A DNA stretch of 64,000 bases from positions 26,235-90,234 of the forward strand of contig LBRD01000004.1 of assembly GCA_000991245.1 (NCBI GenBank). The letters are read 5' to 3'. The stretch's first letter is position 1. Each line of letters begins with the position of its first letter. Below are positions 1 to 64,000 of the stretch, piece by piece. The DNA comes from Parcubacteria group bacterium GW2011_GWC1_36_108 (GTDB lineage Bacteria > Patescibacteriota > Minisyncoccia > Moranbacterales > GWC2-37-73). The notes beneath the pieces are model-generated. The model made no database searches. It saw nothing but the letters and a program-made list of their open reading frames with translations, and was not told the origin of the DNA. The translations under genes were made by a program, and so were the position numbers.

Positions 1-1
1 A

Positions 2-148
2 ATTTCTGGAGCAACCCGCCTACTAAATCGTAAATGGAACACCATACCTTCTTCTGATATCAAAGAAGGTGATAAAATCAGAATATTTGGAACTATCTCA
101 GGAACCAATATCGTAGCGCAAACCATACGTGATATTTCCTTGCAATAA
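2..148 (+). CDS. 3' end of an upstream gene (partial, unknown product)
   Basis: The frame is open from the window edge to a TAA at 146-148. It is followed by a hairpin terminator. It was translated by eye with no family match. Confidence 0.3.
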   Translation: MSGATRLLNRKWNTIPSSDIKEGDKIRIFGTISGTNIVAQTIRDISLQ

Positions 149-180
149 TATTGCAAAATATTTACATTAGCTCTTTAACA

Positions 181-214
181 AAAAAATCCCGACCAAAATC
201 GGGATTTTTTGTTG
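181..214. terminator. bidirectional rho-independent terminator
   Basis: Hairpin aaaaaaatcccgaccaaaatcgggattttttgtt is flanked by A and T runs. It sits between the convergent ends of the partial + gene and typA. Confidence 0.6.
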
Positions 215-268
215 TGCATTTTTGTAATTTTCTAAAAAGCTAAGAAGCTAATACCTGAAAAGCTGTTT

Positions 269-2056
269 TTACTTCTTGTTTCTTGTCGCTTTGATACGAT
301 CGTTTTCAGTCAAGAATTGTTTTCGAAGACGAACTGAGTGTGGAGTAACTTCAAGATATTCGTCGCCGTTGATAATTTCCAAACCTCTTTCAATTGAAAG
401 GGTTAATGGTGGAGTTAGATTAATGGCATCATCAGTTCCAGAAGAACGCATATTGGTAAGTTGTTTTCCTTTGATAGGATTTACTGCCATATCAAGACCT
501 TTAGAAGAGTTTCCAATAACCATTCCTTCATAAACTTCGGTAGCTGGTGCGATGTATAACGATCCACGTTCTTGCAAGTTTGCCAATGAAAAGCCAAGTG
601 CTTTTCCAGCAATCATTGAAACCATTGAGCCAACTTCGCGACGTTTGATTTCTCCAGCGTAAGGCTTGAAACCAATTACACGTGAAGAAAAAATTCCTTC
701 ACCTTTGGTATCAACAACGAACTGTCCACGGAAACCCAAGATTCCTCGTGTTGGAACTTCAAACAAGAGTCTGGTTTGACTGCCGTGAACATGCATATCA
801 GTCATAATTCCCTTTCGCTTTCCCATTGATTCAATAACCCCTCCAGCCAATTCGCTTGGCACATCGATTGTTGCTTCTTCAAATGGTTCTGATTTCACAC
901 CATCAACATCTTTAATAATAACGTGTGGTTGTGAAACTTGCATTTCATATCCTTCGCGTCGCATGTTTTCCAAAAGTACGGCGATATGAAGTTCTCCTCG
1001 TCCAAATACTGTGTAATATTCTGAAGTTGAAAAATCAATTTTAAGACCAACATTAACTTCCAATTCTTTTTCCAATCGTTCGCGAATTTGTTTACTAGTC
1101 ACATATTTTCCTTCGCGTCCTGCAAACGGAGAATCGTTAACCATAAAACGAAGCGAGATTGTTGGTTCATCAATTGTAATAGCCGGCAAAGCTTCTTGGC
1201 TTTCTGTTTCGCAAATTGTTTCGCCAATATCAATCTTTGGAAAACCAGCTACCATCACGATGTCTCCAGCATAAGCCTCTTGAACTTCTTCGCGCACTGT
1301 TCCTTTAAAGGTATACAGCTTAGTAATACGAGACTTTTCAATAACCTCGTCGCCTCTTTTCAAAAGATAGCTGCCTCCCATTTTAATTGTTCCTTCATGA
1401 ATTCTTCCTACAGCCAAACGCCCAAGGAAGTTGTCATATCCAAGGTTGAATGGTTGCATACGAAGCTGAGCAGCCTTGTCAGCCTTTGCAGGATGAACCT
1501 TAAGCAACACCATATCTAACAATGGTTCAAGATTATCTGATTCATCAGTAAGATGTTCTTTAGCAATTCCAGCGCGACCGTTAGCATAAATAGTTGTGAA
1601 ATCAAGTTGCTCGTCAGTTGCTCCAAGATCCATAAACAATTCATAAACTTGTTCTTGTACCAAATCAGGATCAGCAGCAGGCTTATCAATCTTATTGATT
1701 ACCACGATCGGCTTAAGCCCTAATTCCAAAGATTTTTTCAAAACAAATCTTGTTTGAGGCATAGGTCCTTCCTGCGCATCCACAATCAAAAGCACACTGT
1801 CAATCGAACGCAGCACGCGTTCAACTTCTGATCCAAAATCAGCATGGCCAGGGGTATCAACGATATTAATTTTCGTATCGCGATAATTGATTGAGGTATT
1901 TTTAGCATAAATCGTAATACCACGCTCCAATTCAAGCGCGTTATTATCCATACTTACACCTTCTTCAACCATTCCAGTCTGGCGCATAATGGCGTCAGTC
2001 AAGGTTGTTTTGCCATGATCCACATGAGCGATAATTGCAATGTTTCGAATTTCCAT
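269..2056 (-). CDS. typA: translational GTPase TypA/BipA
   Basis: 595 aa. The N-terminus [25 protein letters not shown] and NKIDK G-motifs, and the overall length, are typical of BipA. Confidence 0.9.
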
Positions 2057-2317
2057 AATGTTTAGTTCGTAAAGTTCTTAAGGTTTTTAAAGTTCGTAAA
2101 GTAAAATACTTTATAAACCAACAAACCCTATAAATTTACAATATTTACAATATAATTAAAAAAACTGCCGCCAGGCAGTAAGACTTCCAAAGCCATACAA
2201 ATATAGCAGGAAAGAGATAAAATGTCAACTTTCCCAAATGTTTTGCAGACCTAATGAAAATGATACCAAAAATAGACAAAACCACATCCCCAATTGGAAA
2301 TGTGGTTTTTTATTTTT

Positions 2318-3160
2318 CTATACTTTCGCTCTTATGCTTTGTATGATTTGCTCACTGAAAATAGCCCTGCTGCAATAATACAAATTGGTTGCCATTTTCT
2401 GCAATTGAGCATTCTTAGATTCAATCACCATAATAAATCCTTTGCTAGGACAATCTTTCTCCAAAAAGACAAGTTCTCCGAAAGCCCCTTCTAGATCACC
2501 AAAAAGCCATTGGCCTGTTTTGTAATCAGAAATGAAATCATCGCAAGGAAATTCATCGATAGGACGAACCAACAATGTACCCTCTTTGTTGAGATACACG
2601 ACCATAAATTCCATCCGATCAACTTTCGAGAAATTTTCCAGAAAAGCTTGTGCCATATTTTCCATTACTTGTTCAGGGATTCCCTCAACAATGTCTTCAG
2701 CCAAATGCGCATCCCCTCCTAAAACGTTTTCGGAAATTATTTCTTGTGCAACCACTTCTTCGGCAATCCCACTTTTTTCTGTTTCCGCAGGATTTTGAAT
2801 TACGACGCTACCAACTGAATTTTTTTCATCCGGCAGAAATTCAACAGGCTCGAGCCAAAGACTATGAATTGGACGGATGTTCCCTTCCAAATCTTCGATT
2901 ACAACGCTCAAATGAGGCCAGGTCAAACAATCTTCAGTATGTGGAACCTTACCGCACAAACACAATGTCACACTGTTACCCTTTTTAACGTCCAAGACTT
3001 CAAATATTTCATCGTCCAACAATATTATGAAATCTCTGAAACTTGGCGGTATCGTTTTAAGATTCAGCTCCTTTTTTAATTTGACTGTTTTCCAAGTCCG
3101 CACAAAAACCTCAAATGCCACCGGATCAAAGGGTCCTCTATGTTCATGCCTATCTTTCAT
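2318..3160 (-). CDS. hypothetical protein
   Basis: 280-aa ORF between hairpin terminators. It is acidic and I recognise no family. Confidence 0.5.
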   Translation of the reverse strand: MKDRHEHRGPFDPVAFEVFVRTWKTVKLKKELNLKTIPPSFRDFIILLDDEIFEVLDVKKGNSVTLCLCGKVPHTEDCLTWPHLSVVIEDLEGNIRPIHSLWLEPVEFLPDEKNSVGSVVIQNPAETEKSGIAEEVVAQEIISENVLGGDAHLAEDIVEGIPEQVMENMAQAFLENFSKVDRMEFMVVYLNKEGTLLVRPIDEFPCDDFISDYKTGQWLFGDLEGAFGELVFLEKDCPSKGFIMVIESKNAQLQKMATNLYYCSRAIFSEQIIQSIRAKV

Positions 3161-3303
3161 AGCATCCTCCTTTCACAAAAAAATTAGCACAATGTGAAAT
3201 CTTTTCAAAACTTTATTTGTTAAGCAACTAAGTATATTATTTAATCATATTGGGAATATAAAAGCAAGCAAAAACCGCTTATATTAAAGCGGTTTTTTTA
3301 TTT

Positions 3304-3876
3304 TTATGCAAAGATTTTTTCAAGCAAGTCCTCTTTTCCTTTTTTTGTTTTAGAAGAAAAATAAATAATATTTTCAGTGTCCAACAATTCCATAATTACC
3401 CGCTGTTTTTTCACCAACTCACTGGCTTTCACTTTATCCATCTTGTTGGCCAATACAATCACTTCGTATCCATTTTCGCTAAGTAATTCCATCATTTCGA
3501 TATCAAATTTTTTCGGACCGACATTTCCATCAATAATAAGGACGATTTTGCTTGGTTTGTATTCATTGTGTTCCAAATACCACATAATCATCTTGCGCAT
3601 TTTCTCAGCTTGAGCAAGTGAAGTTCTAGCGTAGCCATATCCTGGGAGATCCACGAAATATGCTTTCTCATTAATCAAAAAGAAGTTTAGCTGCAAAGTT
3701 CGCCCTGGAGTCGAAGAAGAAATCGCCAAGCCTTTTGTGCCTGTCAAAGCATTAATCACACTGGATTTTCCCACGTTTGAGCGCCCCACAAAAGCAATTT
3801 GTGGAAGTTTCTCTTTCAGGATTGGGTCTGACCCCACCACTCCTTTTATGAATTCAGCTGTTTTTATAGTAATCAT
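3304..3876 (-). CDS. engB: ribosome biogenesis GTPase EngB/YsxC/YihA
   Basis: 190 aa with GRSNVGKSS P-loop, DLPGYGY and NKMDK motifs. Size fits EngB. Confidence 0.85.
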   Translation of the reverse strand: MITIKTAEFIKGVVGSDPILKEKLPQIAFVGRSNVGKSSVINALTGTKGLAISSSTPGRTLQLNFFLINEKAYFVDLPGYGYARTSLAQAEKMRKMIMWYLEHNEYKPSKIVLIIDGNVGPKKFDIEMMELLSENGYEVIVLANKMDKVKASELVKKQRVIMELLDTENIIYFSSKTKKGKEDLLEKIFA

Positions 3877-3954
3877 ATGTTTAACAGCCTAGCGCACTTA
3901 TCACAATAAATCAACAATAAAAAAACAGGTTGTCGAACAATCTCGACAACCCGT

Positions 3955-5058
3955 CTACTTATGATAATATGCATACCAACCTTCACGGATATTTGAAAGA
4001 CTTTCAATTCTAACCGCAAACTGTTTTGGCAATGCTTTACAAAGAGGCATAATTTTACCTCTGTGCATTACAAGCCAATGCATACCCGTTTCAAATGGCT
4101 TAATGTGCTCAATATGAAAAACCGAATTATTGCCCGCACGAAAAGCATCCGCATCTTCCTTATTGTCAAAGCATTGCCAATCAATGCTTTCGGGTTGTGT
4201 GCACCAAGATTGATCTTTTCCTTTTCTGACAATTGATTCTAACCACTGATCATCCTTATACCTAAGATCATCAACCGAAATCTCTCCGGAATCAAATAGC
4301 TTCTTGATCTGCGAAAAGAAAATGTGTTCCAACTTCCTGCAATTAGGATTAAGATAAAATTCTGTGTGCATCAATGCGCGCAAAAGCAAGAAATGATACA
4401 AGCGATATGCATTTGAAAAATACACACACTCCTTTGTCACACAAATATCCCGCCATACATCCATAATGAGTGGATGTTTTTTCAACAACTGCAAGATTTT
4501 TGCGGGCTTATTTTTGCCGAGATGATAAAGATCCAGCGCAACATATGACATTCTGTCCAACACATTAAGCAAAAAACCAGCAAACTCAAAACCCTCAACC
4601 CATCTTTCAGCTTCTTGATCATCAAAATCGTACAGCATTCTCCATTTCATACTAATACCAGCTTCGATCATATGTCTTCTATAGTTTTTGACCTCACAAA
4701 AAAACTGTTTGTTCAGGCGCATCGTCGCATCTCCGCCGGCAGGAGTTGCAATGTCGTGAGTAAGCAATGTTAGCAAAAATTTTTGAACAAACTGCTCCGA
4801 GAATCCAGACTCGCTCAAAATTATCTTCGCTACAGCCAGAAAAAAAATCGAATGATCAAATCTGCTCTGCGGAAACGGAAACCACAGATAACCGCTTTCC
4901 CCTCTTTCATTTGGATGAGTGAGACGTTGCAACTGATTAACCTTCTTTAGCCTTACAATCATAAACTCTCTGATCTCGCGACACACCACCCCAAAATTTG
5001 CCTCATTAAATTCATATTTACTGGAGCTAAAAGGTATCTCCACAATTTTACCCATCAT
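3955..5058 (-). CDS. putative HD-superfamily metal-dependent phosphohydrolase
   Basis: 367 aa. A His (FDHSI) followed by LLTHDIATPAGGD resembles the H...HD motif of HD-domain proteins. The family call is tentative. Confidence 0.45.
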   Translation of the reverse strand: MMGKIVEIPFSSSKYEFNEANFGVVCREIREFMIVRLKKVNQLQRLTHPNERGESGYLWFPFPQSRFDHSIFFLAVAKIILSESGFSEQFVQKFLLTLLTHDIATPAGGDATMRLNKQFFCEVKNYRRHMIEAGISMKWRMLYDFDDQEAERWVEGFEFAGFLLNVLDRMSYVALDLYHLGKNKPAKILQLLKKHPLIMDVWRDICVTKECVYFSNAYRLYHFLLLRALMHTEFYLNPNCRKLEHIFFSQIKKLFDSGEISVDDLRYKDDQWLESIVRKGKDQSWCTQPESIDWQCFDNKEDADAFRAGNNSVFHIEHIKPFETGMHWLVMHRGKIMPLCKALPKQFAVRIESLSNIREGWYAYYHK

Positions 5059-5181
5059 CGCGCATCACCACCCTTTCATAAATTTTTAAATTACTACTTC
5101 AAAAAAGAATAACCCACTATTAAAAAAATATCAAGCAAGACCAATGCGCAACATTGGTCTTTCAAATTATCAAAAAAATTT

Positions 5182-5832
5182 TTATGACTGAATTCGTTTT
5201 AAAATATCTTTGGCGCTGCTATTTTCTTCACCAATATTTTGTGATGGATGTCGTCTATTGTGATCAATCACTTCCTTGTTTGGATCACGCAACAATTCGC
5301 CAGCAGCGCGAATATTTTTGGTACTCATACCAAAATTCAACATATGAGATTTTCCGTAATTGAGTGCTTCATTTTTTGTTTCCTGCGAAATGTTTTTCCG
5401 TTTACTCATAATTTCATCATAAATCTTTCGCATATTCACTTCGCTCTTGCGCGAACTGTGATTATTGCTTTTATCGTCAATATGAGCGGATTTATTTTCA
5501 CGAATAATACTTGAAGATACTGATCCACCAACAAGATGCTTTCGCAAATCCATCATTTCATTGTGAGAAAATTCTCCCGAATGTTCAATGTCGCCCAGAA
5601 CTTTTTTAAAAACATTTTTAGTTATTCCATTACTGCCTGCAGACATTCCTCTTTTTTTGAGCGCATCATAAAAAACTTTTTTCTCGCCAGCCTTATTAAT
5701 CACATTAGAAACATTTTTATCTGCCAAAATTTCCTTAAACGCTGAACTATTTCGGCCAGCTGTCGCGCTTACTGTTTTTTTGGCAAAAATCATCTGATTT
5801 AGGCCTTTTTTTGTAAAATCTATTGCTGCCAT
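5182..5832 (-). CDS. hypothetical Lys/Ser-rich soluble protein
   Basis: 216-aa ORF. It is low-complexity and basic with no TM segment and no recognisable domain. Confidence 0.4.
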   Translation of the reverse strand: MAAIDFTKKGLNQMIFAKKTVSATAGRNSSAFKEILADKNVSNVINKAGEKKVFYDALKKRGMSAGSNGITKNVFKKVLGDIEHSGEFSHNEMMDLRKHLVGGSVSSSIIRENKSAHIDDKSNNHSSRKSEVNMRKIYDEIMSKRKNISQETKNEALNYGKSHMLNFGMSTKNIRAAGELLRDPNKEVIDHNRRHPSQNIGEENSSAKDILKRIQS

Positions 5833-5860
5833 ATTTTTAAAAAATTTTTATTTTAAAACA

Positions 5861-5888
5861 AAAAGACGGGCTTTCACCCGTCTTTTAT
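5861..5888. terminator. bidirectional hairpin terminator
   Basis: aaaagacgggctttcacccgtctttta lies between divergent genes. The same GGGCTTTCACCCG stem recurs at 14648-14672. Confidence 0.5.
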
Positions 5889-5967
5889 CACATATATCTA
5901 TTATAGCACACTTTTAAGCATTTGTCCATTTTCTGTACTTTTTTTCCTCTCATGATACAATTTTATT

Positions 5968-7005
5968 ATGATAAAAAATAAGTTTAAAAAAAGAATTCTG
6001 CAAGAAATAAGCTACGCTACCGGTAAGTATTTCGTGATTCCTGAAATCGTAAATTTAACCATCACCTATCAATGCAATTTTCGTTGCAACTCTTGCACTG
6101 TTTGGCGAATGGATAAATATCCCGAACTCGCTGGCGAAAATTGGCGCAAGGTTGTTTTACAACTCAAAAAAACTCTTTCAAAAAATACTTCCATTGAATT
6201 AAGTGGCGGCGAACCATTACTGCGAAAAGATTTGACTTATTCAACCATTAAACAATTGAGAACATTTTTTGCAAATGTTGGAATCAATTCTAATGGTTCA
6301 TTATTAGATGAAGAAACTGTCATAGCATTAAAAAAAAGTGGAATCACTTTTTCAAAAATCTCCCTATATAGCATCACTGACAGCATCCACGATGCACTGC
6401 GCGGAATAACAGGTGCAGCAGAGCATGCCAAAAGTGCCATTGAATTGCTCCGTCAGCACGATATCAAAACAGATATCGGAGTCCTTATCACTTCCAAAAA
6501 TATATCCTCTATTCCAACACTGCTTGAATATTACAACCAGCCACAATATGCAGCTGTAAATATCGTCCTTCAGCCACTAGACGAACCGATAGGCCTGCCA
6601 CCAATATCAGGCAAAAACAAAATTGAAACTATCGAAAATTTATGGCCAGATGAAAAATCCGTAAACGAACTGTTTTCTTTGTTGAATAAAAATCGTCAAC
6701 TAAAAGTAAAGAATTCCGAAGCAAGTCTCCGCGCAATTCAGCAATATTATCTCGATCAAAAAAGCGCACTCAAGCGACGTTGTCTTGCTGGCCAGCGCAG
6801 TCTTGTTGTATATCCGGATGGAAATATATCCTTATGCTTTAAGGGAGCAACAATTGGAAATATTGCCAAAGAGAGTTTAAAAGATATTCTCTCTAGTAAG
6901 GCATCTATTCAGCAGCGCCTCAATATCAAAAAATGCAACAAACATTGTCGCGTTATTGGATGCAATTTTTCCAAAACTATCCCGGAAATTATTGGTCTAC
7001 ACTAA
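5968..7005 (+). CDS. radical SAM protein with C-terminal SPASM/twitch-like Cys cluster
   Basis: YQCNFRCNSC matches the CX3CX2C radical SAM motif and SGGEPLL is the glycine-rich SAM motif. The C-terminal CLAGQRSLVVYPDGNISLC...CNKHCRVIGC resembles a SPASM auxiliary-cluster pattern. Confidence 0.75.
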   Translation: MIKNKFKKRILQEISYATGKYFVIPEIVNLTITYQCNFRCNSCTVWRMDKYPELAGENWRKVVLQLKKTLSKNTSIELSGGEPLLRKDLTYSTIKQLRTFFANVGINSNGSLLDEETVIALKKSGITFSKISLYSITDSIHDALRGITGAAEHAKSAIELLRQHDIKTDIGVLITSKNISSIPTLLEYYNQPQYAAVNIVLQPLDEPIGLPPISGKNKIETIENLWPDEKSVNELFSLLNKNRQLKVKNSEASLRAIQQYYLDQKSALKRRCLAGQRSLVVYPDGNISLCFKGATIGNIAKESLKDILSSKASIQQRLNIKKCNKHCRVIGCNFSKTIPEIIGLH

Positions 7006-7020
7006 TTGAGATTTAAATTT

Positions 7021-7064
7021 GAGTCACAAAAAAAGAGGCATTGCTGCCTCTTTTTTTGTGACTC
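7021..7064. terminator. bidirectional hairpin terminator
   Basis: gtcacaaaaaaagaggcattgctgcctctttttttgtgac is a perfect long hairpin with A and T runs on both sides. Confidence 0.6.
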
Positions 7065-7076
7065 AACAACTATTAA

Positions 7077-7394
7077 CTAGTAGTTGTTTCGGCTTCCGTA
7101 ACCACCGTTACCACCACCATTGAAATCACGTCGTGGAGGACGAGCTTCCATTGGGCGAGCTTCATTTACAGTCAAAGTACGACCTTCGTACTCTTTTTTG
7201 TCAAACATTTCAATTGCTGCTTGTGCTTCTTGATCAGAAGACATTTCAACAAATCCGAAACCTTTTGAACGACCAGTCATTTTATCCATGATGATTGTTG
7301 CTGAGGTAACAGATCCTGCTTGAGCAAAAAGATCTCGCAAAGCATCTTCCGAAGTTGAATATGGAAGACCACCTACATAAAGTTTTGTTGCCAT
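7077..7394 (-). CDS. RRM-domain RNA-binding protein with Gly-rich tail
   Basis: 105 aa with RNP-2 LYVGGL, RNP-1 KGFGFVEM, and a C-terminal GGGNGGYG tail. Confidence 0.8.
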   Translation of the reverse strand: MATKLYVGGLPYSTSEDALRDLFAQAGSVTSATIIMDKMTGRSKGFGFVEMSSDQEAQAAIEMFDKKEYEGRTLTVNEARPMEARPPRRDFNGGGNGGYGSRNNY

Positions 7395-7537
7395 AGTTTT
7401 TGCATTTGTGAACTTATTACGCTTGTAAGGCGACCTCCTCTCTTAATTTTAACCACAAAGGCAAAACCAGTAAGACACTTACAATTAACCCCAGTATACA
7501 GGAACTTCGTCTTTCTGTCAACGAACAGAAAGCCTCA

Positions 7538-7564
7538 AATTTCCAATTTCCAATTTCCAATTTC
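7538..7564. repeat. 7-bp satellite (AATTTCC/TGGAAAT) x4, intergenic copy
   Basis: aatttccaatttccaatttccaatttc lies upstream of the RRM gene. The same heptamer arrays occur inside pyk (35479-35550) and the fem-like gene (42966-42995, 43270-43316). Confidence 0.7.
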
Positions 7565-7651
7565 TAATAAATTTTCAATGTTTTAATGACTTAATGTTTG
7601 AAAATTAATTAATTGTGAATTGATTGTAAATTGTGAATTGTAAATTGAAAA

Positions 7652-8344
7652 TTATTGCAAATATTTAGACGGGTCTATCCAATCATCCAATTGATTTTTA
7701 TTTTGCACATATCCTAAAATATTTATATTTGCTCCTTTGTGAATTCCTAGGTGTAGATGTTTGCGCTCCCCATCAGTCTCATTACTGAATCCTGTCCCCA
7801 AATTCGCCAAAAAATCTCCGGCTTTCATTTGATCCCCTATTTTAAACGTAATACTGGATAATTTAATATGACCATACACAACCGTGACAGCCTGACCATC
7901 AAGCTCGCAACTGGCAGCGGCAACTCCACCATATCCACTAGCAGTTCTTGCGGATAATAATTTTCCGTCGCACAAAGCTTTCACAGCCACATCAATATTT
8001 TGCTCCTCGATAGTTGCTTCCAAATCAACCGCGCTATGATATCCCGTAAAACGCTCCGGATTTACCGGTGAATTCTTTGGGTTCACATAAATTCCAAATG
8101 GTTTTTTTGTTATCCGCGAAAGCGCATTATCAAGCGGATCAATAGTTTCTTGTTTTTGATTATTATTTGCCGTATTTTTTTTGTTGTCAGTTGTCGGTTG
8201 TAAGTTGTTTGTTGCTTGTTGCGAGTTGTCAGTTGTTGATTGTGAGTTATTTATTGGTGCATTCGCTTTTTTCACATACAAAAAACCAGCAACAACAAAT
8301 ATTGCAATAGTTATAAACAAAAAAATATATGATTTATTTTTCAT
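7652..8344 (-). CDS. M23 family (LytM-type) peptidase, membrane anchored
   Basis: 230 aa with an N-terminal TM segment and a low-complexity N/Q/T linker. GYHSAVD and HLHLGIH are M23 metallopeptidase signatures. Confidence 0.8.
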   Translation of the reverse strand: MKNKSYIFLFITIAIFVVAGFLYVKKANAPINNSQSTTDNSQQATNNLQPTTDNKKNTANNNQKQETIDPLDNALSRITKKPFGIYVNPKNSPVNPERFTGYHSAVDLEATIEEQNIDVAVKALCDGKLLSARTASGYGGVAAASCELDGQAVTVVYGHIKLSSITFKIGDQMKAGDFLANLGTGFSNETDGERKHLHLGIHKGANINILGYVQNKNQLDDWIDPSKYLQ

Positions 8345-8421
8345 ATATCTTATTACGCTTTTAAAATATTTTTATTCGAAAGCATCAAAGACTTTTTTCC
8401 ACATTTCTTTTTCCGCAAAAA

Positions 8422-8572
8422 CTCTTTCTTGTTGTCATTCCCGTGAAAACGGGAATCCAGGACTAAGCCTGACTTGTGCGCGAACCTGGATCCCGGATCA
8501 AGTCCGGGACGACACTGCTGTGTCGATTTCTTAACGCTCATCACTTGTTTTTTGCCTACATACTTCATATGG
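8422..8572 (+). repeat. GC-rich ~155-bp structured repeat, copy A
   Basis: The element carries two hairpins, tgtcattcccgtgaaaacgggaatcc and ctggatcccggatcaagtccgggacgac, followed by gtgtcgatttcttaacgctcatcac. Copies B and C align to it by eye at about 85 percent. The 80-aa ORF 8353..8595 is its artefactual translation. Confidence 0.7.
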
Positions 8573-8614
8573 TGCAAATGAGATGCGGGATGCAAAAAAA
8601 GAGCAAGAGTGAGG

Positions 8615-8695
8615 ATGTTTCTTATTTTTTCACTAGAAACAAGTCACGCTAGCGTTATGTCAAAAGTTGCAATTGTTTCTCCGTGACAAAAATTA
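8615..8695 (+). repeat. palindromic repeat family 2, copy a
   Basis: Core is ttttttcact[ta][ag]aaacaagtc...gtcaaaagttgcaattgttt..gtgacaaaaa. Other copies are at 19425-19530 and 51601-51700. Confidence 0.6.
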
Positions 8696-8738
8696 AGAAC
8701 CTTTGAGCGACAAACTAGGCAGTAAAGGAAAAAAGGAA

Positions 8739-10013
8739 TTATTTCAAATTTTTAGCTGCCGATTCGCCGGCCAAATAGCCGGTTGACCAGCACATTTGAA
8801 GATTATATCCACCAGTTGGACCATCAACATCAATGATTTCCCCAGCAAAATAAAGATTTGGCACAATTTTTGAGCCCATGGTGCGAGAATCAATTTCCCT
8901 AGTGGAAACTCCTCCGCTAGTCACCATCGCCATTTCAAAACCAAAAAGACTATCAAAAGTAATCGACAAGTTTTTAACAAGATTCACCAAAATATGTCTT
9001 TCCTTTCTGCTTATTTTAGCTGCATGTTTTTCCATATCTAATCCAGAATATCTCAGCACAAAATCCAAAAGTTTCGGTGAAAAAACATCATGCAAACAAT
9101 TTGATAATTTCTTGTCAGCATTTCTTTCAAAATCAGTTAGGATAATTTCATCCAATTGCTCAAAATTAAGATATGGTTTTAAATCAAGAATAAATTTAAT
9201 ATCATCATCACTTTGGGAAACCAACTTGGCAATATTCCTGCTCATATTAAGTGCCAGCGGTCCAGAAAATCCATAATGAGTAAACATTAAGTCTCCCTCA
9301 TTAGAAAATTTCTTCTTGCCACCTTGATAAACAGTAATGGAAACACTGCCAGCACTAACTCCTTGAAGTTCTCCGACCCAATCTTCTTTAATTTTAATCG
9401 GCACCAAAACTGGCATCGGCTCAATAATTTTATGTCCCATTTTTGCTGCCCATTGGTAGCCATCGCCCATTGAACCAGTGGCGGGATATGATTTTCCGCC
9501 CACCGCAATAATCACATTTTTTGGAAAAAGTTCACGTTTTTTAAGTTTAATTTTTGAGATTTTGTTTTCGCCATCCAAAGAAAAATCAACGATGTGAGAT
9601 TTATATAAAAAAGTAATATTATTTTCCTTCAAAACATTTGTAAGTGCGCCAAGCACATCCTCAGCTCTATCGCTCAGTGGAAAAACTCGGCCATTTTTTT
9701 CAACTTTAGTAGGCACGCCATTTCCAGCAAAAAATTCCTGCACACTGCCAGGGCGAAAAGCATTGAAGGCTGAAAGCAAAAACCTACCGTTTTTGTATAG
9801 ATTTGAAAGCTCAACAACATTGTCTTGATCCTGTGTCAAATTGCAGCGACCATTTCCTGCCATTAAAAGTTTTTTTCCGGGCTCTTCTTTCTTGTCCACC
9901 AAGGCCACCCGCGCGCCTTTTTGCGCAGCGCGAATTGCAGCCATCATCCCAGAGGGACCAGCGCCAACAACCACGACATCAAATTGTTCTTCTATCAGTT
10001 TTTTTGAACTCAT
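8739..10013 (-). CDS. HI0933-family FAD-dependent flavoprotein (YhiN-like)
   Basis: 424 aa with the VVVVGAGPSGMMAA Rossmann dinucleotide motif. Length and C-terminal pattern are typical of the HI0933/aminoacetone oxidase-like family. Confidence 0.75.
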   Translation of the reverse strand: MSSKKLIEEQFDVVVVGAGPSGMMAAIRAAQKGARVALVDKKEEPGKKLLMAGNGRCNLTQDQDNVVELSNLYKNGRFLLSAFNAFRPGSVQEFFAGNGVPTKVEKNGRVFPLSDRAEDVLGALTNVLKENNITFLYKSHIVDFSLDGENKISKIKLKKRELFPKNVIIAVGGKSYPATGSMGDGYQWAAKMGHKIIEPMPVLVPIKIKEDWVGELQGVSAGSVSITVYQGGKKKFSNEGDLMFTHYGFSGPLALNMSRNIAKLVSQSDDDIKFILDLKPYLNFEQLDEIILTDFERNADKKLSNCLHDVFSPKLLDFVLRYSGLDMEKHAAKISRKERHILVNLVKNLSITFDSLFGFEMAMVTSGGVSTREIDSRTMGSKIVPNLYFAGEIIDVDGPTGGYNLQMCWSTGYLAGESAAKNLK

Positions 10014-10183
10014 ATTTATAGATATTTTTCACATTATTGATAAATTACATAATGACATACTTTTATTTACTTGTCCACCCTTGGTCTTTACTTTCCCAGA
10101 CTATTGTGTTATTCTTCGTTTTCATTAAAGCTGGTCCTGCTTTATGAACTTTATGAACTTTAAGGACTTTACAAACTTTTCTT

Positions 10184-11158
10184 ATGTTAATAGACGATAT
10201 TAAAATTGAAGTGGCTGCCGGAAATGGTGGCAAAGGCTGCGTGGCTTTCAACAAGAACTTGATGAGTCTTGGACCGGCTGGCGGAAGCGGAGGAAGAGGA
10301 GGATCTGTCATTTTTGTCGGTGTCTCCGACCTTAATGCGCTTGGACAATTTCGCTTCAGAAAGCAAGTCAACGCTGAAAACGGCCGGGAAGGCAAAGGTC
10401 AGTTTTGTGATGGACCAGATGCCAAGGATGAAATGATCAAAATTCCAGTTGGAACAGTTATCCATAACATCACCACTGGCATTGATCAGGAAATAACCAA
10501 GGTTGGACAAGAAATTTTGATTGCCAAAGGAGGACGAGGAGGAAGAGGAAATTTTCAATTTCGAGGATCCAGAAATACAACACCAAAAGAATTTGAAGAG
10601 GGAAAACCAGGAGAGGGCTTTGAATTGCGACTGGAACTTAAAATGATTGCAGACATCGGCTTTGTCGGACTTCCTAATCTTGGAAAATCATCTCTTCTCA
10701 ATGAACTTACCAATGCCAACGTAAAAGTTGCCAATTATCAATTCACCACGCTTGAGCCAAACCTTGGCGTGTATTATGGTCTTATTTTGGCTGACATTCC
10801 AGGACTAATTGAGGGAGCTTCAGATGGTAAAGGCTTGGGAATAAAATTTTTAAAACACGTCGAACGCACCAAAATTATTTTCCATTTTCTCGCTGCTGAC
10901 AGTGAGGATATTATGGCTGACTATAAAACTATTCGAGCCGAACTTAAAGCTTTCAATCCAGCTTTATTAGAAAAACCTGAATATATCCTAGTTTCCCGCT
11001 CTGATATGGTTGATGAAAAACAGCTTAAGAAAATTATTACCAGAGCCAAGAAGATCAACAAAAATGCTGCGCCTATTTCCATCCACAACTGGGATCAAAT
11101 CCAAAAAATCAAAGAAATCTTAAATAAAATGGACGAAGAAAAACAGAGTGGTAACTAG
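10184..11158 (+). CDS. obg: GTPase Obg/CgtA
   Basis: Gly-rich Obg fold N-terminus (GNGGKG, GGSGGRGGS, GGRGGRGN). The G domain has GLPNLGKSSL, DIPGLIEGAS and SRSD motifs. Confidence 0.85.
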   Translation: MLIDDIKIEVAAGNGGKGCVAFNKNLMSLGPAGGSGGRGGSVIFVGVSDLNALGQFRFRKQVNAENGREGKGQFCDGPDAKDEMIKIPVGTVIHNITTGIDQEITKVGQEILIAKGGRGGRGNFQFRGSRNTTPKEFEEGKPGEGFELRLELKMIADIGFVGLPNLGKSSLLNELTNANVKVANYQFTTLEPNLGVYYGLILADIPGLIEGASDGKGLGIKFLKHVERTKIIFHFLAADSEDIMADYKTIRAELKAFNPALLEKPEYILVSRSDMVDEKQLKKIITRAKKINKNAAPISIHNWDQIQKIKEILNKMDEEKQSGN

Positions 11159-11234
11159 CAACTAGTAATTGGTCACTAGCAAAACAAGAATTAAAAAAAT
11201 CCAAACGATCTGTTTGGATTTTTTTATTTTATTT

Positions 11235-11392
11235 ACGCACATTGCGAAGTGCGTAGGTAAAACACGAGTGATGAGCGTTAAGAAATCGACACGAAGTCGT
11301 GTCGTCCCGCACTTGATGCGGGATCCAGAAAGTCTCACGGATTAGTAAATAACCTGGATTCCCGTTTTCACGGGAATGACAAAGTTACGTTT
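11235..11392 (-). repeat. GC-rich ~155-bp structured repeat, copy B
   Basis: Its reverse complement aligns with copy A across both hairpins and the gcgttaagaaatcgac core. It adds a third terminal hairpin, acgcacattgcgaagtgcgt. Confidence 0.7.
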
Positions 11393-11450
11393 GCCCCAGC
11401 AACGAGCAGTGCAAAAAAATACAAAATAAAAAAATCTACCCTCGCTCAAA

Positions 11451-11819
11451 TTACTCTTGCTCGGATGAGGAATGATGATTTTTACTTGGTTCAAAAGAAT
11501 GCAAAATCGCATTGACCAAAGAAAGAATCAAGCTGAACAAAAGTGCCCACCAAAAACTTTGCACATAAAAACCATCAACGATATTGCTAGTGAGCATTAT
11601 CATCCCAGCATTAATAACAAGCGTAAAAAGTCCCAATGTCAAAATTGTTATTGGCAGAGTCAGAATGATTAAGATAGGTTTTAAAATAGTGTTAAAAAGT
11701 CCCAACACCACAGCCACAATCAATGCCACAAAAAAACTTTTAAGGACAATCCCCGGCAACAAATAAGCCGTAATCATAATTGCCAAAGCCCGCAAAAACC
11801 AATGGAGAATTATATGCAT
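11451..11819 (-). CDS. DUF360/phage-holin-4-like small membrane protein
   Basis: 122 aa with four hydrophobic helices, LPGIVLKSFFVALIVAVVLGLFNTILKPILIILTLPITILTLGLF. This pattern is typical of the YvlD/DUF360 family. Confidence 0.55.
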   Translation of the reverse strand: MHIILHWFLRALAIMITAYLLPGIVLKSFFVALIVAVVLGLFNTILKPILIILTLPITILTLGLFTLVINAGMIMLTSNIVDGFYVQSFWWALLFSLILSLVNAILHSFEPSKNHHSSSEQE

Positions 11820-11977
11820 AAATTTTTTATTTTATAATTATACATTTAGTATAGCATAATCACATATTTCTGCGTGAGTAATCAGTCAATGGTCATCAGT
11901 CATCAAGATTCAGCAAACGCAATGCCATCACGATTACTGATGACAGATTACCGATGACTCGTCATTTATTTCTCCAG

Positions 11978-12958
11978 TTATTTTATGCTATTGAAATAAT
12001 TTTTGATAATCTTTTCCACTTCCCCACTATTTTCCGTTTCCATCAACTTTGCGCGGAGTTCTTTGGCACCGTCAAATCCTGAAACATAGGCCTTAAAATG
12101 CTTTTTCATCACGTGATAACCTTTAATATTTTGGCTTGAAAGTTCTTTTTCAAAAAGTTTGCTATGCTCAATCATCACTGCAAATCTTTCTTTAAGCGGG
12201 ATGTTTTCGATTTTTATTTCTTTATTAAAAAACCAAGGATTGCCAAAAATTCCGCGGCCAACCATCACACCATCAACCTTCGACTGCTCAGCTTTTTTGT
12301 TTCCATCTTCCAAGCTTTCAACATCGCCATTACCAATAATCAAAACGCCGCTTCCACTGGCAATTTCCTTGGCGCGAGCAATCACGTCCCAATGCGCAGG
12401 AACTTCTGACATTTCTTTTTTTGTGCGTCCGTGGATTGTAATTACGGCTGGTTTTTCTGCCAAAATTTCAGGCAGCCAAGTCTCAATTTCATTTTTTGAA
12501 AATCCAATACGCGTTTTCACTGATACCGGCATTTCTCCTGCGCCGTCTTTGGCTGCGCGAATAATCTCGCGAGCAAGTTTTGGATTTTTCATCAGTGCTG
12601 ACCCTGCACCTTGTTTGATAATTGCTTTGTCAGGGCACCCCATATTAATATCGACACCATCAAAACCAAGCTTTTTCACTAATTGCGCAGCTTTTTTGAT
12701 ATTTTCGGGATTTGCTCCAAAAATTTGGGCCACAATTGGATGTTCGTTTTTATTAAAACGTAAATCCTTGATCAAAACTTCTCGTCCTTTTTCGCTAGCA
12801 AGTCCATCAGCACTGACAAATTCAGTATAAAGAACATCTGGTTTGCCATATTTAACAAGCATCTGCCTCTCAGCAATGTCAGTAACGTCAGCCATCGGTG
12901 CCAACACAAAAAACGGTTTCTTCAATTTTTCCCAAAAATTCTTTTTCATATCTAACAA
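11978..12958 (-). CDS. dus: tRNA-dihydrouridine synthase
   Basis: 326 aa. LAPMADVTD and DGVDINMGCP are Dus FMN-binding and active-site motifs. Confidence 0.85.
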   Translation of the reverse strand: MLDMKKNFWEKLKKPFFVLAPMADVTDIAERQMLVKYGKPDVLYTEFVSADGLASEKGREVLIKDLRFNKNEHPIVAQIFGANPENIKKAAQLVKKLGFDGVDINMGCPDKAIIKQGAGSALMKNPKLAREIIRAAKDGAGEMPVSVKTRIGFSKNEIETWLPEILAEKPAVITIHGRTKKEMSEVPAHWDVIARAKEIASGSGVLIIGNGDVESLEDGNKKAEQSKVDGVMVGRGIFGNPWFFNKEIKIENIPLKERFAVMIEHSKLFEKELSSQNIKGYHVMKKHFKAYVSGFDGAKELRAKLMETENSGEVEKIIKNYFNSIK

Positions 12959-13026
12959 GAATAATCTACTTTCACTTATATTTCAAGCTCTTGTGTTTCA
13001 TATACTTTTTTTGATTTATTCCTTCT

Positions 13027-13173
13027 ATGCATTGCGAAGTGCGTAGGCAAAAGACGAGTGATGAGCGTTAAGAAATCGACATAGCAATGTCGTCCCGGAC
13101 AGTAGATCCGGGATCCAGGACCAAAAAAGATGTGCGTGCCAAATCCTGGATTCCCGCCTACGCGGGAATGACA
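13027..13173 (-). repeat. GC-rich ~155-bp structured repeat, copy C
   Basis: Same orientation as copy B and all three hairpins are present. ORF 12976..13230 is its artefactual translation. Confidence 0.7.
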
Positions 13174-13311
13174 AAATATATTCATCTCAACAACAAGCAC
13201 GTGTGAAAAAAGAAAATAAAAAGCCAGCACACAGCTGACTTTTTATTATTTTTCGTATTCCCCTACTCCGCCAGCTGGCGGACTAATTCCTAATACCTAC
13301 AACCTGACCCC

Positions 13312-13686
13312 TTATTCCCCTGTTGTTGTTCCCCCATTAGCTTTCTTGAAAGCTACTTTCCAAGCTGGTTCGTATTCATTGTCCCACTCATCTTTCACCA
13401 CCACAGTTTCACCTTTCATCAAAGTTGAAAGCGCAATGTCATTCATCATTTCTTTTTCCGTTTCCACTTCGTGTTTCAAATCTTCAAGTTTTTCATATGC
13501 GCGACCAAGTTGCAATTGAATGCGAGCCTCAATAGCTTGCTTTTTTTCTCGCAAAACTTTGATCTCTTCCACAATTTCCTCATATTCATCAGCTTGCACC
13601 AATGCATCTTTGTACATATCACGTAAATCTTTTTGTTCTTTTTTCATTTCACGAATGTGATTGAAAACCTCTTGAATGTTTTGCAT
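13312..13686 (-). CDS. hypothetical coiled-coil protein
   Basis: 124-aa ORF with charged heptad-like periodicity and no recognisable family. Confidence 0.45.
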   Translation of the reverse strand: MQNIQEVFNHIREMKKEQKDLRDMYKDALVQADEYEEIVEEIKVLREKKQAIEARIQLQLGRAYEKLEDLKHEVETEKEMMNDIALSTLMKGETVVVKDEWDNEYEPAWKVAFKKANGGTTTGE

Positions 13687-13914
13687 AAATATTAACTCAC
13701 GACTTACAACTTACAACTTACAACATTTTTATTTTTTGTTGTCAGTTGTTTGTTGTCGGTTGTTTGTTGTTTGTTATTAGTTAGTTCTACAACGTTTTTC
13801 CATCATAACATATTTTAAAAAAACAAAAAAGGTGTCGCTAATTACAAGCGCACACCAATTTTTTTGTTTTGTTTTTGTTTTTATTTTTACTTCTCTATTT
13901 AAATTACCAATTTT

Positions 13915-14562
13915 TTATAAATACCTTTCAAGCTTACTGTAATATAGATCAACATCGCTAATCCATTTGTTTTCAGCCACTGTTTTTGTAGCATCCTGAC
14001 AACCATATCCACATTTCCAAATAACCATTTCTTTTGGTGTATCAACTTTTTCCTCCGCTACTAATTCATCAATACGCTGCGCGATAACAGAAACTGCTTG
14101 CTCGGGAGAATCAAAACAAGTATGACCACCACTACCCATCCTTTCGGCTTTCAAACGAAATCCCCAATAATTATAACAATCTTGTCCCGCCAAAACTGGA
14201 TGACGTTTTCCCCAGGCACTTTCCTTTTTTGCAATCGCAACAAGAAAAGCTGCTGTTTTTGGATCTTGCTGCAAAATATATGGAACCATTTTTTCGATAG
14301 GATATCCTGCCACCATTTGTTTGATTTCAAGATCAAGAGGTGTAGCTGCTTTAATTTGAACGGGTTGTTCGGCAACTTTTTTGATATTTTTTTCTACTGC
14401 CTGGCTCATAGTCATAACAGTCGTCACAAAAATAATACTAATGATAAGCATTAAAATTCGACTACGATCAGGGTTAATATTTCCCAAGGTTAAAACATTA
14501 GCCTTTCTTTTTGGCTTACCTGTAACCTTTTTATTTATTTTTTTATTTGTTTTTTTATTCAT
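13915..14562 (-). CDS. membrane-anchored protein, possible GH73-like glucosaminidase/peptidoglycan hydrolase
   Basis: Basic N-terminus and a TM segment. The pattern ESAWGK...NYWGFR...F.SPEQAV resembles the glucosaminidase (FlgJ C-terminal/GH73) core. The assignment is weak. Confidence 0.4.
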   Translation of the reverse strand: MNKKTNKKINKKVTGKPKRKANVLTLGNINPDRSRILMLIISIIFVTTVMTMSQAVEKNIKKVAEQPVQIKAATPLDLEIKQMVAGYPIEKMVPYILQQDPKTAAFLVAIAKKESAWGKRHPVLAGQDCYNYWGFRLKAERMGSGGHTCFDSPEQAVSVIAQRIDELVAEEKVDTPKEMVIWKCGYGCQDATKTVAENKWISDVDLYYSKLERYL

Positions 14563-14647
14563 ATTTCTTTGCCTTTCAAAGCATTTTACTAAATACTCTC
14601 AGCACAATAATGGCTTACACAGGCTAATTTTATGGAAAAAATAAGCA

Positions 14648-14672
14648 AAAACGGGCTTTCACCCGTTTCGAC
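14648..14672 (-). terminator. rho-independent terminator downstream of rarA
   Basis: Stem acgggctttcacccgt is followed by a T-run on the minus strand. Confidence 0.5.
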
Positions 14673-14824
14673 TCTATCTATTCCAATATATTCATTATAC
14701 GCCTAATTTTAACAAAAGTCAATGGCAACAGGGTCGTAAGGTTCGTAAAGTCATACAGAATATTTTTTGATTTTTAATTATTGAAATTTATTTGTATCTC
14801 GTATCTTGTTTTTTGGTTATTATT

Positions 14825-16051
14825 TTATATGTATTTTTTATTTTTAAGTTTGGCAGGCAAATATTCTTGTCCCTCACTATCTTCTACTGGCGTATATTTA
14901 TATCCTTTTCCATATCCTAATTTTTCCATTAATTTTGTGGGAGCATTTCTAATGTGCATCGGCACTGGCAGATTTCCGTATTCCTCAACATCCTTTTTAG
15001 CTTTATTATATGCAAAATATGCGCTCACACTTTTTGGAGCTTTAGCTAAATAAATTACCAGCTGCGAAAGATGCACGCTGCATTCCGGATAACCCAACTT
15101 GTGACAAGCGTCAAAAACATTATTCGCCAAAACCAATGCAAAATTATCAGCCAAACCGATGTCTTCAGAAGCAAAACGAAGGAGCCTGCGCGCAACGTAA
15201 GTTGGTTGTTCTCCGCCCTCTAGCATTCTGGCTAACCAATAAACACTAGCATCAGCGTCGCCGCCACGCATTGATTTATGCAGCGCTGAAATAATATTGT
15301 AGTGCTCCTCTCCGCCTTTATCGTAATATAAATGCGACTTTTGAATAATCTGTCGCAATAATTCTCGTGTAATAATATTACTTTGATTTGCAGCTGCTTC
15401 CAAAGTATTAAGCGCCATACGAGCATCGCCATTAGCTAGTAGCGCAATTTCTTTGACCATCTCAGGAGTGATTTCAATTTCTTTCTCGCCTAATCCTTTC
15501 TCTTTGTCAGTAAGCGCTTTTTGAATAATTTTTTCCAAATCTTTAACTTCCAATTTGCTGAGCACAAAAACTCGCGTGCGAGAAACGAGCGCAGAGTTCA
15601 CTTCAAAGCTAGGATTTTCAGTAGTTGCTCCAATTAGTGTCATCAAACCTCTTTCCACGTGCGGCAAAAGCGCATCCTGCTGGGCTTTGTTCCAACGATG
15701 AATTTCATCGACAAATAAAATTGTCTTTTTTTGTTGCCATTGATTTTCTTCTGCTTTAGAAATAGTTTTTCTAAGTTCCTTGATTCCACTAGTAACCGCA
15801 CTTATTTTAATAAATTCAGCCTTAGTTTCATTGGCGATAATTGCAGCCAAAGTTGTTTTCCCGCTGCCTGGTGGTCCCCATAAAATCATTGAGGGGACTT
15901 GATCTGCCTCAATTGCTTTTTTCAAAAATGATTGCTCGCCCACCAATTCTTGTTGACCAAAAAACTCCTCCAGTGTTTGAGGTCGCATCCTGTCTGCTAG
16001 TGGTGCATTTTGAAATTGAGTTTCTTTTGTCATAGCACCAGTATAACGCAT
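14825..16051 (-). CDS. rarA: replication-associated recombination protein A (AAA ATPase)
   Basis: Walker [10 protein letters not shown] and Walker [17 protein letters not shown]. The MgsA C-terminal region ([23 protein letters not shown]) is present. Confidence 0.85.
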
Positions 16052-16323
16052 TATTTCATATTCTCAATATCTTTTCTTTTTTGCTCAAATTCTTCCTTAT
16101 TGATTTCGCCTTTTGCATAGCGCTCTTTGAGAATTTTTAAAGCCGAATTTTCTTTATCTTGCATGCGCCAATCCAAACCACTTTTTCCACTTACAGCTCT
16201 GACAAAAGCAATAATTGCCCAGATAATCAAAGCCCAGATAATAATTGTAATAATCCAGCCAAAACCAAAACCGCCATATCCCATCATTTGGCCATATCCC
16301 CAATCTCCATATCTTCCCATCAT
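16051..16323 (-). CDS. SHOCT-domain small membrane protein
   Basis: 90 aa with a GYG-rich N-terminus and one TM segment. The C-terminal LKERYAKGEINKEEFEQKRKDI is the SHOCT motif. Confidence 0.55.
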   Translation of the reverse strand: MMGRYGDWGYGQMMGYGGFGFGWIITIIIWALIIWAIIAFVRAVSGKSGLDWRMQDKENSALKILKERYAKGEINKEEFEQKRKDIENMK

Positions 16324-16396
16324 AAGACATCCACCTCCTTCTACTTTTTAAATTTAACTTCCTTCCTTTGTAATACGCCTTTTTTAGATAAAAAAT

Positions 16397-16433
16397 CTCA
16401 AAAGACGCCTAGGGGGCGTCTTTTGAAAAAAAA
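16397..16433. terminator. hairpin terminator
   Basis: caaaagacgcctagggggcgtcttttgaaaaaaaa. Confidence 0.55.
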
Positions 16434-16450
16434 TATTCAATTATTGATCT

Positions 16451-16936
16451 CTATTTTTTTATTTTTTGATAAAAACTATTTTTCAGGATAATCGGCAAAA
16501 CATATTTATACATTAAAAAAGAAACGACAAAAGCAATTATTATGCTACCTGCAATGTCCACTGCGTGATGAACGCCAGCCAAGACCCGCGAGGTTCCAAC
16601 TAATAACGCCAAGATTAAAAGAAGGGCACCGAGTTTTTTATTGAAAAAATAAACAACTGAAGCTACGGCTGCGCTAAGGAGCGTGTGATCTGATGGAAAG
16701 CCGTTATTATCGGCATGCGGAATAAGCGGAACAAACTGTTCAACCACAAATGGACGGGGATTATAATAAAAAAGAGAAGAAATTTTTGCCATCAGATAAA
16801 TTACTGGCAAAGTGATGACTGCAAAAACGATTATTTCCATCTTTTTTTCGCGAGAAAGTTTCAAGAAAAACACGAATGCAATTAAAATCATCACCGCCGT
16901 CAAATGTCTAGCTCCAAATATTATTATGCTGTCCAT
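16451..16936 (-). CDS. PAP2-family phosphatase (undecaprenyl-diphosphatase-like)
   Basis: 161 aa and multi-TM. PSDHT and SRVLAGVHHAVD match the PAP2 PSGH and SRxxxxxHxxxD motifs. Confidence 0.7.
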   Translation of the reverse strand: MDSIIIFGARHLTAVMILIAFVFFLKLSREKKMEIIVFAVITLPVIYLMAKISSLFYYNPRPFVVEQFVPLIPHADNNGFPSDHTLLSAAVASVVYFFNKKLGALLLILALLVGTSRVLAGVHHAVDIAGSIIIAFVVSFLMYKYVLPIILKNSFYQKIKK

Positions 16937-17101
16937 ATTTTTATATCCAATAAATTAAAAAATGTACTTAAATTCTAGCATAAAAACACTCTTAATGGGA
17001 ATTTTCTTTAATTTTTACCATTTTGTTGAAAATTTCCTGTATGAAGAAATAGTCTTTTTGGGCGTATAATATAATTGCGGACATAAAATTTAAAAACAAC
17101 T

Positions 17102-18133
17102 ATGAAAAAAATATCTACCATCATAGGAATCGTATTGCTTTTATCTTTGGCAATTTTTTCAACTTTCTATTTTAGAAATAAAACTGTTGAAAAAACAACA
17201 CCAACAGAAGTAAAAAATGAAATTAAAAAACAAGAAACCGAGCCACGGTGGCCAGCGCTCACAAAAGATTCTATTCCTACAATGGCTAACAAAAATTTTA
17301 CTGGCTCCGATTTGCAGCTGGTAAAATTTTTAGATAAAAATGATTTTTACACGCGTTATTCAATCACATATAAAAGCGAAGGTTTTAAGATTTCTGGAAT
17401 TTTGAATGTTCCTGTTGGCAAGGGACCCTTTCCTGTTCTTTTTTTGAATCACGGCTTTATTGATCCAAAATTTTACACCAATGGACAAGGACTGAAACGT
17501 GAACAAGATTTTTTTGCTAAAAATGGTTACGTTGTTTTGCATAGTGATTATCGTAACCATGCTGAGTCTGATTTTGATCCTGAAAATGATGTGCGACCGC
17601 GCTCTGGTTATGTTGAAGATGTTTTGAATGCTATCAGTGCTGTGAAAAATTCTTCTTTTGAATTTTTTGACAAGGAAAATATCGGTATGCTTGGACATTC
17701 AATGGGCGGCGGCATCACGCTCAACGTGATGGTAACCAAACCTGACATTGCCAAGGCCTATGTTCTTTTGGCCCCTATTAATGCTGATTATAAAATAAAC
17801 TTCGAAAAATGGGTAATTCCCGATGAAGATTTTTCCGGTATCGCTGAAAAATTCTACCAGCAATATGGAACATATGAAGAAAATCCTGAATTTTGGAAAA
17901 ATATTTCAGCTATAAATTATTTGGACAAAATAAAATCCCCAGTGCTGCTTCACCAAGGAGCAAAAGACAAAGATGTACCAGTTCAGTGGTCGCGTGATCT
18001 TGCGCAAAATTTGAAAGCTGCAGGGAAAGATATTACCTACTTCGAATATCCCAATGGTCCGCACACTTTCATCAACGAACAATCAATCGTAATGCAACGC
18101 ACGCTGGAATTTTTCGACAAAAATCTCAAGTAA
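17102..18133 (+). CDS. alpha/beta hydrolase (S9/dienelactone hydrolase-like), secreted or membrane anchored
   Basis: N-terminal signal/TM segment and the GHSMGG nucleophile elbow. Downstream Asp and His residues are consistent with a catalytic triad. Confidence 0.7.
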   Translation: MKKISTIIGIVLLLSLAIFSTFYFRNKTVEKTTPTEVKNEIKKQETEPRWPALTKDSIPTMANKNFTGSDLQLVKFLDKNDFYTRYSITYKSEGFKISGILNVPVGKGPFPVLFLNHGFIDPKFYTNGQGLKREQDFFAKNGYVVLHSDYRNHAESDFDPENDVRPRSGYVEDVLNAISAVKNSSFEFFDKENIGMLGHSMGGGITLNVMVTKPDIAKAYVLLAPINADYKINFEKWVIPDEDFSGIAEKFYQQYGTYEENPEFWKNISAINYLDKIKSPVLLHQGAKDKDVPVQWSRDLAQNLKAAGKDITYFEYPNGPHTFINEQSIVMQRTLEFFDKNLK

Positions 18134-18147
18134 AAAAATCTTTGAAT

Positions 18148-18260
18148 TTTTTGTTTGCCTGTTTTCTTTTTGGCCAATTATTGCGATAGCAATTCTTTGA
18201 GTTCTTGACCATAGTCTTGGGTCAAGAACGTGCTCAAAAAGGAAACAGGCAAACAAAAAA
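18148..18260 (+). repeat. palindromic repeat family 3, copy a
   Basis: Outer 19-bp stem gtttgcctgttttcttttt/aaaaaggaaacaggcaaac encloses the inner palindromes ttgcgatagcaa and ttgaccatagtcttgggtcaa. It is about 90 percent identical to 57520-57640. Confidence 0.65.
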
Positions 18261-18329
18261 TAAGCATTAAACTTAATGCTTATTACATTATATATAATAC
18301 TTTTTATATTTTAAACAAAGTATCTTGAA

Positions 18330-19382
18330 TTACTTTTTCATAAATTCCGGTTTTTTTATCAGGCCTCTTTTGCTTCTTTTTTGCGCTTGGGCTGAATTTT
18401 TCTCTTTCTTGGCTTTAAAATGATCAAGGCTTCCAGAGAGCTTGATAAAGCTGTCATACCTTTGCTGGTCAATTTTACCCTCTTTTAGGGCATCAAGGAC
18501 TGCGCATCCTGGGCTCTGTACGTGGTCACAGTCATTAAATTTACAATGCTGGGCAAAGATCTCAATGTCGTCAAAAGCCTCGCCTAGAGCATCCTGAGAA
18601 GCCCAGAGCCCCAATTCTCGCATCCCTGGAGTGTCTATCAATAATCCACCAGAAGGAAGTAATAATAATTCCCTTTTGGTGGTTGTGTGACGTCCGCGAC
18701 TATCATCAAGTCGCACCTCTTGAGTCTTTTGCAAATCAATTCCCAACAAAGCATTTACTAAAGTGGATTTCCCCACACCAGAAGATCCCACAAAAACCAC
18801 ACTTGACCCTTCTTGAATTAGATCGCGTACATCCTCCACTCCTTGACCACTGTGCGCGCTAACCAAAAATATTTTAATCCCTGAAATTTTTCGAGATACT
18901 TCTTCAAGCTTCGCCTTTGGATCAGGAGATAAATCAACCTTATTCAAAATAACAATTGGCTCACACCCCCCTTCTTTAGACATCGCAACATATCTCTCAA
19001 GCCTGCTAATATTAAAATCTCCATCCAATCCCTGCACAATAAAAACAATGTCAATATTGGCAGCAATGATTTGTTCTGCTACATCTTCGCCTGCACGCTT
19101 CCTACTTATCTTGGTTTTTCTCGGCAATACAGACTTTATAATAGCCTTAGCTTCACCAGAAAGTTTTTCTATAGTAACCCAGTCACCAACTTTTGGATAA
19201 TCAGCTTCCGACTCAGCGCTGCGCATAAATTTTCCTTGTATAATACCCTCCAATTCCCCACTTTCGGCGTACAACAAATAACCGCCCCTGTTTTCCACAG
19301 CCACCCGCGCAATATTTTTTTCATCAATGTTTTCGGGTAAGGACTTTTTATACAAATCCCAACCGAGTGTTTTTAAATCCAT
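18330..19382 (-). CDS. rsgA: ribosome small-subunit-dependent GTPase A
   Basis: Circularly permuted GTPase order, LNKVDL before GSSGVGKSTLVNAL. The C-terminal Zn-finger cysteines (CKFNDCDH..PGC) are present. Confidence 0.85.
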   Translation of the reverse strand: MDLKTLGWDLYKKSLPENIDEKNIARVAVENRGGYLLYAESGELEGIIQGKFMRSAESEADYPKVGDWVTIEKLSGEAKAIIKSVLPRKTKISRKRAGEDVAEQIIAANIDIVFIVQGLDGDFNISRLERYVAMSKEGGCEPIVILNKVDLSPDPKAKLEEVSRKISGIKIFLVSAHSGQGVEDVRDLIQEGSSVVFVGSSGVGKSTLVNALLGIDLQKTQEVRLDDSRGRHTTTKRELLLLPSGGLLIDTPGMRELGLWASQDALGEAFDDIEIFAQHCKFNDCDHVQSPGCAVLDALKEGKIDQQRYDSFIKLSGSLDHFKAKKEKNSAQAQKRSKRGLIKKPEFMKK

Positions 19383-19424
19383 ATTTTAAATAATTTTCAA
19401 CGTCTTAATCTTTGAATAAGGAGC

Positions 19425-19530
19425 GAGCGAAAATACTTTTTCTTTTTTCACTTAAAACAAGTCTCTTTGGTGTTATGTCAAAAGTTGCAATTGTTTTTCT
19501 GTGACAAAAAGAAAAAGGTATTTTGAGCAA
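19425..19530 (+). repeat. palindromic repeat family 2, copy b
   Basis: ctttttcttttttcacttaaaacaagtctc...gtcaaaagttgcaattgtttttctgtgacaaaaagaaaaagg with imperfect terminal inverted repeats. Confidence 0.6.
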
Positions 19531-19589
19531 GCGACCAACCTTATCGTTAACAAATAAAGCATAGCACAATCAGAAAAATAGCAAAACAA

Positions 19590-19615
19590 AAACCCTCCGA
19601 GGAGGGTTTTTGTAA
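19590..19615 (-). terminator. terminator downstream of cspA
   Basis: aaaaccctccgaggagggttttt hairpin with T-runs. Confidence 0.6.
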
Positions 19616-19637
19616 AAATATCTAAAATACGAAAGTA

Positions 19638-19841
19638 TTAGTTGATTTTTGAAACGTTGATTGCGTTTGGTCCTTTTGGGCTTTCGCTTACTTCGAACTC
19701 AACCTTGTCACCTTCTTGCAATTCGTTGAATTCAGCATTCTGAAGTTCTTTTGCATGAAAGAAAAGATCCTTATCACTTCCTTCTTGAGAAATGAATCCG
19801 AATCCTCGGTCTGTCAAACGTTTGATTGTTCCTTGGTTCAT
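19638..19841 (-). CDS. cspA: cold-shock protein (CSD)
   Basis: 67 aa. GFGFI and LFFH are the RNP motifs of cold-shock domain proteins. There is a ~140-nt 5' leader. Confidence 0.85.
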   Translation of the reverse strand: MNQGTIKRLTDRGFGFISQEGSDKDLFFHAKELQNAEFNELQEGDKVEFEVSESPKGPNAINVSKIN

Positions 19842-19979
19842 TGTGTTGTTTGATAGTTTTAGTTAAATGCACGTTTGGGCTGCGCCTATTAAAGCTCGAC
19901 TAGGCTATTGCGAAGTACCTACTATTGCCTTTTAATGATAGCATTTCTTGAGCAAAAAGTCAATAGACAGCGATATTCC

Positions 19980-21431
19980 CTACTTTTCCAGGTCTAAAAT
20001 TTCATCAATTCTAATCTGCTCAACAAATTCTGGCACATGGGAAACAAGTACCATTGCACCTTCATACTTACTGAGCGCCTCGGCAATAATTGGCAAATGA
20101 CGGAAGTTTATATGATTAGTTGGTTCATCCAAGATCAGCAATCCTGGTTCTTGCAGTACCAAACGTGCAAAAGCCACTAAACCTTTCTGTCCTTCTGAAA
20201 GTGTGCCGACTTTTGAATTCATTATTTTTTTGTCTAGCAAAAATCCAGATGCCACACTTCTAAGTTTGTGTTCATCTGATCCTCCCATCACTCCAGCCAA
20301 AGATTCATAGACCGTGTCATCAAAATTTAATGTTGAAAAATCTTGCCGATAATATCCCACTCGTACACCTTCGGAAATTTTTGCACCAGCAGCTTTTCCA
20401 GCAGCCAATGATTCCAAAAGCGTGCTTTTACCAATACCATTAGGACCAGCTAGCAACAGATGTTGATTTTTTTTGAGTGACACATTGGCATCTTTTGGAT
20501 ATGGATGATGATTTATAATCACAGTAAGTGAAGAAATTTTCAAAAGATCGCCAGAAAGTTCTGGTTGCGAAGGAATTGTAAAAGCTCTGATTGCTTGATC
20601 TTCTTTTCGCACATCAACTTTTGCCTCTTCCATTTCTTCAGCCTTCTCGCGCATCCTGCGAGCCACGAGTCTCATTTTTCCTCCCTTGTTTGCAAAGAAG
20701 TTTGCTTTTTCCTTGTTGGCAATAATCTCTTTTTCATACTGAGCATTTTTCATTTCTTCTTTTTCAATTCGCGCTGCAATTTCAGCCACCACCACATAAT
20801 AATCTCCAAGATATTGATCTACTTTTTTTGTGAACACATCGAGATATAAAACTCCATCAGTAAAAGAATTCAAAAAGTCCGCATCATGAGAAATTACGAT
20901 GCAAGTTTTTTGATATCCAATCAAAAAAGATGTCAGATGTGCAATTCCAGCTTTGTCTAAATTGTTTGTCGGCTCATCTAAAATTAAAAGGTCTGGATTT
21001 TGAATTAAAGCTGAAGCCAAAAGCAAACGCGCCTGTTGTCCTCCAGAAAAGGCTCGGATAATCTTATCATGCGGAGCTTTTAGATTAACTACTTCCAAAA
21101 CTGCATCAATTTTTGGATCAATATTATATATTTTTTCATCAAAACATTTTTCAAAAAATTCTTTGACTGTCAGATCAAGATCTTCGCGAGGAATAACTTG
21201 CTTAGCATAAGCAATCTTAAGACGATCATCTACAAAAATAGAACCGTCATCCTCTTTCAGTTCGCCTGTTATAAGTTTAAAAATAGTGCTTTTGCCAGCG
21301 CCATTTTGTCCCATTAGGGTCATTTTTGTTCCTCTTCGCAGCGAAAAAGAAGCCTCTTCCAAAATTGGTTTGTCGTGTGAATATTCAAAAGAAACTTTAT
21401 TAAATCTAACTGCAACATCATTGTTTGCCAT
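19980..21431 (-). CDS. ABC-F family ATPase (two ABC domains, no TM)
   Basis: Two Walker A motifs (GQNGAGKST, GPNGIGKST), two LSGGQ-type signatures and an inter-domain linker. This is the soluble EttA/Uup-like architecture. Confidence 0.8.
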   Translation of the reverse strand: MANNDVAVRFNKVSFEYSHDKPILEEASFSLRRGTKMTLMGQNGAGKSTIFKLITGELKEDDGSIFVDDRLKIAYAKQVIPREDLDLTVKEFFEKCFDEKIYNIDPKIDAVLEVVNLKAPHDKIIRAFSGGQQARLLLASALIQNPDLLILDEPTNNLDKAGIAHLTSFLIGYQKTCIVISHDADFLNSFTDGVLYLDVFTKKVDQYLGDYYVVVAEIAARIEKEEMKNAQYEKEIIANKEKANFFANKGGKMRLVARRMREKAEEMEEAKVDVRKEDQAIRAFTIPSQPELSGDLLKISSLTVIINHHPYPKDANVSLKKNQHLLLAGPNGIGKSTLLESLAAGKAAGAKISEGVRVGYYRQDFSTLNFDDTVYESLAGVMGGSDEHKLRSVASGFLLDKKIMNSKVGTLSEGQKGLVAFARLVLQEPGLLILDEPTNHINFRHLPIIAEALSKYEGAMVLVSHVPEFVEQIRIDEILDLEK

Positions 21432-21442
21432 ATTTTTGATTC

Positions 21443-21480
21443 TAGTTTCTAGGTTCTAGGTTTTAGGTTTTAGTTTTTTT
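21443..21480. repeat. TAGGTTYTAGG direct repeats upstream of the ABC-F start
   Basis: tctagtttctaggttctaggttttaggttttag is related to the 63724-63775 array and to the 45-bp minisatellite at 59216-59400. Confidence 0.55.
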
Positions 21481-21613
21481 AAAAAATGCTTAAATACACT
21501 GAGCTCATATTCTAGCGCATATTTTTAAAAAAGCCAAGTCCTTGTGCCTTTACTTTTTATAAAATCATATTATACTAAGCAAAGTTCATTATCCCAGCAA
21601 AAAGGAGCTACAA

Positions 21614-22264
21614 ATGGCCCAGACCAAAAAAGTACCCAAGAAAAGTATTAGCGCAATAATTTTCGCACTTAAGGGTAAGCTTTTGACGGCAATTTGGACA
21701 ATATTAACTATAAGGAATCTAATGATTATCATTTGCATTCTCACGGTTACTATCGGCGTTCATTTTTTCAATAAACAACTGTTAACAGAAAAAATTAAAA
21801 GAGTAAATGACCACGTCCAAAAGAAAAAAATTGCTGAAGCCAAAAAAACAATGCACCGCGTTCTTAAAAGTTCCTTGCGCGGAAACACTGACACAAGTCT
21901 TTGGTTAAAAACCAAAATGCAATTTAGCATCAACAAAGAACTTGCCGTTCCAGATGCAGAGGACTCTGAAAATTTTTATTTCGGAGCGGAAAGATTTCTA
22001 GAGTATTACGAATATAGCATTTATGACGTTTACGGAAGTGAACTCTTGCTGCGACCACCGCCAAAATCAAACAAACCCGACTCCAAGGAGTCGGGTTTAA
22101 TTTTTTATCTCAAAAAAACGTTATTCAATAATAACAAATTTTTCTTTTGGCGCGCCGCATACTGGACAAACTTCAGGAGCTTCGCCCAATTCCAATTGAC
22201 CGCAAACTTGGCAGACAAAATATTTTTGCTCAGCAAGGTCTTGTCCAGCTTCAATTTCACTTAG
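21614..22264 (+). CDS. hypothetical membrane protein
   Basis: Strong SD (aaaggag, 8 nt upstream of ATG) and one TM helix. The 3' ~140 nt overlaps convergent rubrerythrin and reads through the 22074-22107 terminator hairpin, so the true 3' end is uncertain. Confidence 0.4.
   Translation: MAQTKKVPKKSISAIIFALKGKLLTAIWTILTIRNLMIIICILTVTIGVHFFNKQLLTEKIKRVNDHVQKKKIAEAKKTMHRVLKSSLRGNTDTSLWLKTKMQFSINKELAVPDAEDSENFYFGAERFLEYYEYSIYDVYGSELLLRPPPKSNKPDSKESGLIFYLKKTLFNNNKFFFWRAAYWTNFRSFAQFQLTANLADKIFLLSKVLSSFNFT
22074..22107. terminator. hairpin terminator (rubrerythrin 3' end)
   Basis: aaacccgactccaaggagtcgggtttaatttttt. Confidence 0.55.
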
Positions 22265-22624
22265 AGCTGAAACGAATTCCTTTTGATGCTTTTTTTCAAC
22301 TTCATTAGCCCAAGTAAATCCTTTCTCAGAAATTTTTTCTCCATCATTTTGAGCGTCGCTAATGAATTCGGGATACATTGTTTCAATTTCATATGTTTCG
22401 CCAGCAATTGCGCTTTTCACATTTTCAACCGAGTTTTTGATTTCGCCCAGATTGTCCAAATGTTTCAAGGCATGAATTGTTTCGCCTTCAGCTACGGCGC
22501 GAAAAAGTTTAGCCAGATTATTTTTTCCTTCTTTTTCTGCAGCTTTAGCAAAAGCCAGATATTTTCGATTAGCTTGCGATTCTCCTGCAAAAGCAGCTTT
22601 CAAGTCTTCTTGTGTTTTAGACAT
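22121..22624 (-). CDS. rbr: rubrerythrin
   Basis: 167 aa with diiron ExxH motifs in a ferritin-like N-domain. The C-terminal rubredoxin-like CQVCG...CPVCG motif is present. Confidence 0.85.
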   Translation of the reverse strand: MSKTQEDLKAAFAGESQANRKYLAFAKAAEKEGKNNLAKLFRAVAEGETIHALKHLDNLGEIKNSVENVKSAIAGETYEIETMYPEFISDAQNDGEKISEKGFTWANEVEKKHQKEFVSALSEIEAGQDLAEQKYFVCQVCGQLELGEAPEVCPVCGAPKEKFVIIE

Positions 22625-22679
22625 ATGTTTTTTAAATTAATTAATTATTTTTTAATTATATCTTAAATGACAACTTTCT

Positions 22680-23891
22680 CTAAGTCCCAGTTTTATTTGA
22701 AGAAATTTCAGAAATAGTGCTGTTTATGCTTTTTCCTGCCAAAATATTATTAATTGCATCTTCATCTTTGCAAGAATACGAATTGTCAGGAGAATAAAAT
22801 TTCTTTTTAGGACCGCGACAACCGCCATTATCTTTATAAAGTACTCCGAAATATGGCATCATAAAACCCATTTTTTGTGCAGAGAATTTTTTGTATAAAG
22901 AATCCAACGTCTGCGCTCTTTTTTCTTGATCCATTCGAGCAAAAATATCCAAATCATCGCTAGGAATTCCAGTCCAATCAAGATGAAGCAAAACGTTTTT
23001 TGCTTTAGTTGAAAAATTCTTGTGCCACAAAAGCGCCCAACAATTCCCCCTGCCAGAATAACAAGGGCCATCTTCAACACTGCCATCTTCAGCAAGCCCA
23101 ACACCTCCTTCAATATAATCGAAGAGTTTCAAATAGTTTTCATCTGAAATAGAACCGGTTTGCGCGCCAATAACAATGTCGACATCTTTTTCCTTTGCAT
23201 ATGCTCTCATCTTGGAAACAATCTTGGGAGCATAATCTTTTTTTGCATCTTCCTGCATATAGATTTGGCCGAATGTAAAACTTTGCACCCCAGCATCAAT
23301 AGCTTTTTGCGTTATATATTGAATATAATCTCGATATTCTTGACTGGCAAAATTTGGCTTGCAAGTTCCCTCTCCCCAAACATTTTCGCTTCCCTCTCGA
23401 CACATATCCCGAAAAGAAAACTCTTCATTTTTAAGTTCGTTGAAATAATGCGCTCTGAAATTTATTGCCTCAGCAATAAACATCCCATATACTAAATCTT
23501 TTTTTTCAATTTGATTCATCACATATCCTACTGTTTCGAAATCAGGAGGTTTTAACCATGTTTCAATTGCGCGATGCAGATAATAACAATTTGATCTATT
23601 GATAAGGGCAACAAAATTTTCATTTTCCGGATTATATTCAGACAAAAGACCATCAGCCACACAACCTTGAGCCTTAAGTTTTTCCATCGATACGGGCTGC
23701 GGTTTTGGACGTTTGGCAATATTAACAGGCAGGGTTTTATGTTGTTTCTTGGTGGCAACCACTATCTCAGGTTCTTCAAATTTAATATTTTTTGTGTATA
23801 AAACAAAATTTGCACCAGCGAAAAAAGCCACTGTTGCAATAATAGCAACCGCATAAGAAGTTTTTATCTCCTGTTTTAAGTTTATTTTCAT
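22680..23891 (-). CDS. hypothetical membrane-anchored protein
   Basis: 403 aa with an N-terminal TM segment, a Cys-rich extracytoplasmic domain and no recognisable family. It is adjacent to the CphA-like ATP-grasp gene. Confidence 0.5.
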   Translation of the reverse strand: MKINLKQEIKTSYAVAIIATVAFFAGANFVLYTKNIKFEEPEIVVATKKQHKTLPVNIAKRPKPQPVSMEKLKAQGCVADGLLSEYNPENENFVALINRSNCYYLHRAIETWLKPPDFETVGYVMNQIEKKDLVYGMFIAEAINFRAHYFNELKNEEFSFRDMCREGSENVWGEGTCKPNFASQEYRDYIQYITQKAIDAGVQSFTFGQIYMQEDAKKDYAPKIVSKMRAYAKEKDVDIVIGAQTGSISDENYLKLFDYIEGGVGLAEDGSVEDGPCYSGRGNCWALLWHKNFSTKAKNVLLHLDWTGIPSDDLDIFARMDQEKRAQTLDSLYKKFSAQKMGFMMPYFGVLYKDNGGCRGPKKKFYSPDNSYSCKDEDAINNILAGKSINSTISEISSNKTGT

Positions 23892-23957
23892 TTTTTTGCA
23901 TTTACTTTTAGCAATGCAAATATTAATACGCTTAATACAAGAATGTATTGCAAAATA

Positions 23958-24905
23958 TTAAGCAACTTTAACCATAAATCTCACAATGTCCTCCACCACG
24001 TTTCTTGTCCTGCCGTGCGTTGGGTTGTAATGAATGTATAAGTCTGGTTTTCCGTTTATTTCAATAATATGAAAAGATTGCTCAACTGGTTTCTTTGAAA
24101 TGTCATCGCACATCACATCAATGCCGACAAGATATTTTCCTACCACCTTGGATGCCGCCACGCAAATTTTTTCAATATCAGGATGCACACTGTCGGTCAC
24201 ATCTCTCGTTTCTCCACCTTCCGCCAAACAAGAACTTTTTTTAATATACGCTATTTCATTTTTTGTCATCACACTTTCCAAAGTAAAATTTTGTTCCTTT
24301 AAAATCTGAATCAATTTTTCATCAAACTCTGTTCTTTTTTCAGTTAAGTCTTGTTTTTCTTCAATAATTTTACGCAAAGTGGAAACTCCGTCGCCAACGG
24401 CATATGGAGGAATCATCTCAAGCGCTCCGATGACTTTTTCATCCAACACAAGCAGCCTATATTCTTTTCCGAAAACCATTTCTTGTGCAATCATACTTCG
24501 ATAATGCGGCAATTCTTCTTCCAGCAAAATCATTGCATCGCGCAAATTTCCAATAAGAGGAAAGATCCCCCTACTATTGGAACCTTGAGCATCTTTCAAG
24601 ATAATTGGATATTTCAAGTTATTCAATTGCTTTTCAGCTTCTTGTTTAATAAAACTTTTTTTGTAAAAACATTCACTCTGAGGAGATGGCAGATTGTGAG
24701 CAAGCAAAAGTTTATGTGTAATATCCTTACATCTCGTCAATTGTCCACTAACAAAGGATTGGCGTGTAATAGAAATTTTACGCTCGAGTAAAATACGTTT
24801 ACCCAAAACGTTAATATAAAAACAGCCCCTTTCAGGGACAAATTCTTCAATAGTACCGCCCATATTCAAAATAGCATTTTTGATGATCAGTGGATTTTTT
24901 TTCAT
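23958..24905 (-). CDS. stand-alone ATP-grasp domain protein (cyanophycin-synthetase N-terminal-like)
   Basis: 315 aa. YRLLVLDEKVIGAL...PYAVGDGVSTLRKIIEEK resembles the CphA/RimK-type ATP-grasp core. The C-terminal IIEINGKPDL is the Mg/ATP loop. Confidence 0.65.
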   Translation of the reverse strand: MKKNPLIIKNAILNMGGTIEEFVPERGCFYINVLGKRILLERKISITRQSFVSGQLTRCKDITHKLLLAHNLPSPQSECFYKKSFIKQEAEKQLNNLKYPIILKDAQGSNSRGIFPLIGNLRDAMILLEEELPHYRSMIAQEMVFGKEYRLLVLDEKVIGALEMIPPYAVGDGVSTLRKIIEEKQDLTEKRTEFDEKLIQILKEQNFTLESVMTKNEIAYIKKSSCLAEGGETRDVTDSVHPDIEKICVAASKVVGKYLVGIDVMCDDISKKPVEQSFHIIEINGKPDLYIHYNPTHGRTRNVVEDIVRFMVKVA

Positions 24906-24968
24906 TTGCTTGTTATTTTAAAAATTTTCTATTCCAAAGATATTAATAATACAATATTTTTCAAAAAA

Positions 24969-25080
24969 TGTCAACCTCGTTAGAAATTTCCCATTTATTG
25001 CCAAATATAAATACACTATTTATCTATAAAATATTGCTAACAATTAGAAACTGCTTTTGAAATTTCTAACGGGGTCAACT
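24969..25080. promoter_or_regulatory. inverted-repeat-flanked promoter cassette, copy a
   Basis: 21-bp arms tgtcaacctcgttagaaatttc and gaaatttctaacggggtcaac are ~70 bp apart. On the minus strand the left arm supplies TTGACA, then 17 nt, then TATTAT, pointing at the ATP-grasp start. The same arms recur at 63873-63981 with a different interior. Confidence 0.55.
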
Positions 25081-25126
25081 TTAAACTGATAAAAAAGAGC
25101 TCCGAAGAGCTCTTTTAAAATCTTTT

Positions 25127-27316
25127 TCATTCTCCTGCCCTGTCCTTAAGGATAAGGTACTGTTTGTATATTCGGTATTTCCTGTAAAGATTGAAGTCTG
25201 CTTGAGTTTTTTTGTCTAGCTTAGCAATGGCCCTACTTCCTGCTACTCTATATGTTGCGTAAAGCTTTTTCAATCTTTCAAATTCGCCGGCATCTATTTT
25301 TTTAATTTTTTTGATTTGAGCGTAAGGCTTCCTTGCTACTGCCAAATTATGGGTTCTTTTGTATTTTTTATATATTCTCCAGTTTTTTCCGTGACTTTCT
25401 TTAGCAGTTATTACGGCTGCATCAGAAGGAACACTTTCTCCCGCAGAAAATTTTGTTGCGTGGGTGGTTTGAAAAGAACACACTCCACTGCTAACAGTAC
25501 AGGTTGTTTCTAGATTCCAAGAAGAATCACCATCAAATTGATAATATACATTAAGGGTTAGTCCGTTGTATTGCGCTCCAACTGGAATGGTTACGGTTAC
25601 AGGAGTTGAGAAAGTAAGGCGAATGTTTGGTACTCCTATTTTTACCGCACCAAAAGCATCATTGGTAAGCTCACTGTTTAAACTTAGGGTGATGTCCTGC
25701 GTTGTTAGTTGAGTCAGATCTAAATTTCCTCCACCCGTTTTAGTTATTATTGTGCCAGCTGGAAAAAATACTAAGGCAGCTCCGGATTGTAGAGTGTAAT
25801 CAACGTTAAAAGTTGCATTTGCTGTGTTTGTTGGATCAATGCCAGCAATAGAGATATGTCCGTTTAGGGCAGCTGCTGCCATTTTTTCTATGTTTGGGTC
25901 GATAATTGTCGCAGATTTATCAAACACATACGATTGTGTCATTATTGTTCCCTTGTTTTCAGTCGTATCATAAGAAACAGCTTTCAAAACTTTTGTTTGT
26001 CCATCATCACCATCAATAACTATTGGTCCAGTTACTTGATCGCTTGTATTGTCTGGTTCTGTTCCATCAATTGTGTAATATATTGTTGGAATAACATCAT
26101 CGCCAACTGGTGGAATTAAGGTAATAGTTTGAGCAGAAAAATATGTTCCACTTTCAACGTTTGCTATTGGTGCATCTGGACCGATTGTGTCTGGAATTGG
26201 CAGCGTCGTAAACGAAACTTCTTCACCATAACCAATTCCTGCCCCGCCACTAGCATAAGCTTGCACATAATAAATCGTATCAGGACTAAGCCCTGCCATT
26301 GGGCAGGAAAAAGCTCCTTCAACGCCCATTCCTAAATTACAAGAACCGGTATAATTTCCTGATTCCGTTCCCCAAGAAATAGTCCTGGATGGGATAAACG
26401 GATTTCCTCTAAAAGTCATATCCCCATTTGCAGTCGCTGATGTTTGAGTAATATCAGAAACCGCATTTGTAACAACTATTGGAGGAGCTGGAACTGCTTC
26501 TGTAGTGAATGAAAGGATTTCTCCATAAGATGATCCTGCACTATTATACGCGTAGGCCTGAAAATAATAAGTTGTGTCAGGCGTGAGACCCGTCATTTCA
26601 GCAGAATACACACCCGCAGGACCTGTACCAGGAGGACCATCCGTGTTCCACAGATTTGCTTCAATTGGTTCATTAACCCATTGGTGGATAAGTCTTGTAG
26701 TATTCTCTCCTCCAGAATCTAAAAGTTCAGCATTAACCATAGCTGATGTTTGTGTCACATCTGAAGCTGCAACAGTAGCAACGGTAGGCGCTAAAACGAC
26801 AAATGAATTATCAATAAACATCTCAAGTTCTGAAACACCAACTGATGAGAACTCATTGGCAATAGCCGTAATATGTAATTTATAAAAAAAATAATTTTCT
26901 GGAGTAGCAACTACAAATTCTTGAAGTTGAAAATCACTGAAAACAACATCACTTCTGGAATCAAGAACTACCCAATCAGCTCCATTAATACTACCTTGAA
27001 ATTCCCAACTCTTAGGAGCCATATTGGCAGCATTTCCATTACTCGTGATAGCATATTTAGCAACTCTTACTGGATTACTATCAGTAAATTGATATCCCAC
27101 CCATTGCGGTAGCCCAGGATCTGCAATCCAAGTAGACACAGTATGATCAAAGGCTGATACCATACTTCCAAGTCCTGTGCTTACTGTTATCACTCCAGAA
27201 GGAAGAAGATTGGTAGTCATTGCTGGAATTATGTTAGCAGAGTATTCTGCTTTAACAATCCCCGCTGAAAAAAACAGAGCAAAACCAATTAACATCAATA
27301 ACAATTTGATTTTCAT
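25127..27316 (-). CDS. large secreted surface protein (F5/8 type C-like N-domain, two FN3-like domains, chitobiase-C-like domain, basic C-terminal tail)
   Basis: Signal peptide. Motifs TPDTTYYFQAYAYNSAGSSYGE and SPDTIYYVQAYASGGAGIGYGE are FN3-like. IYYTIDGTEPDNTSD is CHB_HEX_C-like. The C-terminal YRIYKKYKR...YRKYRIYKQY tail is basic. Confidence 0.65.
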   Translation of the reverse strand: MKIKLLLMLIGFALFFSAGIVKAEYSANIIPAMTTNLLPSGVITVSTGLGSMVSAFDHTVSTWIADPGLPQWVGYQFTDSNPVRVAKYAITSNGNAANMAPKSWEFQGSINGADWVVLDSRSDVVFSDFQLQEFVVATPENYFFYKLHITAIANEFSSVGVSELEMFIDNSFVVLAPTVATVAASDVTQTSAMVNAELLDSGGENTTRLIHQWVNEPIEANLWNTDGPPGTGPAGVYSAEMTGLTPDTTYYFQAYAYNSAGSSYGEILSFTTEAVPAPPIVVTNAVSDITQTSATANGDMTFRGNPFIPSRTISWGTESGNYTGSCNLGMGVEGAFSCPMAGLSPDTIYYVQAYASGGAGIGYGEEVSFTTLPIPDTIGPDAPIANVESGTYFSAQTITLIPPVGDDVIPTIYYTIDGTEPDNTSDQVTGPIVIDGDDGQTKVLKAVSYDTTENKGTIMTQSYVFDKSATIIDPNIEKMAAAALNGHISIAGIDPTNTANATFNVDYTLQSGAALVFFPAGTIITKTGGGNLDLTQLTTQDITLSLNSELTNDAFGAVKIGVPNIRLTFSTPVTVTIPVGAQYNGLTLNVYYQFDGDSSWNLETTCTVSSGVCSFQTTHATKFSAGESVPSDAAVITAKESHGKNWRIYKKYKRTHNLAVARKPYAQIKKIKKIDAGEFERLKKLYATYRVAGSRAIAKLDKKTQADFNLYRKYRIYKQYLILKDRAGE

Positions 27317-27564
27317 TTTTTTATTTTAAAATATTTAAAAGTATTCTTATATTATACAGTCTTTATATTTTTCTGAATAATCAATAAGAATTGTTTAATA
27401 ACTTAAAAAGCTCCAAAAATAACTATGACAATGGGGCAAAAACTACAGCAGCACTTAAGAAATTATTTTAAGGCTATTGCACAGTTAACTTTCTTCTACA
27501 ATTCAACATTTGCAGAGTGGGATTGTTGTGGCATACTAAAAGCATAATAAATATTTACAAATCT

Positions 27565-28026
27565 ATGAACAATAAACCCGTAATTATCCTATTTAAAGAA
27601 AATGAAATTAACATTGCAGCACTTTATTCACTCTACGCTCAAAAGATACCCGAAAAAAGAACCTTTTGGGAAAAGCTTTCCAATGAAGAAATACGCCATG
27701 CTGCAGAGATTGGTAACGAAAAAGAACAAACTGATGCGATTATTGAAAACAAATTTTCAAGAATAATCATAAATACAGTCATCACTTTCGTTCTTGAAGA
27801 AACTACCAAGGCCCAACAAAAAAACATTAGTCACCGTGAGGCGCTAAAGACAGCCCTGCGCATTGAACAATCCATGCTTGAAAAAAAATGTTTCGAAATA
27901 TTCAAACCTACTAACAAAAAATTAAAGGATGTTTTTTGCAAAATGAATAAAGAAACTGAGCGTCATGTAGAAATGCTGCACGAAGAAATGAAGCGAGCCA
28001 ATCTAACGTTTAATGATCTTGCATAA
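27565..28026 (+). CDS. ferritin-like (rubrerythrin-family) four-helix-bundle protein
   Basis: Two ExxH motifs (EEIRHAAE, ETERHVEML) are spaced like diiron ferritin-like proteins. The start is chosen at MNNKP. The ORF could extend to 27517. Confidence 0.45.
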   Translation: MNNKPVIILFKENEINIAALYSLYAQKIPEKRTFWEKLSNEEIRHAAEIGNEKEQTDAIIENKFSRIIINTVITFVLEETTKAQQKNISHREALKTALRIEQSMLEKKCFEIFKPTNKKLKDVFCKMNKETERHVEMLHEEMKRANLTFNDLA

Positions 28027-28062
28027 TAATTTGAAACGATCCACGTCAAAACATTTTTAAAA

Positions 28063-28092
28063 AACGAAACTCACTAAAAGGTTTCGTTTTTA
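28063..28092. terminator. bidirectional terminator
   Basis: aaacgaaactcactaaaaggtttcgttttt lies between convergent genes. Confidence 0.55.
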
Positions 28093-28109
28093 ATTTAATA
28101 TTTCAAAAT

Positions 28110-28514
28110 TTACATTTCTTTAGAAGGTTGAAGAATGCTTGCTCTGTTACCCTCCGTATCTTGAAAACTAACATATAAACCAACTCCGGGTATATCATCA
28201 GGTTTGCCTAAAATCTTTCCACCCAGTTGTTCAATTTTTTTCATGGATTCGTTAATATCATCCACTGAAATTACAACTGAAGGACACTGACCCATTTCAT
28301 CCTTTGGTTTCTCATAAAAACCTCCGTTTATCATGCCGACGTCTTTAGGTCGTTTATTGGGACCTTCTTCTGATGTCATAACCACAACATAATTTCCCAT
28401 ATCTTCGCCTAGCATATTATATTCCCAACCAAAAGATTTGGCGTAGAAATCTGCCATGCGATTTTTATCAACATAGGGCATTTCAAAATGCACCACCGGA
28501 TTTATTTTTTTCAT
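28110..28514 (-). CDS. VOC/glyoxalase-family protein (PhnB-like)
   Basis: 134 aa. Size and secondary-structure pattern are typical of a betaalphabetabetabeta glyoxalase module. Confidence 0.6.
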   Translation of the reverse strand: MKKINPVVHFEMPYVDKNRMADFYAKSFGWEYNMLGEDMGNYVVVMTSEEGPNKRPKDVGMINGGFYEKPKDEMGQCPSVVISVDDINESMKKIEQLGGKILGKPDDIPGVGLYVSFQDTEGNRASILQPSKEM

Positions 28515-28594
28515 ATAATTTTGTATTAATGATTATTTTATTTAATACCAAAAAACCACGAGGATATTTCGTGTTTTTTTATCTAAACTATTTT

Positions 28595-28972
28595 TTAAAG
28601 ATTAACAATCGTTTTAAATCCGCCATAAGCCATGCGCTTCATATCGAAAGGCATAGGCATGTTTGCATATTTCGGATCATTCATCGCAGGATCTTTCATT
28701 ACCAACGCGTTAACCTTGTCGCGATGAGCCTTAGATTTAAAAACTGCAAAAGAAAACACAACAGTTTCCCCCTTTTTTATTTTAACCATTTGAGGAAATT
28801 TTAAAATTTTCATGCCCATCATATTGGGATTAAGATCATCTCCAACACATTCCATATAATCAAGCGCGCCATATTTTTTCATCAACTTAGCCATTGGCAA
28901 TGCCATTTTTTTATATTCTGACAACTTTTTTATTGAGACTGGCAAAACATACCCATCAACATATTTACTCAT
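28595..28972 (-). CDS. DUF1428-family protein
   Basis: 125 aa. MSKYVDGYVLPV...ALDYMECVGDDL matches my memory of DUF1428 N-termini. No search was run. Confidence 0.5.
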   Translation of the reverse strand: MSKYVDGYVLPVSIKKLSEYKKMALPMAKLMKKYGALDYMECVGDDLNPNMMGMKILKFPQMVKIKKGETVVFSFAVFKSKAHRDKVNALVMKDPAMNDPKYANMPMPFDMKRMAYGGFKTIVNL

Positions 28973-29121
28973 ATATTTATGTTAAATTAAAAATAAAAGG
29001 TCTTTATTTGTTGTTTTTATAATACAAAAAACCACTAAAGAAATTTCGCAACTACATCTTTTATTTTCTTACACACCCTTAAAATTACACTTTGTATAAT
29101 AAAAAAATATTTTTTATAATC

Positions 29122-29394
29122 TTATTTATATTTAAGTAAACGAAAAACTCCCTTGGACGGCTTATAGACCTCATCTGGAAATTTTTGAACAAGCTTCCAA
29201 ACACATCCATTAATCGTTTTAGAATGAAAACTAGAGTCTGAATTCTTAATTTTCAAGAGCAATTCTGACCAACGTAAACCCTCTGAATGTTGATCAAGCA
29301 GTTCAAGTGCTGTTGTATTTATTCTTCCTGTAATCGTGAAATTATTCATACCTTCAAAGTTATTCATTATTAAATCACTTTTAAATTTATACAC
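29122..29394 (-). CDS. small winged-helix-like protein (Mrr_N-like)
   Basis: 90 aa. ALELLDQHSEGLRWSEL...GVFRL resembles the Mrr N-terminal winged helix. The assignment is weak. Confidence 0.35.
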   Translation of the reverse strand: MYKFKSDLIMNNFEGMNNFTITGRINTTALELLDQHSEGLRWSELLLKIKNSDSSFHSKTINGCVWKLVQKFPDEVYKPSKGVFRLLKYK

Positions 29395-29579
29395 CTAAAA
29401 TTCCAATATCTTACTTGAATACAAAAAATAACCCTATAAATAAAGGTTATCGTTGTGTTCCCTATGCTTAACAAGCTTAAAACTTTTGAGTGGGGTGAGT
29501 TTCAAAAATTATTCAGCTAATTTTAGCAAAATTGGATATGAAAAACCGACCAAAATGGAAGGTTTTCCACTGGTCGGCT

Positions 29580-29999
29580 TTATTGTACAATTACTGCCTT
29601 AATTATTTCTTCTGCCCTTGCTTCAAACAAATCGGTTCTAGTTTTAATGGTGAATGCATGATACAACTTGTTAGCATAGCGGTTCAGCCAATCCTCACTG
29701 GTTCCTATTTTTAGTAAATGCTTAAATACAACTGCGGCCTTTTCTTCATCTTTTTCTGAAAAATAGAGACAAGCCAGCTCAGAGAATGTGGCTGCTTTTT
29801 CTCTCATCTTATCAAGAGCCTTGCTTTTTACTTCTTCATCCTTGGCATAGTATGCAAAAGAAAAAACACTACACCAACCATCGAAAGTAAACCTCTCCTC
29901 AGTTTCTTGCTTGAGCGACTCTCCGAGCAAAAAATACGTGTTTCCTGCGCCAATCTTTTCAATCACTGCCTCCACTGGGAGGTTCTTTTTTTCTACCAT
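29580..29999 (-). CDS. hypothetical protein
   Basis: 139-aa ORF with no recognisable family. Confidence 0.4.
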   Translation of the reverse strand: MVEKKNLPVEAVIEKIGAGNTYFLLGESLKQETEERFTFDGWCSVFSFAYYAKDEEVKSKALDKMREKAATFSELACLYFSEKDEEKAAVVFKHLLKIGTSEDWLNRYANKLYHAFTIKTRTDLFEARAEEIIKAVIVQ

Positions 30000-30168
30000 G
30001 GTATTATCTCCTTTTACTGCGCTGGTTTATGTCACAATCTCCGATTGCGATCATTTTTTAAAAAACATATCTAGGCAATCTACAGCAAAACAGTTTGAAT
30101 GTCAATAAAAATCGCCTATTAGTTCTTAATAATAAAAAACAAGGCTTGTTACAGCCTTGTTTTACTTG

Positions 30169-30240
30169 CTCCGGCGGTAGGATTCGAACCTACGACCAAT
30201 TGATTAACAGTCAACTGCGCTACCGCTGCGCTACGCCGGA
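30169..30240 (-). tRNA. tRNA-Asn (GTT)
   Basis: Reverse complement tccggcgtagcgcagcggtagcgcagttgactgttaatcaattggtcgtaggttcgaatcctaccgccggag folds as a cloverleaf. It has a 7-bp acceptor stem, anticodon loop cTGTTAa, T-loop GGTTCGAATCC and no encoded CCA. Confidence 0.85.
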
Positions 30241-30356
30241 ATATATTAGAAATAATGCCTTTTCAAGGCAACAAAAATAGTATAACAAATAAAAAATATC
30301 CTGACAAGGGTTCAATAAGCCCCCTTTCGGGGGCATTATTGAAAATTATCTTTTCC

Positions 30357-31901
30357 CTAGTAATCCTTAAGTTTACTAATAGAGCCGTGTTGACGAATCT
30401 TGTCGAGAGCCTTAGCTTCAATCTGACGAATACGTTCGCGGGTTACTCCAAATTCCTTTCCAACTTCTTCCAAAGTGTGAGTCACACCATCTTCCAAACC
30501 AAAACGAATTTTAAGAATCTTTTGTTCGCGCGGAGTAAGGTCGTGCAAAACTTCGCCGACGTGATTTTTGAGTAGTTTTCGTGAAGCAACTTGATGTGGC
30601 ATCACTGTTTCAGTGTCTTCAATGAAATCTCCAAGCACACTGTCATCATCAGAGTCCCCAACTGAAGTTTCAAGCGAAACTGTTTCTTGGGAAATTTTTT
30701 GAATGTGACGAATCTTATCTACTTCCAAATTCATTTCAGCTGCAATTTCTTCTGGCAAAGGTTCGCGTCCCAATTCTTGCACCAATCTTCGAGTAATCTG
30801 AGTATACTTGTTAATAGTTTCCACCATATGGACTGGGATACGAATTGTGCGCGACTGATCAGCCAAAGCTCTGGTAATTGCTTGGCGAATCCACCAAGTT
30901 GCATAGGTTGAAAATTTGAAACCTTTTCGATAATCAAATTTTTCCACAGCGCGAAAGAGTCCGATGTTACCTTCTTGAATCAAATCCAACAACGAAAGAT
31001 TGTGCGAACGTCCAACATATTTTTTTGCAATACTAACCACCAAACGAAGATTTGCTTCGGTCAACTTTTGTTTTGATGCCAAGTCCCCTTTTTCATTAGC
31101 TTTGGCAAGCTTAATTTCTTCTTCAGATTTAAGGAGTGGCACACGTCCAATTTCACGAAGATACATTTGCACCAAATCAGAAGAGCTGTCTTCTATTCCA
31201 TCCAACAAATTTGAATCCGCATTTTTATCTTTTTTACTTTTTTCATATATCTCAGCTTCTTTGTCTGAATCAATCTTGAGCATATCATCAGAAACAACAA
31301 TTTTCACTCCCGCAGTTTCCAATTGTTCATACAGATTTTCAAGTTCATCAAGCTCTTCTTCAACTTCCGGAATAAGATGAATGATTTCATCTTCAGTCAC
31401 AAAACCACGTTGTTTTCCACGCGCAATAAGTTCTGCAATAATATCAACCTTGTTTTCACCTTCCTCTTTGGCAACTACTGCTGTTTTTTTCTTTGGCTGA
31501 GGAGCTTTTTCAACAATTTTCTTAGGTTTTACTACTATTTTTTGCGCTACTTGCTTGCTTGGTGTTACAGACTTTTTGGGCGCAACTTTTTTAACAGGCT
31601 GTATTTTTTTTACAGCTGCTTTTTTAACTACCGTTTTTTTTGCTACAACGATCTTTTTTGCAGCATTTTTTTTCTGCACGATTTTCTTATTTTTTTTCTG
31701 CACGATTTTTTTTGCTTTAATAAATTTTACAACTTTTTTAGGTTTGGGCTTAACAACGACTTTTGTTTTTTTTAACGCAACTACCTTCTTAACATTTTTT
31801 GATGCTGCTTTTTTAACTACTTTAATAACTTTTTTTACTACAACTTTTTTAGACTTTTTTTTCATTGTTTTCATCTCAAATAAATATTCAGCTGAGTGCA
31901 T
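30357..31901 (-). CDS. rpoD: RNA polymerase sigma-70 factor with a ~170-aa basic K/V/A-repeat N-terminal extension
   Basis: Regions 1.2-4.2 are clear: [37 protein letters not shown], and region 4 [24 protein letters not shown]. The N-terminus is [13 protein letters not shown]-type repeats instead of an acidic region 1.1. Confidence 0.9.
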
Positions 31902-32140
31902 ACTCAGACAAAATGTTATAAAAAAGTAAAACTAAGCATGGAGCTTGTTTGGAAAATATTTTTCGTCGCGAAATTTTAAAATTTTGAGCGAAAGACTTGA
32001 AGGTTGAGGAGTGCTACATAAAATGTAACACGACGAGACCTGAAAGTTTTGCAGCCAAAATTTTAAGATTGTAACAGAGAATATATTTTTCAAACAAGAT
32101 CTTAGCAAAACACCAAAAACCGGGACAACCCAGTCTTTGT

Positions 32141-33949
32141 TTAAGATTGCATTTCTTGAGAAAGCTTTGTGAACTCGCTCATAAGTTTGGCGAGGGTCTC
32201 TTTGTCCCCTTTTTGTTCAGCGTTCTCGATTTGCTTGATGATATCATAAAGCTTTTCTTTTTGCAATTCCTTAATATATTTAGATATATATTCATCAACA
32301 AGCTTTCGCAATTCTTCTGTGGAATATTCCACGACTCCCTCTTGAGTAAAAAGGTATTTAGCATTAAAATATATTTTTCGCAGACTTTCAATAGCTCGGT
32401 CATCATCGATGCTAGCCAGAAGATTATCAAAAGAAAAACCAGACGCTGCTCCATTTTTCAAAACAAACTGCACCAACGAATCATCTTTTACCCACTGACT
32501 GTCCAATTGTGTCTCAAAATTTTCTTTCCATATTTTTGCATCGCTCATAACAAGCCCGATCAACGAATTTCTAACGGCGTCACTACGCTTTTGAAATGAT
32601 GCTTCTTGCTCAGTCAAAATATTCGAGGTAGCAGGATACTGAGTTTGACTTTGTTGTCCAGCATTTGCGACGACTGCTTTTAATACGTCAGTCACGACCT
32701 TTTCTTCCACTTCAACCGTATGCGCAATTTTCTTTATCCAATGTGCTTTTTCAATTTGATTTTCAATATTAGCCACGTGCGACAAAACCTCTTTTGCAAT
32801 ATGCATTTTTCCGTCGGCTGTTTTTTTGTCATATTTTTTAAGCGCCTCATTGAAAAAATATTCCATCGCCAAAACAGATTTTTTAACCGCACTTAAAAGC
32901 AGCTCTGGATCCTTAGCCACCACATCAGCCGCATCTTTTCCATCTTGAAGCGTGACAATTTTCACATTAACACTTTTTTGCAAACAAAGATCGGCGCTTT
33001 TTTGCGCCGCAGCCTGACCAGCACTGTCCATATCAAAAAGCATTGCGATGTTTTCAGTGTAACGCTTAAGCATCGTGATTTGATCGCCTGTAAGCGCAGT
33101 GCCTGAAACAGCCACTGTGTTTGTAATGCCAGCTTGTACCGAAGCAATCACATCCATATTCCCCTCGACAAGCAGCACATAATTTTTCTTTTTAATTTCA
33201 CTCTTTGCATATGAAAGACCATACAGCACTTTTCCTTTGTGATATACCAATGTTTCCGGGGTGTTCACATATTTAGCCTGCGATTCATCTCCTCCAGGTG
33301 CCACGCGCGCAGAATATCCAACCACATTTCCCATCACATCAGTAATCGGAAACATAATACGATCACGAAAACGATCATAATATCCAGCTCCATTTTCTTT
33401 TTTTACCAGCAATCCAGTTTTTTCAATCTCATCCATGCTATACCCGCGACTAACTAGGAATTTTATAATATTATCCCAACCATTTGGAGCATATCCCAAA
33501 CGAAAATTTTGTATGCTCTCATCATTAAGCCCTCTTTCATGCAAATATTGTAAAATTTTATCCTTGCCCACGCCCTTCCAAAGTTGTGTTTCATAAAATT
33601 TCGTCGCCAATTCCAAAGCTTCAATTATTCTTTTTTTATTATCCGCTGGCTGCTGCCCGCCTTTATATTCCTCCAATTGCACACCAGCTTTTTCAGCCAA
33701 AATCTTGAGCACCTCGCGAAATTCCATACTTTCAATTTCCTGCACAAAAGAAAAAACATCTCCACCTTTGGCACAACCAAAACAATGAAAAATCTGCTTT
33801 TCTTCATTAACCATAAAAGACGGGCTTTTTTCATTATGAAAAGGACACAAACCCTTCCAATGGGATCCTGCCTTAGTCAACCGCACATACTCGCCCACAA
33901 TATCCACGATATTAAGCCGAGATTTGATTTCTTCAACGTTGTTATTCAT
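32141..33949 (-). CDS. dnaG: DNA primase
   Basis: Zinc ribbon CPFHNEKSPSF...HCFGC and the TOPRIM region (LVEGNMDV, DMDSAGQ). It lies directly downstream of rpoD on the same strand, the classic rpoD-dnaG linkage. Confidence 0.9.
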   Translation of the reverse strand: MNNNVEEIKSRLNIVDIVGEYVRLTKAGSHWKGLCPFHNEKSPSFMVNEEKQIFHCFGCAKGGDVFSFVQEIESMEFREVLKILAEKAGVQLEEYKGGQQPADNKKRIIEALELATKFYETQLWKGVGKDKILQYLHERGLNDESIQNFRLGYAPNGWDNIIKFLVSRGYSMDEIEKTGLLVKKENGAGYYDRFRDRIMFPITDVMGNVVGYSARVAPGGDESQAKYVNTPETLVYHKGKVLYGLSYAKSEIKKKNYVLLVEGNMDVIASVQAGITNTVAVSGTALTGDQITMLKRYTENIAMLFDMDSAGQAAAQKSADLCLQKSVNVKIVTLQDGKDAADVVAKDPELLLSAVKKSVLAMEYFFNEALKKYDKKTADGKMHIAKEVLSHVANIENQIEKAHWIKKIAHTVEVEEKVVTDVLKAVVANAGQQSQTQYPATSNILTEQEASFQKRSDAVRNSLIGLVMSDAKIWKENFETQLDSQWVKDDSLVQFVLKNGAASGFSFDNLLASIDDDRAIESLRKIYFNAKYLFTQEGVVEYSTEELRKLVDEYISKYIKELQKEKLYDIIKQIENAEQKGDKETLAKLMSEFTKLSQEMQS

Positions 33950-34055
33950 TATCTTTAGACTAAAGAACTTTGACTAAAAAAGCAACCGATTGCGGAAAAT
34001 GAGGGACAAACCCTTGCTACACTTTCGGATATGCCACCCTTGTTCAGTTTCAAAG

Positions 34056-34140
34056 CGGAGAGAACAGGATTCGAACCTGCGTAGAGTTGCCCCTAACACG
34101 CTTTCCAAGCGTGCTCCTTCAACCACTCGGACATCTCTCC
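34056..34140 (-). tRNA. tRNA-Ser (GGA)
   Basis: Reverse complement ggagagatgtccgagtggttgaaggagcacgcttggaaagcgtgttaggggcaactctacgcaggttcgaatcctgttctctccg. It has a long variable arm, anticodon loop tTGGAaa and T-loop GGTTCGAATCC. Confidence 0.85.
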
Positions 34141-34376
34141 GCATTGAAACTGATAATAATGAATTGGTGCACTCAAAAATTCAAAACATTTAAACCTCGG
34201 CAAAGCCTCGAGCAAAAAACTGTGTTGAAATTTTGCCAGGGTTTCTTTTGAAACCCGCCGAATGTTCGTATTCCTCACATCCGGCCCACACTGCGACCCC
34301 TCCAAAGCATGGCGCGAGCCATACATATTGCATTTTACTTTATAAACTTTATAACTTTATAACTTTATGAACTATT

Positions 34377-35843
34377 CTAGATTTCCTTAATCCCTACCAA
34401 TTGAATATGTTCCCCATCTGGAGTTCGGCCTAAGATCAAAACAACTTTGTCTCCGGTTGCAAGCACACCATTTTTCTTGGCATCTTCGATGAGCCAATCA
34501 ATATCTTCTCGAAAAACTTCTCCTCGCTCATAAAATTTTGCATTAATTCCCCAAACTAAAGAAAGTTGATGATATGTTTTTTTGTTATGAGTCACAACCA
34601 GCATTGGTTGCTCTGGACGAAAATGCGAAAAAAGTCGCGCCGTAAAACCACTAGCCGATCCGAGCACGACAGCTTTAGCATTGCTGCTTTTGGCAAGTTC
34701 ATATGCACTCTTAATAACTTTTTTAAAATCCCCTTCTCCATTTAAAGTGAGCAAGTGTGTCACGTCATCAAAAGGAGAAGCCTCGGTGTTTTCAATAATA
34801 TCCTTCATCGTGCGAACACTTTCCACTGGATATTTTCCAGAAGCACTTTCCCCAGAAAGCATCACGGCATCAGCATGATCAACAACCGCATTGGTCACAT
34901 CAGAAACTTCAGCTCGTGTTGGACGCGGATTTACAATCATCGAATCAAGCATCTGAGTTGCGACAATCACCGGCTTCATTGCTTGCAAACTTTTCTTTAC
35001 AATTTCTTTTTGCAAAATTGCAACTTTTGTTCCTTCAATTTCAATACCAAGATCACCGCGCGCTACCATAATAGCGTCAGTATGCTCAATGATATCATCC
35101 AAATTTTTTATCGCTTCTTTGCGTTCAATTTTAGCAATAATTTGTGGCAGGTTATCTTCACGTCCAAGAATATTTTTCATCTTGTCTCGCAAAGTTTCAA
35201 TGTTAGCACCAGTGGAAACAAATGACATCGCCACAAAATCAACATCCTGCGAAAGCACGAAAACTAAATCTTTTTCATCCTTTTCTGTGATCGGACTGAT
35301 TTGCAATTTTGCATCAGGAATATTAACACCTTTATGATTTTTCACTGTTCCGCCATCAATAACTTCGCAAAGCAAAACTCCTTCATTTTTTTCCTTAACA
35401 ACAATTTTCATCAGCCCATCCTCAATCAAAATTTCATTCCCCACTTCCACATCATCAATAATTTTTTCAACATCGAGTGAAAATTTTCTGTCATTTGAAA
35501 TTTGATCATTTGAAATTGATTGGAAATTAGAAATTGGAAATTGGAAATTAGGCGCATAAAAAATATCACTGACCAACACAAATTCTCCTGGTTTCATTTC
35601 CACGTTTTCCACAACCACCGTCCTTATTCTCGGTCCTTGCAGATCAGCCAAAATTCCAACAGCCGTGTCCAATTCTTGTGACAATTCTCGAATAATTTTA
35701 ATCACATTTCCATGCCATTCGTGCGAGCCATGAGAAAAATTAAGTCTGGCCACATTCATGCCATTTTCAACCATTTGTTTCAAAACTTCTTTACTATCAG
35801 AAACCAATCCAAGAGTTGCCACTATTTTTGTCTTCTTTGTCAT
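34377..35843 (-). CDS. pyk: pyruvate kinase, carrying an in-frame heptamer-repeat insertion
   Basis: TKIVATLG, NFSHG and MVARGDLG motifs. The insert APNFQFPISNFQSISNDQISN is encoded by the TGGAAAT-type satellite at 35479-35550. Confidence 0.9.
   Translation of the reverse strand: MTKKTKIVATLGLVSDSKEVLKQMVENGMNVARLNFSHGSHEWHGNVIKIIRELSQELDTAVGILADLQGPRIRTVVVENVEMKPGEFVLVSDIFYAPNFQFPISNFQSISNDQISNDRKFSLDVEKIIDDVEVGNEILIEDGLMKIVVKEKNEGVLLCEVIDGGTVKNHKGVNIPDAKLQISPITEKDEKDLVFVLSQDVDFVAMSFVSTGANIETLRDKMKNILGREDNLPQIIAKIERKEAIKNLDDIIEHTDAIMVARGDLGIEIEGTKVAILQKEIVKKSLQAMKPVIVATQMLDSMIVNPRPTRAEVSDVTNAVVDHADAVMLSGESASGKYPVESVRTMKDIIENTEASPFDDVTHLLTLNGEGDFKKVIKSAYELAKSSNAKAVVLGSASGFTARLFSHFRPEQPMLVVTHNKKTYHQLSLVWGINAKFYERGEVFREDIDWLIEDAKKNGVLATGDKVVLILGRTPDGEHIQLVGIKEI
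35479..35550. repeat. degenerate 7-bp satellite inside pyk
   Basis: tgaaaatt..ttgaaatt..ttgaaatt..tggaaattagaaattggaaattggaaatt. It is in-frame and translated as FQFPISN. Confidence 0.7.
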
Positions 35844-36026
35844 ATATTTATAAGAAATAATACTAATTATGCAAATTTATGCCAATACGCGAATTTGCGA
35901 ATAATTTAAACATTTGCATATTCGTAACATTCGCATTCATTCGCGTATTCGTATTATAATATATTCCCATAATAAACAAAAACGGGCAACCTCGAAAGGC
36001 CACCCGCAGTTAAAACAAAGTAAAAA

Positions 36027-36395
36027 CTATTTTATAATTTCATATCCACCAATCATAGGAAGTTTTTTCATTTCTCCTTTAACGGCATTAATGATTCCCA
36101 TAATTGCTAGCACAAAAACAGCAATTGTTCCAAGTGGCAAAATAATAAACCAACCCAAGACTGGTATTACTGTTCCAACCACGTTAACAGCTATAGCGGC
36201 CAGAAGTAGCAACAATTGTTGATTTGCATGAAACTTGGCAAATGGGCTGTTTTTTGCTTCTGAAATAAGTGGAACAAAAAACAAGATTGGAATAACATAT
36301 CCTACGATTGCCATCACTTTGTTCTTTTCAACATCGTCATTTTGAGGTGCTTTTGGAACTTCCACACCTTCCTGCCCTGTTGTGTTTTCTTCCAT
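36027..36395 (-). CDS. DUF4870-like membrane protein
   Basis: The HANQ motif between TM helices is the DUF4870 signature. The start is chosen at MEENTT. The longer ORF to 36491 begins in AT-rich sequence. Confidence 0.5.
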   Translation of the reverse strand: MEENTTGQEGVEVPKAPQNDDVEKNKVMAIVGYVIPILFFVPLISEAKNSPFAKFHANQQLLLLLAAIAVNVVGTVIPVLGWFIILPLGTIAVFVLAIMGIINAVKGEMKKLPMIGGYEIIK

Positions 36396-36504
36396 ATTTT
36401 TTAGATTAAAATTAATTATACTACTTATAATGATACAATATTTATCTACTTTTATTTTACCATATCTTAATATTATTGACAATCCAGTCAATAAAACTCC
36501 CTGA

Positions 36505-37044
36505 TTATTGCAATCCTATTTCTTCAAGCTCCCTCAAAATATCCTCGGGGATTGGATTACTCTTCGGACTCACACCAGGATAACGCCAAGCAGAAATTAT
36601 AGTAATTTGCTTACTAGAATTTATTTTTCTTTGCAACTTAGCAATCTTATCATCTTTCTTCTCACCTAACGTTTTGTCTTTAAATTTTTTCTCTTGAGAT
36701 TTTGTTTGGTACATTACCCAAATTTCCTGATTCCAGTTCTCCGCCGTAGCTTTAGCGGAGGAGGACGTTTCAACAGGCTTGCCCGCCAAAGCTTCAGCAG
36801 AAGCGAAGGAGGGTCTTCCCCATTTTGGTTTTTGAGGTCCAATTTTTATATTTCCAACCGGCACCATCACAGCCACAGTATTTTCCACAATACTCGTTTC
36901 AATTCTTTTTGGTGCACGAATCACGCCCAAAACTTTCTGCTCGCTAAGACCATAGTAATGCATCTTTTCCGCCACATGCGCTGTCCAAAAATATTTATCG
37001 CTGTTTTTCGGTGATTTCCATTGCATAAAAAGTTTTTCATTCAA
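36505..37044 (-). CDS. hypothetical protein
   Basis: 179-aa ORF, 4 bp downstream of the DinD-like gene and probably co-transcribed. No recognisable family. Confidence 0.45.
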   Translation of the reverse strand: MNEKLFMQWKSPKNSDKYFWTAHVAEKMHYYGLSEQKVLGVIRAPKRIETSIVENTVAVMVPVGNIKIGPQKPKWGRPSFASAEALAGKPVETSSSAKATAENWNQEIWVMYQTKSQEKKFKDKTLGEKKDDKIAKLQRKINSSKQITIISAWRYPGVSPKSNPIPEDILRELEEIGLQ

Positions 37045-37047
37045 AAC

Positions 37048-37893
37048 CTACTTTAATCTTTTTTTATTTTTTGCTTGATTTAAAAAATTGTTTCCAGTGA
37101 CCACGCTTTTACCAGTTTTTTCCTCAAGCTCAAGTCTGGCATTTCTGGCAATTTTTCCACCTCGCTTAGCTGGAATCTTATTTTCTTCCAAGCCTCTTGC
37201 TTCAATACTTTGTGCGATTTCACGAGTCGAAAGCTCTGCCAATGCCGTGAAAACGAGCTCCGCATCAGACATGTGATCACGAAGATTTTGAGTTTTTAAG
37301 TTTTTCAAATTTTTGTGTGCCTTGATAGTCAACTCGCTCCATTCTTCATGAATTATATTTGTCAAAATTGCAAATTCATCTCTTTCTTTAACTTCATTGT
37401 TTTTCCAATAATCAGTCAATTTATTTCTGATTTCTTGCCCCATCATCCTTTGCTGAATCCACTTCTCACTTCTTCCCATTTTCTGCCAATATGATCTGGA
37501 ACGATTTATTCCCTTTTCTGGATCAGACATTTCCTGGATTCTTTCGTATCCAGCTTTTGCCAACCACAATTTGATCGGCTCAGCTTTTTTAGATGGAACA
37601 GTTTGAACAAGACGCAAAATTGTTTCAACATCAGCCGCATCGGTTTCGCGCATTTTCCCATCCTCTGCAACTAATTTCAACCGGTTACATTTTGTAACCA
37701 CTTCACTTCCCTCGGCTCTTAAGCGATTCTTTAAAACCTTCCAATAATTTCTAGCTGCCTGAAAATCTTCTTGCTCAATCAAGGCAGCAATAATATCAAT
37801 AACTGAAAAATACCAAGTTTCCTTTTCCTCATCATAGTGCCTGCGAATGTTAAAATTTTCAAAAATTGCCAGTGAATTGCTTACTTTTTTCAT
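37048..37893 (-). CDS. Bro-N domain protein of the DinD (DNA-damage-inducible protein D) family
   Basis: N-terminal AIFENFNIRRHYDEEKETWYFSVIDIIAAL matches the Bro-N/KilA-N pattern. The C-terminus FAILTN...KAHKNLKNLKTQNLRDHMSDAELVFTALAELSTRE aligns with my memory of the E. coli DinD C-terminus. No search was run. Confidence 0.6.
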   Translation of the reverse strand: MKKVSNSLAIFENFNIRRHYDEEKETWYFSVIDIIAALIEQEDFQAARNYWKVLKNRLRAEGSEVVTKCNRLKLVAEDGKMRETDAADVETILRLVQTVPSKKAEPIKLWLAKAGYERIQEMSDPEKGINRSRSYWQKMGRSEKWIQQRMMGQEIRNKLTDYWKNNEVKERDEFAILTNIIHEEWSELTIKAHKNLKNLKTQNLRDHMSDAELVFTALAELSTREIAQSIEARGLEENKIPAKRGGKIARNARLELEEKTGKSVVTGNNFLNQAKNKKRLK

Positions 37894-38039
37894 ATTTTTA
37901 TTTTTAGTGACTTATACTGATATATTATCACTATAACAAAAATTCGTCAACTAAAAAGTAGACTGAAACAAAAAAGCATAGCCAATCATGACTAACGCCT
38001 TTTTTCTTTTCCAAGATTGTGTTTGTATTTCCTAAAAAG

Positions 38040-38921
38040 CTAGCTTTTCATTCCCCTCAACTTCGCGATCCTCTCCTCAATTGGTGGGTGGGTGGAAAAA
38101 AGTTTGGAAACCTTGTTGCCCTTGAAGGGATTTGAGATGTAAAGATGTGCGGTGGCGCGGTTGGCGGCTTCGAGGGGTTCTTGGTCGGAAGAAATCTTTT
38201 CGAGGGCGCTAGCAAGCCCTTCAGGATATCGCGTCAGAAGTGAAGCGCTGGCATCAGCCAAAAATTCGCGCTTTCTGGAAATTGCCATTTGCATCATTAT
38301 TGCGGCAAGTGGAGCAAGCAATGAAAGCAAAATTCCCACAATCATCAAAATTGGATTCCTGTTATCACTGTCATCCCCACCGCCAAAAAAGGACCAATGT
38401 CTGAACCAATCCGCTATCAAAGCCACAAAACCAACCAAAACAACAACTACGGTCGAAAGTAGGATATCCCGATTGCCAATATGAGAAAGTTCATGAGCAA
38501 TCACTCCTTCCAATTCAATTTTTTCCAGTTTATCCAAAAGCCCGGTAGTCACACAAATAACGCCATGCTGGGGATCTCGGCCCGTAGCAAAGGCATTTGG
38601 AGCAGAGTCTTCAATAATATAAATCTTAGGCGCTGGGAGTCCAGCAGTTATGCACAGGTTTTCCACAAGGTGGTATAACTCTCTGTTTCCCTCATGAGTA
38701 ACCTCTTTTGCGCCGCTCATAGCCAAAACAATCTTGTCACTCCACCAATATGAGCCAAAACTCATAACTATCGAGAAAGCAACTGCAATATACAAAATCG
38801 TACTATTCCCCATTGCTCCCGCAAAAACATATCCGACTCCAATCACAAAGGCTAAAAAGCCCGCGATATAAATCCAGGTTAGACGTGTATTTTTGTCAGC
38901 TTCAGTGTATAAAGTAGCCAT
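38040..38921 (-). CDS. htpX: M48 zinc metalloprotease HtpX
   Basis: HELSH zinc motif and the TM topology and length of HtpX. Confidence 0.85.
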   Translation of the reverse strand: MATLYTEADKNTRLTWIYIAGFLAFVIGVGYVFAGAMGNSTILYIAVAFSIVMSFGSYWWSDKIVLAMSGAKEVTHEGNRELYHLVENLCITAGLPAPKIYIIEDSAPNAFATGRDPQHGVICVTTGLLDKLEKIELEGVIAHELSHIGNRDILLSTVVVVLVGFVALIADWFRHWSFFGGGDDSDNRNPILMIVGILLSLLAPLAAIMMQMAISRKREFLADASASLLTRYPEGLASALEKISSDQEPLEAANRATAHLYISNPFKGNKVSKLFSTHPPIEERIAKLRGMKS

Positions 38922-39061
38922 TTACCCTGTTTAATAAGATTTGGATTCAAAAATAAATGAAACCAAAATTTATATAGTTAATTTTAAATTTTTACCTTGT
39001 CTCCCTTAATTAATAATCCAAATCTTAATTTTGTAATCAAAATTATTTAACAGGGTTTGCT

Positions 39062-39742
39062 CTATAAAAACCTAAATTCTGAAATTACATTTTTGAAAAT
39101 ATTTTCAAATTCAGTTGATTTATCGGTGTAATAAGTAGCTTCCAGATAAAAAATCTTTCCTTCTTCTTCATTTTTCCAAAAAATAACATCTCGTATAAGC
39201 CCTTCGGCTGTTTTGACTTTTCCAGTTCTCACTCCCATACGTCCGTTTATCATTTCTTCTTTCCAGTCAGGATCCCATTTGATGCTCTTTTTTCCCGCGG
39301 CAGCTTCGCAGCTTTCACTTTCTCCAAGAGAAATGCTGCCAACCTCAATAGCGGATGCCAATGAGCTGTTTCTGGACCTGATATCGGTATATTTCTTTAA
39401 GAGAAAAAAACTGTTAGCATTATTTTGCACCTCCCAATCATTAGGATGCTTAATTTCAAAGCCGTTTGTTTCATCGGTATTAATTATCCAGTCCTTAATT
39501 CCCCTGGAAGAATCGCTGTACAAATTTCCTTTAAGTCCATCCACTGCGAGAACCAAGCTTTTCGTGATATGCACACCGGAAACATTTGAGGACGGCATCG
39601 CATCCACAAAAAGATATATTGCGTAGCCTATTCCCATTACGATGAAAAAAACTAGACTGATAAGGGTCAGCAAGCAAATATAATGTGACTTGTTGTGATC
39701 ATCATACTTTTTATGAGCGTCGTGGTGCCTATATTTGAACAT
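39062..39742 (-). CDS. hypothetical membrane-anchored protein
   Basis: 226 aa with a His-rich cytoplasmic N-terminus, one TM segment and an extracytoplasmic domain. It lies between htpX and lemA. Confidence 0.45.
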   Translation of the reverse strand: MFKYRHHDAHKKYDDHNKSHYICLLTLISLVFFIVMGIGYAIYLFVDAMPSSNVSGVHITKSLVLAVDGLKGNLYSDSSRGIKDWIINTDETNGFEIKHPNDWEVQNNANSFFLLKKYTDIRSRNSSLASAIEVGSISLGESESCEAAAGKKSIKWDPDWKEEMINGRMGVRTGKVKTAEGLIRDVIFWKNEEEGKIFYLEATYYTDKSTEFENIFKNVISEFRFL

Positions 39743-39757
39743 TGTGATTCGATTTGA

Positions 39758-40309
39758 TTAAAATTGGACTTTGACATTTTCTTTTTCTGCCTCATCAGCT
39801 GCAAAGAATTCTCTTTTAGTAAAATTTAACATTCCAGCAACGATGTTACTTGGAAAAGTTTCGATTTTAATGTTGAAATCCCTGACGTTTCCATTGTAAA
39901 ATCTTCGTGAAGCTTGAATTTTGTCTTCAGTATCAGTCAATTCTCTTTGAAGCTCTAGAAAGTTTTGATTTGCTTTCAAATCTGGATAATTTTCAGAAAC
40001 TGCAAACAACGATTTCAATGTTCCGGAAAGCATATTTTCTGCATCTTGTTTTTCTGCAGGACTTCCAGCGCTCATTGCAGCTGTTCGGGCTGCTGTTACT
40101 CGTTCAAACAATTCTTTTTCGTGAGTGGCATAACCTTTCACAGTGTTAATCAAATTTGGAATCAGATCATATCTTCGCTTGAGTTGCACATCAATATCAC
40201 TCCAAGCCTCATCAACTCTGTTTTTCAAAGTTACCAAGCTGTTGTAAACGCCAATTCCAAAAACAAGAAACAATCCCAGAGCGACCAGCACAATTAATAA
40301 AATACTCAT
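39758..40309 (-). CDS. lemA: LemA family protein
   Basis: 183 aa with an N-terminal TM segment. YNSLV...RRYDLIPNL...FYNGNVRDFN are LemA conserved blocks. Confidence 0.8.
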   Translation of the reverse strand: MSILLIVLVALGLFLVFGIGVYNSLVTLKNRVDEAWSDIDVQLKRRYDLIPNLINTVKGYATHEKELFERVTAARTAAMSAGSPAEKQDAENMLSGTLKSLFAVSENYPDLKANQNFLELQRELTDTEDKIQASRRFYNGNVRDFNIKIETFPSNIVAGMLNFTKREFFAADEAEKENVKVQF

Positions 40310-40474
40310 AAAAAATTTAACCGACTGTTTGCCGTAAAGATTACTGCAAAAGCGATTTTTTAATTAGACTTTGTAATATAATTATACATCAATTTTGCGA
40401 ATTTCCCAATTGAGAGAATTTAACTGAAATAATGTGCTATAATTAAGCAAGATTAATAATATAATACAACTCCT

Positions 40475-40915
40475 ATGGAATTTATTACGTCTTATGCAGT
40501 GTTTCTCATTCCAATTACAGTTGGAATTATCGTGCAAGCCATCAAATTTGTGCTTTACAGTTTAAAACACGGTTGGGACATTCGCTACGTCCTTACCCAC
40601 GGTCATATGCCAAGCGCGCACACAGCTTTTGCTTTTTCATTGGTTACATCCATTGGTTTTTATGAAGGAGTTCACACTGGGACATTTGCCGTTGCAATTG
40701 CGCTTGCCTTTCTTATTATCGATGATGCAACTCGTCTTCGAATGACTTTGGGCGACCAAGGAAAATATCTCAATATGCTCATTGGTCAACTTAATATAAA
40801 TGAAGAGAAATATCCCAGACTCAAAGAACGTATGGGTCACAAAGTAAGCGAAGTTATTGTCGGTGCTATCACTGGTCTTATTCTTACTACTATATTTATC
40901 AAGCTCCTAGCATAA
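40475..40915 (+). CDS. divergent PAP2/DUF212 (YuiD-like) membrane protein
   Basis: HGHMPSAHTA and DDATRLR match acid phosphatase/vanadium-haloperoxidase-related DUF212 motifs. Confidence 0.6.
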   Translation: MEFITSYAVFLIPITVGIIVQAIKFVLYSLKHGWDIRYVLTHGHMPSAHTAFAFSLVTSIGFYEGVHTGTFAVAIALAFLIIDDATRLRMTLGDQGKYLNMLIGQLNINEEKYPRLKERMGHKVSEVIVGAITGLILTTIFIKLLA

Positions 40916-40950
40916 TAGCTTTTTAGCTTTTCAGACATTAGCTTCTTAGT

Positions 40951-40984
40951 AACAAAAAATCACCGCAAGGTGATTTTTATTTGT
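40951..40984. terminator. bidirectional terminator
   Basis: aaaaaatcaccgcaaggtgattttt, flanked on both sides by inverted copies of the AGCTTTTCAG...TTAG 3' motif. Confidence 0.6.
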
Positions 40985-41023
40985 ATTTTTTTCTAACAAG
41001 CTAAAAAGCTAATGCCTGAAAAG

Positions 41024-42361
41024 CTATCTTACTAGTTCTTCTTCGATAACTTTCCGATCATTCCAAGGAATCTTCTTATCCCCAACTACCATCGTTTCAA
41101 AATCACCCATACCTGTGATGCAAATAATATCTCCCTCTTGAGCAATCTCAATCGCTTTTCTGATTGCTTCCCTCCTGTCGATAATTTTCCAAAAATTTTG
41201 CCCTTCTGTTTTATTTTTAATCCCAACAGCAATTTCTTCAATAATTTGCTCAGGTTTTTCATAGTACGGTTCATCATTTGTAAGAATGACAACATCAGCA
41301 TATTTGGAGACAACCCCCCCCATAATAGGTCGTTTTCCACGATCTCGATCGCCGCAAGAACCAAAAATAGCAATAATTTTAGAATCAGACTTTTTAGCCT
41401 GAAAAAGCGTGCTATAAAGCCTTTCCAAAGCATTTGGCGTCAAAGCAAAATCAACCAAAATATGCAGCCCTAAATCGTTTTCTACGGCCTCCATTCGCCC
41501 TGCCACGCCCTTTATTTTTGCCAGTGCGTCTTTAATCGTTTCTATCCCAATCTCCTCACTAAGGCCCACACACGTTGCAGCAAGGGCATTCTCGACATTA
41601 AAAAGTCCAGGCAATTGCAAATTGAGTCTAATACTTTTTTTCTCATCCATACCCGCCAATTTAGCAGCAGAAAAATTTCCTATTTCAAACGATGAGCCAT
41701 TAATTCCAATTTCAATGTTTTCCGCATTTACAATTTTTATTTTTACATTATCATTTTGATTTATGAGATTTGTACTTTCAATTTTTGTTGTGTATCCATA
41801 TTTTTTTTCCACATTAAAATTCACAAATTCATTAGGATTCTCCATATCTAAATTAACAATATTTGTTCCTTTATTTTTTTCTACATTTTCAAAAAGTTTT
41901 TTCTTCGCTTCACGATATTTTTCCATCGTCTTATGATAATCCAAATGCTCACGCGTAACATTAGTAATAACTGCCGTCTTATAGTCAACTCCCCACACAC
42001 GATATTGATCTAGTGAATGAGAAGATGTTTCCAAAACCAAATATTCACAGCCTGCATCAACAGCTTTTTTGATAAATTTTTGTAAAGTAAGGGCAGATTC
42101 GGTCGTGAAGTGAGAAAGATTTTTTTCCTCAACTCCATTAATTTTGAAATTAATCGTTGAAGCCATTGCAACTTTCCGGCCAGCTTCTTCCAAAATTTTT
42201 GTGACCATCTGAACAGTTGTTGTTTTTCCATCAGTTCCCGTAACACCAATTACCTTTAATTTTCGTGATGGAAAACCATACCAAACATTAGCCACAACGG
42301 CTTGCGCTAAGTGGTACAGGTTTTTAATATTTTGGGGAAAAAGTTTTTTAATATAGTGCAT
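41024..42361 (-). CDS. murE: Mur ligase family protein (MurE-like)
   Basis: GVTGTDGKTTT P-loop, a DxxREH-type region and C-terminal domain pattern of Mur ligases. MurE versus other Mur ligases was not resolved. Confidence 0.7.
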   Translation of the reverse strand: MHYIKKLFPQNIKNLYHLAQAVVANVWYGFPSRKLKVIGVTGTDGKTTTVQMVTKILEEAGRKVAMASTINFKINGVEEKNLSHFTTESALTLQKFIKKAVDAGCEYLVLETSSHSLDQYRVWGVDYKTAVITNVTREHLDYHKTMEKYREAKKKLFENVEKNKGTNIVNLDMENPNEFVNFNVEKKYGYTTKIESTNLINQNDNVKIKIVNAENIEIGINGSSFEIGNFSAAKLAGMDEKKSIRLNLQLPGLFNVENALAATCVGLSEEIGIETIKDALAKIKGVAGRMEAVENDLGLHILVDFALTPNALERLYSTLFQAKKSDSKIIAIFGSCGDRDRGKRPIMGGVVSKYADVVILTNDEPYYEKPEQIIEEIAVGIKNKTEGQNFWKIIDRREAIRKAIEIAQEGDIICITGMGDFETMVVGDKKIPWNDRKVIEEELVR

Positions 42362-42472
42362 ATATTAATAATTTTAAATTTTAAGTTTTAAATTTTAAAT
42401 GAATTTTTAATTATTTAATTTAAAATTTAGACATTTAGATTTGATTTAAAATTTTAAATTTAAAACTTAAAA

Positions 42473-43483
42473 TTATTTCTTGAATTTTACTGCAAAAGCC
42501 TTCGCTCTCTGCAGTCCTCGATAAACCGCATATTTCCTAGGGTTAATAATAATATCATAACTCCCAGGAAATTCAATGGATTTAGTATTCGGTGAAAAAC
42601 CCAGTTTGAAATTAGTGATTCCCTCCCAACTGTTATCACTATTAACGGTTTTAATACCTCCAAAATCGTAACGCGTGCAGCCTCTTTCTTTGGCTTCTAA
42701 AATCGCCTGCCATTGCAATAAAAATGGTGCCATCACATTTCTATTATCATTTGACGATGCCCCGTGCAAATATGTCGCAGTGTTTTCAAAAAACAAAACC
42801 AGATTTGCTGCAATTATTTTCCCTTCAAACTCAGCCACATAAATCTTGAGCATTTCCTCCGGCAAAGTCTCAATCATTTTTCGATAATATTCTTCTGGAT
42901 GCGCCACAATTCCCTGCCTCGCCGCCATTTCCTTTGTGAGTTTAAGAAAAATTTCTACATATTGATTGGAAATTGGAAATTGGAAATTGGAAATTGCTCG
43001 CACTAAAACATTATGTTTTATTGCGAGTTTTATATTATATCGTGTTTTAGGTTTCATTTCATTCAACAAAGTTTCCACGTCTTTTGAAATATCCAACACA
43101 AAAACTTCTTTCGGTTGCATATTGTGTGGAGCTTTAACAACTTTTTCTGAAATATTTTCTTTTATCATTTCCAACATCTGATCACTTTCCGGTTCAACCC
43201 TAATCCAACCAGCATTTTCTTTTTTTCCCAATTCAATCAACCCCCACATCCCATTTTTAATTTTGTCATTTGGATTTTGGATTTCATTGGAAATTGGAAA
43301 TTGGAAATTGGAAATTACAGGCCCTCTAGGACTGTAAAAATATTTCCCCACAATCGGCAAAACATGCTCAATAATACTCGCTGAAAATGCGTCATTTTCA
43401 ACAAAATGTGTTTTTCTCCCAACAGCTTCCTGAAACTTTCGCCATTGCTGCGATTGTAGAATTTCTTTATTTTCCATACCCAA
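42473..43483 (-). CDS. FemAB-family peptidyltransferase with two in-frame heptamer-repeat insertions
   Basis: YLHGASSNDNRNVMAPFLLQWQAILEAKERGCTRYDFGG is the Fem/GNAT-like C-domain. Two ISNFQFPISN inserts are encoded by satellites at 42966-42995 and 43270-43316. Confidence 0.7.
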   Translation of the reverse strand: MGMENKEILQSQQWRKFQEAVGRKTHFVENDAFSASIIEHVLPIVGKYFYSPRGPVISNFQFPISNEIQNPNDKIKNGMWGLIELGKKENAGWIRVEPESDQMLEMIKENISEKVVKAPHNMQPKEVFVLDISKDVETLLNEMKPKTRYNIKLAIKHNVLVRAISNFQFPISNQYVEIFLKLTKEMAARQGIVAHPEEYYRKMIETLPEEMLKIYVAEFEGKIIAANLVLFFENTATYLHGASSNDNRNVMAPFLLQWQAILEAKERGCTRYDFGGIKTVNSDNSWEGITNFKLGFSPNTKSIEFPGSYDIIINPRKYAVYRGLQRAKAFAVKFKK

Positions 43484-43549
43484 ATTATATCAGTAAATCA
43501 GAGAAAACAAAAAGAGTCTCGATTTCTCGAGACTCTTAAAAATTTTTGA

Positions 43550-44170
43550 TTAATTTGCTGCCCAAACTTGAAATGTTGAACCAGTATCGCCAGAAGTATT
43601 TCCAAGATCTTCCCAATGACTTGAATTATTAAAATTAGGACCGCCATCTTTGCATTTTGTTTCACCTGTTGCATTATCAGTTCTACAACAAATAAGCTGA
43701 TTAGCAGCACTACCAAGAAAACATGAAAGCGCATAGCCAGTTCCTGCCGTTGCAGCCACTGCCACATTCACAGCTCTCACGGTATTGTTATACGTTCCGA
43801 CAGATTTAATGTTGGCAATTTCATTTTTATCAGCACTGCATCCAAGTGCAGTTCCACTAGTATTAAAAAAAGTCAGTTCATATGAAGAACCTGATGGTCC
43901 AACATCCGTGCCGGTAACTTTACCATCAGAACAACCCGTTCCAAACCCTGTAAATACTGTTGATATTGTTCCTTGGTTACTTAATTTCTTCAAAGCCAAC
44001 TGCACTCCGCTGTCCGCGGTTTGGAGTGATTGCATTGAAAATTCAGTGCCGCTTGCACCTTTTTTTTCAACAATAGCCACAACAGAAAGTGTTCCAGCAA
44101 TTGCAATCATCACAGAAATGATAACCAAGGAATACGCCAAGATTGAACCCTGTTTTTTTTCTTTGTTCAT
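43550..44170 (-). CDS. Gly/Thr/Ser-rich membrane-anchored secreted protein, possibly pilin-like
   Basis: The N-terminal KKQGSILAYSLVIISVMIAIAG has a hydrophobic helix after a Gly but lacks the canonical +5 Glu of type IV pilins. Several Cys pairs are present. Confidence 0.4.
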   Translation of the reverse strand: MNKEKKQGSILAYSLVIISVMIAIAGTLSVVAIVEKKGASGTEFSMQSLQTADSGVQLALKKLSNQGTISTVFTGFGTGCSDGKVTGTDVGPSGSSYELTFFNTSGTALGCSADKNEIANIKSVGTYNNTVRAVNVAVAATAGTGYALSCFLGSAANQLICCRTDNATGETKCKDGGPNFNNSSHWEDLGNTSGDTGSTFQVWAAN

Positions 44171-44264
44171 TTTTTTATTTACCCCGTGAAATTATTTTGT
44201 ACTCAAAATACTATTTCACTGGGGTTATTTTATTTTTACGTATTTCTATTATACCACACTTTTT

Positions 44265-44837
44265 CTATTTTTTGCCAAGACTCTTGAGCGCAAGTTTCAC
44301 TCTTTCTCCGACATCTTTAATGTCATTTGAAATCAATTTTAAGGCTTCGCGAGATTCACTGACAGAATATCCCATCGCCACCAATGCCTCAAAAGCATCT
44401 GAGTCGCTTTCGAGTTGTGCTTTTTCGCCGCTTGGCATATTGGTGATTTTGTTTTTCAGTTCCAAAATAACGCGCTGCGCAATTTTCTTTCCAACGCCAG
44501 AAACTCTGGTCAAAATCGATGGGTCTTCATTGAGAACTGCCATACTGATTGTTTTCGGATCAGCAATTGCCAAAATCCCCATCGCAGCTTTTGGTCCGAT
44601 TCCTGAAATAGAAATCAGGAGTTCAAACATTTCAAGTTCTGCAATCTCCAAAAAACCATAGAGTGCCAACGTGTCTTCTCGCACATAAGTATGCGTATAA
44701 AGTTCTATGTCAGATTTTCCAGCCACCATTCCAAAAGTATGCACGGTCACAAAAACTTTGTACCCAACACCACTGACATCAACAATGACATAATTGTCGT
44801 GCATTAAATCAATTTTACCTCGAAGCTTTGCTATCAT
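44265..44837 (-). CDS. ruvA: Holliday junction helicase subunit RuvA
   Basis: IAKLRGKI start, HhH motifs GIGPKAA and VSGVGKKIAQRV, and the C-terminal domain III. Confidence 0.85.
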   Translation of the reverse strand: MIAKLRGKIDLMHDNYVIVDVSGVGYKVFVTVHTFGMVAGKSDIELYTHTYVREDTLALYGFLEIAELEMFELLISISGIGPKAAMGILAIADPKTISMAVLNEDPSILTRVSGVGKKIAQRVILELKNKITNMPSGEKAQLESDSDAFEALVAMGYSVSESREALKLISNDIKDVGERVKLALKSLGKK

Positions 44838-44900
44838 CCTTTTCTAAATAATTTTAAATTTTAAATTTAAAATTTAAAATGAATTTTTAATTGATAAATT

Positions 44901-47285
44901 TTAAATTATCAAACACGCGGTACACCCACCACCACAGTCTTTGCCTGTTTCATTTCCATTTTGAATACCATCCGAGCAAGTCGGAGTTACCACTACTGGC
45001 TCTTGTTCTGGTTCCGGCTCTGGCTCGGGCTCTTCTTTCGGTTTGAAATATTCTTCTTTGCATTCCAAAGTTGGAATAGGATCAAGATCTTTGTTCTTTT
45101 TCTTGTCTTTTTTAAACCAATCTTGCACACCCTTTTCCCAATTTTTATATTGAGAATCATCGGATGGATCTTTTGGATAATCTCCTCGTGGATCATCTTT
45201 TTTCACATAAAATAAAATACTGTGAACTTCCCCGAATGTTTTTTTGTCTGAAGTTCCATCAGGACAAGAATCATTTGCCAAGCAATAATCTCCTTTGTAA
45301 TCCTTGGCATCCATTTCGCACACCTTTACATCTTCTTTAATGTCTTGTTCTCCATTGAGAATTGGTTTGCCGGCATCTTCTTTTTCATATTTTGGAAATT
45401 GTTCAGCCGCACTGTTTCCCAATGCAAAATTCATAAACGATCTCCAAATCGGAGCAGCCACATAAATTCCATCAGCACCGACTTTCATAGAGGAGTTGTC
45501 ATTGTTTCCAGCCCAAACCCCCACTGCAATTGACGGCGTGTACCCCATTGCCCAACCATCGCGAAATTCATTGGTTGTTCCAGTCTTGGCCGCAACTTGG
45601 CGATCTGAAAATTTGAAAGGATTATTGTCTCCAAACACAGGTGCTCTGAGTTCATTGGTCGACATAATATAATCAAGCATAGCAACATATTTTTCTTCAA
45701 CAATTCTTTGCCCAGCGCTTTGTTTGAATTCTTCCAAAACCGCTCCGTCCTTATCTTGAATTTTCAAAATTGCAGTTTTGTCATAGTGAATTCCTCCTGT
45801 GGCCAAACCACCATACGCATTAACGTGATCAAGTAATGTCACTTCTCCACCTCCGAGTACCAAAGACAAACCGTATCGTTCAGGTTGATTGAGACCTTTT
45901 ATTCCAAGCCCTTTTGCAAGTTGAATTGAATCTTTCACTCCTGCCAAATACAAAGTTTTCACAGCAGGAATGTTGAGCGACATAGCCAATGCATTTTTCA
46001 TTTGAAGCGGTCCTTTGAATTTTCCATCATAATTTTGCGGCTTGTAATCTTTTCCTTCATCGGTACTAAAGTTTGTTGCCACATCATATAATAATGTTTC
46101 TGGGGTGTAACCTTTCGTAAAAGCTGTCAGATAAACATATGGTTTAAATGAAGACCCCGGTTGACGATCAGCCAAAGCCACGTTAACTTGCCCATCAATT
46201 GATTTGTCAAAATAATTTTTCGAGCCAACCATCGCCAAAATTTGTCCAGTTTTTGGATCCATTGCTACCAACGCTGCATTGCTGGCATTTTGAGCTTTGT
46301 TTTTTTCAGCTCCTTCTACGACTGCTTTTTCTGCTGCCTTCTGTTTGTCCCAATCAAGCGTAGTATAAACTTTTAGTCCTCCTTGCTCTACCGCCTGTTC
46401 TCCATATTTCTGTTCCAAATATTCTTTTACATACATCACAAAATGAGGAGCTTGAATATTATCTTGTTTTGGAGTTATTGCTGCAAAGATATCCACGCCT
46501 TTAGCTTCGTCTGCCTGCTCTTGCGTGATATATCCCAAATCAGCCATTTTTCTAAGTGCAGAATTTTTTCTTCCAACTAAAGCATCCCGATGAGAACCAA
46601 AAGGCGAATAATACGTTGGCGCGTTTGGCAGTGAAGCCAAAAGAACAGCCTCAGCAAGATTTAAATCCTTTGCTGATTTTGAAAAAAATGTTTGAGCTGC
46701 CGCTTCAATCCCATAGGCACTTGAACCATACGGAATTTGATTAAGATACATTGCTAAGATTTCATCTTTGGAATATTTTTGCTCCAATTCTATAGCAAGA
46801 ATAACTTCTTTTATTTTTCGCGTGAATGTTTTCTCGTCACTAAGCAATGATTTTTTAATAAACTGCTGTGTAATCGTGCTACCACCTTGTGCAGCCCCAC
46901 CTTTTATAATATCTTTAAAAGCTGATCGCAAAATAGCTTTCGGGTTTACTCCGAAATGCGAATAAAATTCCTGATCTTCCAAAGCAATAGTCGCATACTT
47001 CACATTATCCGGAATTTGCGCAAAAGGTATAACTGTTCTTTTCTCCTCCCCGTGTACATCATACAAAAGATGCTCACCGGAGCGATCGTAAATTTTGGTT
47101 GATTGCGCAATCAGTTTTGCATCCACCGAATTTGCACTCGGCAAATCCTTGGCAAAATACAAAAAGATTCCAACTACACTTAAAAATCCAACACCAAAAA
47201 GATACAGGGAAATTTTCCCTACAATTTTCCATTTATCTTTATTGGAAGAACTTTTAAAATTTCTTGAAATAAATATTTGATTCAT
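44901..47285 (-). CDS. class A penicillin-binding protein (glycosyltransferase+transpeptidase) with a PE-repeat linker and Cys-rich tail
   Basis: GT51 motifs (EDQEFYSHFGV, GGSTITQQ) and the transpeptidase SxxK/SxN-type blocks. The C-terminus is EPEPEPEPEQEP followed by CSDGIQNGNETGKDCGGGCTAC. Confidence 0.85.
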   Translation of the reverse strand: MNQIFISRNFKSSSNKDKWKIVGKISLYLFGVGFLSVVGIFLYFAKDLPSANSVDAKLIAQSTKIYDRSGEHLLYDVHGEEKRTVIPFAQIPDNVKYATIALEDQEFYSHFGVNPKAILRSAFKDIIKGGAAQGGSTITQQFIKKSLLSDEKTFTRKIKEVILAIELEQKYSKDEILAMYLNQIPYGSSAYGIEAAAQTFFSKSAKDLNLAEAVLLASLPNAPTYYSPFGSHRDALVGRKNSALRKMADLGYITQEQADEAKGVDIFAAITPKQDNIQAPHFVMYVKEYLEQKYGEQAVEQGGLKVYTTLDWDKQKAAEKAVVEGAEKNKAQNASNAALVAMDPKTGQILAMVGSKNYFDKSIDGQVNVALADRQPGSSFKPYVYLTAFTKGYTPETLLYDVATNFSTDEGKDYKPQNYDGKFKGPLQMKNALAMSLNIPAVKTLYLAGVKDSIQLAKGLGIKGLNQPERYGLSLVLGGGEVTLLDHVNAYGGLATGGIHYDKTAILKIQDKDGAVLEEFKQSAGQRIVEEKYVAMLDYIMSTNELRAPVFGDNNPFKFSDRQVAAKTGTTNEFRDGWAMGYTPSIAVGVWAGNNDNSSMKVGADGIYVAAPIWRSFMNFALGNSAAEQFPKYEKEDAGKPILNGEQDIKEDVKVCEMDAKDYKGDYCLANDSCPDGTSDKKTFGEVHSILFYVKKDDPRGDYPKDPSDDSQYKNWEKGVQDWFKKDKKKNKDLDPIPTLECKEEYFKPKEEPEPEPEPEQEPVVVTPTCSDGIQNGNETGKDCGGGCTACLII

Positions 47286-47458
47286 ATTAAAATACTAACT
47301 TAGTAAATTACTTCGCAAAAGAAGTTACTTTCTAAATATATTATATGCTTAAAACGGCTTTTTTCAAAGCCGCTCTAGTATACAGGAAACTGATTATTTA
47401 TCAAGAGAAAAAAGAAAAAACAATCAACTAGTGATTGTTTTTTCAATAAAACTTTTTA

Positions 47459-48328
47459 TCAAACACTTTTATGCTGTTTTTGTCTTTTTTTAATAGCATA
47501 TTTAATAATGTATTCGGCTGGATTTATTCCAGTTATTAATTTGAATTTTTCCCACTGTGGAGAGACATTAACTTCAATGACATAGGTTTTTCCTTCATAT
47601 TCAAACAGATCCACGCCCGCTATTTCATAGTCCATCGCTGCTGTTGATTCCAAGGCAACTTTTTTCATCTCTACGCTAACCTCTATTTTTTCAGCTTTGG
47701 TTCCACGAATATTGGATTTATATTGCCCTTCATTAATAAAACGTTGAAACCCACCGATAACTTCGCCACCGACAACAAAGATTCTAAAATCATTTACGAT
47801 TGGAAAATATTGTTGCGCTAAATATTCAGTTGTATTTTTTTCAAAAAATTCCAGCGCTTCGTTGGCTGTGTTTAATTTCTGAATCCCCCTACCCTTTCTT
47901 CCAAAAATCGGTTTAGCAATAATAGGAAATTCTACGTCTTCTGTTAACCTTTTCCATCCTTCAAAATTATTAGCTTGAAATGTTGCTGGATGATCGATAC
48001 CACATTCAAAAAGTCTTTTGGCTTGATGCATTTTTCCTCGCACATAACCGCCAGCGAGTGATTGTTCAATAACTATTTTATCATTATCTACCAGCATTTC
48101 AGCTAATAGCTGTGCTTCATAAATATGATTATTATATCCCCTGAAAATAACCACATCAAAATCGCAGATGTCCAACTCGCCACACATCGCTGCAAGATTG
48201 TCACCAATAGTTTCAAAAGTAATTTCCGAAAATTTACAGACTATTCCTTGATGACCAGCTTTTTCAATAGCATCAAGCAAATCTTGAGTGTTTTCAGTTA
48301 GTGAACCAATGATAATAAATTTCAACAT
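47459..48328 (-). CDS. RimK-like ATP-grasp amidoligase
   Basis: 289 aa. FPIIAKPIFGRKGRGI, FRIFVVGGEVIGG and GVDLFEYEGKTYVIEVNVSP follow the RimK order of ATP-grasp motifs. Confidence 0.7.
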   Translation of the reverse strand: MLKFIIIGSLTENTQDLLDAIEKAGHQGIVCKFSEITFETIGDNLAAMCGELDICDFDVVIFRGYNNHIYEAQLLAEMLVDNDKIVIEQSLAGGYVRGKMHQAKRLFECGIDHPATFQANNFEGWKRLTEDVEFPIIAKPIFGRKGRGIQKLNTANEALEFFEKNTTEYLAQQYFPIVNDFRIFVVGGEVIGGFQRFINEGQYKSNIRGTKAEKIEVSVEMKKVALESTAAMDYEIAGVDLFEYEGKTYVIEVNVSPQWEKFKLITGINPAEYIIKYAIKKRQKQHKSV

Positions 48329-48342
48329 ATTTTTAAATTATA

Positions 48343-49311
48343 TTAAGCAATGTTTTCAATAAAAGCATCAAAATCTTTCTGTTGTAATTCCTTATCGTTA
48401 AGCGCTTCGATCAAACAAAGGCCTGGAACAGAATTCATTTCAATAAAAAGTGGTTCACCTTTTTCGTTAAAAAAGAAATCCAAAGAATATTGAGCACGCG
48501 CAAACATTTTTAATTTTGCAGTAATTTTTTCTGTTACATCCAAAACACTTTGCGGTATTTTCTCAAGCGGAACACGTTTACTCGTTGCTCCCTGATGCAT
48601 ATTAGTAAACAGAGACCCTCCTTGAGCAATTCGAGAAAGAGCATAAAGTGGCTGGTGATTAATGTAAGTAATTCTAAGATCTGCCAATTCACCTTTTTCA
48701 GAAAATCCAGGAATACCATTTTCATTTTTAACAAATTCTTGTAACAGCATCGGATAAATAAACTTTTCTTTTAAAATAGTTTCTTTATTACCAATAACAA
48801 TACCAAATCCGCCAGAGCCCTGAAGAGGTTTGGCAACAATTTTTGATGTTTTTATTTTTTCAATTGCAATTTTCAGGTCATTTAAGTTCATTGCCACGAA
48901 TGTTTTCGGCATATATTCAGAAAACAAAGCGTACTGCGAAAGTTTACTATCAACCATGGCTCGAAAAAGCGGATTATTAAAAACGATTGAATTGCTGGCC
49001 ATAGCCATTTTTAAATCAAACAACTTATGCTCGCTAGAGCCAGGCGTCTTATCATAAATAAGATCAGCTGTGATTTCTTTTTCAACTCTTTGCCATTTGC
49101 CGCTCCTAAAAGCCCATGCCTTGATAAAAATATTTTTCTTGATATCATACCAATCCACACTTGCACGATACATTTGAATATTTTTTTCAAGCGCCATAGT
49201 GTGCCATTTTTCAAAAGCTCTTCTTGTTTCTTCGTACGATATTGGAATTTCCCTATCCCAATCATCGCCTGTATAAATAACAACTATGTTTTTACTTTTT
49301 TCGTTTTCCAT
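48343..49311 (-). CDS. ATP-grasp domain protein (second ligase of the cluster)
   Basis: 322 aa. IVAKPLQGSGGFGI, ADLRITYINHQPLYA and IEMNSVPG are ATP-grasp blocks. The gene is 14 bp from the upstream gene. Confidence 0.65.
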   Translation of the reverse strand: MENEKSKNIVVIYTGDDWDREIPISYEETRRAFEKWHTMALEKNIQMYRASVDWYDIKKNIFIKAWAFRSGKWQRVEKEITADLIYDKTPGSSEHKLFDLKMAMASNSIVFNNPLFRAMVDSKLSQYALFSEYMPKTFVAMNLNDLKIAIEKIKTSKIVAKPLQGSGGFGIVIGNKETILKEKFIYPMLLQEFVKNENGIPGFSEKGELADLRITYINHQPLYALSRIAQGGSLFTNMHQGATSKRVPLEKIPQSVLDVTEKITAKLKMFARAQYSLDFFFNEKGEPLFIEMNSVPGLCLIEALNDKELQQKDFDAFIENIA

Positions 49312-49322
49312 AAAATACTTTA

Positions 49323-50765
49323 TTAACTAACTTTATTCACATCAATTAAAAACTTTCCCAGATTTCTCCTACCGATGATAGCAGCATATTTAAGTTCATC
49401 TCTGGCGGCAATATTAACATTCGCATTTATTGCAAAGTTATCCATAACAAAAGTCATTTTTACTTTTGGCCTAAAAGACACACCGTTAGATGCATAGATT
49501 AAATCTATGTCATAAAGATCGCTGTGTTTATATTTATTTTTCAAGCCCTTAAGAATTTCTGGTCCTTCTTCTCTGGAAAATCCGTTTGGCAATTCAATTT
49601 TTTCAAAAAAATCCAAAACATCGCCATAGCCAAGCTGTCTAGCCATATCAATATCAATAGAAGTTGACATTGCACCCGTATCAATTTTGGCCTCAATTTC
49701 TATAGTTGCTTCATTTTTTCCAATAAATTTAACTTTTTCTACTGTGCCAATAACTTTTCGTCCAGAAATTTCTTCGACTTCTTCTTCAACTTCTCCTCCG
49801 AATAAATCTCTTCCTACGCGCACACCGCGCGCTGCTGTTTTTATTTTAAGACCCTTGATGCGCTCAAGTCTTTCTTTAAGACCACTGAGGTTTGCAACTT
49901 GAATAGCAAGACCCGGACGAGCATTGATTTCCAAAAAAACCGGACCGCGCTCGCGATCAATCGCAACATCAGCGCCCAAAAATCCCATCCCTGAAACTTC
50001 CTGCGCTTTTACAGCTAAAAGTAAAATATCTTTCCAATATGGAATTCGAATTCCTGAAAGAAGCATTCTGGTGCCTGGGACATAATCAATAATTTTTCCT
50101 TTACCCAAAACTGCAGTCGTGGTCACGCCTGAAGCTAAGTCAATTCCCACTCCGATACCTCCTTGCTGCAAATTAGCTTTTCCTCCAGATTCTTTTGTTG
50201 GAAGACGAAGCATCGCCATTACTGGTATATGATTAAAAACAATCACGCGGATATCAGGAATTCCTTTATATGCATACGGCTTAAAAAGTTTAAGCAAAGT
50301 CAAACGTTCTTCAAAAAAAGCAATGTCTGGCATATTAGCCAATGAAAATGCTCCATCCAAAATATTTAAAATATGACTCTTGATATCTTCCACTGTAACT
50401 TTGCTGCCATCAGCTTTAATCCAAACAGGCAACGGTATTTCATTTTCATCACTTACTAAAACTTTTCCACTATTTTTCTTTCTGCCATACACTACCATAA
50501 TTCCACCTCCGCCATATCCACGATTTGGCTTAAGCGCAAAAGAAGACGGCAAAGAAGACCAGTCGAAATTTTCCAATTCCTCGGCTGTTCTGATTTTTGC
50601 AAGCAATTTTGGCACAGGAATTCCACCTTTTTTAAGCATCCTCTTGCTTAAAATTTTATCGTCTGCCAATTTTTTTGCTTTTTTTCTATTGTATGGACGA
50701 ATGTAATCAAGGTTACGAGCATTCATGCCAAGCAACTTATTTCCATTCTTAAAAATTTCAAACAT
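49323..50765 (-). CDS. alpha-L-glutamate ligase-like ATP-grasp (ATPgrasp_ST) fused to a retropepsin-like Zn_protease domain
   Basis: The N-terminal LGMNARNLDYIRPYNRKKAKKLADDKILSKRML...GGIPVP matches my memory of the rimK-related alpha-L-glutamate-ligase family. The C-terminal ~150 aa with KIDTGAMSTSIDI (DTG motif) resembles the PF05618 putative ATP-dependent zinc protease. Confidence 0.65.
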   Translation of the reverse strand: MFEIFKNGNKLLGMNARNLDYIRPYNRKKAKKLADDKILSKRMLKKGGIPVPKLLAKIRTAEELENFDWSSLPSSFALKPNRGYGGGGIMVVYGRKKNSGKVLVSDENEIPLPVWIKADGSKVTVEDIKSHILNILDGAFSLANMPDIAFFEERLTLLKLFKPYAYKGIPDIRVIVFNHIPVMAMLRLPTKESGGKANLQQGGIGVGIDLASGVTTTAVLGKGKIIDYVPGTRMLLSGIRIPYWKDILLLAVKAQEVSGMGFLGADVAIDRERGPVFLEINARPGLAIQVANLSGLKERLERIKGLKIKTAARGVRVGRDLFGGEVEEEVEEISGRKVIGTVEKVKFIGKNEATIEIEAKIDTGAMSTSIDIDMARQLGYGDVLDFFEKIELPNGFSREEGPEILKGLKNKYKHSDLYDIDLIYASNGVSFRPKVKMTFVMDNFAINANVNIAARDELKYAAIIGRRNLGKFLIDVNKVS

Positions 50766-50775
50766 AAAAAAATTA

Positions 50776-50865
50776 TGTCATTCCGGACTCGATCCGGAAT
50801 CCCGAGCTTTAACGCACAAACCGTTATGCTACGAGAGATCCTGAAACAAATTCAGGATGACACAG
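50776..50865 (+). repeat. divergent GC-rich hairpin element related to copies A-C
   Basis: tgtcattccggactcgatccggaatcc hairpin plus atcctgaaacaaattcaggat hairpin. The ends TGTCATTCC and GGATGACACA form inverted termini. Confidence 0.5.
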
Positions 50866-50868
50866 TGA

Positions 50869-51534
50869 TTACTTTAAATTCTTCAGCACTTCCCTAAAAC
50901 GAAAATATTCATTCAAGCGCAAGCCATCCCATTTCCCTAAAAAGATATTAATTGGAATTGTAATTAAAATCAGCCATGGGAAAGCTACAATGCCTTTTAT
51001 CAATGCTGGCCAACTTGCCAAATAATATCCAACAAGAGAAATTACCAATGTTTCCACCGCCAAAATGAGAGCTGCGCGATTTCCCTTTTCAATTTGAGCT
51101 GCCACAAATTTTTCCACGATCGTAATCATAATCAAAATTGGGAAAATTGAAACTGCAGCTAAACCGGTTCGCTGCATTGCTCCTCCAAAACTAAGCAGCA
51201 TCAAAATTGAAAGTGCAATAATGCTAAGTGTGATGGCCACGCGCGGCAGATACAAAATACGAAGACCTTTCAGTGCAAAGCGCAGCAGCATTCCAACCAA
51301 AATCACCACAATAAAAATAAGAACGCCGTAGCGAAGTTGTGGTACAGCCAAGAAAGCAAAGGTCACGATCGCAGGCGTATAAATACCAAAAGCCTTAATT
51401 CCGATTACCTGACGAAAAAAAGCGATCAACGTTACCACAATTGGCAACATTAAAAGCAAGATAACCGTATCAAGCGGCACACCTTGTGCAATAAAATATT
51501 TAATGAGAGGACTGATGTTTTCCATAATTTTCAT
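50869..51534 (-). CDS. 7-TM membrane protein (candidate 7TM partner of the ATP-grasp operon)
   Basis: Seven hydrophobic helices were counted by eye. It is the first gene of the operon with three ATP-grasp genes immediately downstream. The start is chosen at MKIM, and the upstream MLYVTCS codons coincide with the ATGTTACATG box. Confidence 0.55.
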   Translation of the reverse strand: MKIMENISPLIKYFIAQGVPLDTVILLLMLPIVVTLIAFFRQVIGIKAFGIYTPAIVTFAFLAVPQLRYGVLIFIVVILVGMLLRFALKGLRILYLPRVAITLSIIALSILMLLSFGGAMQRTGLAAVSIFPILIMITIVEKFVAAQIEKGNRAALILAVETLVISLVGYYLASWPALIKGIVAFPWLILITIPINIFLGKWDGLRLNEYFRFREVLKNLK

Positions 51535-51600
51535 AGAGCATGTAACATATAACATGCAACATTAACTCAAAACAATAAGATTACAAATCAAAAAAACGAA

Positions 51601-51700
51601 CTAGAATGCTTTTTCTTTTTTCACTTAAAACAAGTCTCATTGGCGCTGGGTCAAAAGTTGCAATTGTTTTTCTGTGAAAAAAGAAAAATGTATTCTAGTG
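51601..51700 (+). repeat. palindromic repeat family 2, copy c
   Basis: ctagaatgctttttcttttttcacttaaaacaagtctc...gtcaaaagttgcaattgtttttctgtgaaaaaagaaaaatgtattctag with clear terminal inverted repeats. Confidence 0.6.
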
Positions 51701-51721
51701 AGCTACAATTAAGGCAAACTA

Positions 51722-52267
51722 TCAACAATTATTTTTAATTTCTCTCATTTTTCTGCTATTTAAATGACATAGTGCTATTGCAATTGCATCAGCGGTGTCA
51801 TCTGGTTTGGGAATCTCTTTCAATTTCAAAATATTCTTTACCATTAGCTGTATTTGCTTCTTTTCTGCCCTACCGTAACCAGTCAAGGCTTGTTTGACTT
51901 GCAGCGGTGTGTATTCAAATATGCTAACACAAAATCTCTCAAGTGTCAAGAGTATAGACCCTCGAGCTTGGCTTACTTTCATTACCGTTTTTACATTCTT
52001 AAAAAAGAACAAATCTTCCACTGCAGCCTCATCAGGCTTATATTTTTCAATTATTTGTTCTAAATCCTTCACAACTTCAAAAAGGCGTTCGGCTGTGCTG
52101 TTTTTTGGTGAAGTTGTGATGTGCCCATAAGCAATTGATGTCACACATCCTTTCTTTTCATCCAAAATAGCCCAGCCAACAATAGCAGTCCCAGGATCAA
52201 CCCCTAAAACTCTTAGAGTTTTAGGGGAATTTTTAATTTTTAATTTTGAATTTTTAATCAATTCCAA
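51722..52267 (-). CDS. ruvC: crossover junction endodeoxyribonuclease RuvC
   Basis: LGVDPGTAIVGWAIL, AAVEDLFF and ADAIAIALCH match RuvC catalytic blocks. The start codon is uncertain. The ORF opens with TTG in AT-rich sequence. Confidence 0.8.
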   Translation of the reverse strand: MELIKNSKLKIKNSPKTLRVLGVDPGTAIVGWAILDEKKGCVTSIAYGHITTSPKNSTAERLFEVVKDLEQIIEKYKPDEAAVEDLFFFKNVKTVMKVSQARGSILLTLERFCVSIFEYTPLQVKQALTGYGRAEKKQIQLMVKNILKLKEIPKPDDTADAIAIALCHLNSRKMREIKNNC

Positions 52268-52355
52268 ATGATTAAATTTTTAATGTTTTAAACATTTTGA
52301 AATTAAGATTTGATTTTAAATTTCAAATTTTAAATTTCAAATTAATCTATGATAA

Positions 52356-53072
52356 TCAAAGATTATCATAGATTTCTTGCACGTCGTCGTTCTCGTCTAA
52401 TTTTTCTAAAAGTTTTTCGTAATCAATTTTTGATTCAGGATCAAGCTCTGTTTTTTGAATTGGAGCATAAACAAGGTCAGCGCCTTCAACAATAAGACCA
52501 GCCTTGTCAAGATTTTCCTTAACTTTTTGCAAATCTTCTATTTTTGTATAAACAATCACAATATCACCCTCATACAAAGTATCCTCTGCCCCAGCTTCAA
52601 TAGCAGCCATCTCAACTTCATACGGATCTCTGTCGCCAACAGACACTGCGATGTTTCCAACCAATTTAAACATAAATTTCACCCCACCTTCCGCTGCAGG
52701 CTTTCCGCCAGCTTTAGTCAGAATGCTGCGAATTTCACTTCCGGTTCTGTTTCTATTATCAGTAGCAGTTTTAATAAGCATAGCTACATTTCCAGGACCA
52801 TAACCCTCATAAATAAGCTCTTCAATTTCTGCTCCATCCTTGAGCTCACCAGTTCCCTTTTTAATCGCTCGCTCAATGGTGTCTTTTGGCATATTTTCAA
52901 GTCGTGCCCGATCAATTGCCATTTGCAACTTGAAATTCATTTCCGGTTTACCGCCGCCCTCTTTGGCGGCAATCGTAATCAAACGCCCATATTTTGTAAA
53001 AACATTAGCCCTTTTGGCATCATTAACGCCTTTTCTCTGTTTTATCCCTGCCCAATGTGAATGTCCCGACAT
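52356..53072 (-). CDS. yebC: YebC/PmpR-family transcriptional regulator
   Basis: MSGHSHWAGIKQRKG N-terminus and YebC-length three-domain pattern. It lies upstream of ruvC as in many bacteria. Confidence 0.85.
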   Translation of the reverse strand: MSGHSHWAGIKQRKGVNDAKRANVFTKYGRLITIAAKEGGGKPEMNFKLQMAIDRARLENMPKDTIERAIKKGTGELKDGAEIEELIYEGYGPGNVAMLIKTATDNRNRTGSEIRSILTKAGGKPAAEGGVKFMFKLVGNIAVSVGDRDPYEVEMAAIEAGAEDTLYEGDIVIVYTKIEDLQKVKENLDKAGLIVEGADLVYAPIQKTELDPESKIDYEKLLEKLDENDDVQEIYDNL

Positions 53073-53292
53073 ATTTTTCATGGATCATAAAACATGGAAC
53101 ATTGAACAAAAATGCAAATCATTTTTATCTTGCTTCATGCTATATGCTTTATGTTATGTGATCTATGAGCTAAGTCTACCACCCTAAACTACTCATTTCA
53201 AGCCACAGGCTTTGACAATAACCCTTTTTCAAATTACGATGGACATATCAAACTTGTTATTAATATAACTTACATACAAAAGGAGGTTCGCA

Positions 53293-53490
53293 ATGTCATT
53301 AAAATCACTTTTTTTAGGATTTTTTACCCAAACGCGTTATATCTGCAAAAGCGAACGCAAGGGCGAGAGGTGTGGAAAAATTATTCTTGCTTACTTTAAA
53401 CCCACCGAATGTCCTCTTTGTAAGGCGCCAAGTAATTATATTGAGGAATCTCCCCTCAATATCCACCCTATCAAAAGGAAAAGCGTTTGA
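53293..53490 (+). CDS. small zinc-ribbon-like protein
   Basis: 65 aa with a strong SD (aaaggagg, 7 nt upstream). It has CKSERKGERC...CPLC, a CxnC...CxxC pattern, and is followed by a terminator. Confidence 0.5.
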   Translation: MSLKSLFLGFFTQTRYICKSERKGERCGKIILAYFKPTECPLCKAPSNYIEESPLNIHPIKRKSV

Positions 53491-53506
53491 AAAAAACTAT
53501 CAACTA

Positions 53507-53537
53507 AAAGGTGTTGGACTCTTCCAACACCTTTTTC
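53507..53537 (+). terminator. rho-independent terminator
   Basis: aaaggtgttggactcttccaacacctttttc. Confidence 0.6.
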
Positions 53538-53863
53538 ATTTCCGAATGAGTGATAACAACAAGACGGTACTCCGAATTATTTTACCTTAACCTCTGGCAG
53601 CAAATCCCAAATAAGTTGAAAAATAAGTTTCATTGTTTTGTGAATTTCCTCTCCTTCAATAATAAGTCCGATTTCTTCCTTGGCTGACATCAGCGCAACC
53701 TTTTGATGACCATAATTTATTTTAATAAAAAAAGAGTGCTTTTAATGATTTTTGCAAGGAAATTACTTTTTTCAAAAATAAGCTCTTGACTGCATATCCA
53801 TAATGACATACACTATCATATTGGCATAAATGCCAAAATTACCTTAACAATAGGAGCTTTACC

Positions 53864-54259
53864 ATGAAAACGAAGTCGATGTTAAAGATTGTGTTTTTTC
53901 TTTTTGTTTCCTTTAGTGCTTTAACGGCGTGGGGATGGAAATCGCCACCATCTGAGGGTGATGAGGAGGTTCTTGCGCAAGAAACCGCTCAAAATGTCAT
54001 TCTTACCAAGGCCAGTATTTACGACAATGTGTGGTACAAATACGCTAATAGTAAAGATGGTGGAGGATGTTTCACGGATTTAACTGCTATTTATACTCCA
54101 GACCCAGACTCTGATTTAAGGGAAATAATCCGAAAAAAAATTCCGGTTGATATCGATTACAGGAAAACTCGCATCTATACTGGACGCTACTGGAGCTATG
54201 AATCAGTTGTGGAAATCAATTGGGCCACAAAAAAACATCCTATCAAAAAAAGATACTAA
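53864..54259 (+). CDS. small secreted hypothetical protein
   Basis: 131 aa with a signal peptide (MKTKSMLKIVFFLFVSFSALTAWG). The upstream promoter is TTGACT, 17 nt, TACACT. SD is aggag, and a terminator follows. Confidence 0.55.
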   Translation: MKTKSMLKIVFFLFVSFSALTAWGWKSPPSEGDEEVLAQETAQNVILTKASIYDNVWYKYANSKDGGGCFTDLTAIYTPDPDSDLREIIRKKIPVDIDYRKTRIYTGRYWSYESVVEINWATKKHPIKKRY

Positions 54260-54284
54260 AAAGATTTCTGCCAACTTTAATTAC

Positions 54285-54320
54285 ACCGTCTCGCGCAAAC
54301 TACGCGAGACGGTTTTTTTA
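54285..54320. terminator. bidirectional terminator
   Basis: accgtctcgcgcaaactacgcgagacggttttttta. Confidence 0.6.
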
Positions 54321-56369
54321 TTTGAAAATAAAATTAAAAATCATATTCAATCCTGAATTAATTTCAGAAAAAATATTTTTCAAAAATAAAATTGCATAAT
54401 GCTCTTTTTCTGGGATTTGTGGGGTGAAAAAATATATGCCATCAACTTCCCGCACAGCCCGTGTCTCATTCACACGTGGAACACCTTTTAATAATTCAAT
54501 TCTGATATCGTCATTACTGGCTGAAATTAATTTATTTTCTCTCTTAACCTCAACCAACGCAACTGCTTCTTCATAATCACTTTTACCAGTGTTTTGAATT
54601 TCTGATGACAGATGACTGACAGCGGATAACACAATACTTGTTTCTTTTTGATTACCGATTGCTGATGACTGATGACTTTCTGCTTTTTCACCGCCAATCC
54701 ACCCCCAACCACTTTTTATTTTTTCATACACTTCGCCCTCTTTGATCCCCTCAACTTTTTTATATTTCACTTCATATGCAACTTTTCCATCAGGATATCT
54801 GAGCTGAATTTTAGATTTGGTGTTGTTAAGTGTGAAACTCGAAACATCACTCCTGATTTCCTTGGATTTATCTTTTTTAATAATCACATCTTCTCCAATA
54901 GGATGATTAATAAATTTTTTCCAGCCAGTTGCAATACTCCAACCACTCAAATTTATTTTATTTTTTGATTTGTTTTGCACGGTAATATATTCAACTCCCG
55001 TGTCAGCGCCAGTAGGATTAGCGCTGATGGCAATGATTTTTACTTCCGGATGCGGAAATTTTTTAACTTCCACAACAAAATTTTGCAAAACATCTTCGCT
55101 GCCATCAGACAATTTCACGGAGCCATTATATGTGCCAACATTTTCATATTTATGTCTGGTTTTTGCCAAAGAACTTTTGTGTCCATCTCCAAAATCCCAG
55201 CTTATTTTTATTTTATCCCCATCTCTGTCGCCGCTTGAGACAGAAAAATCAGCATAAACATTAGCAAAAACATCTTCATCGATTTTTACTTTTCCATACG
55301 GTTGGCTATTAAAAATGTTTTCTTTCCCCTCTGTTAAAAATTGACTCCAAGACCAAACGCTCCCATCAAAATTATAAGAACGTCCCTTTTTCGCACTGCC
55401 TTCATAGCTAACACTAAAAACAGGAACCAGATCGATAGGGTTATATAGTCCAAGAAATTCTCCCTGCGTGTCATTAAGTGCTAGTGTACATTTTTTGTCA
55501 GCATCATTTTTCAAAGTCAAAAATCTTGAGATTGTGGGATCAATAATATTCCCAGTCAAAGCGCAAGTTTTTCCTGCTCTGTCTTTTAAATACCAACCTT
55601 CCAAATTTTCAGTTTTATCGCTTGAACTATAAAGTTCCACAAATTCTTCCAGCCCAGAGTTTTTCAAAGGAGCAGGAAAAATTTCATTGATAATTATTCT
55701 GTCTGAATATGTTTTTGATTCTGATTCGTTTTTTTCTTCTTCCTCATCTTCCTCTTTTATGCATAATGCTAATTCTTCAGTATTTATAATGGTTGAATTT
55801 TTTGGAAAATAATCAGAAACTACCAAAAAATTATCCTCTACATCTTTTTTTAGAACTTTAGACACCATTAGATTTTCAGAATATAGATGTGATCCAGAAA
55901 AAGAATGTGCATTATTTCCCCATGTTATCGAATCAATAATTTCATCTTCATCAACAAATGCAATGCTATAATTTTCAGAAAGCGTAGCTCCAGTTGATTG
56001 ATCTGATTTGATTGCATTAGCAAAATCAGCGTTACCCCAAAGAAAATACCCCTTAGCACTAATAGTTGTATTCGCAGATAAAACTTTTATAGATGATTCT
56101 GTTCCAGAATTTGTCCTTTTTCTTAATTTCCAACCAGATATATCAATTTCCTCACAACTTGTATTATATATTTCTATAAAATCATCATTAGCGTTAATTC
56201 CCTTGATTTGTACTGCGCTTATTATGGCTGCATTGTCAGCCTTGCAACTATTATTAACAAAAACAAAAAGCGCCACAAAGAGCAGCACTAATGGTGTTTG
56301 ATATTTAAATGATTTTTTAATCCGTAACTGAAAAAAGTCACGGACTTTTTGTTTTTGTCTTGATTTCAC
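54318..56369 (-). CDS. large secreted protein with three lamin-tail-like (LTD) domains and a PKD domain
   Basis: Signal peptide. Three copies of the LTD-type pattern: DFIEIYNTS...ISGWKL, EFVELYSSS...LEGWYL and EYITVQNKS...LSGWSI. WDFGDGH is the PKD signature. Confidence 0.65.
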   Translation of the reverse strand: MKSRQKQKVRDFFQLRIKKSFKYQTPLVLLFVALFVFVNNSCKADNAAIISAVQIKGINANDDFIEIYNTSCEEIDISGWKLRKRTNSGTESSIKVLSANTTISAKGYFLWGNADFANAIKSDQSTGATLSENYSIAFVDEDEIIDSITWGNNAHSFSGSHLYSENLMVSKVLKKDVEDNFLVVSDYFPKNSTIINTEELALCIKEEDEEEEKNESESKTYSDRIIINEIFPAPLKNSGLEEFVELYSSSDKTENLEGWYLKDRAGKTCALTGNIIDPTISRFLTLKNDADKKCTLALNDTQGEFLGLYNPIDLVPVFSVSYEGSAKKGRSYNFDGSVWSWSQFLTEGKENIFNSQPYGKVKIDEDVFANVYADFSVSSGDRDGDKIKISWDFGDGHKSSLAKTRHKYENVGTYNGSVKLSDGSEDVLQNFVVEVKKFPHPEVKIIAISANPTGADTGVEYITVQNKSKNKINLSGWSIATGWKKFINHPIGEDVIIKKDKSKEIRSDVSSFTLNNTKSKIQLRYPDGKVAYEVKYKKVEGIKEGEVYEKIKSGWGWIGGEKAESHQSSAIGNQKETSIVLSAVSHLSSEIQNTGKSDYEEAVALVEVKRENKLISASNDDIRIELLKGVPRVNETRAVREVDGIYFFTPQIPEKEHYAILFLKNIFSEINSGLNMIFNFIFK

Positions 56370-56517
56370 CCCGACACCTGTTAAGGATTACTTGATAAAC
56401 AAAAAATAATCTGAATTACAAATATAACAATTAAAAAACGCTAACTTTTTACTATTTCATCCTTTACAGGTGTGGGGGTAAACCCGAATTTTATTCCCCC
56501 ACTCTGCGAAATAAAAA

Positions 56518-57096
56518 CTACTCTTCTAATTTTTCTTTTAACATTTCCCCAAAATTTTCCGTTTTCTTAGCTTCAGCTTTTTTCTGAAGTTCCATAATAA
56601 TATTTTTCACATGATACGGATCTGACACTGTGCGAAAAACAAATTCGCTTTCTTCTCCAGCGGTTTGCACTCTCACATCTCCATAATTGATAACTGTTGG
56701 CAAAAATCCAACCACTTCGGTTGTGATATCTTGTATCTTTGCAAATCGCAGCTCGCTCACACTGCGAGTGAACATCCCCTTTTGCTCAATATTTATAATT
56801 CTCTCAGTTGTGATGATCCAAATGTCGAAATAATAATCCACCCAAATTAAAAAAGAATAAATCCAAAGAGCTAACACAAAAAAGTTTTCCATAAAGGCAA
56901 CTACTGGCTTATATTGTCCCTTAAACATTTCTGGAAAAAATGCTGGTGCCCAAGAAAGACCAGCTATAAAAATTCCACCAATCAAAAACACGAGAAAGAA
57001 TTGCGTTAGCAAATAAAACCAGTTGCGATGAAGCACCTTCACGATCGACTCGGTGCCATTAAGATCTTTAAAGTGATATTTTGAAAATCCATCCAT
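56518..57096 (-). CDS. bacterial PH-domain (bPH_2/YdbT-like) membrane protein
   Basis: Two TM helices followed by a ~100-aa domain with a bPH_2-like pattern. Confidence 0.55.
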   Translation of the reverse strand: MDGFSKYHFKDLNGTESIVKVLHRNWFYLLTQFFLVFLIGGIFIAGLSWAPAFFPEMFKGQYKPVVAFMENFFVLALWIYSFLIWVDYYFDIWIITTERIINIEQKGMFTRSVSELRFAKIQDITTEVVGFLPTVINYGDVRVQTAGEESEFVFRTVSDPYHVKNIIMELQKKAEAKKTENFGEMLKEKLEE

Positions 57097-57230
57097 CCGG
57101 TAGTAGAAATTCGAATGGCCTTTGGCCGATAAAATTTCTTAAATTATATTTTTTATATTAATTCTAAATTTATTTTATTTATTACCTACTATTTTTTATT
57201 TTTCGAATTCTCACTACCGGATCCATAAAT

Positions 57231-57452
57231 TTATAAAATTCCAGCAAAAAGCTGCCTTAAATTAATAGCAGTGAACAGCACAAGATTAGTAAACAAAAGC
57301 ACGCCAGCTACTGGCACGAATATTGCAAGCATTAGCAATCGTGAAAGAAAAGAATACGAATAAAAAACAATATGAAAAATAATAAAAATGCTCATCAAGA
57401 ACATCACAAAAAAAACAAGGTAATATAAAATTTGAAAAATTGGAATTAGCAT
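57231..57452 (-). CDS. possible small hydrophobic protein
   Basis: 73-aa ORF that is entirely hydrophobic. An overlapping alternative frame exists at 57286..57507. Support is weak. Confidence 0.2.
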   Translation of the reverse strand: MLIPIFQILYYLVFFVMFLMSIFIIFHIVFYSYSFLSRLLMLAIFVPVAGVLLFTNLVLFTAINLRQLFAGIL

Positions 57453-57519
57453 AAAAATAACTCTCGACTAACAACTTACAACTGATAACTTTTTCATTAT
57501 ACCACAAAAAGTTATTTTA

Positions 57520-57640
57520 CTTTGTTTTTTTGTTTGCTTGTTTTCTTTTTGGCCAATTATTGCGACAGCAATTCTTTGAGTTTTTGACCATAGTCTTGGG
57601 TCAAAAACGTGCTCAAAAAGAAAACAAGCAAACAAAAAAA
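57520..57640 (+). repeat. palindromic repeat family 3, copy b
   Basis: gtttgcttgttttctttttggccaattattgcgacagcaattctttgagtttttgaccatagtcttgggtcaaaaacgtgctcaaaaagaaaacaagcaaac. Confidence 0.65.
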
Positions 57641-57651
57641 CATATCTTTAA

Positions 57652-58704
57652 TTAAACCAGTTTTCTTTGGTTGTCTTCGGGCATATCAATTCCCATGTGA
57701 GCATAACCATGCTCGGTTACCATTCTTCCGCGTGGAGTTCTTGTTAAAAATCCCAATTGAATCAAGAATGGTTCGTACACATCTTCAATTGTTTCGATTT
57801 CTTCAGAAGTGGCAGCAGCAATAGTGGAAATTCCAACTGGTCCACCATTAAATTTTTTAATAATAGTTTCCAAAATAAAACGATCCGTCGGTTCAAGTCC
57901 AAGCTGATCAACATCCATCATCTCAAGAGCCTTTCTTGCAATCGCACTATCAATTGTTTGATGCTCATTGATTTGAGCATAATCCCTAACACGCTTAATA
58001 ATTCTATTTCCAACGCGAGGAGTTTTTCTGCTTGAAACCGCAATTTCTTTTGCTCCACTATCCTCAAGCGGTATTCCCAGAATTTTACCAGAGCGATGAA
58101 TGATACTTTTCATCTCATCTTCGTTATAAAATTCAAGTCGATGAATTGCGCCAAAACGATTTCGCAGCGGATTAGAAAGTGCTCCTAATCTGGTTGTGGC
58201 TCCAATAAGCGTGAATTTTGGCAAATCAAGCTGAAGTGTTCGCGCCGATGGTCCTTTTCCAATAATCACGTCCAATTTATAATCCTCCATAGCAGGATAA
58301 AGAACTTCTTCAATCAATTTATTGAGCCGATGAATTTCATCTATAAATAGAACATCTCCGTCTTGCAGGTTAGTCAAAATTGACCCAAGATCGCCAACTC
58401 TTTCAATTGCTGGTCCAGAAGTTACCTTAATATTAACACCCATTTCATTAGCGATAATATGAGCCAGGGTTGTCTTTCCAAGTCCAGCTGGGCCATAAAG
58501 CAGCACGTGCTCAATAGATTCTCCTCGTTTTTTGGCAGCATCAATAAACATCTGCAAATTTTTGCGGATTTTTTGTTGTCCGACATACTCACTCAAACGC
58601 TGCGGTCTAAGTGTTGTGTCTAAAACAATATCATCTTCTTGTTCTTCAGAGGTAGTAATCATTTCATTGAGCATGGAACATAAATCATGGAGCAAAACTT
58701 CCAC
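57652..58704 (-). CDS. ruvB: Holliday junction helicase RuvB
   Basis: [32 protein letters not shown], the sensor region and the C-terminal winged helix. The true start is probably an internal Met (MLNEM or MITTSEEQ). Confidence 0.9.
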
Positions 58705-58937
58705 AAAATGTTCCTAAAAAATAATTCATTCTAAACCTTTTCATATATGTTAAGCCAAATTTATCAAAAAAGCTAGTGATATAAATCAGAAAATTTTAAA
58801 AGATTGAAAATACTGAAACAAATACCGTATTCGAACGTATTATTCTATACAAGCAGGCAGTGTGCTGATTTTTTGCATGTTTAGCAATATCTTGGCTCTT
58901 GTTTTATGTTCCATGCTCCATGTTTGCGCAGCATAAC

Positions 58938-58966
58938 TTGACAAGAAAACAAAGCTGTGCTAAGCT
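58938..58966 (+). promoter_or_regulatory. sigma-70-like promoter for the candidate ncRNA
   Basis: TTGACA, then 17 nt, then TAAGCT. The ATGTTCCATG box lies 10-30 bp upstream. Confidence 0.35.
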
Positions 58967-58972
58967 GAACAA

Positions 58973-59212
58973 TCAAGTGAGAAAGTATTGTTGTTTTCAT
59001 TAACCTGTAGACAGTTGGTGGCTTCTATCTTTTGTCATCAATATCGGTTGCTTTTTTGTCCAGATATGGGTATTGCGGTTTCGGCGGCGGTACACCTCGA
59101 CACTGCAACTTCCCCGGGGGATCTATCTCCCGGGATATGTCTACAGATTAATGAACACAAGTTGCACTTGTTTCCGAAAAAAACCTTCAAGCTTAGCGCG
59201 AGAAGGTTTTTT
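58973..59212 (+). ncRNA. candidate ~240-nt structured small RNA (unclassified)
   Basis: Promoter-to-terminator unit with no plausible ORF. Long-range pairing cctgtagacag/ctgtctacagg closes it. A GC-rich internal hairpin is ccccgggggatctatctcccggg. A terminator aaccttc...gaaggtttttt ends it. Confidence 0.3.
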
Positions 59213-59215
59213 ATT

Positions 59216-59400
59216 TTGTATTTTGTATTTCCCTACAACCTAATTCCTAAAACCTATAATTTGTATTTTGTATTTACCTACAACCTAATTCCTAAAACCT
59301 ATAATTTGTATTTTGTATTTACCTACAACCTAATTCCTAAAACCTATAATTTTGTATTTTTGTATTTCCCTACGACCTAATTCCTAGAACCTAAAACCTG
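59216..59400. repeat. 45-bp minisatellite x4
   Basis: Unit is ttgtattttgtatttacctacaacctaattcctaaaacctataat. Units are contiguous with no spacers, and the array abuts the pilB stop codon. Confidence 0.8.
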
Positions 59401-59402
59401 CC

Positions 59403-62400
59403 CTATATTACTCTTTCCACCTCCTCTAAACTTGTTTCTCCTTCGAGAACTTTGAGCATTCCGTCTTGTTCCATTGAAATCATTCCGTTTTCAATGGCTT
59501 TGTCGCGGATTTGGGAAGATGAAGCACTTTGAGTGATGAGTTCTTCAATATCGCGATCAACCACTAGCACTTCGCTGATTGTTGTGCGGCCCTTGTATCC
59601 AATATTGTTGCATTTATCACAACCCTTGGCTTCATAAACTTTTTCAAAAGATGGGACTGCGATTCCAGATTTTTCAGAAACATTTCCCAATATTTTTTTC
59701 ATTTTTGAAATCTCACTTATAGTCAAATGCCTTTCAGTTTTGCAATCACAGAGCTTGCGCACGAGTCTTTGTGCCATTAGCGCGTTAACGGCTGTTGCAA
59801 GGTCATCTGAGCGCACTCCCATATTAATCAAACGCTGAACTCCGCCTGCTGCATCATTTGTGTGAAGCGTGGAAAGAATTGAATGTCCTGTAAGAGCGGC
59901 TTGAATGGCAATGTTGGCCGTTTCCTCGTCGCGAATTTCGCCAATCATCATAATGTCAGGATTTTGACGAAGAAGTGCCCGCAGCGCTGTTGGGAAAGTA
60001 TACCCTTCTTTGTCATCAACCGAGGTCTGCAAAACTCCATCCAATTGATATTCAATCGGATCTTCAACTGTGATGATTTTCACTTCGGGATTATTAAGAA
60101 CTTTCAGCGCGCTATACAATGTCGTGGTTTTTCCGCTGCCGGTTGGACCAGTTGTCAAAAAGACACCGTTTGGCTTTTTAATTTCACTAATAATTTTTTC
60201 CAAATTTTGCTTTCTAATCCCCAACTTTTCCAAATCAAGAGCAACCGATGATTTGTTTAAAAGTCTCATTACCACAGTTTCGCCATAGCCACCCAGAATT
60301 ATCGAAACACGCACATCAACTTTTGTGTCTGTGATATTTCCAAATGGTTTGTCTAAAGAAATTGAAAAACGAGAATCCATAACACCGCCGCGCACCTCCG
60401 TTGAAAAGCCACTCAAAAATTTGATGCTGCCCAATAAGCTTGGATATTCATTAAGAGGAATTTCTGCAATCGTTTGAAGAATTCCATCCATACGATAACG
60501 AATTTTCACGCTTTTTTCTTCCGGTTCAATGTGAATATCTCCCACATTAAGCAGTAAGCTGCTAGCAAAAATATATTTAGCACTGCTTTTTTGATTTGAT
60601 TTTTCAATTAGGTTTCTGAGTGATTCCACTGGCTCTAAGTTTTGTGAAACCAAAAGCATATCCTCCTCGGTAATATCGATTGCTCGAGACATTGATTGTG
60701 ACATCAATTTTTCATAAATTTCCTCCAGAAATTCAGTTTGTCCTGTTGCGCGCCAAACTTCTTCCATTGAAGTCAGCCCTTCAATAGCTTTTAGAATTCC
60801 GTCTTGCGCCATTGTGATCATTCCGTCTTCCAAAGCAGTTTGTGCAATTTCTCTTTCTCCTCCCATTTCCAAAATTAACTTTTCAATATTCTCAGAAATT
60901 GTGAGCACCTCAAAAATTCCGATTCGCCCCTTAAATCCTAGTCCATGACATTTGTCGCAACCGACAGGACGATACAATTTTTCAATAGTCTTGGGAATTT
61001 CAAGTTTTGCCTTAGGAGAAATAATCGACAAGATTTTTTTAACACTGTCAGAAGTTTCTCGCGCTGGAACATATTCTTCTTTGCAATGTTGGCAAAGCTT
61101 TCGCACAAGACGTTGTGCAATAAAACAATTTACTGATGGTGCAATTAAATTGGGTTTAACACCAAGTTCAATAAAGCGTGGGATGGAAGCAGGTGCATTG
61201 TTGGTGTGCAGTGTGGAAAGCACAAGATGTCCAGTGAGTGCCGCATTAACTGAAATGTCTGCCGTTTCATCATCACGAATTTCGCCAACCAAAATAACAT
61301 CAGGATCTTGACGCACCACTGCGCGAAGGCCTTCTGCAAATGTATAGTTGCGATCCTTGGCAACTTGTGTTTGAGAAATGTTTTTTACTTCATATTCAAT
61401 TGGGTCTTCAATCGTGATAATCTTAACTCCCGCAACATTAAGCTTGTTTACCAAGGCATACAGTGTGGTGGTTTTTCCGGATCCCGTTGGCCCTGTTGTT
61501 AAAATCATTCCGTGAGGTTTGGCAATTTCTCTTTGCACATTTTCATATGCCAAGCCGCGCAAACCCAAATCCTCAACCGAAAGTAAAATATCAGCTTGAC
61601 TCAAAAGCCTCATTACCACCGATTCTCCGTGACTTCCTGGGATAATATTTGTTCTGACATTTATTTTTCCATTTTCCATATCAATGGAAAAATGACCGTC
61701 TTGCGCAATGTCGCGAATATTTATTTTCATTTTTCCCATCATCTTAATGCGGGACAAAATGAAATGATATGTGTCATTTGGAAATCTTCCAACATCTTGC
61801 AAAATTCCATCAATACGAAAACGCATTCTGACCTCTTCTTCTTGCGGTTCAAAGTGAATATCACTGGCCTTCATTTTCACGGCGCCAGCCATAATAATTG
61901 AAATGATTTGAGTGGTTGGAATTTCACGAATACGCTTTTTCAAATCAAGCATACTGCCAAATTCTTTCTCAAATTTTTCCAAATCCTCCCCACTAAGCGT
62001 GATTTGCATAGCTTCCAAATTCTCCAAAAGCGGAATGTCCGCATATCTTTTCCAGATTTTTTCCAAAGAAGAATTTGAAATCACATACAAATGAATCGTC
62101 CAACCATTTTCGTTTTTAAGACTTTCAATGTGATCAAGAGTTTTTTTGTTTGCTGGATCAATAATACCCATTCGTAATTCCTTGCCAGCTTTTTGAAAAA
62201 CGCAAATTTGAAATTCGCGCGAGTTTTCCTCGCTGATTGTGCGCATATCCTCTGCGCCCACAGGAAAAATATTTAGATCGACATAAGAAAGATCATATTC
62301 GCTCGCCAACTGTGCTGCTCGTTCTTCTTCAGACTCTCCTCGCATATGCTGAAGAAGCTTGCCCGCCTGCTCATCCTTGTCAGTATTATGAATCAATTGT

Positions 62401-62420
62401 TTATGCGAAACTTTTACCAT
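59403..62420 (-). CDS. pilB: tandem-fused type II/IV secretion (PilB/GspE-family) ATPase, two complete ATPase modules in one 1005-aa polypeptide
   Basis: There are two Walker A motifs (both TGPTGSGKTTTLY). There are two Asp and His boxes (GEIRDDETADISVNAALTGHLVLSTLHTN and GEIRDEETANIAIQAALTGHSILSTLHTN). There are two tetracysteine motifs (CQHCK...GCDKCHGLG and CDCK...GCDKCNNIG). An N-terminal T2SSE_N-like domain is present. The two halves are ~50 percent identical by eye. Confidence 0.85.
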   Translation of the reverse strand: MVKVSHKQLIHNTDKDEQAGKLLQHMRGESEEERAAQLASEYDLSYVDLNIFPVGAEDMRTISEENSREFQICVFQKAGKELRMGIIDPANKKTLDHIESLKNENGWTIHLYVISNSSLEKIWKRYADIPLLENLEAMQITLSGEDLEKFEKEFGSMLDLKKRIREIPTTQIISIIMAGAVKMKASDIHFEPQEEEVRMRFRIDGILQDVGRFPNDTYHFILSRIKMMGKMKINIRDIAQDGHFSIDMENGKINVRTNIIPGSHGESVVMRLLSQADILLSVEDLGLRGLAYENVQREIAKPHGMILTTGPTGSGKTTTLYALVNKLNVAGVKIITIEDPIEYEVKNISQTQVAKDRNYTFAEGLRAVVRQDPDVILVGEIRDDETADISVNAALTGHLVLSTLHTNNAPASIPRFIELGVKPNLIAPSVNCFIAQRLVRKLCQHCKEEYVPARETSDSVKKILSIISPKAKLEIPKTIEKLYRPVGCDKCHGLGFKGRIGIFEVLTISENIEKLILEMGGEREIAQTALEDGMITMAQDGILKAIEGLTSMEEVWRATGQTEFLEEIYEKLMSQSMSRAIDITEEDMLLVSQNLEPVESLRNLIEKSNQKSSAKYIFASSLLLNVGDIHIEPEEKSVKIRYRMDGILQTIAEIPLNEYPSLLGSIKFLSGFSTEVRGGVMDSRFSISLDKPFGNITDTKVDVRVSIILGGYGETVVMRLLNKSSVALDLEKLGIRKQNLEKIISEIKKPNGVFLTTGPTGSGKTTTLYSALKVLNNPEVKIITVEDPIEYQLDGVLQTSVDDKEGYTFPTALRALLRQNPDIMMIGEIRDEETANIAIQAALTGHSILSTLHTNDAAGGVQRLINMGVRSDDLATAVNALMAQRLVRKLCDCKTERHLTISEISKMKKILGNVSEKSGIAVPSFEKVYEAKGCDKCNNIGYKGRTTISEVLVVDRDIEELITQSASSSQIRDKAIENGMISMEQDGMLKVLEGETSLEEVERVI

Positions 62421-62578
62421 ACTAAGTCATATAACATGAAACATATAGCATGTAACATGAATACAAAAAAATTGTTTTTATTTTTATTTACAAAGTTATT
62501 ATACCCCAAAAATGCTTTTTGGACAAAAGAAAAACGACCAGTAAGAACTGCTCGCTTAGTTATTATCAAAAAAAATTA

Positions 62579-63718
62579 TTACACAATCAATCCTGTGCGG
62601 AGTTTTTCGACGATGTGCTGTCCTGCTTCGGTGGTGTCTCCAGATTGGAGTGAAAATTCGCAAACATCTCCAATTGCTTTGGCTTCAAGAATCTCAGCAA
62701 CTTTTTTCAACTGATCATTATTAATGCACTTAATCACGCCGCGCACTTGCCCAGGGGTTTCGTTATAAAGCACCATAAAAATTTTGCCAGCAGAATAATT
62801 TTCTTTAATTTTATCCAAAATAAAAGGTACGTCACTCGGTTTTGAGCGGCTCTGCACAAAATCCTCCAAAAACACGGGCGCCCAAGCCAAAGAAATTTCA
62901 TCTTCCCAATACAATCTCGCCATCACACGACCCCAAAGTTTCAAAAGATGAAGCGGCTGTGTCTTATAAAGATAGCGAATAATTTTTTGTTGATCAGCTC
63001 CCTTTGTCATCAGCATTGCACCAATTTGCAATGATTTTGGCGAGGTGTTTTTTTTCTGAAAACTGTTAGTTGCATCAATAATTCCAGTGAGCAAACTTTC
63101 CGCCATATTCTCATCAATATTTTTTTCATTTATTTTAGAAAACAAATCCGCCACCACTTCAGATGTCGAAGACGCAGTAATATCAACAATATTTACTTGT
63201 CCAAAATTATCATTCTCCGTGTGATGATCAATATTAACAACAGGAACCTCATAAAAAATATCAGGATTTTCTTCATACACCTTTCCGAGTGATTCCTTGT
63301 CGGGACTGCCAAGCACGATTACTAAATCATATTTGAATTTTGCAGGAATAAAAGAAAAGTCGCGCGGATCAATTGAACCTTTTTCTGGAGTAATAAAAAT
63401 TCGCAATTCATCTTCAACTCTTTCTGTGCGCACGTTAGTAATCTTGTTGAACTTTGTGTTAAATGCCAACACAAAATCTCTTGCGCCTGCCAACGAATCC
63501 ATCAAATCTTCCGGTTTTGTCAAAAATGAAAAACGCTGCAAATAATTTTCATCACTTGGAACTACAACTGTTGCTTCAATATTATTTTTTTTCAAAAAGA
63601 AATAAGTTGCCCACGCAGAGCCAACCGCATCGCCAGAAAAATCTTGCGCCATAAAGATAAGAACGTGTTTGGCGTTTTTCAAAACATTATCTAATTGTTG
63701 CGCGAGATCTAAACTCAT
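62579..63718 (-). CDS. DHH-family phosphoesterase (NrnA-like)
   Basis: The DHH motif NIDHHTEN and the DHHA1-like C-terminal region (GGGH-type replaced by GQH) indicate an oligoribonuclease/pAp phosphatase-like enzyme. Confidence 0.65.
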   Translation of the reverse strand: MSLDLAQQLDNVLKNAKHVLIFMAQDFSGDAVGSAWATYFFLKKNNIEATVVVPSDENYLQRFSFLTKPEDLMDSLAGARDFVLAFNTKFNKITNVRTERVEDELRIFITPEKGSIDPRDFSFIPAKFKYDLVIVLGSPDKESLGKVYEENPDIFYEVPVVNIDHHTENDNFGQVNIVDITASSTSEVVADLFSKINEKNIDENMAESLLTGIIDATNSFQKKNTSPKSLQIGAMLMTKGADQQKIIRYLYKTQPLHLLKLWGRVMARLYWEDEISLAWAPVFLEDFVQSRSKPSDVPFILDKIKENYSAGKIFMVLYNETPGQVRGVIKCINNDQLKKVAEILEAKAIGDVCEFSLQSGDTTEAGQHIVEKLRTGLIV

Positions 63719-63723
63719 ATCGT

Positions 63724-63775
63724 TTCAGGTTTTAGGTTCTAGGTTTTAGGTGATAGGTTCTAGATTTTAGGTTTA
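63724..63775. repeat. TAGGTTYTAGG direct repeats upstream of the nrnA-like start
   Basis: caggttttaggttctaggttttaggtgataggttctagattttagg, followed by an AACTTTATR 9-mer array at 63790-63835. Confidence 0.55.
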
Positions 63776-63872
63776 TTGAATTTTTACTTTACAAACTTTA
63801 TAAACTTTACCAACTTTATGAACTTTATAACTATTTAGCTAAGTAATATAAAGTAGCAGGCATTTTGAGTAA

Positions 63873-63981
63873 TGTCAACCCCGTTAGAAAAATGACAATG
63901 CAGAAAATTATGGTATAGTATCTTGATATATTAGACTATATATTATAAAAAATTACTTTTGCATTTTTCTAACGGGGTCAA
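63873..63981. promoter_or_regulatory. inverted-repeat-flanked cassette, copy b
   Basis: The arms tgtcaaccccgttagaaaaatg and catttttctaacggggtca are 19/21 identical to copy a (24969-25080), but the AT-rich interior is different. Confidence 0.5.
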
Positions 63982-64000
63982 TAAAATGCTTGACAACAAG

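Follow-up and report, generated by a model that had tools for sequence, protein, structure and literature searches.

A probable mosaic of two nested palindromic repeat elements between the genes of a Candidatus Moranbacteria genome

Repeat copies in the window

The window analysed here, a 64,000-nucleotide stretch of DNA from a Candidatus Moranbacteria genome (Candidate Phyla Radiation, CPR), holds three homologous copies of a repeat, w1 at 8393-8597 (+ strand), w2 at 11216-11436 (- strand) and w3 at 13028-13210 (- strand), all within 5 kb of the window, and a shorter relative, w4, at 50776-50865 (no strand assigned), which follows the stop codon of a 7TM_transglut gene and precedes the start codon of an ATP-grasp gene. 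All four are intergenic. Next to w2, and outside the repeat, lies a bidirectional intrinsic terminator (11192-11226) common to the convergent Obg and holin-like genes; directly 5' of w3 is the intrinsic terminator of the upstream 124-aa gene (13215-13247, - strand), and 3' of it is a promoter-like site of dus (12958-12986).

The copies w1-w3 have a GC content of 48-51%, against 36.7% for the window, and a pairwise identity of 74-80% over 138-142 nt. A sequence-only reading had described GC-rich intergenic copies with a conserved core at about these positions, generating spurious open reading frames (ORFs), and this description stands, with homology that extends further outward; the identity of about 85 percent that it gave was too high. 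The isolated terminal segment that it placed at about 19905 is probably fortuitous: only 13 of 16 bases match, an 18-mer search allowing up to three mismatches and a right-arm HMM both miss it, and about 0.5 such matches are estimated to occur by chance in the window. Gene callers have indeed called spurious ORFs of 71-84 aa on the copies in public assemblies. The only ORF common to the copies is broken by a 2-nt indel, and we therefore regard the repeat as non-coding. A small ORF on the reverse strand of the core, beginning MSVKK, was rejected, since a 2-nt indel shifts its frame and in the sister species (L014) it meets a stop after 6 codons.

Identical copies are present in independent assemblies from several samples (L008-L013), other genomes carry further copies in non-syntenic contexts, and the "alpha" arms of w1 recur in unrelated contexts in L006/L007 and L001. 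Exact-pattern scans of public collections with a 20-nt core returned four genome loci and three metagenome loci; because an exact pattern misses plain-type relatives, these counts understate the size of the family. The scan of a viral collection gave one match, which is unrelated, and a blastn search of plasmid and phage collections with the plain element gave none. The contigs of the Kiruna bin break at repeat elements.

Overall, we believe, with a probability of roughly 60%, that the repeat of about 155 bp is non-coding and mosaic, built of two palindromic elements of which one is nested in the other: a hairpin doublet (module A) within a longer hairpin (module B).

The hairpin doublet

Module A is an inverted doublet of hairpin units of about 30 nt (GTCAT-ATTCCC-N8-GGGAAT-CCAGG) around a variable spacer of 23-30 nt that differs between copies. 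In w1 the first unit, TGTCAT-ATTCCCGTGAAAACGGGAAT-CCAGG, occupies 8433-8461 (+ strand; 33.4 bits with covariance model R1) and contains an exact match to the 20-bp neisserial dRS3 consensus at 8437-8456; the second, CCTGG-ATCCCGGATCAAGTCCGGGAC-GACA, is inverted relative to it at 8485-8515 (- strand; 48.4 bits), both being also recovered in the predicted fold, and the spacer fills 8462-8484. The units of w2 lie at 11353-11382 and 11299-11329, and those of w3 at 13145-13174 and 13087-13119 (both copies on the - strand). The relative w4, correctly recognised from sequence, consists by covariance model and fold of the doublet alone (TGTCAT-hairpin-...-hairpin-ATGACA). Exact matches to ATTCCC-N8-GGGAAT number three in the window, one in each of w1-w3, with 0.08 expected; the other units, meaning the second in each doublet and both of those in w4, have the same covarying hairpin in variant form (TCCCGG, TCCGGA and CCTGAA stems). 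Run over the 64 kb, the covariance model finds exactly eight units, which make up four doublets, and no arrays.

The 8-bp stem of the unit is paired in 100% of 117 cells from 15 units, with compensatory, both-side changes at four of its eight pairs, and the covariation score is reached by none of 500 shuffles. The doublet ends in inverted repeats (TGTCAT...ATGACA) and is predicted to fold as a cloverleaf, and a CCAGG/CCTGG helix common to the copies encloses the variable spacer. Tentative comparisons of this fold with tRNA-like, Y-RNA and 6S structures were abandoned, with no support from Rfam and with copy number and swapped middles against them. Of the three stem-loops first proposed, hairpin 1 properly reads ATTCCCG-N6-CGGGAAT (alternatively written ATTCCC-N8-GGGAAT) and the acgcac..gtgcgt stem occurs in copy 2 only, while the CCAGG/CCTGG and CGACAC helices had been missed. 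The compensatory change claimed for hairpin 1 is a difference in the loop; the true ones are a G-C to C-G change in hairpin 2 of copy 2 and a C-G to T-A change in copy 3, in its CGACAC hairpin. The broader proposal of a structured non-coding family is upheld by genuine stem covariation and by further members in other genomes.

Two comparisons of filled and empty sites bear on mobility. At the gene junction orthologous to the w4 site, L028 has an 8-nt gap, so that the filled site TAATCACTG[element]TAATTTTTTTATG can be set against the empty site TAGTACAATCAATG; no clear direct repeat and no target-site duplication emerge. In the gene for an HI0933-like flavoprotein, L020 carries a 72-nt doublet in frame, with a gain of about 24 aa, and L018 carries a single unit at the matching place, with a gain of about 18 aa, where six orthologues have neither. 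Such in-frame insertions are found in L018 and L020 only and in no gene of the window; the target-site duplication in L020 is ambiguous and amounts at most to AGG. Judged from these sequences, module A behaves as an independent mobile insertion, both between genes and in frame within ORFs. The suggestion of a MITE is in part borne out, in that the hairpin part is mobile-like, and in part not, the 155-bp unit being no single MITE: neither comparison shows a target-site duplication, and no parent transposase was found.

No transposase or recombinase domain (Pfam, including Y1_Tnp) was found among about 50 ORFs of the window, and in about 160 kb of loci from ten distinct relatives the genes called include none except an rve integrase in L025, which was rejected as a parent element, its ends being unrelated. 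Nor was a RAYT gene or an IS110/Piv-type recombinase gene found in the window or the relatives' loci retrieved, or a parent IS element with matching termini in the window.

The closest likeness is to the neisserial intergenic mosaic elements (NIME, dRS3-RS-dRS3 units), in which pairs of dRS3, a 20-bp inverted repeat ATTCCC-N8-GGGAAT, flank a variable RS segment of 19-214 bp and lower GC, and which occur with dRS3 in hundreds of copies per genome, often in long arrays (PMC1797815). Module A shares the consensus, the GTCAT and CCAGG flanks and the arrangement of two inverted units around a short, variable, lower-GC spacer, and the mosaic likewise keeps a syntenic intergenic position (three sites, in the window and L014) while its content changes. 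It differs in its host, a CPR bacterium of 37% GC, in having eight units in 64 kb and no long arrays, in the variant second unit (ATCCCGG..CCGGGAC), in the nesting of three doublets within a second palindromic element, and in that neither the window nor the relatives' loci hold an associated phage recombinase. The 33-nt unit also matches multi-copy sequences of Neisseria gonorrhoeae (at least 40 places per record), Azospirillum, Legionella, Photobacterium and others, and one Neisseria locus has the same doublet layout.

With the REP/REPIN elements that are moved by RAYT, an IS200/IS605-like Y1 enzyme, module A shares a short palindromic unit with a conserved flanking motif, a stem kept by compensatory change, the occurrence of inverted doublets and singlets, and no visible target-site duplication; however, neither the window nor the relatives' loci yielded a RAYT gene, the copy number is low, and the conserved flank is TGTCAT, where REPs have a GTAG-type motif. 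The in-frame cases recall the Rickettsia palindromic elements, which are tolerated as an extra peptide loop in conserved housekeeping proteins, but they lie in relatives, the elements are much shorter, and the likeness drawn here is one of behaviour. A classical MITE, derived from a DDE transposon, has terminal inverted repeats as the doublet and module B (about 28 nt) do, but would be expected to show at w4 the target-site duplication that is missing there. Integron attC sites were discarded, with no RYYYAAC/GTTRRRY pair and mixed copy orientations.

The long-hairpin element and its orthologous sites

Module B is a long hairpin of 130-220 bp with imperfect terminal inverted repeats of about 28 nt and the invariant core ATTTCTTAACGCTCATCAC; the doublet is nested within this long hairpin. 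In w1 the "alpha" arms run from TTTTTTCCACATTTCTTTTTCCGCAAAAAC on the left to GCCTACATACTTCATATGGTGCA on the right, which is followed by a heptamer-like tail; a third hairpin, CGACAC-TGCT-GTGTCG, lies at 8510-8525 and the core, GTCGATTTCTTAACGCTCATCAC, at 8522-8544 (all + strand). In w2, which has "beta" arms and is orthologous to L014-b, an outer AT-rich stem (11413-11436 with 11216-11235) encloses the left arm GCACTGCTCGTTGCTGGGGCAAACG (11388-11412), the third hairpin (11287-11304), the core (11268-11290) and the right arm CCTACGCACTTCGCAATGTGCG (11236-11257). The "beta" copy w3, orthologous to L014-c, has its left arm at 13176-13205, its third hairpin, here CGACAT-TGCT-ATGTCG, at 13077-13092, its core at 13058-13080 and a right arm that extends to about 13028 (w2 and w3 all - strand). 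The 23-nt core is identical in w1-w3, with a chance expectation of 0.01, and its conservation is far above that of the neighbouring intergenic DNA.

The arm stem comprises 26 pairs, 11 of which have double-sided changes, and one pair appears as GC, CG, AU and UA. The left-right duplex of w2 is predicted at -49 kcal/mol (z = -4.1), and arm duplexes of five plain copies and w2 have z-scores of -3.6 to -7.2; those of w1 and w3 are no better than shuffled sequence. The outermost stem is copy-specific yet self-complementary. As an intergenic, modular, imperfect palindrome of 130-220 bp, with internal insertion variants and variable presence at orthologous sites, module B resembles ERIC/IRU, BOX and Correia elements, but differs in the copy-specific outermost stem and in having no TA or other target-site duplication.

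In L014, a sister species whose Obg is 96% identical, the same arms and core are present at all three orthologous intergenic sites with an unrelated middle, and L016 also carries module B. The site upstream of dus (w3) is empty in L018 and L020, as is the Obg-holin site (w2) in L020; in comparisons with these two genomes, the flanks have diverged too far for filled sites to be aligned with empty ones so as to show exact boundaries or a target duplication of module B.

The core conservation, together with the orientation of about 12 of 16 copies along neighbouring genes, would also be in keeping with a functional RNA or with a site of protein binding. Module B may be a structured small or cis-acting RNA family in which the closing stem presents an unpaired core of 19-23 nt as a seed or protein-binding site, with the doublet as an insertion that a variable region can tolerate. 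All copies, in at least five genomes, have an invariant or almost invariant core that is predicted to be unpaired, the closing stem covaries, the elements are kept at orthologous sites in the window, L014 and L016, and a strong terminator follows the Obg-holin-site copies. On balance we nevertheless consider this rather unlikely. A consensus scan finds no promoter-like site inside or just upstream of any copy; Rfam 15 at gathering thresholds reports only two tRNAs in the window, and permissive scans with both element types (E-values up to 10) reach at best 26-31 bits, where the families concerned have gathering scores of 47-66. From one sister genome to the other the whole middle is exchanged, the element is missing from relatives with 88-91% Obg identity, and w1 and other alpha-type copies are antisense to their neighbours. 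Since the exceptions in the arm stem are balanced, three G-U and three A-C, no strand is favoured. The multi-copy small RNA of the sequence-only reading found no positive support.

The same sites could instead be recombination or integration targets, at which a site-specific recombinase would bind dRS3-type hairpins, as has been proposed for NIME arrays, and make them hot spots at which intergenic cassettes and neighbouring genes are exchanged. Both the unit and the doublet are of the same kind as dRS3, and in Neisseria NIME positions are syntenic, their content is dynamic and a phage recombinase integrates into dRS3 (Nf prophage; PMC1797815). Content differs between the sister genomes at the same three sites, including inversion and replacement at the w1 site, and extra genes are inserted beside element sites in L016, L018, L022 and L023. 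This is conceivable, but we think it unlikely: no recombinase was seen in any of the sequences retrieved, neither a prophage nor a cassette was found next to any unit, and L014 has no dRS3-type unit in 21 kb although its sites are conserved all the same.

That the elements have been co-opted between transcription units to terminate or insulate transcription, or to stabilise mRNA as stem-loops, is very improbable. Every copy does lie between genes, folding is predicted to be very stable (-47 to -50 kcal/mol; z -3.2 to -4.4), and the helix CGACAC-N4-6-GTGTCG followed by ATTTCTT fits a terminator-like pattern in w1-w3. However, the plain-type elements of L014 and L016 lack the CGACAC-type hairpin, w2 and w3 already have strong canonical terminators beside them, and w1 faces against both neighbouring genes. 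A hammerhead-like motif on the reverse strand of the core (GUGAUGAGCGUUAAGAAAUC) was dismissed; its helices do not fit a hammerhead, and Rfam gives nothing.

A selfish mosaic and its significance

We favour, again at about 60%, a REPIN/NIME-like selfish mosaic that is reshuffled by recombination. In this selfish mosaic, module B would be the older element, occupying fixed intergenic sites in close relatives, with module A nested in it. Module A would most probably owe its movement to a recombinase that recognises hairpins and acts in trans, with its gene elsewhere; a RAYT/IS200-type Y1 enzyme and an IS110/Piv-type enzyme are candidates. Recombination between shared arms may reshuffle and homogenise the copies within a genome, and would account for the genome-specific middles at shared sites. 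Expression may be affected through stable stem-loops formed in the transcripts and through a weak hairpin of the terminator type. Weighing against a selfish mosaic are the missing transposase and target duplication, the low copy number and the unremarkable arm duplex of w1 and w3.

It is quite improbable, in our view, that the dRS3-type hairpin is a single ancient recognition module, kept from Proteobacteria to CPR and served by one conserved recombinase class, and that module B is no inert selfish DNA but a working partner of that system, as RNA or as DNA, such as a scaffold that binds protein or an RNA of the guide or bridge type. The near-identity of the unit with neisserial dRS3 and with multi-copy sequences of Azospirillum, Legionella and others points to a mechanism of recognition that is shared across phyla, and the hairpin unit provides a concrete sequence to search with.

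Genomes of CPR/Patescibacteria are small and streamlined. A limited text search turned up no account of REP, NIME or MITE-type repeats from such genomes, a weak negative; to that extent, a selfish repeat of a known kind may here be met in a group, the Moranbacteria, for which we found no earlier report. Several nested palindromic repeat families are present in these genomes, where they remodel intergenic regions, give rise to spurious ORFs in public annotations and add peptide loops to housekeeping enzymes, and a model of the elements would improve both gene calling and assembly.

Three copies with a common fold

Direct reading of the stretches, together with alignment, bears out the homology of the three full repeat copies, w1 (8393-8597, plus strand), w2 (11216-11436, minus strand) and w3 (13028-13210, minus strand), at a pairwise identity of 74-80% over 138-142 nt in place of the ~85% claimed at first. 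As the sequence-only reading had it, they are GC-rich (48-51% GC vs 36.7% for the window) and intergenic, lying in gaps between unrelated housekeeping genes; around them are genes for an M23 peptidase, an HI0933-like flavoprotein, Obg, a holin_4_2 membrane protein, Dus and a hypothetical protein. A 23-nt core, GTCGATTTCTTAACGCTCATCAC, is the same in all three, with 0.01 matches expected by chance. The repeats are not an assembly artefact, because the independent assemblies L008-L013, drawn from several samples, carry the sequences unchanged. The same assemblies hold the anticipated spurious ORFs, as gene calls of 71-84 aa; the repeat itself is non-coding.

Each copy is predicted to fold into four helices in series, followed by an unpaired core: hairpin 1 (ATTCCCG-N6-CGGGAAT), a CCAGG/CCTGG helix enclosing a variable spacer of 23-30 nt, hairpin 2 (TCCCGGA-N5-7-TCCGGGA) and hairpin 3 (CGACAC-N4-6-GTGTCG, then ATTTCTT), the last of which, with its ATTTCTT, was flagged as terminator-like in 3/3 copies by a simple pattern scan. 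A third hairpin acgcac..gtgcgt, earlier ascribed to all copies, is present in copy 2 only, and the compensatory change cited for hairpin 1 falls within the loop. Copy 2 does show true compensation in its hairpin 2 (G-C to C-G), as does copy 3 in its hairpin 3 (C-G to T-A). In w3, the hairpin 1 loop GCGTAGGC (13150-13169) and the conserved right-arm segment GCCTACGC (13040-13050) share 8 nt of complementarity, a pairing that alters the predicted minimum-energy fold of w3 and may be coincidence.

A single ~30-nt unit occurs twice in each copy, as hairpin 1 and, inverted, as hairpin 2. When 15 units from the window and relatives were aligned, the 8-bp stem was paired in 100% of 117 cells, both sides had changed in 4/8 pairs, and the observed covariation score was reached by 0/500 shuffles. 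A covariance model of the unit identifies exactly 8 units in the window, namely the doublets (two inverted units around a spacer) of w1-w3 and of 50776-50865, and no other window sequence scores above 13 bits.

Doublet and long-hairpin element

The short relative suspected at 50776-50865 is indeed a doublet, sitting alone in the gap from one gene's stop codon to the start codon that follows. In the relative L028 the orthologous junction measures 8 nt (TAGTACAATCAATG), and a check for target-site duplication against it gave no direct repeat beside the insertion. The HI0933-like flavoprotein gene of L020 contains an in-frame doublet of 72 nt that adds ~24 aa, and L018 carries a single unit at the same place, encoding ...LDSRLRGND...; both insertions are absent from 6/6 further orthologues. 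The doublet inserts independently. Another in-frame palindromic insert of 36 nt, CCCCAGTGAAAT...ATTTCACGGGG, encoding PSEIVASQISRG, occurs in the HI0933-like gene of the sister species L014 (~9270-9310); since its position differs, the ORF has taken up small palindromes on more than one occasion. The 'solo end' reported at ~19905 is at chance level; what was taken for it is the motif ACTTCGCAAT in the leader of a cold-shock protein gene (19640-19840, minus strand).

Syntenic loci of relatives were fetched via Obg homologues. In L014, whose Obg is 96% identical, an element occupies 3/3 orthologous sites, and these elements have in common with the window copies the left arm TTTTGCACnTGCTTGTTGCTGGGGCAAA and the core plus right arm ATTTCTTAACGCTCATCAyTCGTCTTTTGCCTACGCACTTCGCAAyG. 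Their middle (GACTTCGCTCTTCGCTAAAATTTACACTTCGC...) is unrelated to the window's, and the hairpin doublet is absent from them at all three sites. The repeat is a mosaic, with conserved sites and genome-specific middles. At the w1 site, the L014 element is inverted and has another arm type, and alignment is limited to the flanking genes. Plain elements, which lack the doublet, are also found in L016 (Obg 92%); the dus-upstream site is without any element in L018 (91%) and L020 (88%), where the gap is 89-91 nt, and the Obg-holin site is likewise empty in L020.

The arms are imperfect inverted repeats. RNAalifold on five plain copies predicts 26 arm pairs, 11 of them with double-sided changes, including one seen as GC, CG, AU and UA. 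The left-right arm duplex reaches -38 to -60 kcal/mol (z -3.6 to -7.2) in the five plain copies and w2; that of w1 and w3 is no better than shuffles. The outermost AT-rich stem is copy-specific yet self-complementary, with 22 perfect pairs in the L014-c element. Structure is conserved in hairpins and arm stem alike. The strong conservation of a core predicted to be unpaired and the orientation bias of the copies would also be compatible with a functional RNA or a binding site, a reading we consider unlikely. Within the arm stem, G-U exceptions equal A-C exceptions in number (three of each), which reveals no strand preference.

A right-arm HMM run over 233 kb of Moranbacteria DNA recovered the copies described here and, where the L023 contig begins, one partial copy, with no others; its three matches in the window all fall inside 5 kb. 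A ~20-nt mini-hairpin, CCTGCCTACCGGCAGGCAGG, lies in or beside the left arm of some copies (L006 810-830, L001 175-195, L005 ~400-420), and a different 20-nt hairpin, GCCTACGTCTGCTGACGGGC, is in L014-a and L014-b, not L014-c.

Other repeats in the window

A third family, D5 (~92 nt; 8606-8697, 19424-19515 and 51597-51688; 78-87% identity), has its own ~25-nt inverted termini; 2/3 copies lie ~40 nt upstream of a minus-strand gene start and the third adjoins w1. D5 is absent from all the relatives' loci, the orthologous RuvC/7TM junction included. A fourth palindromic repeat of ~112 nt, present twice (18147-18260 and 57526-57639; 95% identity), ends in inverted repeats of 29 nt, within which the two copies differ by a compensatory C>T / G>A change.

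Many intergenic regions contain short tandem arrays whose period is 7 or in some cases 9 (such as AATTTCC, GTTGTCA, ATTGGAA and GTTTTAG), for example at 7538-7568, 8183-8248, 13735-13775, 21440-21478, 35493-35549, 42370-42474, 42965-42996, 43286-43316, 44850-44907, 52228-52343 and 63722-63774; similar arrays occur in relatives, and such arrays come after the element's right arm where this is of the alpha type. A 45-nt tandem repeat (59215-59393; 3.9 copies, 95% identity) adjoins the 3' end of a 1005-aa gene (59403-62420, minus strand).

Hosts, known counterparts and mobility

The window Obg shows 100% identity, in an alignment covering 78% of the query, with the partial Obg of Candidatus Moranbacteria bacterium GW2011_GWC2_37_73, an entry of Rifle groundwater origin. 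Copies in other genomes were confirmed by an exact core scan, in a Moraniibacteriota MAG, an uncultured 'Kiruna' bin, whose contigs break at the repeat, and three metagenome contigs; the window shares synteny with none of them.

In 3/3 copies hairpin 1 is an exact match to ATTCCC-N8-GGGAAT, the dRS3 consensus of Neisseria, where 0.08 would be expected. Multi-copy sequences matching a 33-nt unit occur in N. gonorrhoeae, at no fewer than 40 places per record, as well as in Azospirillum, Legionella, Photobacterium, Cupriavidus and others, and a Neisseria locus has the same doublet, GTCAT and CCAGG flanks included. Neisserial intergenic mosaic elements (NIMEs) are dRS3 pairs flanking variable RS segments, syntenic in position and dynamic in content, with recombinase-driven phage integration into dRS3; at the time of that report, Neisseria was the only genus in which NIME arrays had been seen (PMC1797815). 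Neither element type matches Rfam, nothing in the plasmid and phage collections matches the plain element, and a limited literature search turned up no account of such repeats from Candidate Phyla Radiation (CPR) bacteria.

We infer that the doublet is probably mobilised in trans by a hairpin-specific recombinase; no such enzyme was found among ~50 window ORFs, nor is one on record among the genes called at the loci of the relatives. Recombination between shared arms would homogenise the copies, and the repeats might affect transcripts. The repeat family is real, structured and partly mobile, and a REPIN/NIME-like mosaic element is its best classification: a known kind of element in a new host group.

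Follow-up and report, generated by a model that had tools for sequence, protein, structure and literature searches.

The two short palindromic cassettes in the window (the whole 64-kb stretch of DNA analysed here) are very probably copies of a small mobile element that is non-coding and non-autonomous, a type II MITE. Each copy is an insertion bounded by terminal inverted repeats and by a duplication of four target nucleotides, and each belongs to an element family that is also found in other genomes. At both sites the promoter beside the element is conserved in relatives. The host is a CPR bacterium, Candidatus Moranbacteria GW2011_GWC2_37_73.

Two copies at two promoters

A sequence-only reading of the window had described two cassettes of about 110 bp with identical 21-bp inverted arms. 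Both lie where it placed them, and the arm sequences are as it wrote them, but the copies measure 100 bp (A) and 99 bp (B), the inverted repeat is 16 nt in each, and the two have in common only its first 12 nt, the core CCCCGTTAGAAA. The repeat of copy A, CCTCGTTAGAAATTTC / GAAATTTCTAACGGGG, contains one mismatch. In both copies the outer TCAA (minus strand: TTGA), counted in that reading as part of the arms, is a direct 4-nt repeat outside the inverted repeat. The features are as follows.

23958-24905, minus strand: RimK-like ATP-grasp gene, downstream of the copy A promoter
24946..24974, minus strand: native promoter of the RimK-like ATP-grasp gene (TTGACA, 17 nt, TATTAT; 11 of 12 matches)
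24971..24974, minus strand: promoter-side 4-nt duplication of copy A, TTGA, the first four bases of the −35 hexamer TTGACA (24969-24974, minus strand)
24975..25074, minus strand: element copy A, 100 bp, beginning with the first C of CCTCGTTAGAAA and ending on the last G of TTTCTAACGGGG
24975..24990, no strand: terminal inverted repeat arm 1 of copy A, CCTCGTTAGAAATTTC, with the 12-nt family core bearing one mismatch (T for C)
25059..25074, no strand: terminal inverted repeat arm 2 of copy A, GAAATTTCTAACGGGG
25075..25078, minus strand: distal 4-nt duplication of copy A, TTGA, reading TTGACC together with the CC of the element
25093..25116, no strand: hairpin terminator of the upstream 729-aa gene, at the far edge of the intergenic spacer that holds copy A
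25127-27316, minus strand: 729-aa gene, upstream neighbour of copy A
62579-63718, minus strand: DHH/NrnA-like gene, with copy B upstream
63875..63878, minus strand: promoter-side 4-nt duplication of copy B, TTGA, within the −35 hexamer TTGACA (63873-63878, minus strand)
63879..63977, minus strand: element copy B, 99 bp, with perfect 12-nt cores and a perfect 16-nt inverted repeat, CCCCGTTAGAAAAATG / CATTTTTCTAACGGGG
63978..63981, minus strand: distal 4-nt duplication of copy B, TTGA
63990..63995, plus strand: TTGACA, putative −35 hexamer of the divergently transcribed neighbour, read from the alignment and the neighbouring genes

The interiors are AT-rich and unrelated, as the sequence-only reading held. 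They are 68 nt (A) and 67 nt (B) long, with GC contents of 0.22 and 0.19, and their similarity is insignificant in either orientation (z 1.5 and 0.85). The interior of copy A is too short for a gene and matches none of 233 family members. The arm pattern occurs five times in the window at up to three mismatches, compared with 0.25-0.5 expected, and none of 100 shuffles reaches five. A relaxed paired-arm scan of the 64 kb returned the two real copies only, which are solitary and 38.9 kb apart.

The copy A site is empty in four related loci: L247, whose flanking protein is 94% identical, L242, L244 and L246. The empty sites read ...AAAG TTGA C(A/T)TTTTT...TATTGTATTATT, and the filled site in the window reads ...TTAAAG TTGA [100 bp] TTGA CATTTTTT.... 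L247 has the same terminator hairpin upstream of its empty site. The ATP-grasp promoter is kept in relatives without the element, with TTGAC...TATTGTAT.ATT invariant across five genomes. The TTGACA-17-TATTAT promoter reported for copy A is real and conserved, but it is native: the arm does not provide its TTGA, which the insertion duplicated.

As in the sequence-only reading, copy B is upstream of the DHH/NrnA-like gene. The promoter of this gene consists of TTGACA (63873-63878), a 17-nt spacer ending in TGC, and TACTTT, all on the minus strand. The site is empty in L251, L252 and L253 (flanking proteins 91-87% identical), where it reads ...GTCAAGC(T)TTTA TTGA CAT...TGCTACTTTATATTAC. In the window, L248 and L249 it is filled and reads ...TTTTA TTGA [99 bp] TTGA CATTAC..., and two further assemblies of the organism carry an identical copy B. 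In the relatives the −35 box of the DHH gene and the putative one of the divergent neighbour stand back to back, as TGTCAA-N7-TTGACA; in the window the corresponding boxes are 103 nt apart through copy B. At both sites TTGA is uninterrupted in the relatives and reads TTGA[element]TTGA in the window. Each copy therefore arose by insertion at a conserved −35 hexamer, TTGACA, whose TTGA was duplicated, and left the promoter intact.

An element family with a common end

The sequence-only reading had counted the existence of only these two copies among the grounds for its refutation. That ground does not hold: hundreds of elements with the same ends turned up, both in metagenomes and in genomes labelled Patescibacteria, Planctomycetota, Omnitrophota and Desulfobacterota. 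A search with the 16-mer arm gave 119 genome loci, most of them with an inverted partner, and an unbiased two-arm search gave at least 120 metagenome loci. Conservation across the family is limited to T-N-N-A plus CCCCGTTAGAAA(T); within this stretch the 12-nt core does not vary, and position 13 is T in 54% of 248 ends. Inverted repeats as long as those of the window copies (16 nt, with one mismatch in A) are rare, and 3 of 124 elements have repeats of at least 16 nt.

Members measure 26-220 bp between their outer ends, with loops of 5 to about 200 nt. Among 233 interiors, 150 are unique, and two subfamilies comprise 29 and 27 members. In subfamily 1, compensatory changes preserve the interior hairpins (GC 12, CG 11 at one pair). 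One insertion is nested in another (L172), a tandem pair also occurs, and other genomes carry up to 4-5 copies per 8-14 kb. Copies adjoin unrelated housekeeping genes or stop codons, or fall within coding sequence. One lies in frame in a Mur ligase gene (L062), adding about 26 residues, and at most 11 of 83 copies are in frame. Copies are also found within a Mu-like prophage. In BLAST searches the main subfamily consensus gave a single match in IMG/VR, in a Mu-like prophage, and no match among PLSDB plasmids or GenBank phages.

Neither Rfam nor the searchable literature yielded a prior description of the family. No relevant paper came up in string searches with the arm sequence or in searches on MITEs or palindromic repeats of CPR bacteria. 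The text of a 183,232-genome MITE survey (PMC11602168) names no Patescibacteria, Planctomycet* or Omnitroph*.

The flanks of family members support a duplication of fixed length. Among the matches listed from an unbiased sample, 84 of 124 elements have flanks identical over exactly 4 nt, and repeats of 2, 3, 5 and 6 nt number 5, 3, 4 and 0 in the same 124 listed elements. In the full unbiased sample, again among the matches listed, 100 of 153 elements carry an exact 4-nt repeat at their flanks. The duplicated 4-mers are diverse (TAAA, TGAA, TTGA, TATG, CAAG, CGAA and others); about 10% are non-canonical perfect repeats such as TATG, CAAG, CGAA, TTTG and TGTA. TTAA is absent as a perfect duplication from the 124 listed elements of the unbiased sample, and the TTAA/TAAA class of the genome sample is a product of the search pattern used. 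A variable stagger of 2-4 nt anchored on the right flank was rejected, the 3-nt class of the unbiased sample holding 5 elements versus 2.7 by chance and the 2-nt class 7 versus 8.1.

The insertions are also oriented. In both subfamilies the orientation of the interior is perfectly linked to that of a non-palindromic flank. When the two flanks are unequal, the one on the GGGG side stays TRAA or TTGA and the other deviates (38 versus 7, p = 3e-6). The base before the left flank is a purine (G 57%, A 31%), which mirrors the GGGG|TRAA end. Among 50 TTGA-flanked elements the next base is C in 38, compared with 17% at control TTGA sites, and 30 of the 50 have a −10-like hexamer 16-18 nt further on, compared with 8.8% of controls. 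TAAA and TGAA flanks, which are commoner than TTGA, coincide with the stop codon of the upstream gene in only 19 of 124 elements, and we dropped the rule that such a flank is always an upstream stop codon. We likewise rejected the idea that the duplicated TTGA and the CC of the element make a new promoter (TTGACC, reading inward): a −10-like sequence occurs in 4 of 46 cases, equal to controls.

Mobilisation and competing explanations

A transposition mechanism may account for these features. An enzyme encoded elsewhere and acting in trans would recognise both element ends, cut the target with a 4-nt stagger and join the element to it, and repair would then duplicate the four target nucleotides. 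In the genome of the window both insertions fell on the TTGA of a TTGACA −35 hexamer. As TTGA is duplicated, its promoter-side copy and the native CA rebuild the −35 box; the promoter (−35, spacer and −10) thus stays intact, with only the DNA upstream of the −35 box replaced by the element end. Copies A and B lie upstream of the transcription starts and so most likely act as nearly neutral passengers at their promoters. Their effect would be at most an altered upstream promoter context, and in copy B also the setting of the divergent promoters 103 nt apart.

Some observations count against this mechanism. A symmetric cut-and-paste reaction predicts neither the orientation linkage nor the unequal conservation of the flanks. 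Some members are only 26-29 bp long, too short for a duplex synapsis of the two ends, and these may be later internal deletions. Another such observation is the rarity in the family of 16-nt repeats, which both window copies have. Finally, neither a transposase nor an autonomous copy was found in the window ORFs scanned or in about 1.6 Mb of loci with several hundred arms.

The search for a mobilising enzyme covered several sources. As the sequence-only reading had stated for invertases and recombinases, a Pfam scan detected no recombinase domain among 43 window ORFs, a set without 54318-56369 and some 20 shorter ORFs. When 883 neighbouring ORFs were clustered all against all, only housekeeping families emerged, with no recurrent element-linked protein, and neither a recombinase nor a Y1 transposase was seen near any copy examined. 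Long-range arm pairs with matching flanks, considered as ORF-bearing copies, proved to be separate small elements. The best autonomous candidate, L072, encloses ftsA and a second short ORF but no transposase, and another, L057, is a single arm at a tRNA promoter. Mu-type target duplications are 5 bp long; the elements lack such a duplication, and we do not propose the transposase of the Mu-like prophage as the mobiliser.

The element could be mobile by a route other than a staggered-cut DDE transposase, an explanation that we consider possible but rather unlikely. In one variant, a circular intermediate with joined ends, TTTCTAACGGGG-TRAA-CCCCGTTAGAAA, would form a 12-4-12 recombinase-type site and recombine at a TRAA/TTGA target core; in the other, an HUH-type enzyme would insert a single-strand hairpin beside a fixed tetranucleotide, the element carrying its own 3′ tetranucleotide. 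The strict orientation linkage, the conserved GGGG-side flank with its deviating partner and the purine before the left flank are all consistent with such a route. So are the conserved stem around loops of 5 to about 200 nt, the compensatory changes in the interior hairpins of subfamily 1, the lack of a transposase in the loci searched, and the presence of the joined site in a chromosome, at the tandem junction of L103. However, the diverse perfect 4-nt repeats (about 10%) are what a duplication made by repair would give; neither a fixed core nor a tetranucleotide carried by the element predicts them. The left flank directly abuts the stem, leaving no space for a guide segment in the style of IS200/IS605, a central region of 4 nt is atypical for tyrosine recombinases, and the copies examined have neither a recombinase nor a Y1 transposase nearby. 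It is possible but rather unlikely that the family is a cross-phylum mobile hairpin element with an orientation-specific, non-classical mechanism anchored on R|TRAA or TTGA(C). If it were, insertion would favour gene boundaries, in the form of stop codons and −35 hexamers, in the streamlined genomes of CPR bacteria, Omnitrophota and Planctomycetota.

Explanations without mobility fare worse. The sequence-only reading had offered an invertible promoter, in which the arms are recombination sites, and 16-nt inverted repeats do bound a short AT-rich segment beside each promoter. Yet the conserved −35 and −10 boxes lie outside the repeats, the whole segment is missing in relatives, and family loops of 5 nt could not invert. 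Independent assemblies of the organism from three sources (NCBI, ENA and JGI) show one orientation and no inverted variant, a weak test, since assemblies are consensus sequences. With no invertase or recombinase domain in the 43 scanned ORFs either, such a switch is extremely improbable. That the arms might be paired operator half-sites of a DNA-looping regulator of both genes was suggested by identical sequences adjoining two −35 boxes. This is unsupported, since the relatives keep the same promoters without arms (seven related loci with orthologous promoters) and family members differ in arm spacing, between 5 and about 200 nt. The unrelated housekeeping genes, stop codons and coding sequences beside or around other copies also argue against a regulator, and the flanking duplications point to insertion; we hold this explanation to be very unlikely.

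A small structured RNA gene or cis-regulatory RNA with a conserved closing stem has similarly little probability. The predicted folds are far stabler than those of shuffles (z −4.9 to −7.6), on the minus strand the flanking UUGA can lengthen the stem through G-U pairs, and some subfamilies show the compensatory changes described above. Against this, the terminal repeat itself gives most of the fold stability, and both window copies precede the −35 boxes, where the DNA is probably untranscribed. The flanks are direct repeats of varying sequence, so the G-U extension is peculiar to TTGA. Rfam gave only tRNAs in the window at the gathering score, nothing relevant around copy A at E up to 10, and no match over the elements in 18 related loci; for the cassettes, a match was absent at any threshold. 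The remaining proposal of the sequence-only reading, that the arms are termini of a cassette-type element, is borne out by the empty sites in relatives and the 4-nt duplications: the arms are terminal inverted repeats.

Relation to known elements and significance

The sequence-only reading had considered the differing interiors the opposite of a MITE, but type II MITEs have only their terminal inverted repeats in common (PMC10969869). The present family resembles them in its short size, lack of coding capacity, terminal inverted repeats, target duplication of fixed length, multiple genome copies, empty sites in relatives, nested copies and differing interiors. It differs in having no known cognate insertion sequence, in an invariant end of just 12-13 nt that is nevertheless identical across several phyla (as labelled), and in its orientation-specific insertion with unequally conserved flanks.

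Correia elements (CREE) of Neisseria have 26-bp repeats and a TA duplication, and their sequence is unrelated to the present family; we know of no transposase for them in their Neisseria host. They too are small inverted-repeat elements lying mostly just upstream of genes, and they interact with sigma-70 promoter elements (PMC10969869). Correia elements carry their own promoter boxes, whereas the −35 box of the present family comes from the duplicated target. Rickettsia palindromic elements (RPE) are palindromic and mobile, occur in reduced genomes and can sit in frame within genes (PMC10969869), like the in-frame copy in the Mur ligase gene. Unlike RPE, the present family is mostly not in frame, has clear 4-nt duplications and is unrelated in sequence.

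Other systems share fewer features. PiggyBac has TTAA as its target; the piggyBac / IS1380 superfamily is marked by this target or a 4-5-bp duplication, together with a transposase of the family. The 4-nt duplication is common to the present family, whose ends likewise start with CCC and include TAGAAA; the piggyBac end is CCCTAGAAAGATA, a string confirmed in papers. This likeness covers few bases and may be due to chance, and the present family shows neither a perfect TTAA duplication among the 124 listed elements nor such a transposase in the loci searched. 

Integron attC sites have inverse-core and core motifs of the form RYYYAAC ... GTTRRRY. As in attC, a conserved stem surrounds a widely varying loop, and the GTTAGAA / TTCTAAC of the arms resemble GTTRRRY / RYYYAAC. 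The arms stand in reverse order, however, 5′-GTTAGAA ... TTCTAAC-3′ on both strands, and the copies are solitary and flanked by duplications, with no cassette arrays and no integrase in the ORFs scanned. An attC identity of the window copies is not supported. IS200/IS605 elements make no target duplication, have separate subterminal hairpins and insert in a fixed orientation at a specific tetranucleotide, and REPs are species-specific. Hairpin-forming repeats link both IS200/IS605 and REP/REPIN-RAYT systems to the present family, and the fixed-orientation tetranucleotide echoes its GGGG|TRAA flank. In contrast to these systems, the family duplicates diverse 4-mers, its two ends pair with each other, and these ends are identical across phyla.

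For annotation, the palindromic arms beside these promoters are to be read as insertion scars of a mobile element, neither operators nor switch sites, and the −35 box is part of the host promoter. In the small and compact CPR/Patescibacteria genomes, these tiny elements have been active recently enough to differ between relatives at about 90% flanking-protein identity. That genomes labelled Planctomycetota, Omnitrophota and Desulfobacterota also carry the invariant 12-nt end points either to a mobilising enzyme held in common or to gene flow between uncultivated lineages of groundwater and sediment. Together with the 4-nt repeat, this end provides a simple searchable marker for annotating metagenome-assembled genomes. 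Insertion that preserves the promoter illustrates a way for mobile DNA to survive where intergenic spacers are very compact.

Insertion of two small elements into host promoters

The two copies in the window are:

24975-25074, minus strand: copy A, an element of 100 bp upstream of a RimK-like ATP-grasp gene
63879-63977, minus strand: copy B, an element of 99 bp upstream of a DHH/NrnA-like gene

The window sequence bears out the positions that the sequence-only reading had given for these copies, and its description of the arms as 21-bp inverted repeats needs revision. On the plus strand, copy A reads tg TCAA / CCTCGTTAGAAATTTC ... GAAATTTCTAACGGGG / TCAA c and copy B reads tg TCAA / CCCCGTTAGAAAAATG ... 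CATTTTTCTAACGGGG / TCAA t. The inverted part is 16 nt long in both (with one mismatch in copy A), while the outer TCAA is a direct, not an inverted, repeat. Only the first 12 nt of the inverted repeat, CCCCGTTAGAAA, are common to both copies. Repeat positions 13-16 differ, TTTC versus AATG (24975-24990 / 25059-25074; 63879-63894 / 63962-63977). The interiors, of 68 nt (A) and 67 nt (B), have a GC content of 0.22 and 0.19, compared with 0.367 for the whole window, and show no significant similarity to each other in either orientation, as the earlier reading had held. The arm pattern matches five times in the window against 0.25-0.5 expected, a number reached in 0 of 100 shuffles, and a relaxed paired-arm scan of the 64 kb returned copies A and B only.

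Homologues of the two proteins encoded downstream of the copies gave access to the orthologous loci. At the copy A site, four relatives (flanking protein identity 94, 89, 88, and 86%) carry an uninterrupted ...AAAG TTGA C(A/T)TTTTT...TATTGTATTATT..., where the window reads ...TTAAAG TTGA [100 bp] TTGA CATTTTTTGAAAAATATTGTATTATT. The closest of these, L247, retains the upstream terminator hairpin (L numbers denote comparison loci, with local coordinates). At the copy B site, the uninterrupted form ...TTGTCAAGC(T)TTTA TTGA CAT(A/T)GC...TGCTACTTTATATTAC is found in three relatives (91, 90, and 87%); the window, like two further assemblies of its organism, is filled and reads ...TTTTA TTGA [99 bp] TTGA CATTAC.... 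Filled and empty forms differ at both sites solely by the element and the additional TTGA. It is thus highly probable that copies A and B arose recently, when a small mobile element inserted twice, each time within the TTGA of a -35 hexamer, and that both events preserved the promoter.

At both sites, TTGA forms the first four bases of TTGACA, 17 nt upstream of a -10-like hexamer that is kept in all relatives (TATTAT at copy A, TGC-TACTTT at copy B). Since the promoter is conserved in relatives without the element, it belongs to the host. The TTGACA-17-TATTAT promoter noted earlier at copy A is therefore real; the -35 box is the host's own, conserved at empty sites, and not supplied by the arm. 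As read from the sequence, the TTGA duplication restores a predicted -35 box on the gene side of each insertion. RpoD, a sigma-70 type factor, is encoded in the window. Empty site B carries the back-to-back hexamers TGTCAA-N7-TTGACA, which we read as putative divergent -35 boxes and which the insertion of copy B separates by 103 nt.

Between its promoter and start codon, the DHH gene has a leader with plus-strand tandem arrays of GTTTTAG x7.6 (63722-63774) and ACTTTATAA x5 (63786-63830). Across relatives, which have other short repeats at this place, no part of the intergenic region varies as much as this leader. Elsewhere in the window, three ATP-grasp genes (RimK-like, glutathione-synthetase-like, and sugar-transfer-associated) lie beside a 7TM_transglut protein at 47459-51555, separate from the RimK-like gene downstream of copy A. 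A 281-aa protein at 37048-37893 has a weak match (E 6e-5, below the Pfam cut-off) to BRO-N, a domain often present in the proteins of phages and viruses.

A family with conserved ends and a 4-nt duplication

A search for further copies of the arm, as the earlier reading had proposed, yielded at least 119 genome and at least 120 metagenome loci. For the former, one genome per species was scanned with TYRACCCCGTTAGAAA, for which we estimate about 1,100 single matches by chance in 596 Gb. An exact inverted pair is present in 27 of the at least 119 genome loci, and the remainder mostly have a second arm no more than 260 nt away that carries 0-2 mismatches. The unbiased sample comes from metagenome contigs scanned for two 12-nt cores 53-83 nt apart. 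Taking the depositors' record titles as labelled, the hosts among the matches listed include CPR lineages (Parcubacteria, Saccharibacteria, Doudnabacteria, Buchananbacteria, Giovannonibacteria, and others), Planctomycetota (Pirellulales, Sedimentisphaerales, and Phycisphaerae), Omnitrophota, Desulfobacterota, 'delta proteobacteria', Edwardsbacteria, and Stahlbacteria.

In the unbiased sample, conservation is restricted to T-N-N-A and the 12-nt core, with T preferred at position 13. The 16-nt repeats of the window copies are unusual, as 3 of the 124 elements listed reach this length. Some family members span just 26-29 bp between their outer ends. Among 233 elements of the loci listed, 150 interiors are unique, and two subfamilies, with 29 and 27 members, share theirs; both occur on one contig, L220. 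The subfamily alignments, A4 and A5 (25-26 members aligned), each show two GC-rich internal hairpins. Those of subfamily 1 are kept by compensatory changes (for example, GC in 12 versus CG in 11 members at one pair), and one stem alternates between G-C, C-G, and A-U pairs. This switching suggests that the hairpin structure is either under selection or subject to templated repair.

The 4-nt flanks, before CCCC on the left and after GGGG on the right, are identical in 84 of the 124 unbiased-sample elements listed, whereas identity at lengths of 2, 3, 5, and 6 nt occurs in 5, 3, 4, and 0 of them. The duplicated 4-mers in this listed sample are TAAA/TTTA (44), TGAA/TTCA (27), and TTGA/TCAA (9), plus less frequent others, with neither TTAA nor TATA among them. 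In one locus, a TAAA-flanked element is nested within a TGAA-flanked one (L172, 6799-6898). Another holds a tandem pair with one TGAA in common and inverted outer flanks (L128, 615-800), and in a third a right arm meets a left arm across a single TTGA, forming a 12-4-12 palindromic site (L103, ~6206-6233).

Size, terminal repeats, a fixed-length duplication, empty sites, and multiple and nested copies together give the anatomy of a MITE. Unrelated interiors had been taken as the opposite of a MITE; in type II MITEs, however, conservation is confined to the ends (PMC10969869), and the family falls within the structural definition of that type. Like Correia elements, it is promoter-proximal with no known transposase in the host; like Rickettsia palindromic elements, it has occasional in-frame copies and occurs in reduced genomes. 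Its ends resemble those of piggyBac / IS1380 (CCC...TAGAAA, 4-nt duplication), to which we do not assign it: TTAA is absent from the duplications listed and no transposase was found.

Landing sites and unusual arrangements

Elements flanked by TTGA have C after the gene-side TTGA in 38 of the 50 listed (TTGACA in 29), compared with 17% at control TTGA sites within the same loci. A -10-like hexamer follows 16-18 nt after the gene-side TTGA in 30 of the 50, compared with 8.8% of controls. Among the TTGA-flanked loci listed for the unbiased subset, TTGAC occurs in 6 of 10 and the -10-like hexamer in 5 of 10. The excess of C and the -10 spacing indicate that TTGA-class insertions occupy genuine -35 hexamers, like both window copies. 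The distal TTGA reads TTGACC with the CC of the element and has a -10-like hexamer in 4 of the 46 listed, no more than controls, so the element generally brings no second promoter. In 19 of the 124 listed, a flank of the commoner TAAA/TGAA class coincides with the actual stop codon of the gene lying upstream, a notable share, though too few for a rule. This landing pattern may reflect target preference or the survival of harmless insertions in compact genomes.

One element lies in frame within a Mur ligase gene (L062, 1616-1683), adding ~26 residues (VNPVRNHARASAPKGPLGRAISNGAG) that align to a gap in the window orthologue at 41024-42361; longer ORFs also run through elements in L096, L015, and L108. 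Tandem repeats like TTAGAAT / ATTCTAA, whose units resemble the TTAGAAA of the element end, adjoin elements in L006 (~3060-3100), L020 (~5520-5555), and L065 (~3940-3970). In L057 (1447-1480), a partnerless arm, which may be a decayed element or chance, supplies both the -35 box and the spacer for TTGACC-N16-TATAAA, a promoter-like site that closely precedes what was recognised by eye as a tRNA-like sequence. The only match in the viral collection is a Mu-like prophage (L121, IMG/VR) encoding a MuA-type transposase, a MuB-like AAA protein, Gam, and GemA, whose early region carries two to three elements of the family (3245-3324, 3962-3990); such a prophage is a possible vehicle between hosts.

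Mobilisation and alternative readings

As the model with the best support, we infer that the element is non-autonomous and would be mobilised in trans by an enzyme recognising its 12-13-nt ends. This enzyme would cut the target with a 4-nt stagger, the repair of which would yield the duplication that, like the insertion itself, is demonstrated at the sequence level. Neither the 43 window ORFs scanned with Pfam, nor the neighbours of the elements, nor the long-range arm pairs yielded a transposase, integrase, invertase, or HUH protein.

Symmetric cut-and-paste does not explain four features. In both large subfamilies (loci listed), interior orientation is perfectly linked to that of the non-palindromic flank. 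A purine (G in 57%, A in 31% of elements listed) stands before the left flank, echoing GGGG|TRAA at the other end. When flanks are unequal, the right stays TRAA/TTGA and the left deviates in 38 versus 7 of the elements listed (p = 3e-6), and in 20 versus 3 of those listed in the genome sample. The fourth is the existence of the 26-29 bp members. These features would suit a circular intermediate whose joined ends form a 12-4-12 site, or a hairpin substrate with an enzyme whose insertions are placed next to a set tetranucleotide. Both alternatives are at odds with the diverse non-canonical 4-mers that make up some 10% of the perfect repeats listed, as repair of a staggered cut predicts. A variable stagger was tested and dropped.

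The invertible promoter proposed earlier is not supported, since the promoters lie outside the repeats, relatives lack the segment, identical copies in the NCBI, ENA, and JGI assemblies have a single orientation, and 5-nt loops occur in the family; in line with that reading's own statement, no invertase or recombinase was found among the window ORFs scanned. Its paired operators do not fit the seven orthologous promoters without any arm, nor a family arm spacing of 5 to about 200 nt. An RNA gene is not supported either: Rfam gave no match, and both copies are located on the upstream side of the promoters. Fold stability (z from -4.9 to -7.6) is mostly owed to the terminal repeat, and the minus-strand G-U stem extension arises only with the TTGA flank. 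Nor is an attC site supported, with core-like motifs in reverse order, no array, and no integrase.

No description of the end sequence was found in the searchable literature or Rfam, and the main subfamily consensus had no match among the plasmids (PLSDB) and phages (GenBank) recorded for cultured organisms. The host phyla go unmentioned in the text of the largest survey of prokaryotic MITEs (PMC11602168). This is apparently an undescribed element family, widespread in uncultivated phyla. Copies A and B are upstream of their -35 boxes, in probably untranscribed DNA, and on the simplest reading they would be passengers that the host tolerates, affecting upstream promoter context at most. They do not constitute a new regulatory device, and their mobilisation has features beyond the classical model.

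What the first reader, a model, noticed from the sequence alone, without database searches (positions are those of the whole stretch)
35479..43316. 7-bp TGGAAAT microsatellite inserted in-frame inside pyruvate kinase and a FemAB-family gene (FQFPISN peptides)
The same heptamer array (x3-4, sometimes with degenerate flanking copies) is found in three places:
- between genes (7538-7564);
- inside pyk (35479-35550);
- twice inside the fem-like gene (42966-42995 and 43270-43316).

Within the genes the arrays are in multiples that keep the frame and are translated as ...NFQFPISN.... Heptamer tracts are classic slipped-strand substrates, and a +/-1 unit change would frameshift a glycolytic enzyme or a cell-wall enzyme. 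Either these genes are subject to repeat-mediated on/off switching, which is odd for housekeeping genes, or the insertions are tolerated loop insertions of a spreading mini-element. Both options are unusual.
Basis: seen in the sequence. Interest (0 to 1): 0.6.

Follow-up and report, generated by a model that had tools for sequence, protein, structure and literature searches.

The report
30-nt heptamer-repeat modules inside housekeeping genes
The TGGAAAT tracts are copies of a discrete 30-base module, four and two-sevenths copies of a 7-base unit, that is scattered through this candidate-phylum bacterium and its relatives and is translated as a harmless 10-residue loop in essential enzymes, rather than acting as an on/off switch.

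Summary
(AATTTCC)4AA, which is TGGAAAT on the + strand, occurs four times in the window: in pyk, twice in a FemAB-family gene, and once between genes. That is 12 pattern hits against 0.3 expected.

The organism is a Candidatus Moranbacteria (Patescibacteria/CPR) groundwater MAG. Period-7 mini-arrays are about 20 times denser there than in ordinary bacteria. Whatever the unit, their length peaks at about 31 nt.

The AATTTCC module has a fixed 5' edge. It has no hairpin and no target-site duplication. In metagenomes it sits in frame, in both orientations, inside proteins of 102 Pfam families, including LeuRS, TsaD, TrmD and SecA.

In pyk and Fem it lies in loops. Orthologues hold other heptamer arrays in the same slots: AATTTCG, AAAGTCG, CATGGAA, ATACAAG. 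All units of an array change together. Units that contain a stop codon are patched every 21 nt, which shows the arrays are translated.

No length variation is seen across 20 or more independent assemblies, so phase variation is rejected.

The best reading is tolerated in-frame copies of self-homogenising, STRR-like heptamer modules. How they arise and why they measure about 30 nt is unresolved, and an active templated or mobile process is not excluded. This is a new variant of a known kind and is moderately to highly interesting.

The parts
35520..35549 (-). AATTTCC module in pyk. It reads (AATTTCC)4AA with one mismatch (TCT for TCC) and encodes NFQFPISNFQ, residues 99-108.
   Evidence: The region is coil between strands E88-93 and E120-123 of domain B, with pLDDT 68-75. 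The query has no counterpart here in solved pyruvate kinase 2E28, where the alignment is gapped.
35487..35519 (-). Degenerate heptamer tract of 33 nt next to the pyk module (AATTTCA-like units). It encodes SISNDQISNDR.
   Evidence: It is conserved as a peptide in orthologues, with synonymous differences.
34377..35843 (-). Pyruvate kinase gene that hosts the module.
   Evidence: PF00224 at 2e-108 and PF02887; 2E28 at 1e-99.
43287..43316 (-). AATTTCC module at Fem site 1, perfect 30 nt. It encodes ISNFQFPISN directly after the conserved PRGPV.
   Evidence: The region is coil with pLDDT 59-72, below 50 at residues 59-62.
43254..43286 (-). Degenerate 33-nt heptamer tract (AAATCCA-like units) following Fem site 1.
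42966..42995 (-). AATTTCC module at Fem site 2, perfect 30 nt. It encodes ISNFQFPISN between strand E158-162 and helix H168-188.
42473..43477 (-). FemAB-family aminoacyltransferase gene that hosts two modules.
   Evidence: PF02388 at 7e-43; FemX 4II9 at 1e-16.
7538..7567 (+). Intergenic AATTTCC module with one mismatch, in the opposite orientation to the genic copies. It lies 16 nt upstream of a TTGACA-17-TATACT site in front of the RRM_1 gene.
8183..8248 (-). In-frame TGACAAC (GTTGTCA) heptamer array in an M23 peptidase gene. Every in-frame TGA is replaced by TCA, TCG, TTA or AAA, giving a 21-nt super-period.
7623..7653 (-). Intergenic AATTTAC/AATTTTC array of 31 nt. It shows the same architecture, (AATTTNN)4AAT.
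42370..42474 (.). Intergenic compound AATTTTA arrays between the Fem gene and the MurE-like gene. The unit contains a stop codon on both strands.
44850..44907 (.). Intergenic AATTTTA arrays upstream of ruvA.
52228..52343 (.). Two 31-nt arrays, AATTTTT and ATTTCAA/ATTTTAA, upstream of ruvC.

Best explanation
The tracts are copies of a discrete 30-nt DNA module, (AATTTCC)4AA. This is one family among many heptanucleotide mini-arrays that pervade this Candidatus Moranbacteria genome and other Patescibacteria. The arrays are of the STRR / dispersed heptameric SSR kind.

The arrays are DNA-level entities. They are generated and kept homogeneous by a copying process that acts on the 7-nt unit, so all units of an array change together. 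They occupy slots of about 30-33 nt that persist through evolution.

They land or persist mostly between genes. Inside genes only those survive that meet three conditions:
1. Their length is a multiple of 3.
2. They have no stop codon on the reading strand. AATTTCC is stop-free in all six frames. Other units are patched every 21 nt.
3. They lie in surface loops that already tolerate length variation.

There they are translated as 10-residue loop segments (NFQFPISNFQ or ISNFQFPISN) of working pyruvate kinase and Fem transferase. They are passengers, not switches.

What is shown: the anatomy, the distribution, the loop location, the translation filter, the concerted change of units, and the lack of length polymorphism.

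What is inferred: neutrality or selfishness, and the copying mechanism, which I take to be slipped-strand mispairing with intra-array conversion.
For: - **Period 7 is special.** There are 9 arrays against 0-1 for periods 5-11 in the window. Density per 100 kb is 14 in the window, 9.8 in close relatives, 3.3 in distant Patescibacteria and 0.7 in other bacteria.
- **Length mode.** Non-ascertained arrays peak at 31 nt; 63 of 104 fall in 27-34 nt.
- **Mostly intergenic.** By my reading of the TRF table against the ORF map, 12 of about 16 window arrays are intergenic, although only about 15% of the window is non-coding.
- **Loops.** The modules fall in loops.
- **Stop patching.** Stop codons are patched at exactly the in-frame positions in the M23 gene. 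The same is seen in L084 pyk and L205 pyk.
- **Shared slots.** The same slot holds AATTTCC, AATTTCG (C to G in all four units), AAAGTCG and CATGGAA in Fem orthologues. In pyk the slot holds AATTTCC, AATTTTA/G, ATACAAG or TGACAAC-type arrays.
- **Many hosts.** The 30-mer sits in frame in 71 of 80 metagenome loci, covering 102 Pfam families. That is about the coding density, as expected for a unit free of stops in six frames.
- **No length variants.** None is seen in 20 or more assemblies.
Against: - **Excess DNA conservation.** The pyk module is identical at all 30 nt in lineages whose conserved residues share only 51-55% of codons. That is more conservation than a neutral passenger should show.
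- **Fixed 5' phase.** The 5' edge is fixed in phase and the 3' edge is ragged. Ordinary slippage from an arbitrary local seed does not predict this.
- **Peaked length.** The length distribution is peaked rather than monotonic.
- **Wide GC range.** The same AT-rich 30-mer occurs in contigs of 28-65% GC and in a 68% GC viral contig.
- **No intermediates.** The window holds no copies with 2-4 mismatches.

These points favour an active templated or mobile process, or selection on the DNA itself.
Confidence: 0.55

Rival explanations
1. Actively written or mobile mini-cassette. A dedicated process makes a roughly 30-33-nt product with a fixed start and a ragged end. It could be reiterative copying of a single heptamer by a polymerase or reverse transcriptase, or copy-paste of pre-formed arrays. 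The product is installed in, or overwrites, slots in either orientation.
For: - The 5' phase is fixed. In 77 loci the base at -1 matches background, and the array always continues with AA after the fourth unit.
- Among ten unascertained AATTTNN arrays, 7 are in phase 0 and 3 in phase 6. The chance of that is about 4e-6 if phase were uniform.
- Length peaks at about 31 nt for every unit.
- All four units differ together between window and L205 inside an unchanged 30-nt slot.
- Window copies have only 0-1 mismatches.
- An identical 30-mer occurs in more than 100 protein families and across 28-68% GC.
- Fem site 2 is a same-length replacement, not an added segment.
Against: - There is no target-site duplication and no hairpin or terminal inverted repeats.
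- No transposase, reverse transcriptase or integrase was seen among the window ORFs scanned against Pfam or listed by the contig look-up. About 18 kb at the right end was not annotated.
- No clean presence/absence polymorphism of a heptamer module was found between window and L207.
- Many different units would need many templates.
Confidence: 0.25
2. Functional DNA or RNA motif. The arrays are five AATTT boxes at 7-bp spacing. They would be bound by a protein (nucleoid, promoter UP-element-like, or uptake/recognition) or would act as RNA pairing sites. They sit inside genes because the genome has little spacer.
For: - Synonymous sites of the pyk module are invariant: 10 of 10 codons against about 53% expected, P about 1e-3 per pair.
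- The AATTT phase is conserved across NN variants.
- The intergenic copy sits at about -41 to -70 of a TTGACA-17-TATACT promoter-like site.
- Both orientations exist, so sense and antisense RNA pairs are possible.
Against: - Many units lack AATTT altogether: CATGGAA, AAAGTCG, ATACAAG, TGACAAC.
- The variable NN positions are homogeneous within an array, which binding would not require.
- Close relatives replace or lose the array at the same slot without visible consequence.
- The strand folds into no structure and there is no Rfam match.
- DNA-level conservation can also follow from concerted evolution. Each unit position is read in all three codon phases, so any unit-wide change alters the peptide.
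Confidence: 0.14
3. Phase-variable contingency loci. Slipped-strand changes of +/-1 unit would switch pyk and fem off and on.
For: A tandem 7-nt repeat inside an ORF is a formal slippage substrate. Any +/-7-nt change would shift the frame (sequence).
Against: - The pyk protein is identical in at least 21 contigs and the Fem protein in 20 contigs.
- Cluster members are all 488 aa.
- L001, L002, L211 and L212 are 99.9-100% identical to the window, including the arrays.
- Copy number is conserved across 66-98% identical orthologues.
- The hosts are housekeeping enzymes in many families.
- Only about 4 copies are present.
Confidence: 0.03
4. Selected peptide. The NFQFPISN segment itself would have a protein-level role, such as a docking motif.
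For: The peptide is conserved in many pyk orthologues and Fem orthologues.
Against: - The same DNA is read as WKLEIGN in the opposite orientation in 26 of 71 hosts.
- It occurs in all three codon phases.
- It also occurs between genes.
- Relatives at 86-90% identity lack it.
- Model confidence is low in the loop.
Confidence: 0.03

Closest known systems
STRR (short tandemly repeated repetitive) heptanucleotide sequences of heterocystous cyanobacteria, and dispersed heptameric SSRs such as GGGNATC of Xanthomonas and Nostoc (Rehm et al. 2015, PMC4692102)
   Same: - The unit is 7 nt, in tandem, with many dispersed copies and several unit families per genome.
- The arrays are mostly intergenic and close to ORF ends.
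[quoted passage not shown] Here the mode is 4.3-4.4 units.
- A Scytonema control locus shows arrays of 30-37 nt.
- Function and origin are unknown in both cases.
   Different: - The host lineage here is Patescibacteria/CPR.
- The units are AT-rich with no G-tracts, so the G-quadruplex explanation for four units cannot apply.
- One family is as frequent in genes as coding density predicts and is translated in essential enzymes. [quoted passage not shown]
- The fixed 5' phase, the slot persistence and the all-units-at-once changes are documented here. I found none of these in the parts of PMC4692102 I read, and my literature searches found no paper on such arrays in Patescibacteria.
Rickettsia palindromic elements (RPE), 'selfish DNA in protein-coding genes' (reviewed in PMC10969869)
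   Same: Both are dispersed repeat families inserted in frame into unrelated housekeeping genes. Both are translated as extra peptide segments compatible with the fold.
   Different: RPEs are about 100-150 bp palindromic, MITE-like elements. The module here is 30 nt of direct repeats with no palindrome, and it occurs in both orientations and all three codon phases.
Small dispersed repeats (SDR, 21-27 nt) of Nostocaceae (Elhai et al. 2008, Genome Res 18:1484). This is cited from my own knowledge. The reference is listed in PMC3116915, but the paper itself could not be read.
   Same: Both are very small dispersed elements. The SDRs are reported as often embedded in heptameric tandem repeats. In the relatives studied here, GC-rich palindromes of 21-30 nt likewise co-occur with the heptamer arrays and insert in frame.
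   Different: SDRs are hairpin-forming and are not tandem repeats. The module here is the heptamer array itself.
Phase-variable simple sequence repeats (contingency loci) of Haemophilus and Neisseria
   Same: Both are tandem short repeats inside ORFs whose unit is not a multiple of 3.
   Different: No copy-number polymorphism is seen here, there are only about 4 copies, and the hosts are housekeeping genes.

Membership tests
STRR-type dispersed heptanucleotide repeats | Tandem repeats with a 7-nt unit, over-represented relative to other periods | tested here: met
   There are 9 period-7 arrays against 0-1 for periods 5-11. TRF gives 195 of 505 rows at period 7.
STRR-type dispersed heptanucleotide repeats | Many dispersed loci and several unit families in one genome | tested here: met
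   By my count from the TRF table, about 16 arrays of at least 10 different units occur in 64 kb. The pooled loci contain 63 unit classes.
STRR-type dispersed heptanucleotide repeats | Preference for about four units | tested here: met
   The length mode is 31 nt. The published preference for four units is in PMC4692102.
STRR-type dispersed heptanucleotide repeats | Predominantly intergenic location | tested here: met
   By my reading of the TRF table against the ORF map, 12 of about 16 window arrays lie in the roughly 15% of non-coding DNA. The stop-free AATTTCC family is the exception, with 71 of 80 copies in ORFs.
STRR-type dispersed heptanucleotide repeats | Host is a heterocystous cyanobacterium (original definition) | tested here: not met
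   The host is Candidatus Moranbacteria.
Phase-variable contingency locus | Repeat-number polymorphism within or between closely related populations | tested here: not met
   Assemblies from many samples are identical. This covers consensus assemblies only; raw reads were not available.
Phase-variable contingency locus | Frameshifted (off) alleles present | tested here: not met
   All pyk cluster members are 488 aa, and orthologues are all intact.
Phase-variable contingency locus | Host genes are surface, restriction-modification or virulence functions | tested here: not met
   Hosts are pyk, Fem, LeuRS, TsaD, TrmD, SecA and similar.
MITE / RPE-like in-frame selfish element | Dispersed family of conserved sequence inserted in frame in unrelated genes | tested here: met
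MITE / RPE-like in-frame selfish element | Terminal inverted repeats or a palindromic structure | tested here: not met
   The minimum free energy is 0 kcal/mol on both strands.
MITE / RPE-like in-frame selfish element | Target-site duplication | tested here: not met
   No flank duplication of 4 nt or more in 77 loci, the same as the control. A duplication in phase with the repeat itself (AAT/AATT) could not be excluded.
MITE / RPE-like in-frame selfish element | Clean presence/absence polymorphism between close relatives | tested here: inconclusive
   Between window and L207 the slots hold different arrays rather than being empty or filled. Compared with L205, pyk differs by exactly one 30-nt module, but the neighbouring slot also differs.
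DNA uptake sequence (USS/DUS)-like motif | One conserved short motif per genome at high density | tested here: not met
   The same genome carries many unrelated units.
DNA uptake sequence (USS/DUS)-like motif | Biased uptake of motif-bearing DNA | not testable with these tools
   This needs an experiment.
Intervening sequence removed before the mature protein (intron or intein) | Insert need not preserve the frame or avoid stop codons | tested here: not met
   The frame is always kept, and in-frame stops are specifically patched. The inserts are therefore read by the ribosome.

The most novel reading that the evidence does not exclude
The arrays could be the product of an unrecognised, active 'heptamer-writing' process shared by Patescibacteria, cyanobacteria and others. 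In this reading a single 7-nt template is copied reiteratively from a fixed start to fill or overwrite a slot of about 30-33 nt. That would make these the smallest known actively propagated DNA modules.

They would colonise essential coding sequence wherever the product is stop-free. The in-frame copies would then be a natural read-out of the mechanism behind the 35-year-old STRR puzzle.
Probability: 0.25. Interest if true: 0.85.

Novelty: new variant of a known kind. Interest (0 to 1): 0.62.

Why it matters
Heptanucleotide dispersed repeats have been known since 1990 in cyanobacteria, and later in Xanthomonas, without an accepted origin or function. The 'four-unit' preference was attributed to G-quadruplexes. 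Three findings here bear on that.

- **The G-quadruplex explanation does not generalise.** AT-rich units with no G-tracts, in a different phylum, show the same size of about 4.3 units.
- **A stop-free unit enters essential genes freely.** This adds 10-residue loops to aminoacyl-tRNA synthetases, SecA, pyruvate kinase and others. It is a hidden source of the many small insertions seen in CPR proteins, and it can confound alignment, annotation and structure prediction.
- **Orthologous slots record the process.** Arrays that change all units at once give a tractable evolutionary record from which the generating mechanism can be inferred.

For this window specifically, the finding removes the worry that a glycolytic enzyme and a cell-wall enzyme are phase-variable.

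Tried and rejected
- **Genome-collection scan for pyk relatives.** It saturated on universal pyruvate kinase motifs. Only a handful of Patescibacteria loci were useful. The other bacteria served as a control set.
- **Protein search with a 43-aa (NFQFPIS)n peptide.** It returned only short spurious ORFs, some from cyanobacteria. It was uninformative for host proteins because 10-residue matches fall below significance.
- **Target-site duplication test.** Negative.
- **Hairpin and structure test.** None found.
- **Rfam scan.** Only two tRNAs.
- **Literature searches for the DNA string, the peptides, and CPR with heptamer repeats.** Nothing found.
- **Elhai et al. 2008.** It could not be read.
- **Clean presence/absence of heptamer modules between window and the 82-90% identical L207.** The slots differ in content rather than occupancy.
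- **Assembly artefact.** Considered and rejected. The tracts are independently assembled in NCBI, ENA and JGI data and are conserved in orthologues.
- **Viral-contig scan.** There is one hit, in a 68% GC contig, intergenic. The module is therefore not a phage-borne element of CPR.
Full report
**Observation**

TGGAAATTGGAAAT with at most one mismatch hits 12 overlapping positions at four places, against 0.30 expected; no shuffle reaches 12.

Read on the gene strand, each tract is the 30-mer (AATTTCC)4AA:
- It is perfect at 42966-42995 and at 43287-43316.
- It has one mismatch at 35520-35549 and at 7538-7567. The 7538 copy is in the opposite orientation.

The host genes are a pyruvate kinase, 34377-35843(-), matching PF00224 and PF02887, and a FemAB-family transferase, 42473-43477(-), matching PF02388. 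The tracts are translated as NFQFPISNFQ and ISNFQFPISN. The frame is kept because 30 is a multiple of 3, not because the tract is a multiple of 21.

In pyk and at the first Fem site, a 33-nt degenerate heptamer tract follows the pure module.

**Source and reality of the sequence**

The exact proteins belong to Candidatus Moranbacteria (Patescibacteria/CPR) groundwater MAGs such as GW2011_GWC2_37_73 and GCA_003507495.1.

Several results show the tracts are real and stable:
- The identical pyk protein is on at least 21 contigs from many samples. The identical Fem protein is on 20 contigs. All members of the pyk 90% cluster are 488 aa.
- Loci L001, L002, L211 and L212 are 99.9-100% identical to the window through the arrays.

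The tracts are therefore not assembly artefacts, and at the level of consensus assemblies they do not vary in length.

**A genome-wide phenomenon**

- Period 7 stands out. The window has 9 strong period-7 arrays against 0-1 for periods 5-11.
- Density per 100 kb is 14 in the window, 9.8 in close Moranbacteria loci, 3.3 in more distant Patescibacteria and 0.7 in 62 loci of other bacteria. Most of that last group comes from one Scytonema locus with classic STRRs.
- By my reading of the TRF table against the ORF map, the window has about 16 heptamer arrays of at least 10 different units. Twelve of them lie in the roughly 15% of non-coding DNA.
- In 644 kb of pooled loci, arrays not selected by my search have a length mode of 31 nt. 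Sixty-three of 104 fall in 27-34 nt and only 12 in 20-26 nt, although TRF would detect the shorter ones. A minor mode at 53-59 nt looks like two stacked slots.

**The AATTTCC family is a discrete module**

I examined 80 of the returned loci.

- The array is 30-34 nt in 70 of the 80 loci.
- Its 5' edge is fixed. The base before the first A matches background composition. The two bases after the fourth unit are AA in 76-77 of 77 loci. The next base is T or A in 73 of 77.
- The phase preference is not an ascertainment effect. Among 33-nt arrays, where offsets 0-5 were all detectable, 9 of 12 start at offset 0.
- Ten unascertained arrays of other AATTTNN units start in phase 0 (7 arrays) or phase 6 (3 arrays). 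None is in phases 1-5.
- There is no target-site duplication and no secondary structure on either strand.
- Seventy-one of the 80 arrays lie inside ORFs of at least 150 aa. In 45 the sense strand reads AATTTCC (ISNFQFP) and in 26 the antisense orientation is read (WKLEIGN). All three codon phases occur.
- The hosts match 102 Pfam families. These include LeuRS (5), TsaD (5), TrmD (5), SecA, SecD/F, GatA, TGT, RsmH and PheRS.
- Host contigs range from 28% to 65% GC. One copy lies in a 68% GC viral contig, upstream of a methyltransferase gene.
- AATTTCC has no stop codon in any of the six frames. That explains why this family is found in genes at about the coding density.

**The arrays are translated and filtered**

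Where the unit contains a stop codon, the in-gene array is patched exactly where the stop would be in frame.

- In the M23 peptidase, TGACAAC units carry TCA, TCG, TTA or AAA at the codons where TGA would fall, giving a 21-nt super-period.
- In L084 pyk, AATTTTA units have T changed to G where TAA would be read.
- In L205 pyk, AAA replaces TGA.

The pyk insert covers residues 97-118. It is coil between two strands of the lid (B) domain, with the lowest confidence of the N-terminal half (pLDDT 68-75). The alignment to solved pyruvate kinase 2E28 is gapped over this stretch.

Fem site 1 is coil with pLDDT 59-72. Site 2 spans a strand end, a loop and a helix start, and is 6 residues longer than FemX.

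**Slots persist while their content changes in concert**

*pyk.* Orthologues at 66-78% amino-acid identity (L083, L085, L003) carry the perfect module at the same loop. So does the close relative L207, at 98%. All 10 codons are identical among these four, whereas only 51-55% of codons are identical at conserved residues elsewhere between the distant pairs (P about 1e-3 per pair).

Other relatives hold something different in the same loop:
- AATTTTA/G in L084.
- ATACAAG in L004, which is 56% identical.
- A TGACAAC-type array in L205.
- Nothing in some shorter orthologues.

*Fem site 1.* Directly after PRGPV, the window has AATTTCC x4. L205 has AATTTCG x4 in the same 30 nt, with C changed to G in every unit. 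L207, which is 82-90% identical at the DNA level, has AAAGTCG x4.7. L084 has CATGGAA x4.

*Fem site 2.* The module occupies a slot that is the same length as non-repetitive or other-repeat sequence in orthologues.

*Across 59 Fem orthologues.* Three loops are filled with heptamer-derived peptides and with GC-rich hairpin insertions.

Within-array identity far exceeds between-lineage identity, which is concerted evolution. In the window, AATTTCC copies have 0-1 mismatches and none has 2-4.

**Interpretation**

Phase variation is rejected, for three reasons: no length variants, conserved copy number across deep divergence, and housekeeping hosts.

The tracts are best read as in-frame survivors of a lineage-wide population of self-homogenising heptamer modules. 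They are tolerated because they are 3n long, stop-free and in permissive loops.

One point tempers the 'excess' DNA conservation. In a heptamer array read in frame, each unit position is read in all three codon phases. A unit-wide change is therefore never synonymous. Concerted evolution plus weak selection on the peptide can freeze the DNA.

Passive slippage does not obviously explain the following:
- the length set-point of about 30 nt, both in and outside genes;
- the fixed 5' phase with a ragged 3' end;
- all-units-at-once differences inside an open reading frame;
- the same AT-rich 30-mer in genomes of very different GC content.

These observations keep two rivals alive: an active, templated or mobile process (0.25) and a functional AATTT-box motif (0.14). 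For the motif rival, the intergenic copy sits 16 nt upstream of a TTGACA-17-TATACT site for an RRM-protein gene, but this is a single case.

**Comparison with what is known**

- *Closest kind.* These resemble the STRR / dispersed heptameric SSRs of cyanobacteria and Xanthomonas. Rehm et al. [quoted passage not shown] They explain the four units by G-quadruplex formation. The AT-rich arrays here show the same size without G-tracts.
- *Precedent for in-frame selfish DNA.* Rickettsia palindromic elements are inserted in frame in housekeeping genes (PMC10969869), but they are about 150-bp palindromes.
- *Literature gap.* No paper containing the DNA string, the peptides, or CPR together with heptamer repeats was found.

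I therefore class this as a new variant of a known kind.

**Limits**

- No raw reads were available.
- No complete genome of the organism was available.
- The taxonomy of the metagenome loci was not resolved.
- The mechanism is inferred, not shown.

Noticed in passing
window 7493-7567: The intergenic AATTTCC module ends 16 nt upstream of a canonical TTGACA (7521-7516), 17-nt spacer, TATACT (7498-7493) on the - strand. That is the UP-element position of the promoter-like site of an RRM_1 RNA-binding protein gene (7077-7394). The mRNA-sense strand there is the complement of the arrays carried in the pyk and fem mRNAs.
   Followed up: partly
window 8183-8248: The M23 peptidase gene carries an in-frame TGACAAC heptamer array. 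Every in-frame TGA is replaced by TCA, TCG, TTA or AAA, giving a 21-nt super-period and a low-complexity linker (SQSTTDNSQQATNNLQPTTDN).
   Followed up: yes
window 13266-13283; L207 about 4613, 9291, 11655 and 14036: The GC-rich palindrome TCCGCCAGCTGGCGGA is present once, intergenic, in the window. In the close relative L207, this and other GC-rich hairpins of 21-30 nt are inserted in frame in the MurE-like, sigma-70 and other genes. This is a second class of tiny in-frame insertion.
   Followed up: partly
window about 8353-8595; Fem orthologues P0146, P0149, P0187: A GC-rich intergenic element translates to motifs such as RPGLDPGSR and WIPDQVRDD. The same peptide motifs (CHSGLDPESR...IPDQVRDD) appear as insertions in Fem orthologues. 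This suggests a MITE-like element that also enters coding loops.
   Followed up: no
window 59215-59393: A 45-nt tandem repeat of 3.9 copies at 95% identity, itself built of TTTGTAT and ACCTAAA heptamers, lies downstream of the 1007-aa ORF 59403-62426.
   Followed up: no
window 34337-34373 and 63786-63830: Related non-heptamer tandem repeats: ACTTTATA x4.4 directly after the pyk stop codon, and ACTTTATAA x5 next to a GTTTTAG heptamer array.
   Followed up: no
L210 3831-3865 (viral contig, 68% GC): (AATTTCC)5, flanked by GTGAGTG heptamers, lies just upstream of a DNA methyltransferase gene in a high-GC viral contig. It is an AT-rich module in a very GC-rich genome.
   Followed up: partly
L093 and L107 (metagenome LeuRS genes): Leucyl-tRNA synthetases that carry the AATTTCC module also contain a NUDIX domain inserted after the editing domain.
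   Followed up: no
window 1-64000: GC skew is negative on the + strand across the whole window, and almost all genes are on the - strand. This is consistent with a single replichore in which genes are co-oriented with replication.
   Followed up: no
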